NCBI GenBank assembly: GCA_048571215.1
Contig: CP182352.1
Coordinates: 2,272,001-2,336,000, forward strand
Source: Halarcobacter sp.
GTDB lineage: Bacteria > Campylobacterota > Campylobacteria > Campylobacterales > Arcobacteraceae
Length of the DNA stretch: 64,000 nucleotides
Reading direction: 5' to 3'
The notes beneath the pieces were generated by a model, which did not search any database, was not told the origin of the DNA, and saw nothing but the letters and a program-made list of their open reading frames with translations. Both the position numbers and the translations under genes were made by a program. Position 1 is the stretch's first letter. Each line of letters starts with the position of its first letter. This document shows positions 1 through 64,000 of this stretch, piece by piece.

Positions 1-1
1 A

Positions 2-397
2 AAAAGAAAAATTGGTAGAAGAATAAAAATGAAAATAGGAATAACCTACGAATCTAAAATGAGTGATATAATAAATTTAAAAAATGATATCTATGAAATG
101 ATACATGATCACCCAGATATTGCAACAGAAAGAAATGCTATTTTAAATGTAACAAAAAAATTTGAAGCTATTAAAAGGGAGGATTTACAAGGGGTTAAAA
201 GAACACTTTTAGTATTTATTGATGAATACGATAATAGTTCAATAAATATCTTAGTTTATTGTTTCTCAAGAAGTCCTGATTGGGATAAATGGCTTGAAGT
301 AAAAGAAGATGTAATCATAAAAATAAGTGAATTGGTTCATAAAAATAATTGTGAATTTGCATATCCAACACAAACCTTACATTTAAAAAATAGTTAA
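2..397 (+). CDS. Small-conductance mechanosensitive channel (MscS family), C-terminal part; 5' end outside window
   Basis: Frame is open from the window start (KRKIGRRIKMKIGITY). Has the MscS C-terminal motifs 'SSINILVYCF', 'W..WLEVKEDV' and 'FAYPTQTL'. Confidence 0.85.
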   Translation, partial: KRKIGRRIKMKIGITYESKMSDIINLKNDIYEMIHDHPDIATERNAILNVTKKFEAIKREDLQGVKRTLLVFIDEYDNSSINILVYCFSRSPDWDKWLEVKEDVIIKISELVHKNNCEFAYPTQTLHLKNS

Positions 398-495
398 ATC
401 CCAACTATTCATTGATATAACAATAAGTTTGTGTATAAAGGGAAAATATAGAAAAATATAGTAAACTTTATAAAACTATGAATTAAGGATTTAAA

Positions 496-660
496 ATAAA
501 ACTAGAACCTTGTAGAAACTGTAAAAGTGAAATTGAACCAAAAAAAAGTAGGTGTCCATATTGTGGAACATTAAACCCTACAATTAAAATAAAAGAGATA
601 TTTGTAGGGATTTTTTTTGTTTTAGCTGTAATGACAGCAGTAAGCTATTTTGTAAACTAA
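496..660 (+). CDS. Small zinc-ribbon membrane protein (54 aa), not in ORF track
   Basis: AAGGA RBS at 485-489, then ATA-start frame (M)KLEPCRNCKSEIEPKKSRCPYCGTLNPTIKIKEIFVGIFFVLAVMTAVSYFVN*. Two CxxC pairs plus a C-terminal TM helix. Confidence 0.65.
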   Translation: MKLEPCRNCKSEIEPKKSRCPYCGTLNPTIKIKEIFVGIFFVLAVMTAVSYFVN

Positions 661-1193
661 GCTCTTTTTCTTATTACACCAATCAAAAAGCCCAAACCTA
701 AACCTATAAAGTGTGAATACCAAGCGATTGGTAAGCCTAAAAGTAGTGGTGCTACGGAGATAATTAATATCCAAGTGATTATCCCTTTTCTTTGTACCTT
801 ATCAAAATATGCAAAATACCCTAAAAGTACACAAATAGCTCCAGAAGCTCCCACTAGGTTTACTTGAGGGTCAAGATAATAAATATACGCAAAACTTAAA
901 AGTGAAGTTAAGAGTCCCCCAATAAAATATACTATAAGAAACTCTTTTTTACCTCTATATTGTTCTATTGGGTTACCAAACTGATATAAAACAAACATAT
1001 TCATAGCCAAATGCCCTATTCCACCATGGGCAAACATAGTAGTTAGGGGTTGCCAAAAAAAATCTTCTCTTGTAAAGTAGATATTTAATCCCAAATAATA
1101 TCCACCATATTGCATATTAATCTGAACTAAATACATTATTATCGTAATAACAATCACAATATTTGTTACAGTTAAATCTTTAGTTTTTAACAT
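657..1193 (-). CDS. Rhomboid family intramembrane serine protease
   Basis: WQPLTTMFAH, HLAMNM, GASG catalytic Ser motif, H..G..G. Confidence 0.93.
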   Translation of the reverse strand: MLKTKDLTVTNIVIVITIIMYLVQINMQYGGYYLGLNIYFTREDFFWQPLTTMFAHGGIGHLAMNMFVLYQFGNPIEQYRGKKEFLIVYFIGGLLTSLLSFAYIYYLDPQVNLVGASGAICVLLGYFAYFDKVQRKGIITWILIISVAPLLLGLPIAWYSHFIGLGLGFLIGVIRKRA

Positions 1194-1755
1194 AATTTTT
1201 AAACACCTTTATAGAACAATCAATTCTGTCTTTGATTGCATTTGTATACATAAACTGAAAATCAGTATATACCCTAAAAATCTCTGTAGAATTTATCTTA
1301 AAAGAGGTCATAACAGAACCTGCGTTTAGTTTACATTCTTCATTTTTCTTGTTTGGGTCTTTTTTGTCATTTTCTATTATCTCATATTTTATCTTCAAAA
1401 ACTTTTCTAAATCATTTTTAGGTTTTACACCTAAGGAATCAATATAAAAACCATCTAACTCATCCAAGGATACTATGTTTTCAATATTTGATTTCATATG
1501 TACAGCTTTTAAATATGAACCTTCTAGTTTATAATATCCTTTTTCAATAGCATTGATAGATTTTTTTAGAAGTTTTTCATTAAAAACTTTTGAGTATGTA
1601 TAACTTTGTTTTTCACAGGCTAGTTTTTTTATGGAATCTGTTTGTTTTTCAGAAATAAAATTTGTGTACAAAATAAGAACACAAGAGATTATTACTATAG
1701 AAGCAAGAGTAAAAAAATTATTAATAATTAAACTATCTCTTGCTCTTTTTCTCAT
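1180..1755 (-). CDS. Hypothetical membrane-anchored periplasmic protein
   Basis: 191-aa ORF with N-terminal TM helix, co-oriented between lon and the rhomboid gene. Confidence 0.7.
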   Translation of the reverse strand: MRKRARDSLIINNFFTLASIVIISCVLILYTNFISEKQTDSIKKLACEKQSYTYSKVFNEKLLKKSINAIEKGYYKLEGSYLKAVHMKSNIENIVSLDELDGFYIDSLGVKPKNDLEKFLKIKYEIIENDKKDPNKKNEECKLNAGSVMTSFKINSTEIFRVYTDFQFMYTNAIKDRIDCSIKVFKNYVKN

Positions 1756-1764
1756 CTTATTATT

Positions 1765-4182
1765 CTAAACTAAAGCCTCTTTTAAAACATCATCTATTGT
1801 ATCAACAGCTTTTATCTCCATAGCTTCTTTTACCTCTGAAGGGATATCATCTAAATCCCTTTGGAAATTTTTTCTAGGGATTAGGGCTAATTTCATTTTA
1901 GCCTTATATGCAGCTATTAGTTTCTCTTTTAATCCACCAATAGGAAGCACTTTTCCAGTAAGTGTAAGTTCACCTGTCATTGCCACATCTGATTTAACTT
2001 CCCTTTCACTTAAAAGTGAAGCTAAAGTTGTAGCCATAGTTATCCCTGCACTTGGTCCATCTTTTGGAGTTGCACCTTCTGGTATATGAAGATGGATGTC
2101 ATATCTTTTATATACCTCACTTGGATCTACCTTTGATTTTTCTTCTAACTCTTTTGGAAGTTTTGGAATAATATCTTGAGCAATTCTAAGCTTTTTGTTA
2201 TCGATTAGTAGTTTTACAACTGAGTATGAGATTCTTGATGATTCTTTCATCACATCTCCCATATTACCAGTTACATTTAAAATTCCTTTACCTCTAAGTT
2301 TTATTGCTTCAATCTTAAGTACATCACCACCCACTGCTGTCCAAGCTAAACCATTAGTTAAACCAATTGAGTTTTTCTTATCTGCTGGGTCTATTTCAAA
2401 AATTGGATTATCTAAAAACTCTTTTATGTTTTTAGTATTTATTGATACTTTTTTCAAATCTGGATTTTTAAGAAGTTTTTTTACTGCTTTTCTAAATAGT
2501 TTTGCGAATACTCTTCTTAAGTTTCTAACTCCAGCTTCCCTTGTATATTTTGAAATAATTAACTCAATTGTTGTTTTAGATAAAACTATTTCACTTCTTT
2601 TTAAACCATGTTTTGCCAACTCTTGAGGGATAAGATAATCTTTTGCAATATGATATTTCTCATTTGGAGTATATGAAGACATCTCTATAAACTCCATTCT
2701 ATCTCTAAGTGGAGCTGGTATTCTTCTTACATCATTTGCTGTTGCAACAAAAATACATTGAGATAAATCAATCGCAAAATTTAAATAAAGATCTCTAAAC
2801 TCATTGTTTTGTTCTGGGTCAAGAACTTCTAACATAACAGCAGTAGGATCTCCTCTATTATTTGCACCTAGTTTATCAATCTCATCTAAAACCATAACAG
2901 GATTCATACTTTTTGCATCAGTTAATCCTTTTACAATTCTACCAGGCATAGCTCCAACATATGTTCTTCTGTGACCTCTTAGCTCATTTACATCTTCCAT
3001 CCCACCTAATGCAATTCTAATAAGTGGTCTTTTAAGTGCTTTTGAAATAGAGTTTGCAAGTGAAGTTTTTCCAACCCCAGGAGGTCCAACAAAACATAAA
3101 ACTGTACCTTTAGATTTTAAATCATCAATCTTTCTAATCTCTAACATCTCTTTTACTGCAAAATACTCAGAGATTCTCTCTTTTGGCTCTTCTAAAGAGT
3201 AATGATCTTTATCTAATTGCTCTTCAACATTTTTTACGGAAATTTTTTCGTTTGAATATTGACCAAAAGGTATCTCTAAAACATTTTCAATATATGTTTG
3301 CAATAAAGAACTATCAGGTGAATCTTGGTGCATTCTACTTAATTTATCTATTTGTTTTTTTGTCTCTTTGAAACCATCTTTTGGCATAAAAGGTTTAAGA
3401 TTTTTAAGCCTTCTTTTGTATGCTTTTATCTCACTTTCTTTTTGATTATCACTTCCTAACTCTTTTTGGATAGCTTTAATCTGCTCTTTTAGAAAATAAT
3501 CTTTATGGGTTTTTTCTATTTTTGAGTTAACCTTTTGAGTAATCTCTTTTTGGATTCTTAAACTTTCAATCTCTTTTTTAATTGTTTCTATTATCTCTAA
3601 AAGTCTTATTTCAACATTTGTTTGAGAAAATAGATGATAGGCTTCCTCTTTTTTGATTCTTAAAACAGAAGAGATAAGATCAGCAATTCTTGTTGCATCA
3701 TCATTCTCTTCTATTGTTTTGATTAAATCAGCAGGAAATTTTGAGTTTACTCTTGATAGTTTTTTTACCTGTTCTCTTAAAACATCTATTATTGAATCAA
3801 CACTTTCTTTTGAGTACTCTTCTTGACCTAATTTATCAACTTGAGCAAATATTGGATTTTCAGGATCGAATTTTTCAATTTTCCCCTTAGCCAAACCTTG
3901 AAATAATACTTTAATTTTACCATCAGGTAGTGTTACTTTTCTCATAATATTACCAATAACACCTACATCATAAAAGCCATCTTTTTCTCTTTTGCCTTCA
4001 AACCCAGGTTTACTTACTGTAACAATTACAAGTTTATTATTATCAATAGCATCTTCAACTGCTTTTATATTATCTTCAATTCCCAAGAATAAAGGTGCAA
4101 TCATAAAAGGGTATAAAAATATATCATCCTCTATTACTAATGGTATCTCTTGTGGAAAAGAGTCATAATTTTCTAATTCCAT
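1765..4182 (-). CDS. lon: ATP-dependent protease La (Lon)
   Basis: LON N-domain, Walker A GPPGVGKT, RGHRRTYVGAMPG, PKDGPSAG catalytic Ser motif. Confidence 0.98.
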   Translation of the reverse strand: MELENYDSFPQEIPLVIEDDIFLYPFMIAPLFLGIEDNIKAVEDAIDNNKLVIVTVSKPGFEGKREKDGFYDVGVIGNIMRKVTLPDGKIKVLFQGLAKGKIEKFDPENPIFAQVDKLGQEEYSKESVDSIIDVLREQVKKLSRVNSKFPADLIKTIEENDDATRIADLISSVLRIKKEEAYHLFSQTNVEIRLLEIIETIKKEIESLRIQKEITQKVNSKIEKTHKDYFLKEQIKAIQKELGSDNQKESEIKAYKRRLKNLKPFMPKDGFKETKKQIDKLSRMHQDSPDSSLLQTYIENVLEIPFGQYSNEKISVKNVEEQLDKDHYSLEEPKERISEYFAVKEMLEIRKIDDLKSKGTVLCFVGPPGVGKTSLANSISKALKRPLIRIALGGMEDVNELRGHRRTYVGAMPGRIVKGLTDAKSMNPVMVLDEIDKLGANNRGDPTAVMLEVLDPEQNNEFRDLYLNFAIDLSQCIFVATANDVRRIPAPLRDRMEFIEMSSYTPNEKYHIAKDYLIPQELAKHGLKRSEIVLSKTTIELIISKYTREAGVRNLRRVFAKLFRKAVKKLLKNPDLKKVSINTKNIKEFLDNPIFEIDPADKKNSIGLTNGLAWTAVGGDVLKIEAIKLRGKGILNVTGNMGDVMKESSRISYSVVKLLIDNKKLRIAQDIIPKLPKELEEKSKVDPSEVYKRYDIHLHIPEGATPKDGPSAGITMATTLASLLSEREVKSDVAMTGELTLTGKVLPIGGLKEKLIAAYKAKMKLALIPRKNFQRDLDDIPSEVKEAMEIKAVDTIDDVLKEALV

Positions 4183-4228
4183 AGTATTCTAACTCCTATA
4201 TAATTTTTAAATTTTTTAAAATAGATAT

Positions 4229-4888
4229 TTATTGAAAAATAGATCTATACAAAGGAACATCAACAGGTTCAATCTCTTTTGGTTCAATCCAGCTTTTTTC
4301 AACTTTTTTATTATAATACTCAGCTGCTTTTGGTTTATCAATTCTTTTATATAAATCAGCTATCTCTTTATCTAAGGCAGCTTTTGCCATAAAAAGTCTT
4401 GAACTCATTGTATCTACCAAAGGCATGTATGGAGAGTTTGGAAAAGATTCTTTAAAAACTTCTATATCTTTTATAGTATTTTCAACTAACATTTGATCTC
4501 TTAGTTCATAAGAAAACCCTAAAAAATTTGCTTTGATTTTAAGATATCTTACATAATCAATATTTTTACTATATGCGTATCTTTTTATATATTCATCTAA
4601 ATAAAAGTTTGCCAATAAATACTCTTCTTCATCTATATGTCCATTTGCCAGAATAAGTAATGCAGTTGGTAAAAGTGGAGAATTTCTATGCTCACTTTCT
4701 AATGAAGTATAGGTATCATCAGCCTCTTCTAAATAACCAGTTGATATTTGACTTACCATTTTGTTATACCAATAAAGCGCAGGTTTATCATACTCTTGAA
4801 ATCTCTGTTTCTTCTCAGAACAAGCAGTAAATAAAAATGCAATTACAAAGATTATTGCAATATTTTTAAGCTTTAAAATATTTAACAT
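4229..4888 (-). CDS. bamD: Outer membrane protein assembly factor BamD (lipoprotein)
   Basis: Lipobox FTAC, TPR-like helices, FPNSPY motif, YY..KPKAA-type C-terminus; upstream of lon as usual in Campylobacterota. Confidence 0.9.
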   Translation of the reverse strand: MLNILKLKNIAIIFVIAFLFTACSEKKQRFQEYDKPALYWYNKMVSQISTGYLEEADDTYTSLESEHRNSPLLPTALLILANGHIDEEEYLLANFYLDEYIKRYAYSKNIDYVRYLKIKANFLGFSYELRDQMLVENTIKDIEVFKESFPNSPYMPLVDTMSSRLFMAKAALDKEIADLYKRIDKPKAAEYYNKKVEKSWIEPKEIEPVDVPLYRSIFQ

Positions 4889-5012
4889 TTGAATATTCCT
4901 TTTTCATAAAGTAAGTATTTTAACTAATAAAACCTTGGTACTGACTTACCTTTAGGGGTTTTTTTTATGATTAGTTGTTATAATATAAAAAATAATTTAC
5001 AAAGGTTGATAA

Positions 5013-5777
5013 ATGAAACTAACATTAATAGGAAATGGCTTTATGGCACAAGCTTTAGCCAAAGGTCTAATAGAAAATTTTGAAGTTGAGATTATTGGAA
5101 GAGATATTAATAAATTAAATAAAATTAAAGAGATGATTCCTAAAATAGAAGTAAAAACCTTAGATGATATTGAAAATATAGATAATAAAAATATTCTTTT
5201 TTGTGTAAAACCATATGCTCTACAAAGTGTTGCAGTTAGACTTCAAGGGGAGGCAAATATGCTTATCTCTATTTTAGCAGGAACAACACTTGATAGCCTA
5301 AGAAAACAGATAAAAGCCAAATATTATATAAGAAGTATGCCAAATGTAGCAGCATCTGTTTCTAAATCAACTACCACAATAACAGGTGATAATGAAGCAA
5401 AAAATCTAGCAGTGGAGATATTTAATTTTATTGGAAAATCTATTTGGGTAAACACTGAAAAACAACTTGATATCGCAACTGCAGTTGCAGGAAGTGGACC
5501 TGCATTTTTAGCACTGGTTGCAGAAAGTTTAAGTGATGGGGCAGTTAAAGCTGGACTTGAAAGAAAAATAAGTAATGACTTAGTACAAGGACTTTTTGAA
5601 GGCTTTGCACAACTATTGAAAAATAACCACCCAGCTATAATAAAAGACTCTGTTATGAGCCCAGGGGGAACAACAGCAGCAGGTGTAGCTAAACTTGAAG
5701 AGGGTGCAGTTAGAGACTCTATGAATAAAGCTGTAAATAGTGCCTATGAAAAAGCATGTGAGCTTGGGAAAAAATAG
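5013..5777 (+). CDS. proC: Pyrroline-5-carboxylate reductase
   Basis: IGNGFMA Rossmann motif, CVKP, RSMPN, AGSGPAF, SPGGTT. Confidence 0.97.
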   Translation: MKLTLIGNGFMAQALAKGLIENFEVEIIGRDINKLNKIKEMIPKIEVKTLDDIENIDNKNILFCVKPYALQSVAVRLQGEANMLISILAGTTLDSLRKQIKAKYYIRSMPNVAASVSKSTTTITGDNEAKNLAVEIFNFIGKSIWVNTEKQLDIATAVAGSGPAFLALVAESLSDGAVKAGLERKISNDLVQGLFEGFAQLLKNNHPAIIKDSVMSPGGTTAAGVAKLEEGAVRDSMNKAVNSAYEKACELGKK

Positions 5778-6051
5778 TTTCTCACTATTAGAAACTATAG
5801 TTAGTATTTTTTTACTCTCAATAATCATAATAGGATTTAGTAGATATTCCTATTATGATAATTTTGATGAAGAGTTTATGAAATTAAACTCAATCGAAAA
5901 TGCCTTTACCTCAAAAAACTACAATAAAAATTTTCTCACTTCACAAGTCTCTATACAAATAATAAAAAACAAAAAAGATATAGAGATAAAAAATGTAAAA
6001 AAACTTAACTATAATGATAAAAAAATAAAAGTGTTTAAGTATGAATTATAA
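5740..6051 (+). CDS. Prepilin-type N-terminal cleavage/methylation domain protein (pseudopilin-like)
   Basis: KNSFSLLETIVSIFLLSII class III signal-like motif; overlaps proC 3' end; start uncertain. Confidence 0.7.
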   Translation: MPMKKHVSLGKNSFSLLETIVSIFLLSIIIIGFSRYSYYDNFDEEFMKLNSIENAFTSKNYNKNFLTSQVSIQIIKNKKDIEIKNVKKLNYNDKKIKVFKYEL

Positions 6052-6391
6052 AAACTCTTTTACCCTACTAGAAATAATTGTTGTAATCTTTATTGGTTCT
6101 ATTTTTTTTATTTACACCTTTATTTTTACAAAAAATATATATGAAGTAAACAATCAAAATAAAAAAACTGCTATTTTAAAAATAGATTTAAATTCAACAA
6201 AAATAATCCTACAAAAAAATATTAATCTAACAAAAAATAAACTTATTTATAAAAATAACTCTTTATATTTAGATGATAAACTATTATTAGAAAATGTTAC
6301 TTCCTTCTCAAAAAAGATAGATTCTAAATATATACATATAGATATTACACTTGAAGAGAAAATTAAACAAAAATGGATTTTAAAGTTATGA
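6041..6391 (+). CDS. Prepilin-type N-terminal domain protein (pseudopilin-like)
   Basis: KNSFTLLEIIVVIFIG motif with E at +5. Confidence 0.75.
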   Translation: MNYKNSFTLLEIIVVIFIGSIFFIYTFIFTKNIYEVNNQNKKTAILKIDLNSTKIILQKNINLTKNKLIYKNNSLYLDDKLLLENVTSFSKKIDSKYIHIDITLEEKIKQKWILKL

Positions 6392-6729
6392 GAAAAAATT
6401 CATTTATCCTTCTTACAACCTTGATTCTAATCTTTATTTTTTCTTTTTTAATAATAAATATATTTGAAGTAAAAAGTTTAAACTCTCAAAATATAAACAA
6501 TCAATATAGATTTATCCAAGCAAAAAATCATCTTAATTTTTTGCAAGATTATATCAAGTCTTTAACTACCTTGAAACTACTTGATACAATATCAATAAAA
6601 GATGACAAATATAATATTTATGCAACTATTGAAAAAAAAGAAGAAAATTATGAGATAGATATCTATGTAAAAGCAAAAGATTTTAATATAAGTTTACATA
6701 AAAAAATATTTAGAAAAAAAGAGAGTTAA
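6373..6729 (+). CDS. Pseudopilin-like (GspK/PilX-type, lacking E+5) protein
   Basis: RKNSFILLTTLILIFIF hydrophobic N-terminus; third gene of the overlapping trio. Confidence 0.6.
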   Translation: MDFKVMRKNSFILLTTLILIFIFSFLIINIFEVKSLNSQNINNQYRFIQAKNHLNFLQDYIKSLTTLKLLDTISIKDDKYNIYATIEKKEENYEIDIYVKAKDFNISLHKKIFRKKES

Positions 6730-6739
6730 ATTCCCTTTT

Positions 6740-7342
6740 TTATAAAATCACATCCAAGACTTTTTTAGCTAAATTTAAAGCCTTTGTTCTATGGGAAAAC
6801 TCTTTTTTAACTTTAAAATCTAGTTCTCCTAAGGTTTTTTCATATCCATTTGGTATAAACATAGGATCATAACCAAAACCACCATCTCCTAGCTCTTTTG
6901 CAATCACCTCTCCATGCATCCAACCATGGACTGTATAAACTTCATCATCAAATACTATAGCTATACAAGCAGTATAATATGCCTTTGTTTTTTCTAAATT
7001 TTTCTCTTTTAGTTTTGAAATTAGTTTTGCGTTATTATCTTTGTCACTGGCATTTTCTCCTGCATACCTTGCTGAGTAAATACCAGGTTCATTATTAAGA
7101 GCAGGTACAGTTATACCACTATCATCGGATATCACTACAAATTTTTCTTCTAAATTTAATTTTTTAATTTGATTATAAATATTTTGAGCTTTTTTTACAG
7201 CATTTCCTTTAAAACTATCTTTATCCTCAACAACTTCAAACTCTCCAATTAACTCTTTAAAGGTTACAATATTATCATCTGGCATAAGTTTTTTAAACTC
7301 TTCAATTTTGCCTTTATTAGCTGTTGCTAAAACTATTTTCAC
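6740..7342 (-). CDS. rdgB: Non-canonical purine NTP pyrophosphatase (RdgB/HAM1)
   Basis: LATANKGK, SDDSG, PGIYSARYAG, GFGYDP, SHR motifs; GTG start. Confidence 0.96.
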   Translation of the reverse strand: MKIVLATANKGKIEEFKKLMPDDNIVTFKELIGEFEVVEDKDSFKGNAVKKAQNIYNQIKKLNLEEKFVVISDDSGITVPALNNEPGIYSARYAGENASDKDNNAKLISKLKEKNLEKTKAYYTACIAIVFDDEVYTVHGWMHGEVIAKELGDGGFGYDPMFIPNGYEKTLGELDFKVKKEFSHRTKALNLAKKVLDVIL

Positions 7343-7792
7343 AATCTATCCTTTATACTTTTTACCATTTCCAAAACCTTGAGTTGAATTTATATTAACT
7401 CTAACATTTTTTATCGGGCATTTTAATTAAATCTACTTTAAGTATTATTTATTTTTTAATTCAAGAAGATATTATTTTGTAAATCTTTATAAATATAATT
7501 ATACATACTAATCAAATCTTATTTAAAATCAAAAGAAGAAAAACATAAAGTTGATATTAATGTAAAATCAGATTTATTATTAATAACAGATGATTTAATT
7601 GATGACTATGTAATTTATGAATTGTTAGATGTTGAATTAGGTGATGATGTAACTTATTATGAAAAATGGAAAATTTATATATTAAATTTTTTTACTAGAA
7701 TTAGAAGTTTTAATTTATTTATATACCAATCTAAGTTCTTTTAAGATACGCTATACTTCTTAGATTATTAAAGATAAAATGAGAAATAAATT

Positions 7793-10462
7793 ATGACTAA
7801 ATATAATTTTACATTAGAGTTTAAAAATGGAATATTTATAAATTTAGAATTGATAAATAAATGGTTTGATTTATTTCAAATTAAAACAAAAGCTTACGAT
7901 TCTAAAGATCTTAATGAAATATTTTCAAATAAGATTTTAGAACTTTTTTCTAGTTTAATGGAAACAATCAATATACCATTATTTAATGTAGGAAAAATTA
8001 CTCAAATAATTGAAAATGAAACTACATTACAAATAAATCTTTCTTTAAATAAAATTGAATATATACCAAAAGATATTTATACTCAAGTTCTCAATATAAG
8101 TGTAAATTTAATTATTGATTATTTTCAAAAAGAGATTACTACTGAAACTAAAAAAAATGTTTTTGATTGTGTTCAAAGTCAATTAATAAATCCTTTAAAT
8201 AACATTTCAAGTTCTGGAAAATCAACAATTCCTTTTTTAAAGGTAGTTTTTGAAAAAAACATTCCTTTTGAACATCTTGCTAATGGTATTTATCAGTTAG
8301 GTTGGGGAGCTAAAACAAGACTTTTTAATAGAAGTATTGTTGATAGTGATTCAGCAATAGGAAGTCAAATATCACAAAACAAAATTGCTACAGCTCAAAT
8401 GTTAAAGTATTTAGGACTTCCTTTTTCAAATCATATCGTAGTTACCACTGAAAAAGAGGCTTTAGAAGCTTCGAAAATATTAACATATCCCTTGGTTGTT
8501 AAGCCTTCAGATAAAAATAGAGATGAGGGTGTTTTTATAGATATTATGGATGAAAAAACTTTTTTAAAGGCTTTTAATGAAGTACTTTTTTTATCAATAA
8601 ATAAACAAGTCATTATTGAAAAACAAGTTTTAGGAGTTTGTCATAGGGTATTTATAGTAAAAAATAGATTACTTTATGCTGTAAAAAAATTGCCAATATA
8701 TATTAAAGGCGATGGTAAAAAAACTATATCTCAGTTAATTGATTACGAAAATAGTTTACTAGAAAATATTCCTCCTTGGAAAAGAACTTTTTATTATCCA
8801 AAAGATAAATTGACCTTAGAAGTTTTACAATCAAATAATATGGATTTTGAAACTATTTTAGAAAAAGGGGAAATTGCAAATTTAAGAAAAATAGAATCTA
8901 CACAATGGGGTGGAATAGATGAAGATGTAACATCATCTGTACATCAAGATAATATTGAAATAGCTATAAAAGCTGCGAGGGCTTTTAATCTTGACGTTGC
9001 AGGTATTGATATAATAAGTCCTGATATAAATAAACCTTGGCATGAAAATGGTGCAATAATAAATGAAATTAATTTCTCACCACTTTTAGGAGGTGGTGAT
9101 ATATCAAAAAAATCTATCCCTACTTTTATAGATACTTTCTTTAAAGACAACGGACGTATTCCAATTAGTGTATTTATAGGAGAAAATTCATTAGATAAAG
9201 TATTTGAAATACAAAAGAATATGTTTAAAAGTGGTAATAATGTTTTTGTTGTGTCTGATGAGGGATGCTTTAATCCAGATGGTTCGATATATAATATAAA
9301 CTTAAAGAATCACTATGCTAAATGTAAAGCACTACTAGCTGATAAAAGAGTAGAGTCTTTGATAATATCATCAAAAATTGACCCTTTTTTTAATGGTGAC
9401 CTTCCAATAGATAAGATTGATAATCTAGAGTTCTTTTCAAATACATCTAATACATGGAAAAATTTAGGAGAAAATATTTTAAGTGAAGATTATCATAATA
9501 TAATCAATGATTTTCTTCAAAAGAGTAAAGACCCCTTTTTTTATTTTAATCAAGGAAATTGTTTAAAGGAAAGTGGAAATTTTGTATATGCTAAAGAGGC
9601 ATATTTAAAAACAATAAATATAAATTCAAATCTTCTTGAGGTATATAATAATCTAGCAGTTACCCATCTAAGGTTAAAAGATTTACCTAGTGCTATTAAA
9701 GAGTATAGAAAAGCTGTAGAGCTACTTTTAAAAATAGATATATCAAAAATACCCCCACAAGAAATAATAAAATTTGATACAAAACATTTTGAACCAATTT
9801 TATATGAGACATTAGTTTTATTAGCAAAAAATTATATAAAAGCTTTTCCAACTTCAGGAACACTACTTGGCTTAGAGCGAGAAGGGGGATTGTTACCTTT
9901 TGATAAAGATATAGATATTGGTTTACCTTTTGAACAGATGAATGAAGCTACTATTTGTTTAGTTAAAAATGGATGGGAAGAGATTGAAGATTCATTTGGC
10001 TTGATTAACCCAAAAGCTTTTTTACATAAAAAATCTGGTTTGACTTTAGATATAGTTGGTTTTAAAAAAGATACTAATTCAAAAAAGGTTTTTGGTGGCT
10101 TATGGGTTGATGGTATTGCTGATAATCAACAAAGAATCACAGAGCATAATAATATGGAATTAAAAGAGATTCAATATCCATGTGGTTTGGGATGGGCATT
10201 AAAAGATTCTATTTCATGGCTTGTTTCAATATATGGAGAAAATTGGTGTATACCTGATAAAGGTTTTGATACGGTACTTGAAGCAAAAAATATAAAATCA
10301 TTTTCTTTACTTGTTCAGTATTATGGATATTCAAAAATTATTTTGTATTTTACTCAAAGAAAATTTGATAAATTAAATAGAACAATTAGCCTTTTTAGAG
10401 ACTATTTTCCTGATGATACTCTTTTTATAAAATTACAAAGGTATTTAAAAAATGAAAAATAG
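7793..10462 (+). CDS. Fusion protein: cyanophycin-synthetase-like ATP-grasp + TPR + LicD-family nucleotidyltransferase
   Basis: CphA-like 'YQLGWG', 'PLVVKP', 'AGIDII..DI..PW', 'INEINFSP', 'GRIPI'; TPR 'FNQGNCL...VYNNLAV'; LicD 'SGTLLGLEREGGLLPFDKDIDIG'. Confidence 0.75.
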   Translation: MTKYNFTLEFKNGIFINLELINKWFDLFQIKTKAYDSKDLNEIFSNKILELFSSLMETINIPLFNVGKITQIIENETTLQINLSLNKIEYIPKDIYTQVLNISVNLIIDYFQKEITTETKKNVFDCVQSQLINPLNNISSSGKSTIPFLKVVFEKNIPFEHLANGIYQLGWGAKTRLFNRSIVDSDSAIGSQISQNKIATAQMLKYLGLPFSNHIVVTTEKEALEASKILTYPLVVKPSDKNRDEGVFIDIMDEKTFLKAFNEVLFLSINKQVIIEKQVLGVCHRVFIVKNRLLYAVKKLPIYIKGDGKKTISQLIDYENSLLENIPPWKRTFYYPKDKLTLEVLQSNNMDFETILEKGEIANLRKIESTQWGGIDEDVTSSVHQDNIEIAIKAARAFNLDVAGIDIISPDINKPWHENGAIINEINFSPLLGGGDISKKSIPTFIDTFFKDNGRIPISVFIGENSLDKVFEIQKNMFKSGNNVFVVSDEGCFNPDGSIYNINLKNHYAKCKALLADKRVESLIISSKIDPFFNGDLPIDKIDNLEFFSNTSNTWKNLGENILSEDYHNIINDFLQKSKDPFFYFNQGNCLKESGNFVYAKEAYLKTININSNLLEVYNNLAVTHLRLKDLPSAIKEYRKAVELLLKIDISKIPPQEIIKFDTKHFEPILYETLVLLAKNYIKAFPTSGTLLGLEREGGLLPFDKDIDIGLPFEQMNEATICLVKNGWEEIEDSFGLINPKAFLHKKSGLTLDIVGFKKDTNSKKVFGGLWVDGIADNQQRITEHNNMELKEIQYPCGLGWALKDSISWLVSIYGENWCIPDKGFDTVLEAKNIKSFSLLVQYYGYSKIILYFTQRKFDKLNRTISLFRDYFPDDTLFIKLQRYLKNEK

Positions 10463-10889
10463 AAATATTTTAGTAATGGGAGTTTTTGATCTTTTTCATG
10501 TAGGTCATTTAAGATATTTAGAGTATTCTAAAAATCAAGGAAACTCTTTGATTGTTGGAGTTCTTAGTGATAAATCATGTCTAAAAATAAAAAGTAAAAA
10601 GCCCATCATCTCACAAGATCAAAGAATGGAAATAGTTAAAAGTTTAAAATGTGTTAATAGTGTTGTATCTCTACCTGATGAAAATATTTTAAAAGATGAA
10701 GTAAAACTTTTAGAATGGATTAATAATTTAAATATCAATGCAGTTGTAGTTAGTAAGGAGTGGGAAGGTTCCACTAAATGGGAAAAAAGAGTGCCCCTGT
10801 TTAAACAAAATGGCATAGATATTATTTATGCTCCTCATACAAATGGAATCTCAACTAGTGAAATAATGAATAGGATTTTATTAAAATAA
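10452..10889 (+). CDS. Cytidylyltransferase family protein (TagD/RfaE-like)
   Basis: GVFDLFHVGH (HxGH) motif, LIVGVLSD, C-terminal GISTS. Confidence 0.92.
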   Translation: MKNRNILVMGVFDLFHVGHLRYLEYSKNQGNSLIVGVLSDKSCLKIKSKKPIISQDQRMEIVKSLKCVNSVVSLPDENILKDEVKLLEWINNLNINAVVVSKEWEGSTKWEKRVPLFKQNGIDIIYAPHTNGISTSEIMNRILLK

Positions 10890-11049
10890 TGAAAAATATG
10901 TAAAATAAAAATAGATTTTCTACTTAAATATGATATTATATAAAATAGTTATATAAAGATAAAGTATCTTAAATTATAAGTGTTAGTTTTTATAAAGATA
11001 GTAAGATTTTCTTTTATTGAATCTTATGATAATGAAAGAGAGAAGATAT

Positions 11050-12111
11050 ATGATAAATTGTAATCAGCCTTTTTTATTTAGATATGACCCAGAAGTATTA
11101 GATATTTTTGAAAAGAACTCTATAAGTTTAGTTATTTCAACCTATCAAATAGGAAAAGTTATTATTTTAAGTGCTGAAAATGGAAAAATTGTGCAATTAC
11201 CAAGAACTTTTGAAGGTGTAATGGGTATATCATGTGATGATGAAACAATTAGTATTGCTACAAAAGATGAAGTTATAGTATGTCAAAACTCTACTGAGTT
11301 AGCTAAAACATATCCTCCATCATCAAATAAATATGATGCAATGTATATTCCTCAAGCTAAATACTACACTGGTGAATTAGCAATGCATGATATTTCATAT
11401 ACAAAAGATGGTTTAATTGGAATAAATACAAGATTTTCTTGTTTAGTCAAAATAGATGACAAGTTTAATTTTACTCCAATTTGGAAGCCATATTTTATAA
11501 ATAAATTTGAACCAATTGATGCTTGTCATTTAAATGGAATGGCTGTTGAAAATGACGAAATTTTATATGCTACAGCTTTTGGTAAAACTTCCACTTCTGA
11601 AGGATGGAGAAAAAACAAATATGATTCTGGACTTTTAATAGATGTTAAAAAAAATAAAATTCTTTTAAGTGATTTAAGTATGCCACATTCTCCTAGAGTT
11701 TATAAGAATTTTATTTATCTTACTGAATCAGCTAAAGGTGAACTTATTAAAATCAATAGAAAAACTTTAAAAAAAGAAGTTTTATGTTCACTGCCAGGTT
11801 TCACAAGAGGTATAGATATAAGAGGTGAACTTTTATTTCTTGGTATGTCAAAATTTAGAGAAGATCATTTATATGGAGATGCTCCAATTTTGAAAAAATA
11901 TGATAGTTTGAAGTCAGGAGTAGCAATATTCCATTTACCAACAAATACTCTAATTGGTGTAATTGAATATATTAATACCGTAAGAGAAATATATGATGTA
12001 AAAACTCTATCACATATTAGACCAAATATCTTAAATACAAATGATTCAAAATTTAAATTATCATTGTCAACACCAGAATTCACATATTGGGGAGAAAAAA
12101 ATGAATTTTAA
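11050..12111 (+). CDS. TIGR03032 / DUF4915 family protein
   Basis: SLVISTYQIGK, 'NTRFSCL', 'F.PIWKP.FI', 'DACHLNGMA', 'LSMPHSPR', 'PGFTRG', 'EIYDV' motifs. ATG at 11050 preferred over TTG at 11017. Confidence 0.9.
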   Translation: MINCNQPFLFRYDPEVLDIFEKNSISLVISTYQIGKVIILSAENGKIVQLPRTFEGVMGISCDDETISIATKDEVIVCQNSTELAKTYPPSSNKYDAMYIPQAKYYTGELAMHDISYTKDGLIGINTRFSCLVKIDDKFNFTPIWKPYFINKFEPIDACHLNGMAVENDEILYATAFGKTSTSEGWRKNKYDSGLLIDVKKNKILLSDLSMPHSPRVYKNFIYLTESAKGELIKINRKTLKKEVLCSLPGFTRGIDIRGELLFLGMSKFREDHLYGDAPILKKYDSLKSGVAIFHLPTNTLIGVIEYINTVREIYDVKTLSHIRPNILNTNDSKFKLSLSTPEFTYWGEKNEF

Positions 12112-15100
12112 AAACAAAACTATATCAAAAATTGTTAGTAATATTTTATTTAAGGATATGAATAAGAATATTTTAACAATCATGTCCACCGGTATAATAG
12201 TCACTTCATTAAGTGCAAATGGTCCCTTTGTATCGGGAACTAATCCTTTATCCTCAGTATCATACTCCCAACAAACTGCACCTACCTTTGGAGATTTAGA
12301 TGGAGATGGAGATTTAGATGCTTTAATTGGAGCATGGGATGGTAAGCTATATTACTACATAAATAATGGAACTAAAAAATCTCCCTCTTTTAGTTCTTCT
12401 ACTATGCCAAGTGGTTTACCTAGTACTTATGCTGGTCTTACTCAAATGCCTGCTATTGGGGATATAGATAATGATGGTGATTTTGATGTAGCTATAGCAA
12501 GACAAGAGACTAATACTACAGCTTCAAGTTCTATAGTTTATTATAAAAATAATGGGGATGGTACATTTAGTTCTTTTTCCCCCTCAGGATTACCTACTTC
12601 AACTGGAGAGAAATGGGGAACACTTACTTTTGCCGATGTTGATCAAGATGGAGATCAAGACTTATTTATGGCTCATGGAAAAGGTGGCGGTCTATCTTAT
12701 TATAAAAATAATGGTAGTGGAAATTTTTCAACTGCTACAGCTCCTTCAGGAATGCCTTCTGGTGTTTCTTATCCAATATTTACCTTTGGTGATGTAGATG
12801 GAGATGGTGATTTAGATATGTTTCATGGTGAATATAAAAATACAGAGATAGAGTATTATCGAAATAATAGTGGTACTTTTAATCTTGTAGCCCTTAATAC
12901 AGCTTTTCCTTCTTCTGACTTAACAAATCCTGGTACAAGTTCTACTCCATGGTTAATGCCTAATTTGGTTGATATAGATAATGATGGAGATTTAGATCTT
13001 TTTATTGGTAACTATGCAAAAGCTGGAAATAATGTTGGAATTATTTATAGAGAAAATAGTGCAACATCATTATCTTCAATATCTCCAAGTGATAATAGTA
13101 CGAATGTTTCAATCGATACTAACCTTGTGCTTACTTTTTCAAGTGCAGTCAATGTTAATAGTGGGAATATTTATATTAAAAAAACATCAGACAATACATT
13201 AGTAGAAACTATAGATGTAACATCTGGACAAGTTACAGGTTCGGGAAGTACTACTATTACTATTAATCCATCATCAGATTTAAGTAATGGTATAGAATAT
13301 TATGTATTAACAGATTCTACAGCCTTTATAAATGCATCTACAAGTAGTGCTGTAACTGGAATAAGTGATACAAAATTTTGGAGTTTTACAACAGTATCTG
13401 CACCTTCAACCGACTCAGACACAACACTAACAGCCTCAGCAACAGTTACAGAACCTGTAAGTTTATCAACTACAGTTGATACAGTTGGTGAAGCTGTAGA
13501 TTTATTTGATTTTACTATCACTGATGGTGGAAGTGGTGACACTTTATCAACAGATATATCTCAAATAGTTTTAAATACTTCTGGAACTGGTGATTTTAGT
13601 AAAGTAACATGGAGACTAAATGGACCTGATGCTACAAATGTAACAGGTGCTTATAACTCTAGTACAAACACTATTACTTTTAGTGGTTTATCTTTATCAA
13701 TTACAGATGGAGGAAATGAAACATATACTGTAAATGGGTATTTTAATAATAACACAGGTCTTACAGAAGATCAAACTTTTATACTAAGTGTAGATGGGGA
13801 TACTGATTTAACACTTGATGCTTCTAAAACACAGATGACAGGTTCAAATAATCCAATCACAAATGGTGGTGGAACTACAGTAGATGTTACAGCTACAAAA
13901 CTTACTTTTTCTACTGAACCATCTACAACAGTTGTTAGTGGAAGTACATTTTCAACTCAGCCAGTTATAAAAGCTGTAGATGAATCTGGCAATGTAGATA
14001 TAGATTTTAGTTCAAATATTATTTTAAGTGAGAATGGAGCTGGTTCATTAGGTGGAACAACTACAGTTGTAGCTTCTTCTGGTGTTGTAACTTTTTCAGG
14101 AATCTCTTATAATGCAGTTTCAGATTCTGATTCAAACTTCACAATCACAGCATCAGCAACAGGCTTAACATCTGACACATCAAATAGTATTAATCCAGAT
14201 GTAGTAGCCACAAAACTTGTATTTACAACACAACCAAGCCCAACTTCACTTCAAAATAGCGTACAAACAGACTTTGTTACAGACCCAGTAGTGGAAGCAA
14301 GAGATGCAAATGATATTTTAGATATTGATTATTATAATTCAGTAACTATCTCTGAAAATGGTGCAGGGACAGGAAGTTTTACAAATAACTCTACGAATGC
14401 TAGTGGAGGGGTTGCAACATTTACAGGACTTACTCTTTCTCATAATGCAGATGAAACATTTAAGTTAGTTGCTACAGGTGGAGATAGTATTTCAGGAACT
14501 AGTTCAAATCTTACAGTTACTTCAAATAATGCTCCAGTAACAACACTTCCAAGTGCACCAACTATCCATGAAGATGCAACAAATGTAGCCTTTGCCAATA
14601 CAATACAAATAACAGATGGGGATAGTGATAATCAAACAGTTACCCTAAGTGCTACAAATGGAACATTAAGCTTAACTCCAACTGGACTAAGTTTTACAAC
14701 AGGTGACGGTACAGATGATGCAACTATGACCTTTAGTGGAACCTTAGCAGCAGTAAATACAGCACTAGATTCATTAACATTTAGTCCAACTGCAGACTAT
14801 GATGGGAGTGCATCTTTAAGAGTTCAAACAAATGATGGAAATGGTGGAACGGATGATGATACATTAAATTTATCAGTTTTAAATGCACCAGAGATTACAA
14901 GTATAGTAAGAGGAACACCAAGTTCACAAAATACAAATGCAGATTCTTTAACATTTTATGTATACCTAGATAGTAATATAACAACAGATGCAACAGCAGC
15001 AGATTTTCAAGTTATCGGAACAACAACAGCAACAGTTACAAGTGTTACAAGACAAAGTATATATTATGAAGTAGTAGTTTCTGGTGGAAATCTAGCTTCA

Positions 15101-18100
15101 TTTAATGGAAGTGTTGGATTAAAGTTTGTAGATGATAATAGTGTACTAGATTCAAATGGTGTACCAATAGGTGGTGATGGAATTGACCACTTTACAACAG
15201 GTGAAACATATACAGTTGATAATACAGCACCAACTACAATAATATCAAATATAGACATAAGTGCAGATACAGGTACAAGCTCAACAGACTTTTTAACAAA
15301 AACAGCAAGCCAAACTATAACTGCAACCCTTTCAACTGCACTTGCAGGAGGTGAAGTATTATATGGTTCTATAGATGGTGGAAGTAATTGGATAGATATC
15401 ACTTCAAAAGTATCTGGCTCAGCAATCTCTTGGGATGGAGCAACACTAAGTGGAACAAACTCAATAAAACTTAAAGTAACAGATGCAGCAGGAAATGATG
15501 GATCAATAGCTACTCAAAGTTATACTATAGATACCTCTGCTCCAACAGCAAACCTAACAAGTGCAACAGATAATGTAGGAAGTGTAACAGGAGGATTAAG
15601 CTCAGGAGATACAACTGATGATACAAGTTTATTATTAGCAGGTACTAATGAATCAGGTTCAACAGTAAAAGTATATAATGGAACAACTCTTCTTGGAACT
15701 GCAACAGTTACTGGAACATCTTGGACTTATAGTGCTACTATTGCAGATGGTACAACTTATCAATTTAATGTAAAAGAAACAGATAGTGCTGGAAATGAAA
15801 GTACTGCTACTTCTAACTTTACTGTTATTGGTGATACCTCTGCTCCAACAGCAAACCTAACAAGTGCAACAGATAATGTAGGAAGTGTAACAGGAGGATT
15901 AAGCTCAGGAGATACAACTGATGATACAAGTTTATTATTAGCAGGTACTAATGAATCAGGTTCAACAGTAAAAGTATATAATGGAACAACTCTTCTTGGA
16001 ACTGCAACAGTTACTGGAACATCTTGGACTTATAGTGCTACTATTGCAGATGGTACAACTTATCAATTTAATGTAAAAGAAACAGATAGTGCTGGAAATG
16101 AAAGTACTGCTACTTCTAACTTTACTGTTATTGGTGATACCTCTGCTCCAACAGCAAACCTAACAAGTGCAACAGATAATGTAGGAAGTGTAACAGGAGG
16201 ATTAAGTTCAGGAGATACAACTGATGATACAAGTTTATTATTAGCAGGTACTAATGAATCAGGTTCAACAGTAAAAGTATATAATGGAACAACTCTTCTT
16301 GGAACTGCAACAGTTAGTGGAACATCTTGGACTTATAGTGCTACTATTGCAGATGGTACAACTTATCAATTTAATGTAAAAGAAACAGATAGTGCTGGAA
16401 ATGAAAGTACTGCTACTTCTAACTTTACTGTTATTGGTGATACCTCTGCTCCAACAGCAAACCTAACAAGTGCAACAGATAATGTAGGAAGTGTAACAGG
16501 AGGATTAAGCTCAGGAGATACAACTGATGATACAAGTTTATTATTAGCAGGTACTAATGAATCAGGTTCAACAGTAAAAGTATATAATGGAACAACTCTT
16601 CTTGGAACTGCAACAGTTACTGGAACATCTTGGACTTATAGCGCTACTATTGCAGATGGTACAACTTATCAATTTAATGTAAAAGAAACAGATAGTGCTG
16701 GAAATGAAAGTACTGCTACTTCTAACTTTACTGTTATTGGTGATACCTCTGCTCCAACTATTGCAATAACAAGTGATAAAGATGCACTAAAAGCAGGAGA
16801 AACAGCAACAATCACCTTTACCTTAAGTGAAGCAAGTAGTAACTTTGCAAGTGATGATGTAAGTGTAAGTGGAGGAACATTAACAAACTTTAGTGGAAGT
16901 GGAACAAGCTATACAGCAACCTTTACTCCAACTGCAGACTCAACAACTAATGGAACAATTGATATAGCAAGTTCTAAGTTTACTGATGCAGCAGGAAATA
17001 ATAATAGTGCTGCAACTCAAAAATCTATAACAATAGATACAGTAGTGCCAAGTGTAACAATAAGTTCAAGTTCAGATTCACTAAAAGCAGGAGAAACAGC
17101 AACAATCACCTTTACCTTAAGTGAAGCAAGTAGTAACTTTGCAAGTGATGATGTAAGTGTAAGTGGAGGAACATTAACAAACTTTAGTGGAAGTGGAACA
17201 AGCTATACAGCAACCTTTACACCAACTGCAGACTCAACAACTAATGGAACAATTGATATAGCAAGTTCTAAGTTTACTGATGCAGCAGGAAATAATAATA
17301 GTGCTGCAACTCAAAAATCTATAACAATAGATACAGTAGTGCCAAGTGTAACAATAAGTTCAAGTTCAAATGCACTAAAAGCAGGAGAGACAGCAACAAT
17401 CACCTTTACCTTAAGTGAAGCAAGTAGTAACTTTGCAAGTGATGATGTAAGTGTAAGTGGAGGAACATTAACAAACTTTAGTGGAAGTGGAACAAGCTAT
17501 ACAGCAACCTTTACACCAACTGCAGACTCAACAACTAATGGAACAATTGATATAGCAAGTTCTAAGTTTACTGATGCAGCAGGGAATAATAATAGCGCTG
17601 CAACTCAAAAAGTAATAACAATTGATAGTGAAATTCCTTCTGTAGTTATAACAACAGATAAAAATAGTGCAATAAATGGTGAAGTAGTAAACCTAAGCTT
17701 TGCCCTAAGTGAAGATAGTTCAGATTTCACAGTTGATGATATAACAGTATCTGGTGGAACAATAGATAACTTTGAACAAGATAATACAAATTCAAAATTG
17801 TATACAGCAAAACTAACAATAGATAATACTACCACCACAAAAACCACTTTAGATATAAGTGCAAGTAAGTTTGAAGATGCAGCAGGAAACCCAAATAATG
17901 TAGCTTTACAAAAAACTATTACAATCTTGCCAAGTGTATTAACATATACTCCAAGCTTAGATGCAACAGATATAGAACTAGATTCAACATTAGTATTAGA
18001 GTTTAGTGAAAAGTTAAATAAAGGTACTGGAAATATTCTTATAAAAAGATATAGTGATGATAATGTAGTTGAAACAATTGATGTAACAGGTACAAATGTA

Positions 18101-21016
18101 GTTATAGAAAACCCTAACGCAGGAAATAGCCTAACAAATACTCAAGTTACAATCACAAGAACTGTACCATTTACATTAAATACTAAATACTATATAGAGA
18201 TTCCAAATACATCCTTTAAAGATGTTGAAAATAACTTCTATACAGGAATATCTTCAAAAGATAGCTGGAAATTTACTTCTGTAGATAATCATGCTCCAAC
18301 TATCACAAGTGATGGAGGTGGTGCAACTGCAACATTAAATGTAGATGAGAACCAAACAGCAGTAACAACAGTAGTAGCAAGTGATGTTGATAATGGACAA
18401 ACTATAAACTACAGTATTTCAGGAACTGATGCAGCTTCATTTAATATAGATTCCTCAACAGGAGTACTTACTTTTAAAACAGCACCAAATTATGAAGTTA
18501 AAAACTTATATGGTGTTACAGTAACTGCAACAGATAATGGAGGAAATACCTTAAGTGATAGCCAAGATTTAACAGTTAATATAAATGATGTAAATGATGA
18601 CCCTGTAATAACAATAAATAATACATTAACAACAGATGAAGATAATGCAAAAGATTTATTGTTTACTTATACAGATGAAGATTCAAATACAGTAACAGCA
18701 TCTGAAAAGACAGCACCAAGTTATGGGTCAATAGTAATAAGTAGTGATAAAATCACCTATACTCCAAATGCTAACTTTAATGGAAATGATAGCTTTGTTG
18801 TAACCTTAACAGATAATAATGGCTTTAGTGTAGATAAAGCAATAAGTGTAACAGTTAATCCTATAGATGATGCACCAGTTATTACAACTACCTTAGATAA
18901 CCAATCAGAGAATGAAGATGGTAAAGGTTTAGTTATATCGTTAACAACAACAGATGTAGATAATGATTTAAATACAACGCCAGCAACATATAGTGCAACA
19001 TCTTCAGATGAAAATATAGCAACAGCATATATTCAAAATGGAAAATTAATAGTTGTACCAAAACCAAATGCAAATGGAACAGTTACAATTACAGTTACAA
19101 CAACAGTAAATGGGAAAAGTTCAACAAAAACCTTTACCTATACCTTAGTTAGTGTAAATGATGCCCCAACTATTTCAAATATTGCAGATATTTCTCATGA
19201 ACAAAGTTCAAGTGCTATAAATAAAACAATCACCTTTGATATCTGGGATGATGTGGATGTAACAAGCTTAAGTGTAACAAGCTCAAATACAAACTTACTT
19301 CCAAATAGTGATATATCTGTTTCAAAACTATCTTCAACACAAGGTGAGTTAAGTTATACAATTTCTGCAAATAACGCAGGAACAACTACTGTGGAAGTTG
19401 TAGCAAAAGATGCTGAAAATCTAGAGTATAAAGAGAGCTTTAATATAAATGTAAAAGCTTCAAATGATGCTTTATGTGTAGAGAATACAAAAACAACATT
19501 GGTATTTGATACAATAAAAGAGAATAACATCTCTCAAGATGCAATAACATCAAATCTTGATTTGGTTAATACAATAGCTTCAATTTGTAGCTCAACTATA
19601 ACTTGGAGTATCTCAGATACAAGTGTTTTAGATGTAAATGGTATAGTAACTAAAGGTACAACAGATAAAACAGTAACTGCAACAGCAAATATAGCAAAAG
19701 GACAATTTAGTACTACAAAAGTATTCTTGCTTACAATTGTAAAGAATGCAATAAGTGATAGTGAAGCCTTAGATAAACTTCTGTTTGAAAATATAAAAGG
19801 TGATAACCTAAGTAGATTGAAAATCACTTCTAAACTTAACTTGCTAGATACAATCTTAGGTAAAACCATCACTTGGAGTGTAGATGATGATAGTGTAATC
19901 TCACCATACTCAGGATATGTAACAAGAGGTTCAAGCGATACACCTATAGTCTTAACAGCAAAAGTAGGAGCTGAAACGAAAACCTTTAATCTAACAGTTT
20001 TAAAAGATGAAAGTACAAATACAGCTGCTCAAATAGTTGCAAAAGATAAAGAGTTACTAAGTATAGACTCTATTTTAGGAGAGAATAAAGATGATAATAA
20101 TATTATCTATAACCTAGAAAAACCACTTCCAAGCTTAGGTGTAAATGGTTCAACAATAACTTGGAGTAGCTCAAATGAAAACTATATCACAAATGATGGG
20201 GATGTATTAAGAGATGAGAATGCAGATAAATATGTGGTGTTAACAGCAACTATTACAAATGGAAGTGAAACAACTACAAAAGAGTTTATACTAAAAGTTC
20301 TTCAAAATAAAATAGAAACAAATGATGAAACAACTTTTAAAAATGCAAGTGATACTCCAACAGGTACAAGTGTTACAACAACAAATAATGGTAGTGATAC
20401 AACAACAGAGGCAAGCTTTACTAATACAATTTTAAATATTGTAGAAAAAGTGGTATCTCAAGATAGTATAAACAATATTATTGAGTTTGCACAAAAAATA
20501 GTAAATGTATACCTAAATACAGATGGAACTTCTCAATCAACACTGCAAAATCAAGATGGAACAAGTTCTTCTATAGAAACACAAACTAAAGGTTCAACTA
20601 CAAATGTAGATGATAGTGGAAATGTTCAAACAACAAATGGTAGTGTAACTCTAAAATTAAATAGTGATGGAACAGTTACCCATGAAGTTACAAAAGGAGC
20701 TTTAAAAACAACAGCAGACTCTACAATCTCTGGTTCAAATGTAAAAGAGGATGGAAGTGGTAATGTTGAAACCACCTCAGAAGTTACTCAAGGTGGATTT
20801 GTATATAAAGCAGTTGTAACAACAAATAGTCAAGGGGAAACTACTACTAAGTTTGTAAAAGTAGATTTATCTACAGGGGAACAAAGTGAAGTTGATAAAA
20901 CAATAAGTGATACAACCCCATATCAAGCAGGAAATAAAGTAGAGATTAGTAAAGTAAATGGTGTTTTATATATTAAAACAACAACTCCACTTGATGGTAG
21001 TATAGTAATTGAATAA
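12101..21016 (+). CDS. Giant (~2,970 aa) secreted/surface adhesin-like protein: FG-GAP repeats, multiple bacterial Ig-like, cadherin-like and tandem-95-like domains
   Basis: GGAG RBS at 12091 before ATG 12101; signal-peptide-like N-terminus ending TSLSA; five xDxDxDGDxD FG-GAP repeats; Ser/Thr-rich Ig repeats; 'DAAGN' motifs; cadherin-like DENQT/PNYE. Confidence 0.88.
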   Translation: MNFKNKTISKIVSNILFKDMNKNILTIMSTGIIVTSLSANGPFVSGTNPLSSVSYSQQTAPTFGDLDGDGDLDALIGAWDGKLYYYINNGTKKSPSFSSSTMPSGLPSTYAGLTQMPAIGDIDNDGDFDVAIARQETNTTASSSIVYYKNNGDGTFSSFSPSGLPTSTGEKWGTLTFADVDQDGDQDLFMAHGKGGGLSYYKNNGSGNFSTATAPSGMPSGVSYPIFTFGDVDGDGDLDMFHGEYKNTEIEYYRNNSGTFNLVALNTAFPSSDLTNPGTSSTPWLMPNLVDIDNDGDLDLFIGNYAKAGNNVGIIYRENSATSLSSISPSDNSTNVSIDTNLVLTFSSAVNVNSGNIYIKKTSDNTLVETIDVTSGQVTGSGSTTITINPSSDLSNGIEYYVLTDSTAFINASTSSAVTGISDTKFWSFTTVSAPSTDSDTTLTASATVTEPVSLSTTVDTVGEAVDLFDFTITDGGSGDTLSTDISQIVLNTSGTGDFSKVTWRLNGPDATNVTGAYNSSTNTITFSGLSLSITDGGNETYTVNGYFNNNTGLTEDQTFILSVDGDTDLTLDASKTQMTGSNNPITNGGGTTVDVTATKLTFSTEPSTTVVSGSTFSTQPVIKAVDESGNVDIDFSSNIILSENGAGSLGGTTTVVASSGVVTFSGISYNAVSDSDSNFTITASATGLTSDTSNSINPDVVATKLVFTTQPSPTSLQNSVQTDFVTDPVVEARDANDILDIDYYNSVTISENGAGTGSFTNNSTNASGGVATFTGLTLSHNADETFKLVATGGDSISGTSSNLTVTSNNAPVTTLPSAPTIHEDATNVAFANTIQITDGDSDNQTVTLSATNGTLSLTPTGLSFTTGDGTDDATMTFSGTLAAVNTALDSLTFSPTADYDGSASLRVQTNDGNGGTDDDTLNLSVLNAPEITSIVRGTPSSQNTNADSLTFYVYLDSNITTDATAADFQVIGTTTATVTSVTRQSIYYEVVVSGGNLASFNGSVGLKFVDDNSVLDSNGVPIGGDGIDHFTTGETYTVDNTAPTTIISNIDISADTGTSSTDFLTKTASQTITATLSTALAGGEVLYGSIDGGSNWIDITSKVSGSAISWDGATLSGTNSIKLKVTDAAGNDGSIATQSYTIDTSAPTANLTSATDNVGSVTGGLSSGDTTDDTSLLLAGTNESGSTVKVYNGTTLLGTATVTGTSWTYSATIADGTTYQFNVKETDSAGNESTATSNFTVIGDTSAPTANLTSATDNVGSVTGGLSSGDTTDDTSLLLAGTNESGSTVKVYNGTTLLGTATVTGTSWTYSATIADGTTYQFNVKETDSAGNESTATSNFTVIGDTSAPTANLTSATDNVGSVTGGLSSGDTTDDTSLLLAGTNESGSTVKVYNGTTLLGTATVSGTSWTYSATIADGTTYQFNVKETDSAGNESTATSNFTVIGDTSAPTANLTSATDNVGSVTGGLSSGDTTDDTSLLLAGTNESGSTVKVYNGTTLLGTATVTGTSWTYSATIADGTTYQFNVKETDSAGNESTATSNFTVIGDTSAPTIAITSDKDALKAGETATITFTLSEASSNFASDDVSVSGGTLTNFSGSGTSYTATFTPTADSTTNGTIDIASSKFTDAAGNNNSAATQKSITIDTVVPSVTISSSSDSLKAGETATITFTLSEASSNFASDDVSVSGGTLTNFSGSGTSYTATFTPTADSTTNGTIDIASSKFTDAAGNNNSAATQKSITIDTVVPSVTISSSSNALKAGETATITFTLSEASSNFASDDVSVSGGTLTNFSGSGTSYTATFTPTADSTTNGTIDIASSKFTDAAGNNNSAATQKVITIDSEIPSVVITTDKNSAINGEVVNLSFALSEDSSDFTVDDITVSGGTIDNFEQDNTNSKLYTAKLTIDNTTTTKTTLDISASKFEDAAGNPNNVALQKTITILPSVLTYTPSLDATDIELDSTLVLEFSEKLNKGTGNILIKRYSDDNVVETIDVTGTNVVIENPNAGNSLTNTQVTITRTVPFTLNTKYYIEIPNTSFKDVENNFYTGISSKDSWKFTSVDNHAPTITSDGGGATATLNVDENQTAVTTVVASDVDNGQTINYSISGTDAASFNIDSSTGVLTFKTAPNYEVKNLYGVTVTATDNGGNTLSDSQDLTVNINDVNDDPVITINNTLTTDEDNAKDLLFTYTDEDSNTVTASEKTAPSYGSIVISSDKITYTPNANFNGNDSFVVTLTDNNGFSVDKAISVTVNPIDDAPVITTTLDNQSENEDGKGLVISLTTTDVDNDLNTTPATYSATSSDENIATAYIQNGKLIVVPKPNANGTVTITVTTTVNGKSSTKTFTYTLVSVNDAPTISNIADISHEQSSSAINKTITFDIWDDVDVTSLSVTSSNTNLLPNSDISVSKLSSTQGELSYTISANNAGTTTVEVVAKDAENLEYKESFNINVKASNDALCVENTKTTLVFDTIKENNISQDAITSNLDLVNTIASICSSTITWSISDTSVLDVNGIVTKGTTDKTVTATANIAKGQFSTTKVFLLTIVKNAISDSEALDKLLFENIKGDNLSRLKITSKLNLLDTILGKTITWSVDDDSVISPYSGYVTRGSSDTPIVLTAKVGAETKTFNLTVLKDESTNTAAQIVAKDKELLSIDSILGENKDDNNIIYNLEKPLPSLGVNGSTITWSSSNENYITNDGDVLRDENADKYVVLTATITNGSETTTKEFILKVLQNKIETNDETTFKNASDTPTGTSVTTTNNGSDTTTEASFTNTILNIVEKVVSQDSINNIIEFAQKIVNVYLNTDGTSQSTLQNQDGTSSSIETQTKGSTTNVDDSGNVQTTNGSVTLKLNSDGTVTHEVTKGALKTTADSTISGSNVKEDGSGNVETTSEVTQGGFVYKAVVTTNSQGETTTKFVKVDLSTGEQSEVDKTISDTTPYQAGNKVEISKVNGVLYIKTTTPLDGSIVIE
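15530..16758 (+). repeat. Four near-identical 303-bp (101-aa) tandem Ig-like repeats within the giant protein
   Basis: GATACCTCTGCTCCAAC recurs at 15530, 15833, 16136, 16439 and 16742 (period 303). Confidence 0.97.
16787..17630 (+). repeat. Three near-identical 294-bp (98-aa) tandem Ig-like repeats (LKAGETATITFTLSE type)
   Basis: CTAAAAGCAGGAGA recurs at 16787, 17081 and 17375 (period 294); a diverged fourth copy follows. Confidence 0.95.
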
Positions 21017-21026
21017 GGATATAAAA

Positions 21027-21311
21027 ATGAAAAAGATATCAATAATTGTATTAAGTATTTTAAGCTCAATAGTATTTACTGCTTGTGGAGGGGGAGGAGG
21101 AGACTCCTCTTTCAAACAAACAATAGTAGATATAACAGTTACTTGTGTAGCAAGCCCAACTTCAACAGACTTTGATACTTATAATACTTTGTATACAGGA
21201 GATACTGTTGTAAATGATCAGCCAGGTACTACAGTTACAACCTATCATAATATAAATGGTGAAACAAAAGTGTGCTTAAATACAGGTGCAGCACATATTG
21301 TAAGGAAATAA
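21027..21311 (+). CDS. Small lipoprotein
   Basis: AAGGA RBS, ATG 21027, MKKISII...VFTACGGGGG lipobox; two further Cys. Confidence 0.85.
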   Translation: MKKISIIVLSILSSIVFTACGGGGGDSSFKQTIVDITVTCVASPTSTDFDTYNTLYTGDTVVNDQPGTTVTTYHNINGETKVCLNTGAAHIVRK

Positions 21312-21312
21312 G

Positions 21313-21933
21313 ATGAAAGTATTAAATAATATAAAAACACTAAGTTTGTTAAGTTTAGTAGTATTTGCAGTAAATCTAAATGCAGATTCTAGTTTAGAAA
21401 AAACCTTAGATGATAAAAATGTATATGTGGGAGTATCATTAGGTTATTCTAATCTTCATATGTCAAAGGATGATAAGGTAGGAAGTGTAGCTTTAATAGA
21501 GAATATAGACTCCTCTTCAAAAAACATCTTGTTAGAAACAGGGTTTGAATATAATAAAAATTTAGAATTCTCATTAAACTACCAAAGGGTAGATAATGAT
21601 GATGTAAACTTAGATAATGTATATGTTTCTTTAAAATATAAATTCCCACAAGATAAGTTTACTCCTTATGTAGCAGCAAACTTAGGATACTCACAATTAT
21701 CTTGGCAAACAAGACCAGTTGCAACCATAAATAATGATACAAGCTCAGGTTCATATTTAGTTGGTACAACTTTAGGATTGCTATATCCTTTAACTACTAA
21801 GGTTAGTTTAAATCTAAACTATCAAGTTAATATGTTAGACCATGAAACTAGTGTTGAAAGTTTACCTAATAGATCTATATTAAATCATGATTTACTTCAA
21901 TCTTTTAATGTTGGGATTAGGTATACTTTTTAA
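21313..21933 (+). CDS. Outer-membrane beta-barrel protein (OmpA-transmembrane/porin-like)
   Basis: Signal peptide, amphipathic strands 'YVGVSLGY' and 'FTPYVAANLGY', C-terminal 'VGIRYTF' beta-signal. Confidence 0.88.
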   Translation: MKVLNNIKTLSLLSLVVFAVNLNADSSLEKTLDDKNVYVGVSLGYSNLHMSKDDKVGSVALIENIDSSSKNILLETGFEYNKNLEFSLNYQRVDNDDVNLDNVYVSLKYKFPQDKFTPYVAANLGYSQLSWQTRPVATINNDTSSGSYLVGTTLGLLYPLTTKVSLNLNYQVNMLDHETSVESLPNRSILNHDLLQSFNVGIRYTF

Positions 21934-21958
21934 AAAGTATATTTATGGCTAGTTTTTT

Positions 21959-21990
21959 AAGGAGTACTTATACTCCTTTAGGACTTTTTT
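21959..21990 (+). terminator. Probable intrinsic terminator after the adhesin operon
   Basis: AAGGAGTA-ctta-TACTCCTT hairpin followed closely by a T run. Confidence 0.55.
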
Positions 21991-22136
21991 ATTATTTGAT
22001 TTAAATAAAGATTCTAAAAAGTACGATTTTATGGAAACTTAAATCAAATTTAAAATATTAAATTTAAAAATTCCTAAACATCTTATTAACTTTAATGATA
22101 TATAATCTTTGTTTATTTTATTATATGGGATTATAT

Positions 22137-23450
22137 ATGATTAAATCTATTTTACCTCTTAGTTCAATTATTGCTCTTAGATTTTTCGGTCTTTTTTTAG
22201 TTTTACCTGTTTTATCAGTATATGCAATCAAGCTACAAGGTGCTACAACAACCTTAGTTGGTATAGTTATTGGTGGATATGCTCTAACTCAAATGATATT
22301 TCAAGTACCTTTTGGAGTTATGAGTGATAAACTTGGGAGAAAAGGCACTATTATTACAGGGCTTTTACTTTTCGCCATTGGTTCTATTTTTTGTGCAATT
22401 GCAAATGATATTTTACTTTTATTACTTGGAAGATTTTTACAAGGTGCTGGTGCTATTGGTGCAGTTGTAACAGCTATGATTAGTGATTTGGTTAAAGAGG
22501 AACAAAGGCCAAAAGCTATGGCTTTAATGGGTGGCTCTATTGGTATTGCCTTTGCAGCTTCTATGCTTCTTGGACCAACAATTGGTTCACTTGCTGGTGT
22601 TCCTGCACTATTTTATCTTACTGCAATAATAGCACTTGTTTCTATAGTGGTTTTAGTTAAAGCTGTTCCAAATCCACCTAAAATAACCCATAGATACAAT
22701 GGGAAAGCCCAGTTATCTAAAGTCTTATTAAATGGCAATTTAATAAAAATGAACATAACTAACTTTTTACAAAAAGGTTTAATGACCTTTGCATTTATGG
22801 TTATCCCTTTAGTTCTAATAAAAGAACACAGTTGGCAAATGAGTGAATTATGGAAAGTTTACCTTCCTTCAATGATATTTGGTGTTTTAGCTATGGCACC
22901 AGCTGCTATATTAGCAGAAAAAAAAGGTAAATTTAAAGAAGTACTTGCTGTTGGTATTTTATTTTTTGCAATCTCCTATTTGATTATTGGTTTTAGTACA
23001 AATACATTGATGTTTATTATTGGTGTAGTTATCTTTTTTATTGGTTTTAATATGCATGAACCTATCATGCAATCTTTAGCATCAAAGTTTGCAAAAGTTC
23101 ACCAAAGAGGTTTGGTTTTAGGTATTTTTAACTCTTGCGGTTATTTTGGTACATTTTTAGGTGGACTATTTGGAGGGATTTTTTACGAAAAGGTTTCCCT
23201 ATCAGATTTAGTAATTATTATATCTGTAATTTGTGTACTTTGGATTATACTTATTTTAACTATGCCAAATCCAGCAAAAAAGAAAACTTCATATATCCAT
23301 GTTGATAATGTAAACAATGATAACTTACATAAACTAGATACGCTAAATGGTATTGATGAATGGTATATCAATGAATCAGAGAGTTTAGTTGTAGTAAAAT
23401 ATGATAGTCAAGAGCAAGAAGAATCTCAAATAGCAGAACTTATTAAGTAG
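22137..23450 (+). CDS. MFS transporter (YajR/Cj1375-like)
   Basis: LRFFGLFLVLPV, MSDKLGRK motif A, 12 TM helices, C-terminal soluble domain. ATG at 22137 after GGGA. Confidence 0.92.
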   Translation: MIKSILPLSSIIALRFFGLFLVLPVLSVYAIKLQGATTTLVGIVIGGYALTQMIFQVPFGVMSDKLGRKGTIITGLLLFAIGSIFCAIANDILLLLLGRFLQGAGAIGAVVTAMISDLVKEEQRPKAMALMGGSIGIAFAASMLLGPTIGSLAGVPALFYLTAIIALVSIVVLVKAVPNPPKITHRYNGKAQLSKVLLNGNLIKMNITNFLQKGLMTFAFMVIPLVLIKEHSWQMSELWKVYLPSMIFGVLAMAPAAILAEKKGKFKEVLAVGILFFAISYLIIGFSTNTLMFIIGVVIFFIGFNMHEPIMQSLASKFAKVHQRGLVLGIFNSCGYFGTFLGGLFGGIFYEKVSLSDLVIIISVICVLWIILILTMPNPAKKKTSYIHVDNVNNDNLHKLDTLNGIDEWYINESESLVVVKYDSQEQEESQIAELIK

Positions 23451-23475
23451 TTTAGTAAATAACTAAACTACTTTA
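23446..23475 (+). terminator. Hairpin terminator after MFS gene
   Basis: AAGTAGTTTAGT-aaata-ACTAAACTACTT inverted repeat at the stop codon. Confidence 0.65.
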
Positions 23476-23569
23476 AAACTCAAATTAATCAAACTAAAAA
23501 CTAAAAAATTGTAAAATATAATAAAAAAAAGATAATAAATAATTTTTTTGTTATCTTCAAGGTTATATT

Positions 23570-24208
23570 TTGAAAAAAGTTATTTTTCTATCTTTCATAA
23601 TGTTTTCTACATTTTATGCAAATGAAACTTCAAATATACTATATAACTTCTCTCAAGAAAAAATAGAATCTGTAAAAAACAAATATGGTAAAAAAGCAGT
23701 AAAAAGATTTCTTATATTAGATAGTGTTTTAGAAAAATCGAAAAACAAAGATATCCTTACTAAATTAAAAAATATTAATGACTTTTGGAATAGAGTAACT
23801 TACAAATCAGATTTAATTCATTGGAATAAAAAAGACTATTGGGCAACTCCTTTTGAATTTTTAGGAACAGGAGCTGGAGATAGTGAAGATTATGTAATTG
23901 CAAAATATTTCAGTTTAAGAAAATTGGGTATTCCAAAAAGTAAATTAAAAATAAGCTATATTAAGTTTAAAGAAAAAACTAATAAACCCCATATGGTATT
24001 AAGCTATTATCATAAACCCAACTCAATTCCAATTGTATTAGATAATATTGACAAAAAATTAAAACTTGCATCAAAAAGAATTGATTTTATTCCTACTGCG
24101 CTTGCTAACAATACTGCATTTACTAATAATACTATGCTTACTAATAATAAAGAAAAAATAAAAAGTTTAAAAATACTCAAATCCAAAACAAAACAACTTT
24201 CAAAATAG
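23570..24208 (+). CDS. LapG-like transglutaminase-like cysteine peptidase paralogue, catalytic Cys replaced by Ser
   Basis: DYWATPFEFLGTGAGDSEDY (vs GDCEDY), HMVL, VLDN; C-terminus diverged. Confidence 0.88.
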   Translation: MKKVIFLSFIMFSTFYANETSNILYNFSQEKIESVKNKYGKKAVKRFLILDSVLEKSKNKDILTKLKNINDFWNRVTYKSDLIHWNKKDYWATPFEFLGTGAGDSEDYVIAKYFSLRKLGIPKSKLKISYIKFKEKTNKPHMVLSYYHKPNSIPIVLDNIDKKLKLASKRIDFIPTALANNTAFTNNTMLTNNKEKIKSLKILKSKTKQLSK

Positions 24209-24336
24209 TTTTACATAATAGTAAAGCACTTTAAAATTTATATTAATCAAACTAAAAACTTAGAAGTTGTAAAATATATGGAACATAAATAAAAGAGGAT
24301 ATATAATTAATCTTTTTTTATTCACAAGGGATTATT

Positions 24337-24984
24337 TTGAAGAAAGTACTATTTTTATCTTTTATAATCACTTCTATGTTTTATACAATTACAATAGCAA
24401 ATAAGTTATATAATATTTCTCCACAAAAAATTGATGCAATAAAGAAAAAGTATGGTAAAAAAGCTGAAAGAAGATTTTTAATTTGGGATAAAGTTATGCA
24501 AAGTGCTAAAAATAAAGATATCCTTCACAAATTAAAAGATGTTAATGATTTTTGGAATAAAGTTGCTTATAGATCAGATTTGGTCCATTGGAGAAAAAAA
24601 GATTACTGGGCCTCACCCTATGAATTTTTAGGAACAGGGGCTGGAGATTGTGAAGATTATGCTATAGCAAAATACTTTAGTCTAAGACAACTTGGTATTC
24701 CAGAAAATAAATTAAGAATAACCTATGTTAAACTAAAAAGAAGAAGTACAAGATATGATGAAGCCCATATGGTATTGACTTATTACCACAAACCTGACTC
24801 AACGCCAATTGTACTAGATAATATTGACAAAAGATTAAAACTTGCGACTAAAAGAACCGATTTGTTACCTGTATATAGTTTTAATGCAAGTGGCTTATGG
24901 CAAGCAAAAAACAAGGGTAGAACCTCTATAAGAGTTGGAAAAAATAATTTAAGTAACTGGAAGTCTTTAATGACTAGAATCTAA
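24337..24984 (+). CDS. lapG: LapG-like periplasmic cysteine protease (BTLCP / Peptidase C93)
   Basis: DYWASP, GDCEDYAIAKY, AHMVL, VLDN, PVYSFN; directly upstream of lapD. Confidence 0.92.
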   Translation: MKKVLFLSFIITSMFYTITIANKLYNISPQKIDAIKKKYGKKAERRFLIWDKVMQSAKNKDILHKLKDVNDFWNKVAYRSDLVHWRKKDYWASPYEFLGTGAGDCEDYAIAKYFSLRQLGIPENKLRITYVKLKRRSTRYDEAHMVLTYYHKPDSTPIVLDNIDKRLKLATKRTDLLPVYSFNASGLWQAKNKGRTSIRVGKNNLSNWKSLMTRI

Positions 24985-24994
24985 AGGAGAAAAG

Positions 24995-27217
24995 ATGTCT
25001 TTATCAAAACAGCTGTATATAATTATATCATTTATATTTTTTATTATATTTACAGGAAATTTTTTAATTAGTGTTAAAAATACAAAAGAGTATTTAGAGA
25101 TTGAGTCTGCTACAAAAGCACAGGATACTGCCACATCACTAGGTATGAGTATAAGACCACTTATTAAACAAAAAGATGACCCAGAGATTGAGTCAATCAT
25201 AAGAGCTATATCAAATAGTGGTTTTTATAAGGAGATAAGATTAGAAGATGCAAACTTCATTATAAGCAAAAAACAGTTACTTGATGCTTCAACACAACTA
25301 GATAATACTAAAGACTGGACTATAACTAAAATATTTGTTGATCCAAAATTTGGAAAAGTAGAAAAAATTGAATCTGATGCTTTATTGAATGAAAAACTAG
25401 AAAAATTGGAAAATGATAATACAGATTCAGATTCTTTTACTTTTGAGGACCAAAGCCAGCAATTTAGATACCTACCATCAAAAGAGTACAAAAATGGAGG
25501 GAATATAACCTTTGAATTTACAGCTGTAAATAAAAACAACAGTATAGATACCTTTGCAAATATAACTATGAATAGAATTATTTTTCAAGAAAAAAGAGCT
25601 GTAAAATTTGATTATGTACCTGAATGGTTTATAGATTTGATTGATATGAATATGGAAGAGAAATATAGTGAGATCTCAGATGGCTGGAATACCTCTGCTA
25701 TTATTTATGTTAGTGCAAACCCAGGAGATGCTTATGCAAAACTTTATGAACAAGCTAAAAGTTCTGTAATATATTCAACTATTGCCTTTATAATCTCTAT
25801 AATTTTCCTTTTTGTTTTTGTTCAGTATCTTTTAAAACCCCTTAAAATGATTGAAAAACTAGCAAAAGATATTGCTCAAGGAAACTTTAGAACAATTGCA
25901 AAACTTCCATGGACAACAGAGATTAGAAATGTAGCAATTTCTATGAATGATATGTCAGTAAAAATTGAAAATATAATAAATAAATTAAATAAAAACCTTG
26001 AACTTCTATCAAAAAAACTTTCTGAAGATGAGTTAACTAAACTTCCTTTAAAATCTACATTTGATACTGATATGAAAGATATGTTTATACATAAATCAAA
26101 TGGTTATGTTTTTAATATAAAAATTGATGATTTAGCCTTATACGCAAAAAAACATACAAATAGTGAAGTTAATAAATTTATAATAAATTTTGCTAACTCT
26201 TTAACCTCCCTATATAATGAAAAAAATCTAAATATAAAAGCTTATAGATTTTTTGGTTCAGAGTTTGTTATATTAGCAAAAGATTGTGATTATGAATGTG
26301 CTAAAAGAGTTTGTAGTTTACTAAAATCACAATTTGAGAAATTATCAACAAGTTTTGAGAAAGATGAAATTGCACATATTGGTGCAACTCCTTTTAATAC
26401 CTATGGTACAATTCCTGAGATGTTACAATCAGCAAGTGAGGCCTTTGAAAAAGCTAAACTAATAGGACCAAATGAATCATTTATAAAAGATAAAACAGAG
26501 CTTTCAAGAGATATGGAAGCATGGAGAGATTTAGTATTTGATATTATTACTAATGCATCATTTGAAGTGGATTATATAAATAATGCACTTGAATTATCAA
26601 AAGATGAAGATAATATAATTATGCAAGAGGCATTTACTCAAATAAAAGATAAGGATAATAATATTATTCCTATTGGTACTTTTGTATCTATAGCTGAAAA
26701 ATATGAAAAAATTATTGATTTAGATAAAGAGGTTATTTCAAAAGTTATACACCATATAAATATAAATGGTATTAAACATAATATCACTATCAATTTATCA
26801 ATTGATTCAATATCTAATCATGAGTTTATAAGCTGGCTTCAAAAAATGATTAGCAAAAATAAAAATATCGCCTCACAATTGGTATTTTCAATAACAGCTT
26901 ACGCAGTTGCAAAAGATGTTAATATATTTAAAAACTTCTGTGACCATATCCATACTGCAGGTTCTAAAATTATAGTAAAAAGATTTGAAACTAAATTTAT
27001 TCCACTAGATAACATAAAAGATTTCAATCTAGACTATATAAGACTTGCAAGGGAATATACAAATGAGATTCAAAATGACTCAGCTAAACAAAGTTTTGTA
27101 GAATCTATACAAGACCTTTCTACACTATTAAATATTCAAGTTTTAGCAGAAAATATCAAAAGTGAAGAGGAGTTCAATATGATAAAAGAACTAGGTCTTT
27201 ACGCGGCAAGTAGATAA
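24995..27217 (+). CDS. lapD: LapD/MoxY-type c-di-GMP receptor (periplasmic domain, HAMP, degenerate GGDEF and EAL)
   Basis: MSLSKQL N-terminus, AQDTATSLG, VPEWF, 'DGWN' (GWxQ-like), HAMP, degenerate FGSEF, EAL-like domain. Confidence 0.9.
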   Translation: MSLSKQLYIIISFIFFIIFTGNFLISVKNTKEYLEIESATKAQDTATSLGMSIRPLIKQKDDPEIESIIRAISNSGFYKEIRLEDANFIISKKQLLDASTQLDNTKDWTITKIFVDPKFGKVEKIESDALLNEKLEKLENDNTDSDSFTFEDQSQQFRYLPSKEYKNGGNITFEFTAVNKNNSIDTFANITMNRIIFQEKRAVKFDYVPEWFIDLIDMNMEEKYSEISDGWNTSAIIYVSANPGDAYAKLYEQAKSSVIYSTIAFIISIIFLFVFVQYLLKPLKMIEKLAKDIAQGNFRTIAKLPWTTEIRNVAISMNDMSVKIENIINKLNKNLELLSKKLSEDELTKLPLKSTFDTDMKDMFIHKSNGYVFNIKIDDLALYAKKHTNSEVNKFIINFANSLTSLYNEKNLNIKAYRFFGSEFVILAKDCDYECAKRVCSLLKSQFEKLSTSFEKDEIAHIGATPFNTYGTIPEMLQSASEAFEKAKLIGPNESFIKDKTELSRDMEAWRDLVFDIITNASFEVDYINNALELSKDEDNIIMQEAFTQIKDKDNNIIPIGTFVSIAEKYEKIIDLDKEVISKVIHHININGIKHNITINLSIDSISNHEFISWLQKMISKNKNIASQLVFSITAYAVAKDVNIFKNFCDHIHTAGSKIIVKRFETKFIPLDNIKDFNLDYIRLAREYTNEIQNDSAKQSFVESIQDLSTLLNIQVLAENIKSEEEFNMIKELGLYAASR

Positions 27218-27381
27218 ACTACTTGCTTTAGTATATAAGAGTTTTGAATTTTATCCTTTCATAGTTTTATCTTTAAAAATTATGATAAAATTCGCTTTTA
27301 AAATATCTATTTACTATAAGTTAAAAAATGATTAATAATTGTGTATTATAATTCATCTTTATAAATATATTAAGGATTTCA

Positions 27382-30300
27382 ATGTTTGAAAAGTTTTTAA
27401 GGTTTTTTGTTGAGAATACAAGGATGAACTACACTCTATTTGTATTAGTCTTTGCCCTTGGAATCTGGTCATATAATAATACAGCAAAAGAGATTTTCCC
27501 CACCTTTGATTTAGAAATGATATCTATAAGAGGTTCATATGCAGGAGCATCTGTTGATATTTTAGACAAGATGGTAGTTACAGAAGTTGAAGATAATCTG
27601 AAAAACCTAGATAGCATTGATACTATGACTACTGTTATAAGCCCTGGAAGTTTTACTATTGTTTTAGAATTAAAAAAAGGTAAAAATAAATATAATGAAG
27701 CTGATAAAGTGAAAGATGTTATCACTTTAGTTAAGGGTGATTTACCTTCAGATATGGATGAACCAACAGTAAATGTCTTGGATAGAAGTCGTACACTTTT
27801 AGATATATCACTAACATCTAAAAAATATAGTTTAGATGAGTTAAAACCCCTTGCTGATGATTTAAAAAGTCAACTTTTTACAATACCTGGAATAAATGAT
27901 ATTACAATATATGGAGATTCTGATGAGTATTATGAGATACTTATAGATGATACAAAAATAAAAGCTTTAGGATTAAATAAAACTTAAGTTTTTTCTGCTA
28001 TTTCAACCCTTTCATATGTTTTTCCCCTTGGTAAGATTGAAGGTAAGACCAAGCACTATTATATCTCTACTTACAATGGGGGTAAAAATGCCCAAGATTT
28101 TGCAAATACTCTAATTAATATAGGTGATGTTTCAATCTATTTAGGAGATATTGCTAAAGTATCCAAAAAATATGAAGATTCATCAACCCTATACTCTTTT
28201 AATGGAGAAAATGCCCTATCTTTAAAAATTGAACAAAATGATACGGCAGATGCCATTGAGATTACAAAAAAAATAAATGAGTTATTACCAGAACTAAATA
28301 AACAAAACCCTAATGTAACTGTAACTATTGCTGATGATAATAGTGAAAGAATCAAAGATAGATTAAATATTGTTGTTTCTAATATTATGTTAGGAATCAT
28401 CCTTATAACTATTTTAGTAATGTTACTAATAAACTTTAGAATGTCTTTTATCATAGCTATTGGTATCCCAACTTCTTTTGTAATAGCAGCTGTATATATC
28501 TATTTCTCAGGCTATACCATAAACATGATTTCCTTAGTTGGAGTTTTAATTGCAATTGGTATAGTTGTAGATGATGCCATAGTTGTAAGTGAAAATATTC
28601 AACAACATATTGAAGATGGACATTCACCAAAAGAAGCTGCTGTATTGGGTGCAAAAGAGATGGTAAAACCTGTAACTGTGGCTTCCCTTACAACTTTGTT
28701 TTCTTTTTTGCCCATATTATTAATAAGTGGTACTATGGGTGAAGTTATGAAGTTAATCCCTATTGCACTAAGTGCTTTAGTTGTTGCTTCACTAATAGAA
28801 TCATTTATATTTCTTCCAATACATGCAGCCCATACTTTAAAAAGTGGTGCAAAGGTTACATCATGGGAGAAAGTAAACAAGATTTACAGTTCAATAATAC
28901 ACCTATTTATGAACTGGAAAAAAACATTTTTACTTATCTTTATTATTATTGTTCCTGCATTAACAGCTTTTTCAGTAATGACGTCAAAATTTCAATTTTT
29001 TCCAAAATTTGATGCAAGTGATGTAAAGATTACAATCAAAGGAAATGAAAATCTAAAACTTGAAGATTCTTTTAAAATTGTTCAATCAATAGAATCAGAC
29101 CTAATAGCTAAAAAAGATGAGTTTTTTATCAAAAGTATTGATTCAGTTGCAGGTTTTAGACGAGACTTAGCAAACAATACAGAGAGATTTCCTTATGTTA
29201 TGTATATGACAGTTGAACTACAAAAATTGAAACCTAGCAACCTCTTAGATAAATATGTAACCCCTTATCTTAGTTTTTATTATGATGAAGAAGGTAGAAC
29301 AAGAACCCTCCACTCTGCTCAAATTGCAAAAAAAATAAATAAATTTTTAAAAGAGCAAGATTATAAGAAAAAGTTTTCCCTAAACGAAATTGCCATAAAA
29401 GAAAGAAGAGTAGGACCTATAAAATCTGATATTAAAATTGGACTAATCTCAAATGATAGCCAAAAAATCATATCTTCAGTTTTTAAAATAGAAGATGAGA
29501 TAAAAAAAATCAAAGGTATAAAATCTTACTCTAACTCTTTAAAATTCGGGATAGATGAGATAAAACTAAAGGTTAATGCCTATGGACAACAACTTGGTAT
29601 TGATGAGGCTTATTTAGGAAACTATTTATCTAACCTTTATAGACTTAAGAAAAAAGCTACTGCTTTTGATGCTACTTCTATGTTAGATATAAAAATACAA
29701 AGTCTAAACAAAGATGATTTTGAAGAGTTTAAGAATATGGAAGTACCCCTATCAAATGGCACTTATGTTGCCTTAAAAGATATTGCAGAATTTAATATTA
29801 TTAAAAGTTTTGAGCAAATAATAAAAGACAATGGGGAGAAAAACTTTTATATTTTTGCAGATGTAGACCCTGATATAATAACAGCAACAGAAGTTATAAA
29901 AAAACTAAAACCAACTTTAGATAAAATAAAACAAAGTGGGATGAAACTTGTTTTTAAAGGGGAAGAGGAGAAAAAAGCGGAACTTATGCATGATATGGTA
30001 TTAGCTTCTGCCTTGGCTATTATTCTTATTATGCTAGCTATGCTTTATTTATTTAACTCTTTTAGAGAAACTTTTATAGTTATGAGTGTTATACCTTTTT
30101 CTATTTTAGGGGTTTTAATTGGTCATGAAATTATGGGCTTAAATCTATCTATGCCTTCTATTATTGGAGCTTTAGGTTTAGCTGGGGTTGTTATAAATGA
30201 TGGAATTATTATGATGACCTATTTGAAAAAAGCTAAAAAAATAGATGAATTTTTCTTTAGGGTTATAAAAAGATTTAGACCAATTATCTTAACAACAATC

Positions 30301-30471
30301 ACAACACTAATAGGTATGAGTTCTTTGATATTTTTCCCAACAGGACAAGCTGTAATTTTCCAACCAATTGCCATAGCTTTAGGCTTTGGTCTTTTATGGG
30401 GAACTGTACTAAATCTTATTTATTTACCTGTTTTATATGCTTTGGTTCATAAAATCAAAGGGGATAGCTAG
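27382..30471 (+). pseudogene. AcrB/RND-family efflux permease interrupted by a single in-frame TAA (27985-27987)
   Basis: ORFs 27382-27987 and 28387-30471 share a frame, and the intervening codons are open and RND-like. IVVDDAIVVSEN and RFRPIILTTITT motifs; full length would be ~1,029 aa. Confidence 0.85.
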
Positions 30472-30477
30472 TATAAC

Positions 30478-31323
30478 TTATGGGGCTATATCTTTTTTAA
30501 CTGCCTCATAAGCAACTAAGATTTTCTTTCTTTCTATTCCCCATCTATATCCACTCATAGCTCCCGATTTTGCTAAAACCCTATGGCAAGGTATTAGATA
30601 TCCAATATGGTTTGAGCCAATAGCACTTGCAACTGCACGCACTGCTTTTGGTTTATTTATACTATTTGCAATATCTTGATAACTTGCTATTGTTCCATCG
30701 GGAATATTTAATAAGGCTTTCCAAATATTTATTTGAAAGTTTGTTCCCTTTACATATAAATCAAATTTCTTTTTCTTTAAAAAAATATTATCTAAATACT
30801 CTTTTGCTTTTTTATCATCTCTTATTAGATTTGCTTTTGCCCAAATCTCTTGAAACCTATTATAGATAGTTTCTTTATTATTATCAACAAAACCTAAATA
30901 ACTAACTCCTCTTTTTGTAAAAGCTATCAAAGCTTCACCAAAAGGTGTAAACCCATATCCATAAGTTATATCAACATCTTTACCCAACTCTTTATACTCT
31001 TTTGGGGTAACACCAATTATATTTACAAACAAATCATGCAATCTACTAGAACTAGATAATCCTAAATCCAAAGAACTATCTAAAATAGATTTGGATTCTT
31101 TTAAATGCTCTTTTGCATAATTTAAAGTAACTGATTGTAAAAATTGTATGGGAGTAACACCAACATACTCTTTAAATACCCTTATAAGATGGTATTTACT
31201 CATCCCTATATATTGGGAAATTTCATCTATGCTTGGTTGTTCTTTGAAGTTTTCATCAATATATTTTATCACTTTTTCAATTTTTTTATAGTTTTCACTT
31301 TCGTGTGATAAATTGTCTTTCAT
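30478..31323 (-). CDS. ada: Bifunctional AraC-type HTH / methylated-DNA-protein-cysteine methyltransferase
   Basis: N-terminal AraC HTH, GTNFQ..W, RAVASA, IPCHRV active site. Confidence 0.92.
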   Translation of the reverse strand: MKDNLSHESENYKKIEKVIKYIDENFKEQPSIDEISQYIGMSKYHLIRVFKEYVGVTPIQFLQSVTLNYAKEHLKESKSILDSSLDLGLSSSSRLHDLFVNIIGVTPKEYKELGKDVDITYGYGFTPFGEALIAFTKRGVSYLGFVDNNKETIYNRFQEIWAKANLIRDDKKAKEYLDNIFLKKKKFDLYVKGTNFQINIWKALLNIPDGTIASYQDIANSINKPKAVRAVASAIGSNHIGYLIPCHRVLAKSGAMSGYRWGIERKKILVAYEAVKKDIAP

Positions 31324-31343
31324 AAAAAATCCTGATGAAGAGA

Positions 31344-31378
31344 TTAAGCTAAAGTAGTTTATACCACTTTAGCTTAAG
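31344..31378 (-). terminator. Hairpin downstream of glyA
   Basis: TAAGCTAAAGT...ACTTTAGCTTA inverted repeat. Confidence 0.55.
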
Positions 31379-31383
31379 ATATA

Positions 31384-32646
31384 TTAGTAAGTTGATTTGT
31401 TGTATATCACAAAACCTCTAGCTAACTGCTTTAACTCTTCTTTTATCTTAGCTTGTAAATCTGTATTATTGATATCATCTAATACATCACATATTTTATT
31501 TGCTATCAATTCAAACTCTTTTTCTTTCATCCCTCTTGCTGTTAAAGCAGGTGATCCTACTCTTATACCACTTGTTACAAAGGGGCTTCTTGTCTCACCT
31601 GGCACTGTATTTTTATTTACAGTAATCCCTGCATTACCTAAAGCTGCATCTGCATCTTTACCTGAAAACTCTTTATTTAAGAAAGATACTAAGATTAGGT
31701 GATTATCTGTCCCATCTGAAACTATATCATATCCTCTTTTCATTAAAACTTCTGCTAACACTTTTGCGTTTGCTTTTACTTGTTTTGCGTAATCTTTCCA
31801 AGAAGGATCTAGTATCTCTTTAAAGGCTACTGCTTTTGCTGCCATTACATGTACTAATGGTCCACCTTGAAGTCCTGGGAAGATTGCAGAGTTTATTTTT
31901 TTTGCTATCTCTTCATCATTAGTTAATATCATACCACCTCTTGGACCTCTTAGTGTTTTATGGGTAGTTGTTGTTACTACATCTGCATAAGGGAAAGGAG
32001 ACATATGTTCACCAGCTGCTACTAATCCTGCAATATGTGCTATATCTGCAAAAAGGTAAGCTCCAACTGCATCAGCTATTTCTCTAAATTTTTTAAAATC
32101 TATTTCTCTTGCATATGCACTAGCACCACAAACTATAATTTTTGGTTGAGTGATTTTTGCTATATCCATTACTCTATCATAATTTATTCTACCATCTAAT
32201 TCTACACCATAATAAAAAGCAGAGTAATTTTTACCAGAGAAAGATGGTTTAGAACCATGGGTTAAATGTCCACCATGGGAAAGATCCATACCAAGAATTT
32301 TATCACCAGCTTTTAACAATGCTGCATATACTGCTCCATTTGCTTGAGACCCTGCGTGAGGTTGTACATTTGCGTAATTACAGTTAAATATTTTACACGC
32401 TCTATCTATTGCTAATTGTTCTGCTTTATCTGCAAATTCACATCCACCATAATATCTTTTTGCTGGGTATCCTTCTGCGTATTTATTTGTAAATACAGAA
32501 CCCATTGTTTGCATTACTGCTGGGCTTGTGAAGTTCTCACTTGCTATCATCTCTAGGTGATCTGTTTGTCTTTGCAATTCATCTTCTATTATATCAAATA
32601 GCTCTTTATCTGCTTCTTCTAGTGTTTGTTCACTTATGTAGCTCAT
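31384..32646 (-). CDS. glyA: Serine hydroxymethyltransferase
   Basis: [38 protein letters not shown] 32646 follows a GGAG RBS. Confidence 0.98.
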
Positions 32647-32732
32647 CGTATACTCTCCCAAATCTTATATTTTATGAAAGTATAACAAAAGAAAAAAAAT
32701 CAAACAATCCAAATATTGCTAAATATAATATT

Positions 32733-33494
32733 TTATAAAAAAATAAACATTTTAAGTGCAGAAACACCTAAATCTCTAGGTTCATCCCCTAAAGCTCTAA
32801 TAGAATTACCTGTTGCATCCATCATTTGAGTTAAGATTACTTCAAATGAAAAATTAGAATAAGAGTATATAGACTCTTTTTTATTTTTTATATATTCTAA
32901 ATTTTCTAAATCATCACTAGTAAAACTTTTATCTTTAAATTTTTTTTCCAGTTCTATTTGCCAATTATTTTGCCAAGTTAAAAAAAGATAATCACCATTT
33001 AAATCCCTATCAACTTTTATTTTCCATTTTATGATTTGAAGATTTTTATATAGTTTTTGTAATTTCTTTACATCATACTCTAAAGCTAACAATCTATGCC
33101 CTTTGTCAAGTTCATAAGCCTCAAATACCATATAATAAAGACCCAAAACCAAATAATCATTTCGTGCAGGTATATCATCTTTGCTAAAAGCCAATTGAAG
33201 ATAGTCTTTATAATTGTCCAAGACTATATTCTTATATTTCATTAAAAATATTTTTTCAGAACTATCTATTAGATTATAAATTTTACTAGAAAGTTTTTTA
33301 TCATAGGAAGTGGGATTTCTACTATCAAGCTTAGTTTTAAACTCTCTTAAGTGAGTTAGTATTTTTTTATAGTCATGTTTGAGTATAGTTGCTGCATTTG
33401 TTTGAAATACATCTTTAACATCATCTTGTTTAGGAATACAACCTGTAAAAAAGAGTGTAAAAAGCAAACTTAGAAGTAGTATCTTTTTTATCAT
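32733..33494 (-). CDS. Hypothetical lipoprotein
   Basis: Lipobox FFTGC; 253 aa. Confidence 0.75.
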   Translation of the reverse strand: MIKKILLLSLLFTLFFTGCIPKQDDVKDVFQTNAATILKHDYKKILTHLREFKTKLDSRNPTSYDKKLSSKIYNLIDSSEKIFLMKYKNIVLDNYKDYLQLAFSKDDIPARNDYLVLGLYYMVFEAYELDKGHRLLALEYDVKKLQKLYKNLQIIKWKIKVDRDLNGDYLFLTWQNNWQIELEKKFKDKSFTSDDLENLEYIKNKKESIYSYSNFSFEVILTQMMDATGNSIRALGDEPRDLGVSALKMFIFL

Positions 33495-33597
33495 TAAATA
33501 TCTTTCATTAATTCTAATAATTTCTTATTATTTTAACATATGGATACATAAAATATATTTGCACTTATCTTTGTGCAACTACTTACAAGTTGAATTC

Positions 33598-35571
33598 TTA
33601 GTTCTCTTTTATATCTATAACGCTTGGTTCACCTAAATAATACCCTTGAGCATAATCTATATCTAATTCTTTAACCTTTGATAGAATCTCTTTGTTTGAA
33701 ACAAACTCAGCAATTGTTTTAACACCAATTCTTTGAGCAAATTCAACTATTGTTTTTGTTACAAGTTGAGATTTTTCATCTTTGTCAATATTTTTTATCA
33801 TACTTGCATCTATTTTTAAATAATCAAAATTTAATTTTAAAAGATATTCAAAGTTTGAATACCCTGTACCAAAATCATCTATAGAGATTGTTGCCCCATA
33901 TTTTTTTACAAGGGTTATAAAACTTATTATCTCATCATAATTATTGATACCTTCCGATTCAAGTATCTCAAATGTAATATTACTTGCAAAATCAAATAAT
34001 TTGAATTGATTTTCTATAAATTTAATGATTTCATCATTTGCCATATCATCTTTAGTTAGATTAATAGAAAATTTATACTTTGTTTTTTTACAAATATCAA
34101 AAGTTTTCTGAAGCATAATCAAGGTTAACTTAGAATAGAGTTTATTCTCTTTTGAAATATCTAAAAAATGTATAGGTACAATATAATCATCTTTATCACT
34201 TTCAATTCTCATTAATGCTTCATATTTAATAATCTCCATTGTATTACAATCAATAATAGGTTGAAAAAGTGGTACAATTTTATCATTATCTATTGCTCTC
34301 ATAAGCCTTTCAGTCCAACTTAATCTATTTTCATACTCTTTTAGGGTTCTCATCTCTTCAGTATATATAAGATAATGTTTTTTATCTTTTTTGGCAAGTT
34401 TAAGTGCCATATCTGCATTTGGAAGCAAAAGAGTTGATCCATGAGAGATTCCTATAGTAAGATTGATAAAAATTGTTTTCTTTTCAGATATTTTAAATTC
34501 ATATTTCCCTAAGTCTCCTATTATATAAGAAGCGATATTCCTAAAATCTTCTAAATCCATCGAACCATGTGATATTACACCAAATTCATCTGCATGCATT
34601 TTATATAATGTTGTAGTTGGAGGGAGAAGCTCTTTAAATTTATCTTTATACTCTAAAAGTATTTTATCTCCTATTTCATCTCCATATAGATTGTTTATTT
34701 GCTCAAATTTATCTATATTGATTATCATAAAGAGTAAATATTTATTATTATCCAAGTCTTCCAATAAGGCTCTTCTATTTTTTAAGCCTGTCAAATGATC
34801 ATAATAAAATTGATACTCTATTGAATCAAGCATTTCATTAAAAATTACTTGCATTGATTGTATCTCATTGATATCGTAATTCACAGCTACTCTTTGTTTG
34901 ATATCACTACTTTTTTTAATAATATTTGCCGTTTTAATAAAATTATTAATGGGAGTGAGCAAATATTTGTTAAAATTCAAAAACAATAAAATAAAAATTA
35001 TAAATGTGAAAGAAATAATGAAAATTGTGAATATATTAATCATATCATTTAGAGATATTTTCAAATCAGTAATAGGATAATTTATATTAATAACACCCAA
35101 TACATCCCCAGAAGTAGCATTCGTATGACAAGATTTACACTTGTCATTGGCAATTACGGGGAAATAATATTTAATAATATCTGAGTTAACTATATCTAAA
35201 GTTTCATCCCCTTTAAAAGCATTTTTAACACTTTTATCTGTAGTTCTTACTAATCTATCATTTTCAATATCTCCAAAGATATTAGCAACTTTATCACCTC
35301 TATAAACCATGATTTCAAGGTTTTTTTCTACTTTGTTAAGTCTATGTATAACTTCTTGAATATCGTCTTTATTCCAACCTTTTTGCATTGCTGAATACAT
35401 AGATTCAAATACTAATCTACTTGTTTTTTTTGCATCCACTTTTGCTAGATTTACTATAACATCTCTTTTTATATATTCAGTATATGCAAAGGCAAGAGCC
35501 AAAGTTATTAATAAAATAATAATAATCATTTTAGCTGTAAGTTGATTGTAGCTTCTATTTTTTTTTGACAT
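33598..35571 (-). CDS. Membrane c-di-GMP signalling protein: periplasmic CxxCH (heme c-type) sensor, HAMP, degenerate GGDEF, EAL phosphodiesterase
   Basis: Two TM helices flank CKSCH; DHLTGLKNRR, HADEF, EALMR, DDFGTGYSN. Confidence 0.9.
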   Translation of the reverse strand: MSKKNRSYNQLTAKMIIIILLITLALAFAYTEYIKRDVIVNLAKVDAKKTSRLVFESMYSAMQKGWNKDDIQEVIHRLNKVEKNLEIMVYRGDKVANIFGDIENDRLVRTTDKSVKNAFKGDETLDIVNSDIIKYYFPVIANDKCKSCHTNATSGDVLGVININYPITDLKISLNDMINIFTIFIISFTFIIFILLFLNFNKYLLTPINNFIKTANIIKKSSDIKQRVAVNYDINEIQSMQVIFNEMLDSIEYQFYYDHLTGLKNRRALLEDLDNNKYLLFMIINIDKFEQINNLYGDEIGDKILLEYKDKFKELLPPTTTLYKMHADEFGVISHGSMDLEDFRNIASYIIGDLGKYEFKISEKKTIFINLTIGISHGSTLLLPNADMALKLAKKDKKHYLIYTEEMRTLKEYENRLSWTERLMRAIDNDKIVPLFQPIIDCNTMEIIKYEALMRIESDKDDYIVPIHFLDISKENKLYSKLTLIMLQKTFDICKKTKYKFSINLTKDDMANDEIIKFIENQFKLFDFASNITFEILESEGINNYDEIISFITLVKKYGATISIDDFGTGYSNFEYLLKLNFDYLKIDASMIKNIDKDEKSQLVTKTIVEFAQRIGVKTIAEFVSNKEILSKVKELDIDYAQGYYLGEPSVIDIKEN

Positions 35572-35806
35572 TTTTATTAAATCGTCTTTCTTCTTTATTT
35601 TTATAATCTATAACTTTACTTATGTCTCATTCTATCATAATTATTATTATGTTTCTAATATTTTTTAATTTTACTTTTTTTTATTTATTTTTTTGAGTTT
35701 AGTGTGATTTTTTTATTTAGTTTTGAAACTTAAATATAAAAATATTTCTAAGTAGTAATTATGTATTAATATTTGATTTAAATCTCTTTATTAATAGTCC
35801 TATTTA

Positions 35807-35843
35807 ATAAAAAAAGCCCCGTCAAAAAGGACAGGGCTTTTAA
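35807..35843 (-). terminator. Intrinsic terminator of valS
   Basis: AAAAGCCC..GTC....GAC.GGGCTTTT hairpin with A-tract on + (U-tract on -). Confidence 0.75.
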
Positions 35844-35865
35844 AAATCGAACTAAAGTTTTTTTA

Positions 35866-38481
35866 TTAACTTAAAGAGCTTAATTCCGCTACAACTTTTG
35901 CAAGTTTATCTTTAGCGCTTGCTAAACCAGCCCTATTTTCTTCAATAACATTAGCAGGAGCATTTGCTACAAATTTTTCATTAGAAAGCATTCCAGATAG
36001 TTTAGCTATCTCTTTTTCTAATTTTTCTTGTTGTTTTGTTAGTTTATTAATAATTGGTGTCATATCAATTTCAGATGTTGGAAGATATACTTCTAAGTTA
36101 TCACTAACATCAGTAATTGAGTTCTCAACTTTTGCATCTACAAACTCAATATCTTCAACTTTTGCAAGTTTTTCGATAAATGGTTTTGCTACATTTGTAT
36201 CAATTTGTTTATCAAGTTTGATATATGCTTTTGCGATTTTACTATTACCCATATCTATTACAACTTTTGCTCTTCTAATAGCAGTAATTGCCTCTTCGAT
36301 AATTGCAAAACTAGCTTCTATCTCATCATCTTTTTTGATATCTTTAGGGAAATTCATAATCATAACTGAATCACCCTCTTCTAGTGTAGTACCACTTAGT
36401 TTGTGATATAAATAATCTGCAATAAATGGCATAAATGGAGATATCATTTTAAGAGTCTCTTTAAATATAGCTCCAAGTTCTACAATAGAATCTTTTGAAG
36501 CCTTTGAATACTCAATACCCCAATCACAAAACTCATTCCATACAAATTTATAAAGACTACTAGCAGCTTCATTAAACTTATAAGCCTCAAGTGTTTCTCT
36601 AATATCTTCAACCGCATGAGAAAGTCTACTTTGCATATATAAACCAAGTGGTGTTTTGATCTCAATATCTTTTAAATCAGGGAAAGTATCCACATTTAAT
36701 TGTAAGAAATTTGATGCATTGTAAAGTTTATTTGTAAAGTTTCTAAACTGCTCTAAGTTTTTAGCTCCAAGTTTGATATCTCTTCCTTGAACAGCTAAAA
36801 AAGCAAGTGTAAACCTAATAATATCAGCACTATGCTCTTCAACCATATCAAGTGGGTCTATAACATTCCCTTTTGATTTAGACATCTTAGCCCCATGTTC
36901 ATCCCTAACAAGAGCATGCATATAGATATCTTTAAAAGGTAATTCCCCTTGGAAATGTTCCCCCATCATCATCATTCTAGCAACCCAGAAAAACATAATA
37001 TCAAAACCTGTGATAAGTAGTGAGTTTGGATAAAAGTTTTTCATATCTTCAACTTCATTATATAACTCTTGAAGTTTTCCATTATTTCCCCAACCAAGTG
37101 GTGACATAGCCCATAAAGCTGAACTAAACCAAGTATCCAAAACATCTGGGTCTTGTATCATTTTTTTACTTGAACATTTTGGACAAGATTCTGGTTGATC
37201 AGCTTTATCAGCCCATTGATGACCACACTCTTCACAGGTAAATACAGGAATCCTATGTCCCCACCAAAGTTGTCTTGAGATACACCAAGGTCTTAACTCA
37301 TCCATCCAAGCCGTATAAGAGTTGATCCAATGTGCTGGGTGAAAGTTGTTGTGTGCTTTTGTTTTTTCAATTGAGTTTTTAGCAATATCTTCACTTAAAA
37401 ACCATTGTTGTGAAATAAATGGCTCCACAATATTTTTACATCTATAACAATGACCCACTTGATGAACATGCTCATCTATTTTTACTATATAACCCTCAGC
37501 TTGAAGTTTTTCAACAATAGGTTTTCTAGCTTCTAGTCTCTCAAGTCCAGCAAACTCTCCGCAATAATCATTTAAAATACCCTTTTCATCAAATACTTTA
37601 ATAAACTCTAAATCGTGTCTCTTACCAACTTCGTAGTCATTTTGGTCATGTGCAGGAGTTACTTTTACAACCCCTGTTCCAAACTCCATATCAACATGTG
37701 AATCTGTAATAACCTTAATCTTTCTATTAGTTAGAGGAAGAAGTACCTCTTTACCAACAATATCCGTATATCTGCTATCCTCAGGATGAACCATAATAGC
37801 AGTATCTCCAAAATATGTTTCTGGTCTTGTAGTTGCAACTTGTAATTCACCTGAACCATCTGCAAACTTATAAATCATGTGATAAAACTTACCATTTACC
37901 TCTTCATGTTCAACTTCGATATCAGATAAGGCTCCATCATGGGTACACCAATTTACCATATAATTATTTTGTGTAATTTTCCCTTCATTGTATAAAGAAA
38001 CAAAAGCTTCTTTAACAGCTTCTTTAAGTCCCTCATCCATAGTAAACCTCTCACGCTTCCAAGCGGGAGATACACCTAATTTTCTCATTTGATGAACAAT
38101 ATTTCCACCTGAAGTTTCTTTTTGTTTCCAAGCTCTTTTTAAAAACTCTTCTCTACCAATCTCTTCTTTTGTAGTACCTTCCGCTAAAAGTTGTTTTTCT
38201 ACAACATTTTGAGTAGCAATACCTGCATGGTCTGTTCCTGGTTGCCAAAGAGTTTTATACCCATCCATTCTCTTATAACGAGTTATAATATCTTGTAATG
38301 TAAATGTTAAGGCATGACCAATATGTAAAGAACCGGTTACATTTGGAGGAGGCATCATAATCGCAAAATTTTTACCATCTTCTTGGATAGGCTCATTTCC
38401 AGTTATCTCAAAATAACCCCTATCTTCCCAGATTTTATAATATTTGTCTTCTACTATTGAAGGTTCATACTTTTCACTCAT
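35866..38481 (-). CDS. valS: Valyl-tRNA synthetase
   Basis: PPPNVTGSLHIGH, KMSKS, C-terminal coiled coil. Confidence 0.99.
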   Translation of the reverse strand: MSEKYEPSIVEDKYYKIWEDRGYFEITGNEPIQEDGKNFAIMMPPPNVTGSLHIGHALTFTLQDIITRYKRMDGYKTLWQPGTDHAGIATQNVVEKQLLAEGTTKEEIGREEFLKRAWKQKETSGGNIVHQMRKLGVSPAWKRERFTMDEGLKEAVKEAFVSLYNEGKITQNNYMVNWCTHDGALSDIEVEHEEVNGKFYHMIYKFADGSGELQVATTRPETYFGDTAIMVHPEDSRYTDIVGKEVLLPLTNRKIKVITDSHVDMEFGTGVVKVTPAHDQNDYEVGKRHDLEFIKVFDEKGILNDYCGEFAGLERLEARKPIVEKLQAEGYIVKIDEHVHQVGHCYRCKNIVEPFISQQWFLSEDIAKNSIEKTKAHNNFHPAHWINSYTAWMDELRPWCISRQLWWGHRIPVFTCEECGHQWADKADQPESCPKCSSKKMIQDPDVLDTWFSSALWAMSPLGWGNNGKLQELYNEVEDMKNFYPNSLLITGFDIMFFWVARMMMMGEHFQGELPFKDIYMHALVRDEHGAKMSKSKGNVIDPLDMVEEHSADIIRFTLAFLAVQGRDIKLGAKNLEQFRNFTNKLYNASNFLQLNVDTFPDLKDIEIKTPLGLYMQSRLSHAVEDIRETLEAYKFNEAASSLYKFVWNEFCDWGIEYSKASKDSIVELGAIFKETLKMISPFMPFIADYLYHKLSGTTLEEGDSVMIMNFPKDIKKDDEIEASFAIIEEAITAIRRAKVVIDMGNSKIAKAYIKLDKQIDTNVAKPFIEKLAKVEDIEFVDAKVENSITDVSDNLEVYLPTSEIDMTPIINKLTKQQEKLEKEIAKLSGMLSNEKFVANAPANVIEENRAGLASAKDKLAKVVAELSSLS

Positions 38482-38591
38482 CTAAATTCCTATGTTTTGA
38501 TTGCATTGTTTTTAAAATATCCGCGATTATATCCAAAAAAGGTTTTATTTTAGGTAACACATCTAATTTGTAAATGTTTATTTTTATAAAG

Positions 38592-38622
38592 TAAGTACTA
38601 AAGTAAAGTGCTTTAGTACTTA
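38592..38622 (-). terminator. Hairpin downstream of the flotillin gene
   Basis: TAAGTACTAAAG...CTTTAGTACTTA inverted repeat. Confidence 0.6.
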
Positions 38623-38626
38623 GAAG

Positions 38627-40330
38627 TTATTTGTTTAAATCTTTTGTAAAGCTATTTAAATCAGCTCCATCAAGGTTTAATTCTTTTAGTAGTGAGTCTA
38701 CTATAGGTGATTGAGCTCTATATTTTAAGGCACTATTTACAAGTTGGTCAGGTAAAGAATCTGATGCTGAACTATTTGATTGTTCCCCACTAGAGCTTTG
38801 TCCTTGTTGACTTAGTCCATCAACTTGCAATATTTTGATACTCTCTATTTGTTCCATTGGTTTTACACTTTGAGCAATTATTTCAGGTAATTGTTCTATG
38901 AGTTTTAGTTTTATTTGCATAGCAATTTGATCTACTGATAAGGTATTTGATGCATTATTAATAGCCTCTTTTCCTTCAGCTTCAACTTTATATTCAATCG
39001 CTTTTGCTTCTGCTTTTAATTTTTCTGCTTCATTATCACTTTTTGCTGTAATAATTGCTTTATCAGCTAAACCATGAGCTAAGATTCTTTGTGCTTCTGC
39101 TTGATCTTCTGCCGCTTGTTTCTCTGCTTCTGCACCAACTTTTATGCTAATAGCTACTTTTTCTGCTTCTTGTGAAGCTTCAACTAATTCAATAGATTTA
39201 GTTCTTTCTGCAACCTCTGTTTCCCTTACAGTTTTAACTTTTTCTTCTGCTTTTACAGCCTCTGCTCTTGCTTCATCTGCTTGTGCTTTTGCAATAGATT
39301 GCATTTTTGATTTTTCTGCAACTGCAATCTCTCTATCTTGGTTTGATAGTTCTATTGATTTATTTTTTTCAATATTCTTTTCTTCTAATAATTGTTCTTT
39401 TAAAATTCTTGCTTGTTCAGTCTCTTTTTCTGAGGCAATTCTTTTTTGTTCAATCTCTTGATCAGCAAAGATTTTTGAATTTTCTGCTTCTTTTCTTTGT
39501 TCTGCTTCCTCTTTAGCAATCTCAGTAACTTGAGAAGCTCTTCTTACTGCTACTTCTCTTTCTTGTTGTAAAACGGCATACTCTTCTTCTTTTTTAATCT
39601 CTAAAGATAATCTTCTTGTTTCTAAGTCTTTTTTCTCTATTTCTACAGCGGTATCTCTTTCTATATCATTTCTTATTTTTCTTCTTGCTTCAATCTCTTG
39701 AGTTAATCTTGTAAGACCCTCTGCATCAAAAGCATTATCTGGATTGAAATACTCTTTACTTGTTTGGTCAAGTCCTGTTAAAGAGACTGATTCTAATTCT
39801 AAACCATTTTTTAATAAGTCTTCAGATACAACTTGTTGTACTTTTTGAACAAAATCTACCCTTTGCTCATGTAATTCAACCATATGCATTTCAGCAGCAA
39901 CTGCTCTTAGGGCATCTACAAATTTTCCCTCTATTAACTCTTTTAGCAAATCAGGTTGAGTAGTTCTTATACCCAACGTTTGAGCTGCAAAAGCAATTGA
40001 TTCATTTATAGGTTTAACCCTTACATAAAATTCAGCTAAAACATCAACCCTCATTCTATCTTTGGTAATAAGTGCTTGTTCATTTGACCTTTGAACTGCA
40101 AGTCTTAAAGTATTCATATTTACAGGGATTATCTCGTGTAAAATTGGTAATACAATAGCACCACCATTCATAATAACTTTTTCACCACCTAATCCTGTTC
40201 GTACAAAAGAGATCTCTTTTGAAGCTCTTTTGTATAATCTTGTAAAAATCATTCCAAGTGTAATTAATGCAAGTATTATAGTTGCTGGAATAACTAATGC
40301 CATTGATGATAAATCTAATCCAAAATCCAT
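38627..40330 (-). CDS. yqiK: Flotillin/SPFH domain protein (YqiK-like)
   Basis: FVRTGLGG, NMNTLRL, ALITKDRMRVDV.AEFYVRV, NGLELESVSLT, coiled coil, KPMEQIESIKI. Confidence 0.92.
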   Translation of the reverse strand: MDFGLDLSSMALVIPATIILALITLGMIFTRLYKRASKEISFVRTGLGGEKVIMNGGAIVLPILHEIIPVNMNTLRLAVQRSNEQALITKDRMRVDVLAEFYVRVKPINESIAFAAQTLGIRTTQPDLLKELIEGKFVDALRAVAAEMHMVELHEQRVDFVQKVQQVVSEDLLKNGLELESVSLTGLDQTSKEYFNPDNAFDAEGLTRLTQEIEARRKIRNDIERDTAVEIEKKDLETRRLSLEIKKEEEYAVLQQEREVAVRRASQVTEIAKEEAEQRKEAENSKIFADQEIEQKRIASEKETEQARILKEQLLEEKNIEKNKSIELSNQDREIAVAEKSKMQSIAKAQADEARAEAVKAEEKVKTVRETEVAERTKSIELVEASQEAEKVAISIKVGAEAEKQAAEDQAEAQRILAHGLADKAIITAKSDNEAEKLKAEAKAIEYKVEAEGKEAINNASNTLSVDQIAMQIKLKLIEQLPEIIAQSVKPMEQIESIKILQVDGLSQQGQSSSGEQSNSSASDSLPDQLVNSALKYRAQSPIVDSLLKELNLDGADLNSFTKDLNK

Positions 40331-40339
40331 ATTTTCCCT

Positions 40340-40999
40340 TTATTTTAATTTTTCTGGTATATCTTTTATTGCAAAAAAAAGTTTTTCATTTTGCCCTGAG
40401 ATTAAAACTTTTTCCCCTTGTAAAAAAACATCATTTTCATTTTCTGGTTCAATCATAAAATAATGAACCTGACCACTTTGATCTCTTACTTTTGCTTCTG
40501 CTGGTGAACCTTTTTTTGCTTTGCCTAAAGTTATAATTGCTATATGTCCTATTAGTTCATTTTTTGATATTGATGAAGTTTCATCTTTTGGTAAAATTTT
40601 TGCTACTATTCCACCAAAAATTCTTAAACTAATAATTGAACAAATAAAAGTGGGAATTAATACTATATATTGAAGCCACAAAATCCCCAAAAAACTATAT
40701 AATACAGCTTGTATTAATAATCCAATAAGGGCAAATGAAGTTAAAAATATCACTAGCAACATCATAATAGGAACTTCTTTTAGCCTAATCCAACCAAAAA
40801 ATTTAGTTAAAGAAAACTCTGTATCCACATCAAAATCCAAATCTGTATCAAAATCTGGAATTAGTGAATCAAGCATGTCAGATAAGCCTAAGCCTATTAA
40901 AACAAAAGCACCTTCTAACAAAGCAATAAATATCATCAATATAAGAGCACCAGTAAAGATAATATTATTACTGTTAAATAAGAAATCTATTAGACTCAT
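40340..40999 (-). CDS. yqiJ: YqiJ family (NfeD-like OB-fold) membrane protein
   Basis: TM helices, 'VPIMMLLVIFL', 'G.AKKGSPAEAKVRD..GQVHYFMIEP'. Confidence 0.88.
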   Translation of the reverse strand: MSLIDFLFNSNNIIFTGALILMIFIALLEGAFVLIGLGLSDMLDSLIPDFDTDLDFDVDTEFSLTKFFGWIRLKEVPIMMLLVIFLTSFALIGLLIQAVLYSFLGILWLQYIVLIPTFICSIISLRIFGGIVAKILPKDETSSISKNELIGHIAIITLGKAKKGSPAEAKVRDQSGQVHYFMIEPENENDVFLQGEKVLISGQNEKLFFAIKDIPEKLK

Positions 41000-41628
41000 T
41001 TTCTATTTGCTTTTAAACTTTGCAATCTTTCTGATACTCTATTATCTCTTGATAATTTATCAAGTTCTGCTAATTTCATATCATCATTATTTAAAAACTT
41101 AGAATCCACCCCTGTATTTACCCTATTAAAAGCCTCTTCAGCTTTTTGCATATTGTTATTTATATTTGAAGAGGTTTTTTCCTCTTTATTGATTTTAATA
41201 AACTCTTCAAGCTCCTTTTGCATCTCTCTTTTTTTTGCATTTAAAGCATCAATATAGTTTTCTAGCTTAGTTATGTTTTTTTGTATTTGTGAAACTGTTT
41301 CCTCTAAAATAGGAATTTGTGTTTCAATATCCATTTGTCTAGATATTGCAGATTTAGCCAAATCATCCCTTTGTTCTGAGATTGCTATCTCTATTTGCTC
41401 TGTAAGTTTTTCATATTTTGATTTTTCATTTTCCATTTGTTGTTTAGTTTTTCTAAACTCAATAGTCTCCTTACCCAATGAAACCTTTACCTCATCAATA
41501 GTTGAATCAATCTCTCTAATTGTCTCTTTCATTACAAGTTCAGGAGAAAGCGATTCAGCTTTATCAATCACAGCATTTATACTTCCAGAAATCAGCCTAC
41601 TAACCCTCGATGTTATATTTTCATTCAT
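40996..41628 (-). CDS. PspA/IM30 family protein
   Basis: IDKAE..PE....IRE, REDLA-like RDDLAKSA, coiled coil. Confidence 0.88.
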   Translation of the reverse strand: MNENITSRVSRLISGSINAVIDKAESLSPELVMKETIREIDSTIDEVKVSLGKETIEFRKTKQQMENEKSKYEKLTEQIEIAISEQRDDLAKSAISRQMDIETQIPILEETVSQIQKNITKLENYIDALNAKKREMQKELEEFIKINKEEKTSSNINNNMQKAEEAFNRVNTGVDSKFLNNDDMKLAELDKLSRDNRVSERLQSLKANRK

Positions 41629-41672
41629 TTACTTATCCTTCAAAGTTGAGATAAAATATAATAAATAAAAAA

Positions 41673-41694
41673 CGTCACATTTCCGTCACAAATT
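41673..41694. promoter_or_regulatory. CGTCACA-N4-CGTCACA direct-repeat box (left copy)
   Basis: cgtcaca-tttc-cgtcaca-aatt, between divergent pspA-like and recombinase genes; second copy at 52566. Confidence 0.6.
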
Positions 41695-41762
41695 AACTAA
41701 ATTTTGAAATTTTTATCAAAAAAACCTATTTCTAAATCTTTCTAAAACTTTTTGGATTTTTA

Positions 41763-41784
41763 TTTAAGCTTTAATTCTTATAAT
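41763..41784 (+). promoter_or_regulatory. Probable sigma70 promoter of the recombinase
   Basis: TTTAAG...TATAAT (41779-41784), typical Campylobacterota -10 region; GGAG RBS before ATG 41810. Confidence 0.55.
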
Positions 41785-41809
41785 CCTTAGCTTGAAGAAT
41801 GGAGAAAAG

Positions 41810-42739
41810 ATGGATATAACAAAAACGATTGAGGATTTTTTATTTCATTGTATATATGAAAAAAATCTAAGTGAAAAGACAATTAAAGCATATAAAATAG
41901 ATTTAAATCAATTTAAAAAATTTAATACTTGTAAAAACATAAAAGATATAGATAAATATACCTTAAAGGAGTATCTAAAACTATTATATGAAAAAAAACT
42001 AAAAGAGAAAACTATAAAAAGAAAGTTTGCAACGCTTAAAGCTATGTTTACTTACCTTGAGTTTGAAGAATATATTTTAGTAAGTCCATTTAGAAAAATG
42101 AAACTAAGTATAAAAGAACCTCAAAGACTTCCTAAAACAATAGAATTAAAAGAGATAAAAAAGCTTTTTATTTATGTATATAAATTAAAAAATCAGTTCA
42201 AAAATAAAAATACCTATACATACAAAAGTATCATAAGAGATATAGCTGTACTAGAACTGCTTTTTGCAACAGGTGTAAGAGTAGCAGAAGTTTGTGACAT
42301 AAAAACAAAAGATTTCAGCTCAAACTTTAGTGAACTTAAAATCATAGGAAAAGGAGACAAGCAAAGAACAATACATATCTGTAACAATGAAGTAAAAAAT
42401 GCCCTAAAAGAGTATCAACTTTTCTTCAAAGAAAAGATAAAAAAAGACGACAACTTTTTTATAAATAGATTCAATAAAAAATTATCAGAACAATCAGTTA
42501 GATTTATGATTAGAAAATATCAAGAACAAAGTAAAATAGAAAAACATCTAACCCCACATATGTTCCGCCATAGCTTCGCCACTCTACTTTTAGAAGAAGG
42601 AGTAGATATACGATATATCCAACATATGCTAGGACATAGTTCAATATCAACCACACAAATATATACAAAAGTAAGTCTGAAACATCAAAAGAAAATTTTA
42701 AATACCAAACATCCTAGACGAAGTTTTGAAGTAGATTAA
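41810..42739 (+). CDS. Tyrosine recombinase/integrase (XerC/D-like)
   Basis: N-terminal SAM-like domain; catalytic R (TGVRVAE), K (GKGDK), HxxR (PHMFRH), H (LGH) and Y (TQIYT) all present. Confidence 0.95.
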
Positions 42740-42780
42740 TACTAGATAATATTTTTAGTTTTTTATTGTCTTTTTTAATG

Positions 42781-42807
42781 AAGGATAATAGGATATTATG
42801 AATAATA
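42781..42807 (+). repeat. Left copy of a perfect 27-bp inverted repeat (AAGGATAATAGGATATTATGAATAATA)
   Basis: Exact reverse complement of 52481-52507; contains the RBS and ATG of the 42798 ORF. Confidence 0.97.
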
Positions 42808-45221
42808 GAGAAAATAATTTATTACTTTTAGTTGTAGGTTTAGGAGGTGCTATTGGTACAACTTTAGCATCAGGTTTTGCAATACCGAATAGTGAATCAA
42901 AATTAGGTTTAATGACAGAGAATCCATTAATAAAGTCATTAGGTATAAAATTTATTACTTCAAAAAATATTACACTTAGTGGTTGGGATATTAATCAAAA
43001 AAATCTTTTTGATATTGCTAGCGAATTAAAAATTGTTCCTGCTGAAAGACTACTTCAATCAAAAAGATACTTATCTTCAATTAAACCGCGTCCAGGCATT
43101 ACAAGAAAACATAATCTAAAAGAATGGTTTTATACAGAAATTGAACAATTAAACATATTAATAGAACAGACTCAATCTGATCAAGTTATAGTTTTAAATC
43201 TTCTTCCTACAGAACCAAATTATTTACAAGTAGATAAAGAGATAGATTGGGATAGTCTTGGTTCCATTTCATTAGAAACAGAGGAAGTGACTCTAAGTAG
43301 ATTATATTTTAAATTAGCTATAGAGTTGGGAGCTCATTATATTAACTTCACTCCAAATAATGCAGAAACTACACAATTGCAAAAACAAGCAATTTCCAAA
43401 AATCTAATTTTTTGTGGTAGAGATGGAAAAAGTGGACAAACATTTTTAAAAACTGTATTAGCACCTGCATTTTATCAACGTAACTTTAAGATTAATGGTT
43501 GGTATAGTACAAATCTATTAGGGAATAAAGATGGCTTAGCACTTGCTGATCCTGTAATATTTGAAACAAAAAGACAATCTAAATCCAAATGTTTAGAAGA
43601 TATAATAGGCTATGCACCAGGTGGAATAGAAGAAGCTTCATATGGACATCAGGTTCATATACACTATTATCCTCCAAGAAAAGATGCAAAAGAATCATGG
43701 GATAATATTGATTTTAGTGGTTATTTTGGTGAAGAGATGCAGTTAAAACTAAATTGGTTAGGAAAAGATTCTATTTTAGCTGCACCTATGGCATATGATC
43801 TTGTTAGAATAGTAGAGTTAAGTTCAAGGTTTAGTATAAAGGGTATTATCGAAGAAACAGGTGTATTTTTTAAAACACCTCTTTATAAATCAAAATATCC
43901 AATACACTCTTTTCCTACACAATTTGAAAATCTTTTAAAATACCTAAAAAAACTCAAATTAAATGACAATGCTTCTATTCATAATGATTGGCTGGATATA
44001 TTAAAAATATCTCCGCTATCTTCTCAAACAGGAATATACTTACATGCTTCAGAAAATATGCTCCCATATTCAGCTCGTTTAGCTCAAGCTTTAGAAGCTA
44101 TAGAGAGATACTCTTTAAAACCTCACGAGAAGTTTGAAGACAATGATATATATTTTGCAAATAATATCCCATTGCAAAAAGTCAAACAAAATTTGATAGA
44201 TAAATTTCAAGAAGTTCTATCTAGCTCTTGGGTAAGTGTGTCTGCTTTATCTGGGTTACATGCCACAGAAATATGCTTTAATTCATTTGTGAAATTAGAT
44301 GATGATGTATTTATTGTTTCTCCAAAACATGGTGGACATCCATCTATGGAACCTTTACTTAAAAGTATGAATGTAAATGTGCATTTTCTACCTTTTTTAG
44401 AAAATCAACTTATTGATGTAAATAAATTAAAAGATATGATATATAGTATAAAACCTGTTTTAATTGTATTTGATATTAGTGATTCTTTAAGAGAACAGGA
44501 TTTAGATTTTATAAAAGATATTAAAGGTAAATCTATAATTTTATTTGATGTATCCCAAACTTTAGGATTAATTATTGGAAAATCATTAACTAACCCTTTA
44601 GATAAAGGAGTAGATATTATAATAGGTACTACTCACAAAACATTTCCAGGTCCCCACAAAGCTATAATCGCTTCAAATAATAAAAAAATAGCAGAAAAAA
44701 TAGAAAATACAATCTCCATAAAAGTTAGTAGTGATCATACAGATCATATATTGAGTTTAAATGCTGCTTTAGATGAATTTCTACCCATAGCTGAAGAATT
44801 TGCAGAACAATGTAAAATAAATATTCAACTTTTTGCAAAGCTACTTAAAACATATAATATTAATGCTATTGATAGTGTTCCTTTAGATACTCATCAAATT
44901 TGGGTAATTTTTTTAGATCCTGAAGAAGCAAAAAAAGCTTATTTAGATTTAGAAAAAGCAGGTATATTTACAAATCTTAGAAAACTACCATTTAACTATG
45001 GATGGGGACTTAGAATAGGACTTCATGAAATAACACTAAGAGGTTTTAAAGAAGAAGATATAAAACAATTAGCAAAACTTTTTTCTAAAATTATCATAGA
45101 AAAAGTAGAACCATTAGAAGTCAGAGACCATGTAATTAAGTTAATAGAAAACCTTGTTCCATTATTAAAAACAAAGACTCCATTGAGTGAATTTTTACAA
45201 AAACATTTACTAGGAGAATAA
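42798..45221 (+). CDS. Fusion: myo-inositol-1-phosphate synthase (N) + SHMT-like/threonine-transaldolase-like PLP enzyme (C)
   Basis: MIPS motifs VGLGGAIGTT, INFTPN, GRDGKSGQT, WYSTNLLGNKDG, DSILAAP; SHMT-fold motifs LHASEN, SGLHA, HGGH, TTHKTFPGPHK, THQ, GLRIG. Confidence 0.88.
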   Translation: MNNRENNLLLLVVGLGGAIGTTLASGFAIPNSESKLGLMTENPLIKSLGIKFITSKNITLSGWDINQKNLFDIASELKIVPAERLLQSKRYLSSIKPRPGITRKHNLKEWFYTEIEQLNILIEQTQSDQVIVLNLLPTEPNYLQVDKEIDWDSLGSISLETEEVTLSRLYFKLAIELGAHYINFTPNNAETTQLQKQAISKNLIFCGRDGKSGQTFLKTVLAPAFYQRNFKINGWYSTNLLGNKDGLALADPVIFETKRQSKSKCLEDIIGYAPGGIEEASYGHQVHIHYYPPRKDAKESWDNIDFSGYFGEEMQLKLNWLGKDSILAAPMAYDLVRIVELSSRFSIKGIIEETGVFFKTPLYKSKYPIHSFPTQFENLLKYLKKLKLNDNASIHNDWLDILKISPLSSQTGIYLHASENMLPYSARLAQALEAIERYSLKPHEKFEDNDIYFANNIPLQKVKQNLIDKFQEVLSSSWVSVSALSGLHATEICFNSFVKLDDDVFIVSPKHGGHPSMEPLLKSMNVNVHFLPFLENQLIDVNKLKDMIYSIKPVLIVFDISDSLREQDLDFIKDIKGKSIILFDVSQTLGLIIGKSLTNPLDKGVDIIIGTTHKTFPGPHKAIIASNNKKIAEKIENTISIKVSSDHTDHILSLNAALDEFLPIAEEFAEQCKINIQLFAKLLKTYNINAIDSVPLDTHQIWVIFLDPEEAKKAYLDLEKAGIFTNLRKLPFNYGWGLRIGLHEITLRGFKEEDIKQLAKLFSKIIIEKVEPLEVRDHVIKLIENLVPLLKTKTPLSEFLQKHLLGE

Positions 45222-45222
45222 A

Positions 45223-45966
45223 GTGGCGATGAAAAAAGATATAAAAGTATTTATTGCTTCAACAGGAACGCAAATTTATAGAGAAAAAGCTAAAGAATTA
45301 GCTGAAAGTTTAGCTAAGCATTTTACAATTTATTTTTGGGAAGATGTTTTTGAACCAGGAGATACAAATATAGAAGCATTAGAAAAAGCTGTAAAAAACT
45401 GTGATTATTCTGTAGCTTTTTTAAGTAGTGAAGATTTAACTGTGAAAAGTGGGATTGAAAACCTTCAACAAAGAGACAACCTTATCTTTGAATTTGGTTT
45501 ATTTACTGGTGCTTTAGGTAGAAAAAGAAAATTTGGAGTAACCTTTGGTAGAGGTAGTGAAATAAGCTTACCTTCAGATTTAAATGGCTTAGTTTTAATA
45601 AAAGAAAATATCAACTCACATAATTTAATAAGTGATATTTCTAATAAAATTTTAGATTGTATTCAAGAGTTAGGATTCAAAGATAAAGATAATAAAGAAG
45701 TATATTTTTTATATGATTCATATAAAGTATTTGAACTCACTCCAAAGTGTATTGATATATTTGAAAAATTATTTAATAACTTTTTAAGTATTAGAACTTA
45801 TATTGAGAGAATTATTAATATATATCTATTAAATAGTATACCTGAAATTATTATGGATAAAATGTTTGTAGGTTTCCTATATTATATAGGTGATGGCATT
45901 AAAATAACTCAAAATAATACTAATAACTCTCTTGTATATTTTTGTAAAGATAGTGCAATAGCATGA
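45223..45966 (+). CDS. TIR-domain protein (CAP12/Pycsar-type predicted nucleotide-binding TIR) with unknown C-terminal region
   Basis: KVFIAS, W..VF.PG...IEAL, RDNLIFEFGLFTGALGRKR (catalytic Glu present), LPSDLNG. Confidence 0.88.
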   Translation: MAMKKDIKVFIASTGTQIYREKAKELAESLAKHFTIYFWEDVFEPGDTNIEALEKAVKNCDYSVAFLSSEDLTVKSGIENLQQRDNLIFEFGLFTGALGRKRKFGVTFGRGSEISLPSDLNGLVLIKENINSHNLISDISNKILDCIQELGFKDKDNKEVYFLYDSYKVFELTPKCIDIFEKLFNNFLSIRTYIERIINIYLLNSIPEIIMDKMFVGFLYYIGDGIKITQNNTNNSLVYFCKDSAIA

Positions 45967-45976
45967 GAAAAGATAA

Positions 45977-47164
45977 ATGAATATACCTAAGTGGCCAAGA
46001 ACAGATAAAATGGGGGAAAAGTATATTTTAGATGTCTTAGCTTCTAATCAATGGGGAGCAACGGGAATAAGATGGAGAAAAAAATCATATGAAACAAAGT
46101 TCACCAATAAATTTGCAAGTTATAATAATAGTCCATATTGCCTAACTACGTTAAATGGATCTACAGCTATAGAGTTAGCTCTTTTAGCTTTAGGCATAAG
46201 AAAAGGAGATAAGGTTTTAGTCACTGCACTTACTTGGGTATCTTGTGCTACTGCTATATTATCAGTAGGTGCCATTCCTATATTTATTGATATAGATAAG
46301 TCAAATTTATGTATGGATATTGCTAAAACTAAATATGCATTAAAAAAATATAAAAAGTGTAAAGCAATTTTATTGGTTCATGCTTATTGTAGTATTGCTC
46401 CAATTGAAGAATTTATAAAACTTACAAAAAAATATAAAGTACATTTAATAGAAGATTGTTCCCAAAGTCATGGTGCTAAATATAAGAACCAATTGTGCGG
46501 TTCATTTGGAGTATGTGGTATATTTAGTATGCAAAGTTCAAAAGTATTATCAAGTGGTGAAGGAGGTGCAATAATATTTCAAAAACAAAAATATTATACT
46601 AAAGCTCAAAAACTTAGACTTGATGGAAGAGTTCCTTCAAATTTTCCTATCGGACAAACCCTTGTTAAAACTTATAATCCTATAAGTGGTAGAAATAGAA
46701 CTATTACAGAGTTTCAACATGCATTACTACTTAGAGGGTTAGAGTTATTAGATAGTGAAAACAGTATAAGAACAAAAAATGCTTCATATTTAGGAGATAT
46801 TTTATCACAATATAATATTTCATATTTTTTTCAAAAGAGTAAAAAAGTACTTCCATCATTTTATAGATTTATATATTTTTTTGATAAAGAAAAAATGTAT
46901 GGAAATGATATTGATGAACATATTGAATATTTAGTAAAAAATGGTATACCAGCAGAAAGAGTTCATATACCTATACCTTTAAATCGTGCTATTCCAAAAA
47001 ATTTACAAAAAAATAAAAAATTTGTAAAAGATAATTTTCCTATTTCATTAGAAATTTATAATAGTTGTGTGACATTAGCTCATCAATGTTTACTCATGGA
47101 TGGAGTTAATATAACTGAACTATCAAAATACATAATAGAAGATAAAGTAGATAATTTTGAATAG
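45977..47164 (+). CDS. DegT/DnrJ/StrS aminotransferase, BtrR/StsC (inosose aminotransferase)-like
   Basis: N-terminal WP...VL.SNQW..G, GSTA, LTW, IEDCSQSHG, FSMQSSKVL..GEGG, LR.D.R. These match my recollection of the BtrR subfamily. Confidence 0.85.
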   Translation: MNIPKWPRTDKMGEKYILDVLASNQWGATGIRWRKKSYETKFTNKFASYNNSPYCLTTLNGSTAIELALLALGIRKGDKVLVTALTWVSCATAILSVGAIPIFIDIDKSNLCMDIAKTKYALKKYKKCKAILLVHAYCSIAPIEEFIKLTKKYKVHLIEDCSQSHGAKYKNQLCGSFGVCGIFSMQSSKVLSSGEGGAIIFQKQKYYTKAQKLRLDGRVPSNFPIGQTLVKTYNPISGRNRTITEFQHALLLRGLELLDSENSIRTKNASYLGDILSQYNISYFFQKSKKVLPSFYRFIYFFDKEKMYGNDIDEHIEYLVKNGIPAERVHIPIPLNRAIPKNLQKNKKFVKDNFPISLEIYNSCVTLAHQCLLMDGVNITELSKYIIEDKVDNFE

Positions 47165-47873
47165 AAATATAAATCTATCATGTATTGAAATAGAGATTAA
47201 TACAAAATGTAATTTTAAATGTTCTTATTGTCCCTCATCATTTAACAATGTAAAAAATTCATATATGTCTTTTGAAAAATATAAGATTATAATTGATAAG
47301 TTAAAACAAGTTGACTTTAATGGTAGATTATCATTTCATTTTTACAATGAACCTACTTTGCACCCTGATCTTGAAAAATTTATAAAATTTTCCTCAAAAG
47401 AACTTCCTAAAGCATTATTGAGACTATATACAAATGGATCAAGATTAAACGATAAGCTTTATTGTAGATTATCAAATGCTGGTGTGGATCAATTCTATGT
47501 AACACTTCATAAACAAACCCCTAATCTACCTACAAGACCAAAGCAGGTAGTAAGAGAATTGAGTAACATAGATATTACAAATAGAGGAGGTTCATTGCAT
47601 AGTATTAATAATCATTTAGAGATACCTTGTATGCTTCCTCAAGAGTTCTTATTATTTGATATAAATGGAAATGCACTAATGTGTTTTGAAGACTATTATA
47701 AAACTGAAATATTTGGAAATATTTTTATAGATTCTTTAGAAAAAATTTACTTCAATACTAGATTAGAAATATTTCGTAAACATCTATCTCTAGGAGATAG
47801 AACAATTTGTAATATTTGTAAAAAATGTGATAGCAAAGCTTATCAAAAACTAGGTCAGGTATATATAGAATGA
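47157..47873 (+). CDS. Radical SAM/SPASM-twitch enzyme, BtrN (2-deoxy-scyllo-inosamine dehydrogenase)-like
   Basis: CNFKCSYC; DFNGRLSFHFYNEP, YTNG, NRGG, CMLP, CFED and C-terminal CKKC as recalled for BtrN; similar length (238 aa). Confidence 0.85.
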   Translation: MNRNINLSCIEIEINTKCNFKCSYCPSSFNNVKNSYMSFEKYKIIIDKLKQVDFNGRLSFHFYNEPTLHPDLEKFIKFSSKELPKALLRLYTNGSRLNDKLYCRLSNAGVDQFYVTLHKQTPNLPTRPKQVVRELSNIDITNRGGSLHSINNHLEIPCMLPQEFLLFDINGNALMCFEDYYKTEIFGNIFIDSLEKIYFNTRLEIFRKHLSLGDRTICNICKKCDSKAYQKLGQVYIE

Positions 47874-48820
47874 ATACAACTTTAGAAATATGGCCAGCAA
47901 AATGGTTACAAAATATTCATTGGACATTTTGGGAAGAAACAGTTAAAAACAATTTTGGCTTAAATAGTCCATTTTTTGATATTAATTTTTTTAAAAGTAT
48001 TATATCTTATCAACCCTATAGTTATAGTATGGTATTTAAATCTAAAGGGGGTATTATTGCTATGTTACCTTTTGAAGTGGCTACAAAAAATAGAGCAAGA
48101 CTTTTATCTCCAGATATAGTAGGACTACATGGACTTATAATTCATAAAGACAATTTAAATAAAATTGATTTAAAAACTGCCATAAAAAAAGCTGGATTAA
48201 GATATTTACTCTTTGATCAAGTTCCTGGATGGCAAAGTACTTTTAATCCTTTTACAAGAATAGAAGATAATGCACCAAATCTAATACTTTCAAAAAGTAT
48301 TGAACGCACTAAAGTAAGTTGGAAAAACTCTGGGCAAAATACATTTGTAAATATAGATTTTAAGACTAGAAAACTTGAGAAAAAAGGTAGGCTTACTTAT
48401 ATATTTGATACAGTATCTCCTTTACTTTTTAGATATTTATCTTTAAATAAACAAAATCAATTTTATAAAACAGGTGAAGAGAATCTTTTTAGTACTAAAG
48501 AGTTTCAATCTATTTTAAATTATTTAAAAATAAATAAATCAAACAATTGTAAACTGGTCCTTTCAGCTCTTTATTTAGATAATATTCCAATAGCTGCACA
48601 TTTAGGATTATCTTCTAAAAAGACTTTTTATTCTTGGTATCCTGTGATGGATAAAAAAATAGGAAATGATTCCCCTGAATTAGTGTTATTTGGATATATT
48701 ATAAATACTCTCCATAAAAAAGGTTACAAAGTTTTAGATTTTGGCACTCAACCTATGCTTTATAAAACAAGATTGAGCAACTCCTCTTATAAAATAAAAA
48801 GAGGACTTATTCGCCCTTAG
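47870..48820 (+). CDS. GNAT family acyltransferase (CelD/BcsL-like)
   Basis: SPFF, RKLEK.G, LSALYLD..PIAAHLG, SWYP, SP, LDFG, YK..L motifs. Confidence 0.8.
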   Translation: MNTTLEIWPAKWLQNIHWTFWEETVKNNFGLNSPFFDINFFKSIISYQPYSYSMVFKSKGGIIAMLPFEVATKNRARLLSPDIVGLHGLIIHKDNLNKIDLKTAIKKAGLRYLLFDQVPGWQSTFNPFTRIEDNAPNLILSKSIERTKVSWKNSGQNTFVNIDFKTRKLEKKGRLTYIFDTVSPLLFRYLSLNKQNQFYKTGEENLFSTKEFQSILNYLKINKSNNCKLVLSALYLDNIPIAAHLGLSSKKTFYSWYPVMDKKIGNDSPELVLFGYIINTLHKKGYKVLDFGTQPMLYKTRLSNSSYKIKRGLIRP

Positions 48821-51800
48821 TTACTCTAAGAATTTCTCTTGCCATTTCTTCAAAATATGTGTCAAAGTCATAAGTTTTAAATATTTTTTCGTACCAATTA
48901 AAAAATAATTCTAAGTGTTTACATGAGTCATTTAGTAAAAAGTATTTTGCTATTTCATCATGATCCCATTCTTGACCTGAAATATCTAAGTCAAGTTTAT
49001 TAGCTAATTTATCAATTTCAACATATAAATCATAATACTTTTCTTTATTTAAAACAAACTTTACTTTTTTAGGATAAATTTGAGCCATTCTAGCTAATGT
49101 CTCTTTTATCCAATATTCTGGAATTATATTTTCATCTTTTATTTTTAAAACTTCAAGTATAGCTTTAAGAGATGCATCTGGAAATATACGAATCATCTTT
49201 CTTATGGATAAAAAGTTTAGTTTTGTATATTTTACATCTATTGCTTTTGGGACTTTTTTTAATTCTTTTGCTTCCATAACATTTTTAATTCCTTTTGAAA
49301 ATATTGGTATTTCATTATCATAATTATACAAAAGTCCCTCTATCATAGCAACTTGATTCATGGGATTATATGTTTCATTAAGCGGATTTTCACATGATAA
49401 TGTTAAGAAAAAATTCTCTGGCTGAGTTTCTTCAAAATAATACATCCATTCTTCCATTTCATTTAATATTTTTTGACAACCATCTCTATCATTTTTATCA
49501 AGTTTAAATATGGCTATTCTTTGTGCTAAGCATAATGCAGCATCTATTGAAAAGTAAAAATTTGACTTAATAAAATGTCTTAATATCCCCATACCCACTT
49601 CAGAATCAAAATACGCAGATTTTAATATACAATATCTAGCTAATATGTGTTCTATTCTATATGAATATAAAGTTGGATTACTTTTTGTCATGTCCGCTGG
49701 TTCTTTAACATCTGAACAAAAGAACCTCAATATTTCAATTTCACTATTATTAAGTTCATCTTTATTACAAACTTTTTTATACATATTTCGTAGTTGTTTT
49801 GCATAATTCTCAACATCATCACTCATTTTCCATAGATATTCTAAATGGTTATGATTTGCATCTAATGAAAAGAAATTATCAGCATAGTTTTTAATAGACA
49901 ATATAAAACTATTTATTAAATTATTTTCAAAATTAATTTTATTGGTTGAACTATTTATAACTCTATTTAGTGTATAAAGTATATTTTTTCCTATATCTCC
50001 ATCTAATTTAATACTTTTATCAAAATAAATTGATAATACAAAAATCAAACCTACCAATTGTTCTGATGTTATCGATGAGTTTTTTGCAAAATAACTTTCA
50101 AATTTAGAAAGCAGTTTTCCTCTTCTACTTGGAGTTAAAAAGTTTAAATAGATACCATATCTTGACTTTTCATACCATTTTTTATTTCCGCTTAATATAG
50201 TTTCAATTAAAAAACTTACAGCATGTAAATTATCTGAACAATACTCAACTATAAATTCTAAGAACTGTTCTTTGTCGTTAAAAGCTTCTTCAATAAAATC
50301 AAAGCCTTCACCACCATTTTCAACTAGAATTTCTTGCAAAGTATCTTTTATTAGAAGTTTTACATCATTATTTTCAATATTTAAAAGCTCTCTTAGTCTT
50401 GATATATCTGTAAGTAATGAACTTCTATTTGGTGAGTCAATGTAATTACAGCTAATATTCACTAGTGCAGATTTTAAACCTTGTATTAAATGAAACTCTC
50501 CTTTTGACTCATTTAAAATATTAACGATTTTAGAAGTGTCAAACCCCTCATCTAATTCATAAAGTTCTATAATAGATAAACCCAAAATATACTCAAAAAA
50601 TCTATCATATGTAAAACTATATCTATCATTATGAGAGCTGGTTTTATTGATTATTCTTTCATCATACAAAATATCATAAAAAGTTTTTTCTTGATCTTTT
50701 TGAGGAAATAATGATACTAAACTTTCATCAAAAGAAAATTGTTTTTTAGAAGTATTATACCCCATTGTTTGTTTTAAAAATCTACTACCTAATGATTTTA
50801 ATATTCTTTCAAACATAAACTTCTTTGGTAGTTTTTCTAAATACATTTTAAAAATAGAAAAAGCAGGTGCATATTTTGGAATTGTATCATTATTATACGC
50901 TCTTGCCATAAGATTCATTAATAGTGGATCAGATAAATGTTCTTTAAAATGCTCATCAAGACTTTCCCACTCACCTAATAAATTATAGGCTCTTTTATAT
51001 GATTTAAAAGCTAAAGGAGCCTCTTCTTTATTATATTTTTCTATTTTAAAAATTTTACTATGATGATAAAACTTAGTTATATTAGATGAATTATGCTCCA
51101 TTTGATTCCAATATATCTCTCTGCATGAAAATAGAATTTTTATTCTATCTCTTAAAACACCATCTAAAGCTAGATTTTCTATCTCTTTTTTTAGATTGCT
51201 AGGTGTAATTGTAGTAAATTCATTTATTGCATCAATTTGTATTAAAAGATTTAAATTATTTAGCTCTAAATAAGCATTTAGTGCAGAAAACCAAGTATCT
51301 TTTAAGTAAGGTTTAAATGTAAATTTTTTACTTAAGTATTCTAATAAAGAATTGTTATTATCAAAACTCTCTGGCTCTATTGTTAACGTTAAAAAAGAAC
51401 TACATTCATATCTTTTCATTGTATTATAATATATATATGTAGATTTACCCATCCCAGCTTCACCAACTAATGCAAAAATTTTAGAGTCATTTTTTAAAAA
51501 ATCATTATAGGAGTTGTTTACAGATATTCTTTCTATCAAAGTATCCATACCACCATCTGGAATTTTAGATTCTAAATTTGATAAAGCAGAATTATTAATA
51601 TTTTTTAACTTTTGTAATAAGTTTTCTTCTTCGGCATATAATCTAAATTCTTGATGGTTACTTATATACTTTAAATATTTCTCTTTAATAGGGTTATTAT
51701 TGTTAATATGGGAAAAAGTTTCTTTCATAAATTCTGAAAAATAGTATCCTAAGGTTATATATTCTCTATTTAGAAAATGATTTGTTCTGTTTTTTTTAGA

Positions 51801-52490
51801 CATGACATATACAGGGTTTTTAGTACTTTGATCTATAAACTCAAACAAAGGCTTATCTTGAAAAGAATAACCTATGGATAATATAGGATTTAAGAATATG
51901 TCAGTTAAAAACTCTTTAACTGATTCTTGAAAACTCATTTTTTCACTTCTAAATACAGCTTCAACATATGATAAATCACCCCATAAATGAGCAATAACTA
52001 CTTTATTGTTATTTAGTTGTTCTTTGATTTTAGCTATATTTTCAGTATGATTATCATCTCTTGTAAAAGAAATAGATTTTATGCTTTCATCATTCATACA
52101 AACAGCTTTGTGTGCATCTTCAAGAAGATCGTCATAGTTTGTAGTAAGGATAATTGTAGAATAACCATTTCTTTCCCTTACTCTTGCTAGACAAAAAGAT
52201 AAAAATTCAATATGCACTGAATTGGGGTGTCCGACTAATTTAGTTTCACATTCATTTTGAATATCTTTTTCATATTTATTTAAAAATTCATCAAATTTAT
52301 TTTCTAATTCATCTTTTGTTAAATTATGATAACCATATCGATTTAGGATATCTTCTTTAATTTCAGTATATGATGGTATTTTCTCACCATTTTCTTTTAT
52401 TCCTTCAGTTGATGCGCCCGCACCAACTAAAATTGTCAAAGTACCTTTATAGCTTATCAAGTTTTCAATAATTTCTTCTATATTATTCAT
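48807..52490 (-). CDS. SIR2-like domain + STAND/NACHT NTPase + long helical C-terminus (Avs-like candidate anti-phage protein)
   Basis: ILVGAGAS, LTTNYDDLLE and IGYSFQD (SIR2-like); GEAGMGKS Walker A, IQIDAINE Walker B, FSCR, PLLM, FTYDRFFEY (STAND). Confidence 0.85.
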   Translation of the reverse strand: MNNIEEIIENLISYKGTLTILVGAGASTEGIKENGEKIPSYTEIKEDILNRYGYHNLTKDELENKFDEFLNKYEKDIQNECETKLVGHPNSVHIEFLSFCLARVRERNGYSTIILTTNYDDLLEDAHKAVCMNDESIKSISFTRDDNHTENIAKIKEQLNNNKVVIAHLWGDLSYVEAVFRSEKMSFQESVKEFLTDIFLNPILSIGYSFQDKPLFEFIDQSTKNPVYVMSKKNRTNHFLNREYITLGYYFSEFMKETFSHINNNNPIKEKYLKYISNHQEFRLYAEEENLLQKLKNINNSALSNLESKIPDGGMDTLIERISVNNSYNDFLKNDSKIFALVGEAGMGKSTYIYYNTMKRYECSSFLTLTIEPESFDNNNSLLEYLSKKFTFKPYLKDTWFSALNAYLELNNLNLLIQIDAINEFTTITPSNLKKEIENLALDGVLRDRIKILFSCREIYWNQMEHNSSNITKFYHHSKIFKIEKYNKEEAPLAFKSYKRAYNLLGEWESLDEHFKEHLSDPLLMNLMARAYNNDTIPKYAPAFSIFKMYLEKLPKKFMFERILKSLGSRFLKQTMGYNTSKKQFSFDESLVSLFPQKDQEKTFYDILYDERIINKTSSHNDRYSFTYDRFFEYILGLSIIELYELDEGFDTSKIVNILNESKGEFHLIQGLKSALVNISCNYIDSPNRSSLLTDISRLRELLNIENNDVKLLIKDTLQEILVENGGEGFDFIEEAFNDKEQFLEFIVEYCSDNLHAVSFLIETILSGNKKWYEKSRYGIYLNFLTPSRRGKLLSKFESYFAKNSSITSEQLVGLIFVLSIYFDKSIKLDGDIGKNILYTLNRVINSSTNKINFENNLINSFILSIKNYADNFFSLDANHNHLEYLWKMSDDVENYAKQLRNMYKKVCNKDELNNSEIEILRFFCSDVKEPADMTKSNPTLYSYRIEHILARYCILKSAYFDSEVGMGILRHFIKSNFYFSIDAALCLAQRIAIFKLDKNDRDGCQKILNEMEEWMYYFEETQPENFFLTLSCENPLNETYNPMNQVAMIEGLLYNYDNEIPIFSKGIKNVMEAKELKKVPKAIDVKYTKLNFLSIRKMIRIFPDASLKAILEVLKIKDENIIPEYWIKETLARMAQIYPKKVKFVLNKEKYYDLYVEIDKLANKLDLDISGQEWDHDEIAKYFLLNDSCKHLELFFNWYEKIFKTYDFDTYFEEMAREILRVTKGE

Positions 52491-52507
52491 AATATCCTAT
52501 TATCCTT
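52481..52507 (-). repeat. Right copy of the perfect 27-bp inverted repeat
   Basis: TATTATTCATAATATCCTATTATCCTT is the reverse complement of 42781-42807; contains the RBS and ATG of the SIR2-STAND gene. Confidence 0.97.
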
Positions 52508-52517
52508 TATTTAATAT

Positions 52518-52536
52518 ATTATAAAATAATCTTAAT
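52518..52536 (-). promoter_or_regulatory. Probable sigma70 promoter reading into the right inverted repeat
   Basis: Minus strand reads ttaagattatttTATAATatattaaata-AAGGATAATAGG...; TATAAT at 52523-52518, 10 bp outside the repeat. Confidence 0.6.
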
Positions 52537-52565
52537 TAATATAATAAATAATTCTATCATATTTA

Positions 52566-52585
52566 CGTCACAAATTCGTCACATT
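52566..52585. promoter_or_regulatory. CGTCACA-N4-CGTCACA direct-repeat box (right copy)
   Basis: cgtcaca-aatt-cgtcaca-tt, same orientation and 11-bp period as the 41673 copy. Confidence 0.6.
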
Positions 52586-52750
52586 AATATTATAAAAAAG
52601 ATTATTTTTAAAATTTATATTGATTTGTTTATATATAATAGTTATAAAATTTACCAATGGAGATTTTTAAAAGAATAAAATTTATGATTGTACATACATA
52701 AAAGTATGCAAATAAATTTTATTTTTTAATATAGAGATTGTATAAGAATA

Positions 52751-54793
52751 CTAATCTTCCTCTTTTTTTACAAGTCCTGCTTCTTTTAAAAAGGGGCTAT
52801 TTACAAAGTCCATTTTTTTTATCTTATCGTATTTGGCGTAGCTTAGATATAAAACATCTTTTGCTCTGGTTACTGCTACATAAAAGAGTCTTCGCTCCTC
52901 TTCTAGACTTCCACCTTTGCTCATTAGTTTTCTATTTGGAAATCTTCCATCCATAAGGTCGATTACAAAAACCTCTTTAAACTCTAAACCTTTACTAGCA
53001 TGAACAGATAGAAGGTTTACCCCCTCACCTTCACTCATCTCTCCACCACCTAGAATCATTGAGTTTACGAACTTTGAAAGGTCTGAGAAATTTCTTGCTA
53101 AATTTTTTAGAAGCATCACTTTTCTATTTATTTTTGCTAAACCTTTTGCTTTTTGGGTTGGATGTATTGTTCCATCTTTTTGAGTTGCTCTTTTTGTTGC
53201 TAAAAAATCTTTTATTTTTGAATACATCATAGATGAAGTTATTGAAGTAACTAAACTTTCTGGATTCTTTGTTCTTCTTAGTTGTTTTATAAGTAGATAA
53301 AAATCATAAATATATTTTGCTCCATCAACACCCAGTTTTGGATGTTTTAATATTGGATTTCCTAAAAATGCTTCCTCAAAACCACAATCTTTAAACTTAG
53401 AAACTGAACCTAACTCTAAAAAATCATCAAAAAGTCCAAGCTGAATATTTTTCACTTTATTGGTTTCAAAAGGATTGTTTATAGCTTCATCAGGGTGAAA
53501 TAAACCTTTAAACATATCTCCACCACCTAATTTTATCAAAGCATCAAAGATATCCTTTGCAATTGACTTTCCTATCCCTTTACCATGCTCTAATACATGG
53601 ATAAATGCCATCATATCATTATGACTTAATTGCATAACCAAAACATCTATTACAAACTTTACCTCAACAGAATCAAAAAATGACATTCCACCTCTTCTTT
53701 TAGCTGGAATCCCATACTCTCTTAGGTTTGATTCTATTCCATCTGCACTTGAATTATTTCTAAAGATTATTGCTATCTCTTCATGGGGTGTAGAACTTTT
53801 TGAGATAAGGTCTGAGATATAATGGTATTGGGAAAAAAGTTCATTAAACTCCAATAACTTGGGTTTTATATCAATATCAGTTCTCATAACTTGCAAATCT
53901 TTTTCATAGACTCTTTCGTTATGTTCAATAACTCTTGTAGCTAGATCAAGTATTGGTTTACTTGAACGATAGTTTTTTCTAAGTGTATAAACAGTTGCAT
54001 CTTTATATCTAGTTGAAAATGTTGAGATAATCCCTATATCTGAACCATTAAAAGCATAAATACTTTGATCATAATCCCCTACACAAAAAAGGGATTTTGG
54101 CTTAAACCCATCTAATAGTCTACCTTGCAATGGATTAGTATCTTGGTATTCATCAACAAGAATCTCTTTAAAAGGAAATTCATTTTCTTTCAAAGTCTCT
54201 AGCATAATTGTTAATAAATCATCAAAATTAGCATATCCATATTTTATTTTTAACTCATTGAACTCTATAACCACATCTTCATAAATAGCCGTATATAGTT
54301 CATGATCTGAATTTTTATTTATTATCCATGTGGCAAAATCCTCGCCCTCGTTTGAGTTTAGGTATAAAGAGTACATATCATATAAATACCCTCCATCATA
54401 AGGATTTGCGTCATCACTTCTATCGTAAAAAACTCTTTTTTCATAAAGTGATTTAAAAAGTGTTTTTAATTCACTTGGTTGTTTTAGTGTTATATTTACA
54501 TTTAACTGTTTTAATAGTTTATATGAAACAGAGTGAAAGGTTCCTGCCATTATTTTTTGGGCAATCTCTTTTCCAAAAAATTTAGCAACTCTTATTACCA
54601 TCTCTGCTGCTGCTTTATTTGTAAAAGTTAAGAGAAGTATCTCTTCAGGTTTAACACCTTTATTTATCAAATTTGCTATTCTTCCAACAATTGTAGAGGT
54701 TTTTCCTGTACCTGCACTAGCAATAATTAGGTTGTAGCCTTCATTACATGTTGCTGCACTTAGTTGTTCTTGATTTAGATTTGATAATGGCAT
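52751..54793 (-). CDS. ATP-dependent DNA helicase, UvrD/Rep family
   Basis: ASAGTGKT, LTFTNKAA, GTFH, VDEYQD, VGDYDQSIY, NYRS, SVHASKGLEF, EERRLFYVAVTRA. Confidence 0.96.
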   Translation of the reverse strand: MPLSNLNQEQLSAATCNEGYNLIIASAGTGKTSTIVGRIANLINKGVKPEEILLLTFTNKAAAEMVIRVAKFFGKEIAQKIMAGTFHSVSYKLLKQLNVNITLKQPSELKTLFKSLYEKRVFYDRSDDANPYDGGYLYDMYSLYLNSNEGEDFATWIINKNSDHELYTAIYEDVVIEFNELKIKYGYANFDDLLTIMLETLKENEFPFKEILVDEYQDTNPLQGRLLDGFKPKSLFCVGDYDQSIYAFNGSDIGIISTFSTRYKDATVYTLRKNYRSSKPILDLATRVIEHNERVYEKDLQVMRTDIDIKPKLLEFNELFSQYHYISDLISKSSTPHEEIAIIFRNNSSADGIESNLREYGIPAKRRGGMSFFDSVEVKFVIDVLVMQLSHNDMMAFIHVLEHGKGIGKSIAKDIFDALIKLGGGDMFKGLFHPDEAINNPFETNKVKNIQLGLFDDFLELGSVSKFKDCGFEEAFLGNPILKHPKLGVDGAKYIYDFYLLIKQLRRTKNPESLVTSITSSMMYSKIKDFLATKRATQKDGTIHPTQKAKGLAKINRKVMLLKNLARNFSDLSKFVNSMILGGGEMSEGEGVNLLSVHASKGLEFKEVFVIDLMDGRFPNRKLMSKGGSLEEERRLFYVAVTRAKDVLYLSYAKYDKIKKMDFVNSPFLKEAGLVKKEED

Positions 54794-54882
54794 TAGTTAG
54801 TAAGTATTTTATATAGTTTTTTCATTTGCGAATATTATCATAAAGATTCTACGTTAATTATAAAAGTTCAAAAAATATAGCT

Positions 54883-55000
54883 AAAAAAAAAGCTCCTTAG
54901 GAGAGGAGCTTTTTTACACACAAGGAAACAAATTTCTGGAGAATTTAAAAAATTCGCAATTTTAAATTATTTAAGAAGATTCGCGTTTCTTCTTATCCAT
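54883..55000 (-). ncRNA. Candidate small RNA, copy 1 (~118 nt)
   Basis: On minus strand: TATAAT (55012-55007), start near 55000, ends in a GCTCCT-ctccta-AGGAGC-U9 intrinsic terminator; no substantial ORF; duplicated. Confidence 0.65.
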
Positions 55001-55075
55001 AAGAAAATTATAATAGATGGGGATTAACTAAAGCATAATAAAAAGTTAATGGTTAGTTAATTGAGATTTTTAGGC

Positions 55076-55192
55076 AAAAAAAAAGCTCCTTAGGAGAGGA
55101 GCTTTTTTACACACAAGGAAATAAATTTCTGGAAAATTTAAAAAATTCGCAATTTAAATTATTTAAGAAGATTCGCGTTTCTTCTTATCCAT
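55076..55192 (-). ncRNA. Candidate small RNA, copy 2 (~117 nt)
   Basis: Near-identical to copy 1, including promoter and terminator. Confidence 0.65.
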
Positions 55193-55277
55193 AAGAAAAT
55201 TATAATAGATGGGGATTAACTAAAGCATAATAAAGAGTTAATGATTAGTTAATATTAGTGTATATTTATAAAATAAG

Positions 55278-57350
55278 CTATTTTATTGGCAAAATAATGT
55301 CAAATTTTGCACCCTTGTATTTTTTATCTTGATAAATAAAATTAGTGTTTTCTACACTTATAGTACCATTCATCCCAGCAACTATAAAATTATAAGTGAT
55401 ATTTAACCCCAATCCTGTTCCCATACTTTTGTGTTTAGTAGTTGTATAGGGTTCAAATATATTATCCATAATCTTTTTATCAATCCCTCCACCATTATCT
55501 TTTAATGACAAATAGACAAAGTTATCTCTTTTTTTCAATGTTATAAAAAACACTCTTTCATTTTCTGGTAAATTTATTAACACATCTTTAGCATTATTGT
55601 AAATATTTATAATAGATTGTATAAACTCATTTGGATAACCTTTTATAACTATACTTTCGTCACAATCTAATATAATATTTATATAATTATTTGAAATTGA
55701 AGCCTTTACCAAAGTTAATAGTTGTTGGATAGTATCAAAAATATTAAACTCAACTAGGATTCTTTCGCCTCTTATAAAATTTCTAAAATCATCTATAGTT
55801 TTAGATAAAAATTGTGCATTATTGTTAATCAAATCCATATTATCAAATAACTCTATATCCTGTAAACTTCCCATCTCTTTTTTAAGTTTTGTCCCTGTTG
55901 ATACAGTTGATATTACACTTAAAGGTTGTCTCCATTGATGGGAAATATTTCCAATCATTTCCCCTAAAGATGCCATTTTTGATTGTTGTAGTACAATATT
56001 TTGTTGTTTTATATAATCAGTTATATCTGTTATATATCCTAAGATATCTGTTATTTTTCCATTTTCATCTTTTAAAGTTACTATATAATCTAAAACCCAC
56101 TTTATTTCATCATCTTTTGTAATAACCCTGTAAGGTTCATGTTTAAAATATTCTATTCCTCTGTTGATATTTGTGAATAATTCATTCTTTACAATATTTA
56201 CATCTTCAGGATGGATACAAGAAATATATGAAACCTTTTTATTAATAAATGCTTCTGATTCATACCCTAGTAGCTTATTTATAGATAAAGATACATATTG
56301 AGCATCTAAACTTAAGCTATCTTCCCAACTAAACTTAAATAAAACTACATCACTCTTATCAAATAGTGATAGCAAAGTTCTTTGGTATTGGCTTAAAGAT
56401 TCAGCTATTTTTTTCTGTTCATTTAACTCGTCATATGCAATAGCTAGTTTTTGATTTATACTTTTTATTGACCTATTTTTATATATTACAATTAATACTA
56501 TTAATGAAAAAATACCAATTACATAAAAAAGTTTTGAATAATCAAAAACCTCTTGTACTTTTATCTCTATCCATTTCCCTACAATGGTTCTAATTCTATC
56601 TTGGTCAATCGCATCTAAAGCTTTTTGCATAATAGTGTTTAATATAGGTTCATCATTTCTTGAAGCAATACTCAAATCAATAGTAAACTCTAACTTTCCA
56701 GCGATTTTAATATCATATAAGCCATATTTTTGAATATTATAACCAACAGCTTCCATAATATCTATGTATCCAAAAAGCTCTCCATTTTGAACTTTTTCTA
56801 AGCCCTCTTTTGCATTTTTCACTTCAACTATTTGTATATTGGGATTACGTAGTTTTAAAACCTCAATAAAAGCATAACTTTTAACAATGCCAATTTTTTT
56901 ATTATCTAAATCTTTAGTATCTTTAATAAAAAACTTATCTAGTTTAGTAGCAATAACAAAGGGTTCTTTCCAGTATGCCTTAGTAAAATTCATATAATCT
57001 CTTCTACTTGGAACATCCATGGCAACAGGAAGAATATCACACTTTCTTTTTTTTATATTTTCCAATGAAACAGCCCAACTTTTAGTAGGTACTAAAACAA
57101 TAGGGGTATTTATATACTCTGATACTAATTTGATTAAATCACTTCCTATACCATTGTGTTTATTGTTTTCATCTATTTGTTCAAAAGGCATCCAATCTGG
57201 TAAAACACACATTTTTATAGGACGATGATTATGTAACCATTGTTTTTCTTGGCTTGTAAGGTTTATATTAGAATTTGCAAAAAGTGTAGGTATAAATAAA
57301 ATATTAAATATTAAGATAAACAAAAAAATTTTATACTTAGATTTTAACAT
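55278..57350 (-). CDS. Sensor histidine kinase with periplasmic substrate-binding (family 3) domain and PAS domain
   Basis: WMPFE PBP domain, TM, PAS (IHPED), H-box ISHQWRQPL, N-box NNAKD, DNGGG, GTGLGL. Confidence 0.93.
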   Translation of the reverse strand: MLKSKYKIFLFILIFNILFIPTLFANSNINLTSQEKQWLHNHRPIKMCVLPDWMPFEQIDENNKHNGIGSDLIKLVSEYINTPIVLVPTKSWAVSLENIKKRKCDILPVAMDVPSRRDYMNFTKAYWKEPFVIATKLDKFFIKDTKDLDNKKIGIVKSYAFIEVLKLRNPNIQIVEVKNAKEGLEKVQNGELFGYIDIMEAVGYNIQKYGLYDIKIAGKLEFTIDLSIASRNDEPILNTIMQKALDAIDQDRIRTIVGKWIEIKVQEVFDYSKLFYVIGIFSLIVLIVIYKNRSIKSINQKLAIAYDELNEQKKIAESLSQYQRTLLSLFDKSDVVLFKFSWEDSLSLDAQYVSLSINKLLGYESEAFINKKVSYISCIHPEDVNIVKNELFTNINRGIEYFKHEPYRVITKDDEIKWVLDYIVTLKDENGKITDILGYITDITDYIKQQNIVLQQSKMASLGEMIGNISHQWRQPLSVISTVSTGTKLKKEMGSLQDIELFDNMDLINNNAQFLSKTIDDFRNFIRGERILVEFNIFDTIQQLLTLVKASISNNYINIILDCDESIVIKGYPNEFIQSIINIYNNAKDVLINLPENERVFFITLKKRDNFVYLSLKDNGGGIDKKIMDNIFEPYTTTKHKSMGTGLGLNITYNFIVAGMNGTISVENTNFIYQDKKYKGAKFDIILPIK

Positions 57351-57409
57351 ATATGAACTTTTTTATTTAATTATATCATAGCTTTGTATTCTTAATACCT
57401 AAGTATTAT

Positions 57410-57964
57410 TTAAACTCTATTTTTTCTTATTATTTGTTGAAGTAACTTACAATATGAAATTAGAAGAATTATTGATATATATACTAATTGTAAAATTGAT
57501 AATGATTTTTGTGCCATTATAAAATGTATTGTGATTAAAACAAGTGCTAGATATACAAACTTATGATATTTATTATACTTTGCAAATAGTTTTTTTGTGG
57601 AAGTTAATGCCATAAATACTAAAATAAAAAAAGCTATCATACCAAGATATATAAATGGTTTATCTAAACTTTCACTAATAACAAAAGAAAAATCCAGCTC
57701 TGCATCTAAAATATAAAAATTTAAAAAGTGCAATAGGGCATAAAAAAATCCAAAAAGTCCTATCATTCTTCTATATTTCATTAGATTTAAATACTTTTTT
57801 ATCATAGATATACAAATAGTAAAAAATAAAATAACAGTTGCACTAACCCCAGTAATTGTATATATATATTTTATAGGATCACTTACACTTTGTAAAATAA
57901 ATAACTCTATAAGCAAATAAAAAAATGGGATTAAAAGAGTTAAAAATAGTGCAATATTTTTCAT
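57410..57964 (-). CDS. msrQ: Methionine sulfoxide reductase heme-binding subunit
   Basis: RRMIGLFGFFYALLH, LTS, HKFVY..H; downstream of msrP. Confidence 0.92.
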   Translation of the reverse strand: MKNIALFLTLLIPFFYLLIELFILQSVSDPIKYIYTITGVSATVILFFTICISMIKKYLNLMKYRRMIGLFGFFYALLHFLNFYILDAELDFSFVISESLDKPFIYLGMIAFFILVFMALTSTKKLFAKYNKYHKFVYLALVLITIHFIMAQKSLSILQLVYISIILLISYCKLLQQIIRKNRV

Positions 57965-57973
57965 AATTTACTT

Positions 57974-58933
57974 CTAGAAGTATTTTCTTAAGTCCATCCC
58001 TTTATAAAGATGGGCAACTTCATTTTCATATCCATTAAACATTAACGTTTTTTGTTTAAAAAAACTTCCCAAAACTCTTTCCCTTTTTTGAGACCATCTA
58101 GGATGGTCAACATTTGGGTTTACATTTGCAAAAAAACCATATTCTCTTGGATTTTCTTTTTGCCATGAGTTTAAAGGTTCTTTATCTGTAAAAGATATTT
58201 TTGCAATAGATTTAACAGATTTAAATCCATATTTCCAAGGTACAACTAACCTTATAGGAGCACCATTTTGTTTTGGCATACTTGAACCATATAATCCTAC
58301 AGCTAAGATTGTTAAATCATTCATTGCTTCATCCATACGCAAACCTTCCACATAAGGGTAAGATATGGTTGAAAAAATTCCTCTTGCTTGATCAGGGAAC
58401 ATCTCTTCATCAACAAGTGTCTCAAATCTTATATATTTTGCACTAGATAAAGGTTTTACATATTTTATAAAATCAGATAATTTAAAGCCAATCCAAGGGA
58501 CAACCATAGACCAACCCTCAACACATCTAAATCTATAGATTCTCTCCTCAAGTTGAAAGTTTTTTATAAAATCTTCAAACCTTACTATTAAATCTTTTTC
58601 AACAAGTCCATCAATTACAATATCCCAATTGTTAGTATTCAAAGTATGAGCCATAGGTTTAACTCTCTCTTTACTTGTAGTAAATTCATAAAAGTTATTG
58701 TATGAAGTTATTTGATCATAGGTATTCAAAGTAAGATTATTTGGGTTTTTATCTTCTATATATTTTAGATTTTTTAAAGGTATATTCTCTTTTGCTAAAG
58801 CTTCAAATATCATCCCTGATGAAACTAACGAGGCAGCTCCAAGTTTTAAAAAATTTCTTCGTTTATCAAAAAGCTCTTTGGGTGTTATATCTTTTTCATC
58901 TAATTGCCATGTTGGTTTTTTTATAATATTCAT
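57974..58933 (-). CDS. msrP: Methionine sulfoxide reductase catalytic molybdo-subunit
   Basis: Tat RRNFLK, YNNFYEF, RFRCVEGWS, QNGAPIRLVVPWKYGFKS. Confidence 0.97.
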   Translation of the reverse strand: MNIIKKPTWQLDEKDITPKELFDKRRNFLKLGAASLVSSGMIFEALAKENIPLKNLKYIEDKNPNNLTLNTYDQITSYNNFYEFTTSKERVKPMAHTLNTNNWDIVIDGLVEKDLIVRFEDFIKNFQLEERIYRFRCVEGWSMVVPWIGFKLSDFIKYVKPLSSAKYIRFETLVDEEMFPDQARGIFSTISYPYVEGLRMDEAMNDLTILAVGLYGSSMPKQNGAPIRLVVPWKYGFKSVKSIAKISFTDKEPLNSWQKENPREYGFFANVNPNVDHPRWSQKRERVLGSFFKQKTLMFNGYENEVAHLYKGMDLRKYF

Positions 58934-59002
58934 AACACATCCTTTTCATATTCTTTTTAAATTCTATATAAATAGTGTTAAGAGTATGTGTAGATAGTTT
59001 AA

Positions 59003-59040
59003 TAAAAAAAGGTAGAAGAAAAAATCTCCTACCTTTTAAA
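59003..59040 (-). terminator. Terminator downstream of tpx
   Basis: AAAAGGTAG...CTACCTTTT hairpin with A-tract. Confidence 0.6.
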
Positions 59041-59063
59041 ATATATTCAATTAATATAAATTA

Positions 59064-59552
59064 TTAGTTAATAGCGCCTAAAGCAGCTTCGTAATTTGGC
59101 TCTTCAGTAATTTCTGGACAAATCTCTTTATATGTAACTACACCGTTTGCATCTGTTACAAAAATTGCTCTACAAGTAACACCTGCTAATGGTCCATCAG
59201 CAATTAAAACTCCATATGCATTTGCGAAATCTTTATTTCTAAAATCTGAACCAACTTTTAAGTTTTCGATACCTTCAGTTGTACAAAATCTTCCCATTGC
59301 GAATGGTAAGTCCATAGAAACTACTACAACTTCTGCATCAGATTTTGCTGCTTCTTCGTTGAATTTTCTAGTTTCTGCTGCGCATACAGGAGTATCTAAA
59401 GATGGTACTACCACGATAACTTGAGCTTTTCCACCAATTTCAACTTCAGATAAATCTTGAGCTACCACTTTTACTACAGGAGCTTTATCCCCTACATTTA
59501 CTTCAGTTCCCGCTAAATTTACTAAATTACCTTTAAGGTTTGTTGTTGCCAT
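59064..59552 (-). CDS. tpx: Thiol peroxidase
   Basis: VPSLDTPVC, SMDLPFAMGRFC, EPNYE. Confidence 0.97.
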   Translation of the reverse strand: MATTNLKGNLVNLAGTEVNVGDKAPVVKVVAQDLSEVEIGGKAQVIVVVPSLDTPVCAAETRKFNEEAAKSDAEVVVVSMDLPFAMGRFCTTEGIENLKVGSDFRNKDFANAYGVLIADGPLAGVTCRAIFVTDANGVVTYKEICPEITEEPNYEAALGAIN

Positions 59553-59684
59553 TTTTTCCCTTTTTTTAAAAATTTACTGAGAATTATAATTAAAGATAAT
59601 AAACATTTTCTTAATTATAAACTCTAATATTAATTATATCGTAAAAATTTATTTTATCAATAGTCCAAACATTATATTTAAAAT

Positions 59685-60518
59685 TTATATTAACTTAATA
59701 TTATCTTCATTTAATTGTATTTTTTTATCATTGATCAATTTTGTCAAACTTGCTTTAAAAGCTTTTTTACTCATAGCAAAAACATTTTTTATATCTTCTG
59801 CACTACTTTTATAAGTAAATGCTAGTTCTCCATCATTTTGTTTCAATATTTCTAAAACTTTATTTACAAAATCATCATCTTTTTTTGCACCAATTTTTTG
59901 TAAAGAGATATCTAGTTTACCATCATCCCTTACATATTTTATATAAGCTTTAGTTCTATGTCCAACTTGTATGTTTTCAAATATTTCATTGTGGTATATA
60001 AGCCCCTCATAGGTATTGTTTACTATAACTTTAAAACCTAAAGGGGTTTTAATATACAATAAAATATCAACCTCATCATTTTTTACAAGGTTTTTAGGTT
60101 CTTTACTTAAAGTAAATTTTTCACTTCCTATAAGTCTATTTGTTTTTTCATCTTCAATAATTTGTACAACTTTTATATCTCCTACCCTAAAAGTACTTTT
60201 TTGCTTGTTTTTAGGTACTAATAAATCCTTAGGTAAGCCCATATCTACAAAGGCTCCAAATTTTGCAGTGTCGACTACTTCTAAAGCTGCAAATTGATTT
60301 TTCATGGCATAAGGTTTAAGCGTTGTTGATACCAGTCTATCTTCACTATCAGTATAGATAAAAACATCTAAAGTGCTTCCAATTTCCATCTCTTTTTTTA
60401 CATAACAATTTGGTAAAAGAACCTCCTGCTCATCTTCACTTATCAAATAAAGACCTGGCTCACTTACTCTGTTTATTTTTAGAGAATTTATCTCCCCTAA
60501 TTCAATTTTTTTATTCAT
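59685..60518 (-). CDS. cvfB: CvfB family S1 RNA-binding protein
   Basis: VFIYTDSEDR, GAFVDMGLPKDLLVP, R.DGKLDISL, MSKKAFK winged helix. Confidence 0.88.
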   Translation of the reverse strand: MNKKIELGEINSLKINRVSEPGLYLISEDEQEVLLPNCYVKKEMEIGSTLDVFIYTDSEDRLVSTTLKPYAMKNQFAALEVVDTAKFGAFVDMGLPKDLLVPKNKQKSTFRVGDIKVVQIIEDEKTNRLIGSEKFTLSKEPKNLVKNDEVDILLYIKTPLGFKVIVNNTYEGLIYHNEIFENIQVGHRTKAYIKYVRDDGKLDISLQKIGAKKDDDFVNKVLEILKQNDGELAFTYKSSAEDIKNVFAMSKKAFKASLTKLINDKKIQLNEDNIKLI

Positions 60519-61312
60519 TTTTTTCCTAAAATTTTTACAAGAACTAAAGTTATAACACCAACTATAATTATACTAGCCCCTGAACTTATATCATAATAAT
60601 ATGAAATAACCAAACCACATAGTGTCAAAAATACTGCAACCAAAGAACTTATAATCATCATAGTAGATAATTTTTTTGAATAAAGCTCTGCTAAATATGT
60701 TGGTATGGTTAATAATGCAATCACTAAAATCAATCCTACTACTTTTATTGCAGCAACAACACTAAGTGCTGCTAATATTAAAATAAGTGTATAAAAGAAA
60801 TTTACTGATATACCCCTAAGTTTTGCAAACTCACTATCATAAGAAACTGCTAATATTTGTTTATAAAATAGTAAAACCATCCCTATAATAAAAAAATCTA
60901 AGATACCTAAGTAAACTAAATCTTCATTTGAAACTGCAATAATTGAACCAAAAAGATAACTCATCAAATCAACATTATATCCAGGGGTTAAATCCACAAA
61001 AATAATACCTAAAGCCATCCCAAATGCCCACATTATTCCTATTATAGAGTCTATTCTTTTTTTATTGTTTATTGTAATTACTGCAATTATAAGAGCTGTT
61101 GTAATTGCAAAAACTGTTGCTCCAAATAATATAGGTAAACCTAAATATATAGCTAAACCAATCCCTCCATATGAACTATGGGCAATTCCCCCTGCTAAAA
61201 AAGTAATTCTATTTACAACTACTAAAGAACCAATGATTCCAGCTGCAATAGAAACCAATATACCTGCTATTAAGGCATTTTGTATAAAATCGTATTGTAA
61301 AGCTTCTAACAT
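60515..61312 (-). CDS. znuB: Zn/Mn ABC transporter permease
   Basis: IAHSSYGG, DLMSYLFGSI, VGLILVIALLTIP. Confidence 0.88.
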   Translation of the reverse strand: MLEALQYDFIQNALIAGILVSIAAGIIGSLVVVNRITFLAGGIAHSSYGGIGLAIYLGLPILFGATVFAITTALIIAVITINNKKRIDSIIGIMWAFGMALGIIFVDLTPGYNVDLMSYLFGSIIAVSNEDLVYLGILDFFIIGMVLLFYKQILAVSYDSEFAKLRGISVNFFYTLILILAALSVVAAIKVVGLILVIALLTIPTYLAELYSKKLSTMMIISSLVAVFLTLCGLVISYYYDISSGASIIIVGVITLVLVKILGKK

Positions 61313-61324
61313 ATAATATCCATT

Positions 61325-62071
61325 TTAAATATGTGTATGATTACAACAAACTTCAGTTTTACCCAAAGCTGATAAAAGTTCAACTTCACAAAGATGCTCA
61401 TCACTTACAAACTCTTTTTTATCATTGTTTTTTAAATGATGATAAACCATATTTTTATTTATATGAACAACATTTTTTGCATAATTTAAAAGTACAGAGA
61501 TATCATGACTAACAACAACTATAGTCATAGATTTATTCAAGTTTTTTAATAGTTCATATATATCTCTTTGACCTTTTACATCTATACTTGCAGTTGGTTC
61601 ATCTAAAAGCATAAGTTTAGGATTTGCACATAAAGCACGAGCTATAAAAACTCTTTGCCTTTGACCTCCACTTAAATCTGAAATTTTATTTTCTGAAAAC
61701 TCTTTCATACCAACTTGTTCAAGAGAATTCAATGCACAAGAGATCTCCTCCTTGCTATATCCAAAAAGCTGTCTTTTTCCACCTATATGTCCCATAAGTA
61801 CAACCTCAAGTGCTGTTATAGGAAAATCGATATTTAAATTTGTATTTTGGGGAACATATCCTATGTTATCACTTTTTATATGTTTTATCATCTTGCCACT
61901 TTTTGGTTTCAAAAGCTTTAGTATGATTTTTAATAAAGTTGATTTTCCACCACCATTTGGACCTATAATAGCTAAAAAATCATTCTCTATAATATCTAAA
62001 TTTATATCTTCTATCACATTTAGTCTATCGTATGCGTAGCAGATATTTTTAAGCTCTAATATTTTTTCCAT
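61325..62071 (-). CDS. znuC: Zn/Mn ABC transporter ATP-binding protein
   Basis: GPNGGGKS, IGYVPQ, LSGGQRQR, LLDEPT, His/Cys-rich tail. Confidence 0.88.
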   Translation of the reverse strand: MEKILELKNICYAYDRLNVIEDINLDIIENDFLAIIGPNGGGKSTLLKIILKLLKPKSGKMIKHIKSDNIGYVPQNTNLNIDFPITALEVVLMGHIGGKRQLFGYSKEEISCALNSLEQVGMKEFSENKISDLSGGQRQRVFIARALCANPKLMLLDEPTASIDVKGQRDIYELLKNLNKSMTIVVVSHDISVLLNYAKNVVHINKNMVYHHLKNNDKKEFVSDEHLCEVELLSALGKTEVCCNHTHI

Positions 62072-62125
62072 TTCTATTTACTTCACCTTAAAAAGTGCGA
62101 TTATACTTAAATAAAAGCAAGCTTG

Positions 62126-62890
62126 TCAATCTTTAGGTTTAGTTATGAAATTTAAAAAATTATTATATAAAATCCCTAAATATTCATGCATAGATACATC
62201 TGTTTTTCTTAAGTGACTAACCTTTGGTATAGAAAAAAAATCCCCATTTCCTTTTGAGAGATAATCAGTTGGTGCAGCGATTGGATTCATCTTTGCATTT
62301 TTAAATATTGCCATTGCTCTTGGCATATGGCTAGCAGAAGTAACCAAAATAAACTTATTATCTCCTATTACTTTTTTTGCATAAAGTGCTTCTTCAAAGG
62401 TATCTTTTGCTTTTTCTTGGGTTAAGATTTTACTTTTTGGAACTCCTAGAGAAATAGCAACATCTTTTGAGACAAAGGCATGAGGTACTTTATCAGGTCC
62501 AGCATATCCCGATACAATAAGTTTAGCATCATTGAGTTCTCTAAATATTCTAATACCTTCACCCAATCTCATCAAAGCAGTTTGAGATAGTTGAGATAAA
62601 GAGGAGATGTTTTTATTTGTTTCATGTCCACTTCCTAATACAAGTACATACTTTACAGATTTATCCACATTTATATATGCTGGATATTTTTGCTCTAAAG
62701 GTTTTGTAATATAATTTGCAAAGGGTGAATAAGAGACTATACACAACCATAAAAAAGAGAGGGTAAGATATATTTTGGCTTTCTTATAACTTTTGAAAAA
62801 AAGTGCAAACAATCCAAATAGAAACAATAAAAGTCCTATTGAAAGGGGCATAAAAAATGCAGAGATAATCTTTTTTAGAGTAAAAAGCAT
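62126..62890 (-). CDS. elyC: ElyC/SanA/YdcF (DUF218) family protein
   Basis: VLVLGSG, RLGEG, SG, DTFEEA, LVTSASHMPRA, HEYLG. Confidence 0.85.
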   Translation of the reverse strand: MLFTLKKIISAFFMPLSIGLLLFLFGLFALFFKSYKKAKIYLTLSFLWLCIVSYSPFANYITKPLEQKYPAYINVDKSVKYVLVLGSGHETNKNISSLSQLSQTALMRLGEGIRIFRELNDAKLIVSGYAGPDKVPHAFVSKDVAISLGVPKSKILTQEKAKDTFEEALYAKKVIGDNKFILVTSASHMPRAMAIFKNAKMNPIAAPTDYLSKGNGDFFSIPKVSHLRKTDVSMHEYLGILYNNFLNFITKPKD

Positions 62891-62891
62891 C

Positions 62892-63698
62892 TTAACTCTT
62901 TACAATTAAAGCTGAGGCATAGCCCACTACACTACTATTATCTTTAGTCCTATCAAAACTTGTACAGTAGTGTAAGAATTTAGTTTTAAACCCTTTTTTT
63001 AAAGCACTATTAACCATAGCTTTTACACCTATTTTTCCACAAGCCTCACACCCCTTATCAAAAAGTTCCAAATCCATATTCACTATTGCATTTAAACAGA
63101 TATTATCAAGTTTTTTTGCTTTTTCAAGGGTGTAAAAATGACTTAAATCTGTACTAATTACCACAAAATTATCATCATCTTCAAGTAATTGATCAATCAA
63201 AGTTGATAAGGTTTTAAAATCTTGTCTACCATACACTATCTCAACTACAGAAGTTTTATCAAAATAGTTTTTAATAAAAGGCACTTGGGTTTCTGTTGAA
63301 TGTTCGTGATGTGCTTCCTCAAAAAAGTTTAAAAACTCATATTTATCTTTTAATTTTTTTGAATACTCTAAATCTATTTTTATATCCCCATAAGGTGTTT
63401 CATAATTATCATATAAGGCTATTGAAGAACCTTCTAAGTATACCTTATGGCTTGGACCTATTACAATAACTCTTTTTATCTCACTTTTTAGATTTTGATT
63501 TAGACTTAAATTATAAGCTAAATTTGCAGTAAATCCACTATAAATATATCCCGCATGGGGTACTATAACTGCTTTTATATCAAGCTTGGTATCATTTTCA
63601 AGATTAAAACTATCATTAAAAGTTTTAATATATTTATCAATCTCATCTTTACTTTTTGGATAAAAAGTTCCCCTTACTGCTGCTTTTCTAATACTCAT
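62892..63698 (-). CDS. amrB: AmmeMemoRadiSam system protein B (MEMO1 family)
   Basis: R.AAV.GTFYP, VPHAGYIYSG, GPSH, EHSTETQ.PF, ISTDLSH, ACG, VVGYAS. Confidence 0.93.
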   Translation of the reverse strand: MSIRKAAVRGTFYPKSKDEIDKYIKTFNDSFNLENDTKLDIKAVIVPHAGYIYSGFTANLAYNLSLNQNLKSEIKRVIVIGPSHKVYLEGSSIALYDNYETPYGDIKIDLEYSKKLKDKYEFLNFFEEAHHEHSTETQVPFIKNYFDKTSVVEIVYGRQDFKTLSTLIDQLLEDDDNFVVISTDLSHFYTLEKAKKLDNICLNAIVNMDLELFDKGCEACGKIGVKAMVNSALKKGFKTKFLHYCTSFDRTKDNSSVVGYASALIVKS

Positions 63699-63700
63699 CT

Positions 63701-64000
63701 CTAACCTTTAAATACACCTGCTATTTTTTCACTACATTGAGGACAAGTAGAATTTATTATTTTATTATAGTTTACCGAAAAATGCTCTCTACTTATTAAC
63801 TCAAAACCACACTTTGGACAAAAAGTATTATTTTTAAATCCAATATTTCCTATATAAACATAGTTTAAACCCTCATTTTTTGCTAAATCATATGCCATTT
63901 TAAGAGTTTCAAAAGGGGTTCTTGGAAGATCTTGTTCCTTATAATCTGGATGAAAGGCTGATATATGCCAGGGGGTGTTTACCCCTAAGTTTTCCTTAAT
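63701..64000 (-). CDS. amrS: AmmeMemoRadiSam radical SAM enzyme, C-terminal part (truncated by window end)
   Basis: PWHISAFHPDYK, GLNYVYIGN, TFCPKCG..LISR, CPQC motifs; upstream of amrB. Confidence 0.9.
   Translation of the reverse strand: MKENLGVNTPWHISAFHPDYKEQDLPRTPFETLKMAYDLAKNEGLNYVYIGNIGFKNNTFCPKCGFELISREHFSVNYNKIINSTCPQCSEKIAGVFKG

What the first reader, a model, noticed from the sequence alone, without database searches (positions are those of the whole stretch)
42781..52507. Candidate recombinase-driven invertible switch: a perfect 27-bp inverted repeat carries the RBS and start codon of two convergent defence-like units
Seen: AAGGATAATAGGATATTATGAATAATA occurs at 42781-42807 and as its exact reverse complement at 52481-52507. 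Each copy includes the RBS, ATG and first codons, so both proteins begin MNN. The two units (five-gene biosynthetic/TIR operon on +, SIR2-STAND on -) fill the ~9.7 kb between the repeats and overlap tail to tail at 48807-48820. An intact tyrosine recombinase ends 41 bp before the left repeat. A TATAAT box lies 10 bp outside the right repeat, while the left flank has no TATAAT. The repeat has weak internal dyad symmetry (ATAATA-gga-TATTAT). Known: tyrosine recombinases invert or shuffle defence genes (hsdS shufflons of type I R-M, pglX of BREX) and promoters (FimB/FimE). Inference: inversion at these repeats would keep both reading frames intact and swap which unit lies behind the right-hand promoter. 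That would give phase-variable, either/or expression of two whole defence modules. Alternative: the 27-mer is a cassette landing site shared by independently captured genes.
Basis: partly seen in the sequence, partly recalled or inferred. Interest (0 to 1): 0.92.

Follow-up and report, generated by a model that had tools for sequence, protein, structure and literature searches.

The report
Flip-and-swap defence gene cassette switch
A 9.7-kb block of immune-type genes in an Arcobacter-like genome flips end-for-end between two short mirror-image sites beside a recombinase gene, and it belongs to a widespread, apparently undescribed family of flippable, swappable gene cassettes.

Summary
The segment does invert. 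In public contigs of 3 runs (2 samples, 1 study) the k=31 graph breaks exactly at the repeat and carries both junction forms on each side, the minor one at roughly 27-40%. A simulation gives this contig pattern only for a mixture of both orientations.

The architecture recurs. Of 24 analysable loci with a homologous Xer-like recombinase, 18 have a cassette next to it. Each cassette is bounded by inverted copies of one core, GATAAT-N5-ATTAT. Versions also occur in Sulfurospirillum, Treponema and Oscillospiraceae.

The same cargo occurs in both orientations in different genomes (94.7%, 97.5% and 75.6% identity). Two platforms share both flanks, yet their cargo is swapped exactly at the sites. 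Cargo is mostly restriction-modification, SIR2/STAND-like or TIR genes.

Not shown: that this recombinase does the flipping, and that flipping gives either/or expression. The right flank has a regulated-looking promoter. The left flank has only recombinase read-through and a hairpin that hides the ribosome-binding site.

Eight literature searches found no description. Earlier notes of this scan report the same family on other DNA.

The parts
41673..41689 (+). Left copy of the direct-repeat motif CGTCAC-N5-CGTCAC, between pspA and the recombinase gene. Probably the operator of the leftward pspA promoter.
   Evidence: The genome has 14 copies with up to 1 mismatch, against 1 for the reversed control pattern. 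By my reading of the listed ORFs, 9 of the 14 lie 42-51 nt upstream of a start codon.
41792..42739 (+). Accessory Xer-like tyrosine recombinase (315 aa; the likely true start is the ATG at 41810). It is the presumed invertase and cassette-exchange enzyme.
   Evidence: Pfam Phage_integrase E 5.8e-39 plus an N-terminal SAM-like domain. XerC/XerD models score 243/238 bits, below their cut-offs of 335/330. The translation has no stops and contains HMFRHSFAT and [15 protein letters not shown]. It is not the ~354-aa recombinase found in most relatives.
42752..42799 (+). Left-flank RNA hairpin. A U-rich stretch pairs, using G-U pairs, with AAGGAUAAUAGGA, which is the Shine-Dalgarno region of the left site.
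   Evidence: -13.1 kcal/mol, z -3.0 (1 of 200 shuffles fold as well). The syntenic relative gives -13.4, z -3.04. The right flank gives -4.8, z -0.57.
42781..42807 (+). Left recombination site. The core is GGATAAT (42783-42789), AGGAT (42790-42794), ATTAT (42795-42799). AGGA serves as RBS, and the ATG is at 42798.
   Evidence: Contigs break here.
42798..45221 (+). Cargo unit A, gene 1: fusion of a myo-inositol-1-phosphate-synthase-like domain and an SHMT-like PLP enzyme (807 aa).
   Evidence: No homolog at E<=1e-40 in 183 other genomes of the family.
45223..45966 (+). Cargo unit A, gene 2: protein with a CAP12/Pycsar-type TIR domain (247 aa).
   Evidence: Pfam PF10137 E 8.9e-22. PADLOC TIR effector models E 5e-28.
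45977..47164 (+). Cargo unit A, gene 3: DegT/DnrJ/EryC1-type aminotransferase.
47157..47873 (+). Cargo unit A, gene 4: radical SAM/SPASM protein.
   Evidence: Weak viperin-model hits, E 7e-12.
47870..48820 (+). Cargo unit A, gene 5: GNAT-type (Acetyltransf_6) protein.
48807..52490 (-). Cargo unit B: 1227-aa SIR2 + P-loop (STAND-like) NTPase.
   Evidence: SIR2_2 E 1e-12 at residues 113-225. AAA_22/nSTAND5 sub-threshold at 323-465. SIR2 and Walker A/B regions align with the SIR2-AAA cargo of a Treponema cassette. No PADLOC hit.
52481..52507 (-). Right recombination site, the exact reverse complement of the left site. It carries the RBS and ATG of the SIR2-NTPase gene.
   Evidence: Contigs break here.
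52518..52559 (-). Right-flank promoter region. TATAAT lies at 52523-52518, and an extended -10-like TGATAGAAT lies at 52559-52551.
   Evidence: Read from the sequence. -10-like boxes lie at similar distances outside the right arm in most of the 16 cassettes. These are inferred, not mapped.
52566..52582 (+). Right copy of CGTCAC-N5-CGTCAC, just upstream (in the - direction) of the right-flank -10 boxes. Probable regulator site of the promoter that fires into the cassette.
   Evidence: Conserved in the syntenic relative.
52751..54793 (-). UvrD/PcrA-like helicase. It is a conserved right-hand flank gene that reads toward the cassette and is not part of it.
   Evidence: Syntenic at 85.7% in the relative whose cargo differs.

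Best explanation
Window 42781-52507 is one cassette of a recombinase-linked 'flip-and-swap' platform. An accessory Xer-like tyrosine recombinase (41792-42739) sits beside two inverted copies of a simple core site. The site has arms GGATAAT/ATTAT around a 5-nt asymmetric centre, AGGAT, which also serves as the Shine-Dalgarno sequence.

Shown: the 9.7-kb segment between the sites exists in both orientations in the same samples. Shown by comparison: the same site-recombinase pairing recurs with other cargo, the same cargo occurs in both orientations, and cargo is replaced precisely at the sites.

Inferred: the adjacent recombinase catalyses conservative site-specific recombination at the central 5 nt. 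The crossover lies inside the shared RBS/ATG stretch, so both coding sequences stay intact and only their upstream control regions are exchanged.

Inferred: the unit facing right is joined to a real, probably regulated promoter (the CGTCAC-N5-CGTCAC motif plus -10 boxes). The unit facing left gets only read-through from the recombinase gene, through a hairpin that sequesters its RBS. Flipping would then change which unit is strongly expressed, the SIR2-NTPase or the five-gene TIR/biosynthetic operon, and would create population heterogeneity.

Inferred: the same inverted sites let whole cassettes be exchanged between platforms by double crossover. Different central 5-mers keep the several platforms of one genome apart.
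For: Inversion in the population. In runs X1, X2 and X3 the left-flank contig ends at 42807, one contig spans exactly 42781-52507 (9727 nt), and the right-flank contig starts at 52481.
- Each junction has two 33-nt contigs. One matches 33/33. The other matches only the outer 3 nt plus the repeat (30/33).
- X1 depths: 35 vs 12.7 on the left, 21.2 vs 13.5 on the right. X2: 6 vs 3 and 2 vs 5. X3 right: 38.3 vs 25.
- A k=31 simulation gives one unbroken unitig for the reference alone. It gives exactly these five unitigs, plus 6 junction k-mers unique to the flipped form, for a mixture.

Recurrence.
- 16 of 24 loci with a homolog of at least 52% identity have an inverted repeat of 13-28 bp. Its left arm starts 3-60 nt after the recombinase stop, and the partner lies 1.5-9.7 kb away.
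- Upstream cassettes in G166 and G056b raise this to 18 of 24.
- Versions occur in Sulfurospirillum, a Campylobacterales MAG, Treponema (46-bp repeat, 6.7 kb) and Oscillospiraceae.
- Site type follows the recombinase clade.

Both orientations of the same cargo.
- G056a vs G052a: 94.7% over 1660 bp, reversed.
- G017 vs G054: 75.6% over about 1540 bp, reversed.
- The G047c cassette matches the second cassette of G054 at 97.5%, reversed.

Precise swap. G052a and G047b share the left flank at 97.8%, ending at the left arm, and the right flank at 90.8%, starting at the right arm. Their cargo is unrelated.

Spacers. All 7 genomes with two or more cassettes use a different central 5-mer in each.

Flank asymmetry.
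- -10-like boxes lie outside most right arms.
- The regulator-like motif is found at 14 intergenic places in the genome, including the right flank.
- The left hairpin has z -3.0 against -0.57 for the right flank.
- The left flank is more structured than the right in 14 of 16 cassettes.
Against: - No experiment or read-level count links this recombinase to the inversion.
- All four runs come from one study, and three may be the source of the assembly. Contigs cannot tell switching within a clone from two coexisting sub-lineages.
- No RNA data exist, so promoter activity and either/or expression are untested. The sigma-70 consensus scans found fewer sites than shuffles did.
- Both flanking genes (recombinase and helicase) read into the cassette, so both units may be transcribed in both states.
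- In an equal-length fold, the window's right arm is also partly paired with its flank (19 of 27 nt, -8.5 kcal/mol).
- Paired genes are co-inherited in three other cassette types: ATP-grasp with an ~810-aa protein at 38%/27%, the 241-aa methyltransferase with the 320-aa GNAT at about 61%, and the 266-aa methyltransferase with a 249-aa protein at 65%/79%. This argues that convergent units can be one functional pair and not alternatives.
- 6 of 24 loci show no cassette (G124, G122, G060, G170, G008, G028).
- Repeat length alone is weak evidence in this AT-rich DNA: 70 of 411 random 330-bp windows have an inverted repeat of at least 15 bp.
Confidence: 0.62

Rival explanations
1. This is a cassette-exchange platform in which inversion is a neutral by-product. 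The inverted sites exist so that cassettes cannot be lost by excision yet can be exchanged by double crossover. The convergent, site-initiated gene layout makes a cassette work in either orientation, because both flanks supply transcription. Flipping happens but does not regulate anything.
For: - Cargo is swapped precisely at the sites between homologous platforms.
- The same cassette sits in different flank contexts, and its identity is higher than that of the flanking recombinase region (94.6% vs 89.7%).
- Both flanking genes read inward.
- The paired genes are co-inherited and so probably need co-expression.
- Cassettes form tandem arrays with different spacers.
Against: - Flank asymmetry recurs: a promoter-like right flank, against a left flank with either a terminator hairpin or an RBS-sequestering hairpin.
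- One-directional restriction-modification cargo (G168, G052b, G047c, G012) would be orientation-sensitive.
- The minor orientation is held at 27-40% in the population.
Confidence: 0.25
2. The sample holds two fixed sub-lineages. The inversion happened once or rarely, and the samples contain two lineages with opposite, now stable, orientations. There is no ongoing switching.
For: The data are metagenome contigs from one study. Contigs cannot show switching within a clone.
Against: - Records 1-24 of X1-X3 that lie on the 13.5-kb stretch show 0 other letters, apart from two short records with 1 each (tables 3 and 8).
- Both forms occur in both samples at similar shares.
- Both orientations of homologous cassettes recur in several species. 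This needs repeated inversion.
Confidence: 0.07
3. Inversion occurs by another route: RecA-dependent homologous recombination at the 27-bp repeat, or the housekeeping Xer recombinase. The adjacent recombinase would be a leftover integrase.
For: No direct test of the adjacent enzyme exists. Recombinases beside defence islands are often integrases of mobile elements (general knowledge).
Against: - Repeats as short as 13-19 bp flank cassettes seen in both orientations, which is too short for efficient homologous recombination (general knowledge).
- The site lies 3-60 nt from the recombinase stop in 16 loci, and its sequence follows the recombinase clade.
- The conserved ~354-aa recombinase of the family is only about 28% identical and is found in nearly all relatives, with or without cassettes.
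Confidence: 0.05
4. The repeat is merely a duplicated translation-initiation region, with no recombination at it.
For: Both arms carry an RBS and a start codon.
Against: The contig graph shows both junction forms. The core recurs beside homologous recombinases with unrelated genes, and in 5 of 16 cassettes it has no AGG/RBS function.
Confidence: 0.01

Closest known systems
Mycoplasma agalactiae vpma locus with Xer1 (also the M. bovis vsp/Mbr and M. pulmonis vsa/HvsR loci)
   Same: A Xer-like tyrosine recombinase is encoded beside the locus. Recombination sites lie in the 5' untranslated region just before the start codons (-1 to -72). One fixed promoter lies outside, and inversion places a different silent gene behind it. 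I read passages of PMC2268961.
   Different: In the known system, the cargo is a multigene family of related surface lipoproteins used for antigenic variation. Here the cargo is unrelated whole genes or operons, mostly immune-type. There are usually just two units or one operon. The core is short and includes the Shine-Dalgarno sequence, cassettes are swapped between platforms, and each platform has its own spacer.
dif modules (pdif sites) of Acinetobacter plasmids
   Same: Discrete accessory modules are bounded by inversely oriented Xer-type sites. The modules are found in different contexts and orientations and are shuffled between replicons. I saw only the search listing and abstracts.
   Different: dif modules use 28-bp XerC/XerD dif-like sites and the host's housekeeping XerC/XerD (abstracts, and recalled). 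Here a dedicated single recombinase gene adjoins the cassette. The core is GATAAT-N5-ATTAT, the site supplies the RBS, the cargo is immune-type rather than resistance genes, and the hosts are Campylobacterota, Spirochaetota and Bacillota.
Integrons
   Same: A tyrosine recombinase sits next to a platform that holds promoterless, exchangeable cassettes expressed from platform promoters. Integron cassettes are now known to carry phage-defence genes (listing and abstracts).
   Different: The integron-integrase models score far below their cut-offs (113.7 vs 265 bits). The sites are simple double-stranded cores in inverted pairs, unlike folded attC sites in direct order. One or two cassettes per platform replace long arrays. 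The segment inverts.
Gene-altering programmed inversions and hsdS 'epigenetic invertons' (Milman et al. 2023; Type I R-M shufflons)
   Same: An adjacent recombinase, inverted repeats, defence genes, and heterogeneity within a population. I read passages of PMC9881135 and the abstract of PMC7672463.
   Different: Those inversions have at least one repeat inside a coding sequence and swap protein parts. Milman's pipeline required this. Here whole genes or operons are moved between control regions and no protein sequence changes.

Membership tests
Tyrosine-recombinase DNA inversion switch | Inverted repeats bound the segment | tested here: met
   Exact 27-bp inverted repeat, found only twice in the genome.
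Tyrosine-recombinase DNA inversion switch | Both orientations coexist in a population | tested here: met
   Contig graph of runs X1-X3 and a k-mer simulation. The minor form is at about 27-40%. The data are one study of metagenome contigs, not a clone.
Tyrosine-recombinase DNA inversion switch | Cognate recombinase with an intact catalytic domain nearby | tested here: met
   Phage_integrase E 5.8e-39 covering 19-169 of 172 model positions. Uninterrupted 315-aa ORF containing HxxR and the LGH...Y motif (the motif names are recalled).
Tyrosine-recombinase DNA inversion switch | Inversion depends on that recombinase | not testable with these tools
   Only correlative evidence: adjacency in 18 of 24 loci, and the site type follows the recombinase clade.
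Tyrosine-recombinase DNA inversion switch | Orientation changes expression | not testable with these tools
   No RNA run listed. Only sequence-based asymmetry of the flanks.
Integron | IntI-type integrase | tested here: not met
   TIGR02249 scores 113.7 bits vs cut-off 265. NF011946 scores 66 vs 435.
Integron | attI/attC sites with cassettes in direct order | tested here: not met
   The sites are short cores in inverted pairs around each cassette.
dif modules (Xer-dependent modules) | Modules bounded by inversely oriented Xer-type sites and found in varied contexts and orientations | tested here: met
dif modules (Xer-dependent modules) | Sites are dif-like and served by the housekeeping Xer recombinase(s), with no dedicated recombinase gene | tested here: not met
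   A dedicated accessory recombinase adjoins the cassette. The ~354-aa recombinase found in most relatives is a different protein, about 28% identical. The chromosome's dif site was not located.
Known anti-phage systems (cargo) | Match to a catalogued defence system model | tested here: inconclusive
   In the window only the TIR protein (E 5e-28) and, weakly, the radical SAM protein (viperin models, E 7e-12) hit PADLOC models. The SIR2-NTPase and the other three do not. Other cassettes hold clear Type I-like, II, IIG and III R-M genes and a DndB/TIR protein.

The most novel reading that the evidence does not exclude
This locus belongs to an undescribed class of gene-capture and phase-variation platform that spans several phyla. 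A dedicated Xer-like recombinase works on inverted double-stranded core sites that double as Shine-Dalgarno sequences. The platform flips promoterless immune modules between an 'on' and an 'off' expression site, and it also exchanges whole modules between chromosomes and plasmids by natural recombinase-mediated cassette exchange. The 5-nt spacers act as address labels that keep platforms apart. In effect it is an integron-like system built on a different recombination logic. Much of its cargo (ATP-grasp, SHMT-like or methyltransferase enzymes paired with large NTPases) would be new two-gene immune systems.
Probability: 0.45. Interest if true: 0.92.

Novelty: new variant of a known kind. Interest (0 to 1): 0.86.

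Why it matters
If the reading holds, bacteria from at least three phyla have a compact, portable device that does two things at once. It makes a clonal population heterogeneous in which immune genes it expresses, and it lets whole immune modules be traded between replicons without being lost by excision.

That would add a third route for organising and mobilising defence genes, beside integrons and defence islands on mobile elements. It would also explain some 'orphan integrases' annotated next to defence genes.

The platform gives a ready handle for finding new immune systems, because whatever lies between the sites is a candidate. The recurring pairs of an enzyme with a large NTPase are obvious examples.

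The short sites, which tolerate different spacers, and the small recombinase could also interest people who build recombinase tools. The system is directly testable in a type strain held in culture collections: Aliarcobacter cryaerophilus ATCC 43158, whose plasmid carries two such recombinase genes.

Tried and rejected
- Sigma-70 consensus scans of both flanks gave fewer promoter-like sites than shuffles (6 vs 8.7, and 2 vs 5.2). They are uninformative for this AT-rich organism.
- No RNA holder was listed for the stretch, so expression could not be examined.
- A metagenome scan with the 27-mer gave 0 hits.
- A metagenome scan with the 16-nt core hit at least 120 stretches. Of the 80 fetched, only 1 (L185) has a recombinase homolog beside it, 42 nt from its stop. 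The core alone is a chance word in a collection that large, so I drew no conclusion from it.
- Repeat length is not a usable statistic here: 70 of 411 random 330-bp windows have an inverted repeat of at least 15 bp, and 36 have one of at least 16 bp. I therefore relied on the shared core, its position and the homology breakpoints.
- The core with up to 2 mismatches occurs 28 times in the own genome, against 13 for the reversed control. I saw no further paired sites.
- The PDB sequence search with the SIR2-NTPase gave nothing useful.
- The SIR2-NTPase has 1 distant relative (29%) and the inositol-synthase/SHMT fusion has none in 183 other genomes of the family. Cargo relatives therefore could not be used to trace the window's own cassette.
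- The motif search with 6-nt spacing found nothing. The true spacing is 5 nt.
- One search failed on a term with an apostrophe and was repeated.
- The fourth sequence folded had wrongly chosen coordinates and is not used.
- The window's own recombinase row dropped out of the tree, because my ORF extension ran through a stop. Its 90%-identical relative G017 stands in for it. That tree has long branches flagged by the tool and a midpoint root, so I use it only for clade-to-site correspondence.
- Five recombinase homologs (G130, G162, G175, G195, G009) were left out because their contigs end beside the gene.
- Three weak or partial genome-contig loci (L091, L095, L096) were not analysed.
- I did not open any supplementary files.

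Full report
**1. Observation**

The 27-mer occurs exactly twice in the window, at 42781-42807 (+) and 52481-52507 (-). No further copy has up to 3 mismatches, and no shuffle gave two matches (0 of 100). It occurs only twice in the whole 3.61-Mb genome. With mismatches the repeat reaches 39 nt at 92%.

The gene map is as described:
- a tyrosine recombinase ORF at 41792-42739, ending 41 bp before the left arm;
- five co-directional genes at 42798-48820;
- a convergent 1227-aa gene at 48807-52490, with a 14-bp tail overlap.

Both first genes start inside the repeat with ATG AAT AAT. TATAAT lies on the - strand 10 bp outside the right arm.

Domains: an inositol-1-phosphate-synthase/SHMT-like fusion, a CAP12/Pycsar-type TIR protein, a DegT aminotransferase, a radical SAM/SPASM protein, a GNAT, and SIR2_2 followed by a sub-threshold P-loop NTPase. 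The flanks are housekeeping-type genes: valS, flotillin, yqiJ and pspA on the left, and a UvrD/PcrA-like helicase on the right.

**2. Does it invert?**

Four public runs hold the stretch. They come from 2 samples of 1 study, a sediment metagenome, and three may be the source of this assembly. They are kept as contigs built from 31-letter words.

Laid on 41000-54500, runs X1, X2 and X3 give the same picture:
- the left-flank contig stops at 42807;
- one contig covers exactly 42781-52507 (9727 nt);
- the right-flank contig starts at 52481;
- each junction carries two 33-nt contigs. One matches fully. The other matches only the three outer letters plus the repeat.

Depths of the full-match and partial-match contigs:

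| Run | Left junction | Right junction |
|---|---|---|
| X1 | 35 vs 12.7 | 21.2 vs 13.5 |
| X2 | 6 vs 3 | 2 vs 5 |
| X3 | not shown for the partial form | 38.3 vs 25 |

In X1 the two left depths add up to the flank depth of 48. X4's contigs also end at 42807 and 52507 and start at 52481.

A 27-bp repeat is shorter than the 30-letter overlap of such a graph, so it cannot break contigs on its own. I checked this by simulation. The reference alone gives one unbroken unitig. A mixture of the reference and its flipped form gives exactly the five unitigs observed, plus six words unique to the flipped form, that is, two 33-nt contigs.

I could not see the last three letters of the alternative contigs, so their identity is inferred from this exact fit. 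Both orientations are therefore present in these samples, with the minor one at roughly 27-40%. Contigs cannot say whether this is switching within a clone.

**3. The recombinase and its relatives**

The recombinase is Xer-like but falls below the XerC/XerD cut-offs (243 and 238 bits vs 335 and 330). It is not the ~354-aa recombinase found, at about 28% identity, in most of the 40 relatives searched, which I presume to be the housekeeping Xer (the presumption is recalled knowledge, not tested). Homologs of at least 52% identity occur at 28 places in 23 of 184 genomes of the family.

I fetched 24 loci: 23 of those places, plus one relative from the same order. Five places were dropped because their contigs end at the gene.
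- In 16 of the 24, an inverted repeat of 13-28 bp has its left arm 3-60 nt after the recombinase stop. Its partner lies 1.5-9.7 kb downstream.
- All arms share one core, [G/A]ATAAT-N5-ATTAT.
- Upstream DNA fetched for nine loci revealed four more cassettes on the other side of the recombinase: G166, G056b, G081 and G012. The total is then 18 of 24 loci with at least one cassette.
- No cassette was found for G124, G122, G060, G170, G008 or G028.

Named records show the same design elsewhere:
- a syntenic MAG labelled Arcobacter sp.;
- Sulfurospirillum (19-bp repeat, 2.1 kb) and a Campylobacterales MAG;
- Treponema (46-bp repeat, 6.7 kb; recombinase 45% identical);
- Oscillospiraceae (20-bp repeat, 1.6 kb).

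Two Eubacteriaceae-type records have a single fully palindromic site, TTAATCGAGGATAAT-AAGAA-ATTATCCTCGATTAA (and a close variant in the second), which suggests the full extent of the binding arms. In a tree of 34 recombinases, site type follows clade: an AGGTA group, a TAATAAT-AGGAT group, a TAGTA-AAGAA-CTA group, a GATAAT-TAAGA/TTAAG group and a Treponema TATTT group. The plasmid collection holds homologs on Aliarcobacter cryaerophilus and A. faecis plasmids. They are annotated only as 'tyrosine-type recombinase/integrase' with hypothetical neighbours.

**4. Same cargo in both orientations, and cargo swapped at the sites**

All loci were oriented with the recombinase on the left.
- The G056a cassette matches that of G052a at 94.7% over all 1660 bp, but reversed. 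It matches G087 at 72%, reversed, while G052a and G087 agree in orientation.
- G017 and G054 share a cassette at 75.6%, reversed.
- The G047c cassette is the second cassette of G054 at 97.5%, reversed.
- G052a and G047b share the left flank (97.8%, homology ending at the last base of the left arm) and the right flank (90.8%, beginning at the right arm). Their cargo, 1.66 kb and 3.42 kb, is unrelated.
- Cassette identity between G052a and G056a (94.6%) exceeds that of the recombinase flank (89.7%), and their right flanks are unrelated.
- In the window and its syntenic relative, homology ends at the left arm and resumes at the helicase gene. The cargo is unrelated.

Cassettes therefore flip, and they are also exchanged precisely at the sites.

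G054 has two cassettes in tandem, and G081 and G012 have one on each side of the recombinase. In all 7 genomes with two or more cassettes, each cassette has its own central 5-mer. This is what one expects if the centre is the strand-exchange region that must match between partners. That is established for tyrosine recombinases in general, and I state it from recall.

**5. Cargo**

Recognisable cargo is largely immune-type:
- Type I-like methylase plus specificity subunit;
- methylase, specificity subunit and a DndB/TIR protein;
- Type II, Type IIG (twice) and Type III restriction-modification;
- SIR2-NTPases (the window and Treponema) and TIR (the window).

The rest are pairs of an enzyme gene facing a large protein:
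- ATP-grasp with an ~810-aa AAA/STAND-like protein (five cassettes);
- methyltransferase with GNAT;
- methyltransferase with a 249-aa protein;
- glycosyltransferase/deacetylase with an 888-aa protein.

The Treponema cassette mirrors the window: an ATP-grasp-methyltransferase plus a kinase face a 1394-aa SIR2-AAA protein. Its SIR2 and Walker regions align with the window's protein.

Three pairs are kept despite marked divergence:
- between two cassettes of one genome, the ATP-grasp proteins are 38% identical and their large partners 27%;
- both members of the 241-aa methyltransferase / 320-aa GNAT pair are about 61% identical;
- the 266-aa methyltransferase and its 249-aa partner are 65% and 79% identical between G054 and G017.

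In these cassette types the two convergent genes have travelled as a pair. This weakens the idea that they are independent alternatives.

**6. How it most likely works**

*Shown:* inversion, recurrence, both orientations, and the precise swap.

*Inferred:* the adjacent recombinase acts at the core. Inversion leaves both coding sequences intact and exchanges their upstream regions.

The two flanks differ.
- **Right flank.** It has TATAAT and TGATAGAAT boxes. Just beyond them lies a CGTCAC-N5-CGTCAC motif. The genome holds 14 copies of this motif with up to 1 mismatch, against 1 for the control pattern. By my reading of the listed ORFs, 9 of them sit 42-51 nt before a start codon, including the neighbouring pspA. 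Both copies are conserved in the syntenic relative. -10-like boxes, often preceded by TG, lie outside most right arms of the 16 cassettes.
- **Left flank.** The left arm follows the recombinase stop directly. In one clade a terminator-like hairpin intervenes. In the window and its relative a hairpin pairs the Shine-Dalgarno region with an upstream U-rich run (-13.1 and -13.4 kcal/mol, z about -3; the right flank has z -0.57). The TAATAAT clade has an exact anti-Shine-Dalgarno copy 14 nt upstream. The left flank folds more stably than the right in 14 of 16 cassettes, though related loci are not independent.

I therefore favour a fixed strong expression site on the right and a weak or masked one on the left. 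The reference state would favour the SIR2-NTPase, and the flipped state the five-gene operon. This part is untested.

**7. Rivals**

- The main rival is that inversion is a neutral by-product of an exchange platform, with both units expressed either way (0.25).
- Two fixed sub-lineages (0.07).
- Another recombination route (0.05).
- A mere duplicated initiation region (0.01), which the contig graph contradicts.

**8. Comparison with known systems and novelty**

The logic is closest to the Mycoplasma vpma/vsp/vsa switches: sites in the 5' UTR, a unique promoter and an adjacent Xer-like recombinase (passages of PMC2268961). For exchange it is closest to Acinetobacter dif modules (listing and abstracts). 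It also resembles integrons in holding promoterless cassettes, but it fails the integrase and attC tests. The systematic survey of gene-altering inversions required a repeat inside a coding sequence, so it would have missed this class (passages of PMC9881135).

Eight full-text searches turned up no description of this family. Subscription journals and supplements were not covered.

After I had reached this reading, look-ups in this scan's notes showed that other agents had reported what looks like the same family on other DNA: e1-2224055, e1-6407226, e1-3768071 and e1-3210828. These are unchecked AI notes and I do not count them as evidence. One of them, on an SHMT-like enzyme paired with a STAND NTPase, prompted the pair test.

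I rate this a new variant of known kinds, namely inversion switches and Xer-site modules, and of high interest.

Noticed in passing
window 41673-41689 and 52566-52582; 12 more places in the genome (G000:C1): A direct-repeat motif CGTCAC-N5-CGTCAC occurs 14 times with up to 1 mismatch, against 1 for the reversed control. The copies I inspected lie between called ORFs. By my reading of the listed ORFs, 9 of the 14 lie 42-51 nt upstream of a start codon. It looks like the operator of an unidentified regulator whose regulon includes the pspA-yqiJ-flotillin operon and the promoter that fires into the cassette.
   Followed up: partly
G000:C1:2229241-2233470 (locus L031 3242-7463), outside the window: The same genome has a second platform: a 63%-identical recombinase and a 16-bp inverted repeat, GATAATAGGTAGTTAT. 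The repeat bounds a 707-aa nSTAND/TPR protein and a convergent ATP-grasp enzyme.
   Followed up: partly
cassettes in L060, L063, L067, L031, L062, L084, L094 and the window: Cargo repeatedly pairs a small-molecule or modification enzyme (ATP-grasp, SHMT-like, methyltransferase, glycosyltransferase) with a convergent large NTPase or repeat protein. Partners diverge together (38% and 27% identity in one pair). This suggests unrecognised two-gene systems.
   Followed up: partly
L068 (G054), in the orientation used: sites at 2263/3818 and 3901/7877: Two cassettes stand in tandem, 83 bp apart. They have the same arms but different central 5-mers (AGGAT, AAAGA). The second is 97.5% identical to the sole cassette of another genome, in the opposite orientation.
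   Followed up: yes
L101/L076 (G081) and L102/L035 (G012): The recombinase gene is flanked by a cassette on each side, each with its own spacer. Cargo is Type II or Type IIG R-M upstream, and Type IIG or an unknown 760-aa protein downstream.
   Followed up: partly
L083 10938-10972 and L090 (Eubacteriaceae-type records): A single, fully palindromic site, TTAATCGAGGATAAT-AAGAA-ATTATCCTCGATTAA, follows a 48%-identical recombinase. No partner lies within 10 kb. It may be an empty platform or an attachment site.
   Followed up: no
left flanks in L064, L065, L067, L068, L069: An exact reverse-complement copy of part of the core (AATATCCTATTA) lies 14 nt upstream of the left site in one recombinase clade. 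It could be an anti-Shine-Dalgarno element in RNA or an accessory recombinase-binding half-site in DNA.
   Followed up: partly
G000:C1:3189610, 3191656, 3202390, 3204436: GTTAATAGAATATTAT occurs four times on one strand, as two pairs each 2046 bp apart and about 12.8 kb from each other. This suggests a duplicated element unrelated to the finding.
   Followed up: no
window 38627-41628 (- strand): A pspA/IM30 - yqiJ - flotillin (SPFH) membrane-stress operon lies directly beside the recombinase and is conserved in the syntenic relative.
   Followed up: no

Follow-up and report, generated by a model that had tools for sequence, protein, structure and literature searches.

In the Halarcobacter sp. 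chromosome, dif-like inverted sites enclose a 9.7-kb segment made up of a biosynthetic operon and a convergent STAND NTPase gene; the gene for an Xer-like recombinase adjoins it, and both orientations of this segment exist in the sampled population. The segment falls within the window, the 64,000-nucleotide stretch of contig CP182352.1 that was analysed (Table 1). The operon appears to encode aminocyclitol chemistry, and the explanation that we favor, with about an even chance of being correct, is a recombinase-gated two-state cassette in which the STAND protein and the aminocyclitol, or a mark derived from it, act together in defence.

Table 1. Features of the switch cassette and its borders, in window coordinates
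Feature	Position	Strand	Details
Xer-like tyrosine recombinase (invertase)	41810..42739	+	309 aa from ATG; PF00589 5.8e-39
Left (recombinase-proximal) inverted repeat	42781..42807	+	27 bp; unitig break at 42807/42781
MIPS (aa 1-385) + SHMT-like PLP domain (aa ~400-790) fusion	42798..45221	+	807 aa
Cap12/Pycsar-type TIR + ~95-aa orphan C-terminus	45223..45966	+	PF10137 8.9e-22, residues 8-127
BtrR-type PLP aminotransferase (2-deoxy-scyllo-inosose aminotransferase clade; DegT)	45977..47164	+	PDB matches, tree
BtrN-type radical SAM (+ SPASM) dehydrogenase	47157..47873	+	PDB match, conserved cysteines
GNAT-fold tailoring transferase (PF13480)	47870..48820	+	same family in L012, L085, L099
SIR2-like + STAND NTPase + ARM/HEAT-like solenoid	48807..52490	-	1227 aa; convergent, inside invertible segment
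Right (distal) inverted repeat	52481..52507	-	27 bp; unitig break at 52507/52481
Putative -10 box TATAAT	52518..52523	-	fixed promoter outside distal repeat, facing cassette; same position in G093
GTCACA-N5-GTCACA direct repeat	52567..52583	.	upstream of distal promoter; probable response-regulator box

Layout and inversion of the segment

All five open reading frames of the operon (42798-48820) are present on the + strand with intergenic gaps of 1 or 10, 10, -8 and -4 nt, as expected from an earlier note on this DNA that had described five tightly coupled genes. The five genes are real, but the unit was drawn too small: the operon is one half of the 9.7-kb switch segment, and the note had overlooked the 27-bp inverted repeats, the enclosed SIR2-like STAND gene that forms the other half, and the adjoining recombinase gene. 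Its remark that the island holds no glycosyltransferase, exporter or phosphatase agrees with our inspection of the island's ORFs and domains, and the glycosyltransferase, exporter and self-resistance gene that mark an aminoglycoside antibiotic cluster were not found at the locus. The note had also placed the genes in a defence-like island; relatives are indeed linked to defence, but in this genome the island stands alone, inserted between pspA and uvrD with no other defence genes adjoining it. At the same chromosomal site, genome G093 carries a different cassette while G100 and G103 are empty, indicating that cargo is exchanged at one site. The analysed sequence gave no Rfam match. A second GTCACA-N5-GTCACA box is located at 41674-41690, upstream of pspA; such boxes were ruled out as attachment sites, given 13 copies genome-wide and a left box that is part of the chromosome.

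The 27-bp repeats are identical, and each covers a ribosome-binding site and start codon, that of the MIPS fusion on the left and that of the STAND gene on the right. Within the left repeat lies the 17-bp site GATAAT-AGGAT-ATTATG (42784-42800), in which the spacer is the Shine-Dalgarno sequence and the right arm includes the MIPS start codon. The locus thereby combines inverted sites, a matching asymmetric spacer and an intact adjoining recombinase, the features of an inversion switch. Matches to the 17-bp motif are no more frequent in this genome than expected (19 versus 19.6), and only two inverted pairs occur, each adjoining an Xer paralogue and flanking a convergent enzyme/ATPase pair. The recombinase retains the catalytic R, K, HxxR, H and Y motifs, scores below the XerC/XerD cut-offs, and is 91% identical to its counterpart at the equivalent site of G093; a recombinase tree does not settle whether all switch Xer proteins share one origin.

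Evidence of inversion comes from assembly-graph unitigs of sediment samples (four runs, all from one study that may also have yielded this genome). The unitigs break exactly at the 27-bp repeats in all four runs. For two of these, X1 and X2 from sample S1, 33-nt bridges of both orientations are listed, their length being that predicted for k=31, with flipped shares of 0.32 and 0.50; two long-range joints with sides of 20-22 nt were counted as noise. Both orientations among the contigs could come from two strains fixed in opposite states. The flipped fraction is large, which shows that neither state is lethal, and the neighbouring Xer-like recombinase is presumably what flips the segment.

A single fixed distal promoter probably drives whichever half faces it, judging from the putative -10 box and its counterparts elsewhere. 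Consensus sigma-70 promoters are seen at the corresponding position in two relatives, L116 (12/12) and L110 (11/12); the tally across the family is weak (distal 11/14 versus proximal 7/14), and a promoter scan of the island gave chance level (78 versus 80.8). It is the STAND gene that faces the putative promoter in the reference orientation, the commoner one here, and likewise in L110, L115 and L116.

Products of the two halves

The first operon gene encodes a fusion of MIPS (PF01658, 1.7e-30 in a profile search) with an SHMT-like domain (PF00464, 1.8e-18) that keeps its PLP lysine in the motif TTHKTFPGP. The latter domain falls short of canonical SHMT (158 bits against a curated cut-off of 335 for NF000586) and scores about the same against fluorothreonine transaldolase as against SHMT, of which two ordinary paralogous matches lie elsewhere in the genome. 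Full-length MIPS-SHMT fusions also occur elsewhere, four among the 120 matches listed plus P0244, and these five further examples show that the fusion is no artefact; none was found in the viral contigs searched. The SHMT-like domain gave weak matches only in 400 genomes of the phylum, and its best plasmid match sits in an unrelated cluster.

The aminotransferase has as its top PDB matches the L-glutamine:2-deoxy-scyllo-inosose aminotransferases (2c7t, 5e-68; next class, 6e-33), and falls in a clade of aminocyclitol-cluster enzymes (support 100), apart from four host sugar-aminotransferase paralogues. It sits on a long branch, its clade membership clear and its position inside the clade not fixed by the tree, and its PLP lysine, K189, is invariant (9/9). 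For the radical SAM enzyme, BtrN is the sole PDB match (2e-39); the CxxxCxxC motif and four auxiliary-cluster cysteines are invariant, and the active-site motifs are kept. No close BtrN relative was found in 183 genomes of the family, and the viral contigs gave one weak match. PDB searches returned no informative sequence match for the GNAT-fold protein or for the STAND protein.

The TIR protein keeps the RDN..FEFGLF motif, and its gene is translationally coupled within the operon. Neither 14 length-matched candidates nor plasmids yielded a homologue of its C-terminus, which may be a fragment; a single-sequence fold of this region reached a pLDDT of 38.5, too low for use.

SIR2 NADases are marked by the asparagine of a TTNYD motif and the histidine of a K-L-H-G motif. 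In the SIR2-like domain of the STAND protein the asparagine is kept and the histidine is replaced, by Trp in this protein and by W or F across the set (five of five sequences), such that the domain does not qualify as a SIR2 NADase. The protein ends in an ARM/HEAT-like domain; folds of this kind typically bind proteins rather than small molecules, which counts against small-molecule sensing. Full-length orthologues are present in L110, L115 and L116. The window's protein has no full-length Avs profile match, and the L110 orthologue matches Avs2 profiles over the NTPase region only (1e-14).

Related loci in other bacteria

Among 152 BtrN loci from other phyla, 13 show the same layout, complete or partial, of BtrR, BtrN, tailoring enzyme, convergent STAND gene, 17-bp site and Xer gene, and a tree resolves these into about four independent lineages, with the window extra. 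The 17-bp site occurs in 10 of the 13, as a reverse-complement pair in seven of those, and is absent from the 1.69 Mb of the remaining BtrN loci. A convergent STAND gene from one of two unrelated families, one of which has a restriction-endonuclease-like effector domain, accompanies 11 of the 152. This association was counted from the BtrN side; the reverse search with STAND returned no BtrN-independent loci in 400, 400 and 390 other genomes, viral contigs or plasmids. None of the 11 STAND-paired loci contains DOI synthase or a GT4 glycosyltransferase, the latter being present in control loci L044 and L235, and MIPS, BtrR and BtrN also occur together in the ordinary clusters L044, L086 and L098. 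Opposite orientations are seen among related cassettes (L211/L213, L175/L216). In relatives a kinase, methyltransferase or carbamoyltransferase takes the place of the GNAT-fold protein, and in sister cassettes NTPase/repeat proteins are partnered by ATP-grasp ligases or methyltransferases. Not every switch of this kind joins an enzyme to a receptor, since 3 of 11 cassettes of the same recombinase family hold co-directional restriction-modification genes.

The earlier note had made the TIR a defining member of the system, and this did not survive the neighbourhood comparison: neither a Cap12-type TIR nor the SHMT-like domain occurs in any of the 152 loci, including L110, L115 and L116, which have MIPS, BtrR, BtrN and the orthologous STAND protein. 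This bears out one half of a refuting condition that the note had set itself, namely homologous operons lacking both TIR and defence context. What is conserved alongside the enzymes is the convergent STAND gene together with a recombinase switch, and the TIR and SHMT-like domain are probably local additions, the TIR being a likely accessory. The note's placement of the two enzymes with BtrR and BtrN holds, as does its link to defence: relatives pair with STAND NTPases, L085 adjoins CBASS-type genes, L027 adjoins a CapP-like gene, and restriction-modification and DarTG genes are also among the neighbours of related cassettes.

Proposed mechanism, alternatives and known systems

In the favored model, the distal promoter would serve the STAND gene in the reference state and the enzymes when flipped, whereas the half facing away, 58 nt behind the recombinase gene, would be transcribed only together with the recombinase. 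MIPS would make inositol-1-phosphate, a host enzyme would dephosphorylate it, and BtrN-type radical oxidation with BtrR-type transamination would yield scyllo-inosamine or streptamine for decoration by the GNAT-fold enzyme. The product, free or protein-attached, would be sensed by the partner STAND, and the effector would therefore fire only once both halves meet, either soon after the recombinase is induced or between cells that produce and cells that receive. The His-less SIR2-like domain probably recruits a partner, namely the caspase-like SIR2-CHAT protein in L110/L116 and possibly the TIR NADase here. A more specific version, that the aminocyclitol is the dedicated ligand of an NLR-like receptor and that the flip creates producers and receivers, or arms and then triggers the receptor, is offered tentatively.

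The strongest competitor, though unlikely, is phase variation between two independent, co-inherited defences: an anti-phage aminocyclitol when flipped and an Avs-like sensor of phage proteins when not. The ARM/HEAT-like C-terminus, the Avs2 match of L110 and the commonness of both orientations fit this reading, and aminoglycosides are themselves anti-phage (PMC12360287). Yet each of two unrelated STAND families is tied to BtrR/BtrN, sister cassettes retain family-specific enzyme/partner pairs, and the locus has no exporter or glycosyltransferase, whereas the anti-phage compounds of that study are glycosylated antibiotics. It is improbable that the aminocyclitol instead acts as a Panoptes-like antidote, restraining a toxic STAND until phage interference or the flip removes it. 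A constitutive signal with a toxic effector is a known design (Panoptoo), and read-through from the recombinase gene, past a junction where no terminator was found in the sequence, could feed the enzymes in the reference state; the STAND-facing promoter of the commoner state would nonetheless leave the toxin unguarded, which weakens this explanation.

The model of the earlier note, a self-contained five-gene pathway in which the TIR would build an ADP-ribosyl-aminocyclitol from NAD+ as a signal or antiviral, the STAND being unrelated, is distinctly improbable. Translational coupling and the intact Cap12 catalytic motif speak for it, and the five other MIPS-SHMT fusions might; these are set against 11 BtrN loci with STAND versus none with TIR, the possibly fragmentary TIR C-terminus, and the position of the STAND gene inside the same invertible segment. 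Finally, a cassette with no defence role, either phase-variable secondary metabolism or selfish addiction on a mobile Xer element, is highly improbable: it would suit the cargo exchange at one site and the ordinary MIPS-containing clusters, but not partners with nuclease-like, SIR2-like and caspase-like domains or neighbours such as CBASS, restriction-modification and DarTG genes.

The immune messengers known from bacteria derive from nucleotides or NAD, and the NLR-like proteins known there are sensors of phage proteins; a literature search, covering the Aravind-lab papers in part, returned no description of a system such as this. Here, in several phyla, a live DNA switch links an NLR-like gene with antibiotic-pathway enzymes. 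Should the two halves be coupled as favored, the immune small molecule would belong to a new, non-nucleotide class, and enzyme/receptor pairs under the control of site-specific recombination would form a family; aminoglycoside-core chemistry would gain a role outside antibiotics, and the presence of solitary recombinases in defence islands would be explained. The five-gene operon cloned alone would miss the system; the whole unit spans 11 kb.

The enzymes most closely resemble butirosin BtrR/BtrS and BtrN (PDB 2c7t, 4m7t), their best or only PDB matches, with aligned cluster cysteines and SFHFY, NRGG, CFED, LTW and SxQxxK motifs. Unlike butirosin, the locus uses MIPS in place of DOI synthase, lacks a glycosyltransferase, exporter and resistance gene, and has its enzymes and a STAND gene together within an invertible cassette. 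The STAND protein shares the effector-STAND-repeat architecture of Avs and other bacterial NLR-like proteins, including the Avs2-like NTPase region of L110, but differs in its missing full-length match and SIR2 histidine, and in always lying, in the loci found, opposite a biosynthetic operon within the switch. The TIR belongs to the family of CBASS Cap12, Pycsar PycTIR and Thoeris, with a conserved motif and a similar signal-plus-effector logic, although here it is not conserved and is accompanied by no STING or cNMP-binding domain and no nucleotide cyclase; none of the seven island proteins matched the ThsA/ThsB profiles. Anti-phage lanthipeptide gene clusters within defence islands (PMC12360287) are biosynthetic clusters serving defence, with other chemistry and no described receptor or inversion switch. 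Finally, as with Salmonella Hin and phage Mu Gin (PMC8987985) and the anti-phage inversion by PinQ (PMC12529663), which ties inversion to phage defence, a neighbouring recombinase would invert a segment and change its expression. These are serine recombinases, whereas the enzyme here is a tyrosine recombinase whose sites overlap both start codons, and the choice here is between a biosynthetic operon and an NLR-like protein rather than among variants of one surface protein.

The invertible cassette and its setting

The unit in this window is a live, Xer-linked inversion cassette that joins predicted aminocyclitol synthesis to an NLR-like STAND protein, with the TIR protein as an accessory member; that the segment is invertible, and that the pairing of enzymes with a STAND gene recurs, is demonstrated here. 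The longest inverted repeat of the island links the start of the MIPS gene to that of the STAND gene, and its perfect 27-bp core has no further copy in the genome. Inside it lies a dif-like 17-bp site, GATAA[CT]-N5-ATTAT[CG], with the ribosome-binding site as its spacer. The window holds two sites against 0.24 expected, a count attained in 2 of 100 shuffles. Across the genome, the motif by itself is no commoner than chance (19 vs 19.6 expected), and only two inverted site pairs exist, one around this cassette and one around that of a second Xer paralogue.

The stretch was found in four sequencing runs (X1, X2 and X3 among them) from two sediment samples of a single study, analysed as contigs and unitigs. 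Unitigs break at the repeats in all four, and the cassette is a single 9727-nt unitig in X1-X3; at a 27-bp repeat, a 31-mer graph breaks only where both junctions occur. Bridges of the predicted 33 nt were also found, with 33/33 letters matched for the reference type (the orientation in the window) and 30/33 for the flipped type. Depths of reference vs flipped bridges were 35 vs 12.7 and 21.2 vs 13.5 in X1 (0.32 flipped), and 6 vs 3 and 2 vs 5 in X2 (0.50 flipped); X3 had reference bridges only among the matches listed. The cassette occurs in both states, in a single study that is maybe the genome's own source, and two fixed strains would give the same picture.

The five tightly packed ORFs of the earlier note were confirmed at their coordinates, with Pfam domains of a MIPS and SHMT-like fusion, a Cap12/Pycsar-type TIR, a DegT aminotransferase, a radical SAM/SPASM enzyme and a GNAT-fold protein. 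Its BtrR and BtrN assignments likewise stood. Specifically, the aminotransferase matches 2-deoxy-scyllo-inosose (DOI) aminotransferases at 5e-68 to 1e-59, vs 6e-33 for the next enzyme, and a 75-row tree places it, on a long branch, within a group of support 100 that also holds enzymes of DOI-synthase or MIPS clusters and excludes four host paralogues; for the radical SAM enzyme, BtrN is the only PDB match. Five full-length relatives of the MIPS-SHMT fusion were found (P0001-P0004, P0244), of which P0004 has lost the PLP lysine. The window's SHMT-like domain scores under the SHMT cut-off and similarly with threonine transaldolases. The TIR protein keeps the RDNxxFEFGLF motif of Cap12 and ends in an orphan 95-aa tail.

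The island lies inserted between pspA and uvrD. Among five relatives examined (G092, G093, G100, G102, G103), the two genes are adjacent in G103 and G100 and about 500 bp apart in G092, and uvrD is absent from the stretch examined in G102. At the same chromosomal site in G093, a recombinase of 90% identity is accompanied by another two-gene cargo; the cargo between the sites may have been swapped, or else the element inserted twice. Judged by its proteins, the host is probably a campylobacterotan of Arcobacteraceae type; a search of 183 genomes of the family gave no close BtrN. The window also contains a 2991-aa ORF.

Coordinates of features (feature, location, remark); unprefixed positions refer to the window, L-numbers to individual loci and G000 to the genome of the window
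27-bp repeat core	42781-42807 and 52481-52507	
GTCACA-N5-GTCACA boxes	41674-41690 and 52567-52583	13 in genome
2991-aa ORF	12041-21016	
SIR2-like-CHAT (caspase-like) gene	L110:3812-5377, L116:371-1969	SIR2-like domain closely paralogous to that of the STAND protein
Cassette of second Xer paralogue (64%)	G000:C1:2229250-2233462 = L178:7251-11463	outside window; own inverted site pair
G093 cargo, 247-aa membrane protein opposite methyltransferase	L175:3445-5016	same recombinase and sites as window
Restriction-modification pair	L216:9110-14740	
678-aa ORF with BtrR and BtrN	L006:6354-8390	single ORF

Related cassettes and BtrN loci

The recombinase subfamily is present in 22 of 184 family genomes. 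When 20 of its 24 matches outside G000 and G093 were examined with a relaxed site motif, site pairs appeared at 10 loci, enclosing 11 cassettes: seven convergent pairs, three co-directional restriction-modification pairs and one single gene. Four of the convergent pairs set an ATP-grasp ligase opposite an NTPase, a pentapeptide protein or a large protein without assignment, and in the other three a methyltransferase faces a GNAT or membrane protein. Comparison of L211 with L213, and of L175 with L216, shows homologous cassettes in opposite orientations. Inverted sites of this kind flank restriction-modification pairs in L216, L217 and L226, and in L216 a single recombinase precedes two tandem cassettes. 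The cassette of the second Xer paralogue comprises a 707-aa ATPase-TPR gene, facing the recombinase, and a convergent ATP-grasp ligase gene, with IS and mobilisation genes nearby.

BtrN-alignment scans of GTDB genomes (best 80 of 111) and JGI metagenomes (best 80 of 116) gave 77 loci each, or 152 after exclusion of L092 and L094. A BtrR-clade gene occurs in 39 of them, a convergent STAND NTPase gene in 11, an Xer-like gene in 8 and the recombination site in 10; 13 loci carry one or more of the latter three features, and none has an SHMT-like domain. The switch-type loci form about four lineages in the tree. L110, L115 and L116 (the latter two near-identical) encode MIPS, BtrR, two BtrN and a kinase, plus a methyltransferase in L115/L116, together with a STAND protein orthologous over its full length to the SIR2-like one of the window (26-27% identity). 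L012 (Devosiaceae), L027 (Acidobacteriota), L085, L095, L097, L099, L100 and L102 have BtrR, BtrN and mostly a GNAT or carbamoyltransferase, with a STAND that is unrelated to the window's and has a restriction-endonuclease-like N-terminus. In L126 and L138, the sequence stops short of any possible STAND position. The site forms a reverse-complement pair around the cassette in L012, L027, L085, L097, L110, L115 and L116, was seen at one end only in L100, L126 and L138, and is a one-base variant in L102; it is absent from the 1.69 Mb of remaining BtrN loci. DOI synthase and GT4 glycosyltransferase genes are missing from all 11 loci with a STAND gene. L085 is adjoined by CBASS-type genes (E1-E2, SAVED-endonuclease, TIR_2) and L027 by a CapP-like gene.

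Other BtrN loci differ in content. L044 (Solidesulfovibrio) and L158 combine several radical SAM genes with MIPS or GT4, BtrR, BtrN and an NpmA-type 16S methyltransferase, which probably make up an uncharacterised aminoglycoside cluster of an anaerobe. DOI synthase, BtrN and glycosyltransferase or transporter genes occur together in Proteobacteria (L010-L018, Xenorhabdus and Photorhabdus; L235, a Sodalis plasmid; L031; L049). A large separate BtrN-like clade (L015-L082, many Bdellovibrionota), often with adjacent DegT and carbamoyltransferase genes, probably serves surface glycans. Finally, the 678-aa ORF of L006 is a possible BtrR-BtrN fusion.

Expression, mechanism and precedent

Outside the distal site, at the STAND start, a putative promoter directed into the STAND gene matches at 12/12 positions in L116 (TTGACA-17-TATAAT) and 11/12 in L110, and in the window and G093 a TATAAT lies 13 nt ahead of that site; the family-wide promoter tally is weak (11/14 distal vs 7/14 proximal). 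A gap of 58 nt, in which no terminator was found, separates the recombinase stop from the proximal gene start. By inference, the reference state would express the STAND gene and the flipped state the enzymes. One GTCACA box pair lies upstream of the pspA-yqiJ-flotillin operon and the other at the cassette's putative distal promoter, hinting at envelope-stress control.

Walker A and Walker B motifs are present in the STAND protein. A prediction from 3 sequences (pLDDT 60.6) makes its C-terminus all-helical, and the matches of this part to ARM/HEAT folds are weak and generic (TM no higher than 0.31). GAGAS and TTNYD are retained in the SIR2-like domain, and in five of five sequences W or F stands at the position of the catalytic His of SIR2 NADases, a replacement that suggests an adaptor role. 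Two of the five are SIR2-CHAT proteins of L110 and L116 with an intact His-Cys dyad, encoded immediately outside the cassette.

In established pathways, glucose-6-phosphate leads to inosamine or streptamine via MIPS, BtrN-type oxidation and BtrR-type transamination; here the route would need a host inositol phosphatase. The STAND protein would read the aminocyclitol product or a mark derived from it, and the switch would separate the enzyme and STAND halves up to the moment of recombinase induction or of an encounter between producer and receiver cells. We give about even credence to this reading, of a product or mark read by STAND and halves held apart by the switch.

Two independent defences under phase variation are a rather unlikely alternative, and guard logic is improbable. 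Still less probable is the TIR-centred pathway of the earlier note: its BtrR/BtrN placement holds, but a Cap12-type TIR, proposed as a core member, occurs in none of the 152 BtrN loci (best 80 of 111 and best 80 of 116), and the conserved unit is larger, adding the STAND gene, recombinase and sites. That the cassette has no defence role, with CBASS-type genes beside L085, is the least probable of all.

No description of an aminocyclitol/STAND inversion system was found in the full-text literature searched. Papers of the Aravind laboratory reportedly mention convergent conflict genes linked to a tyrosine recombinase, and the general architecture may therefore already have been predicted in print.
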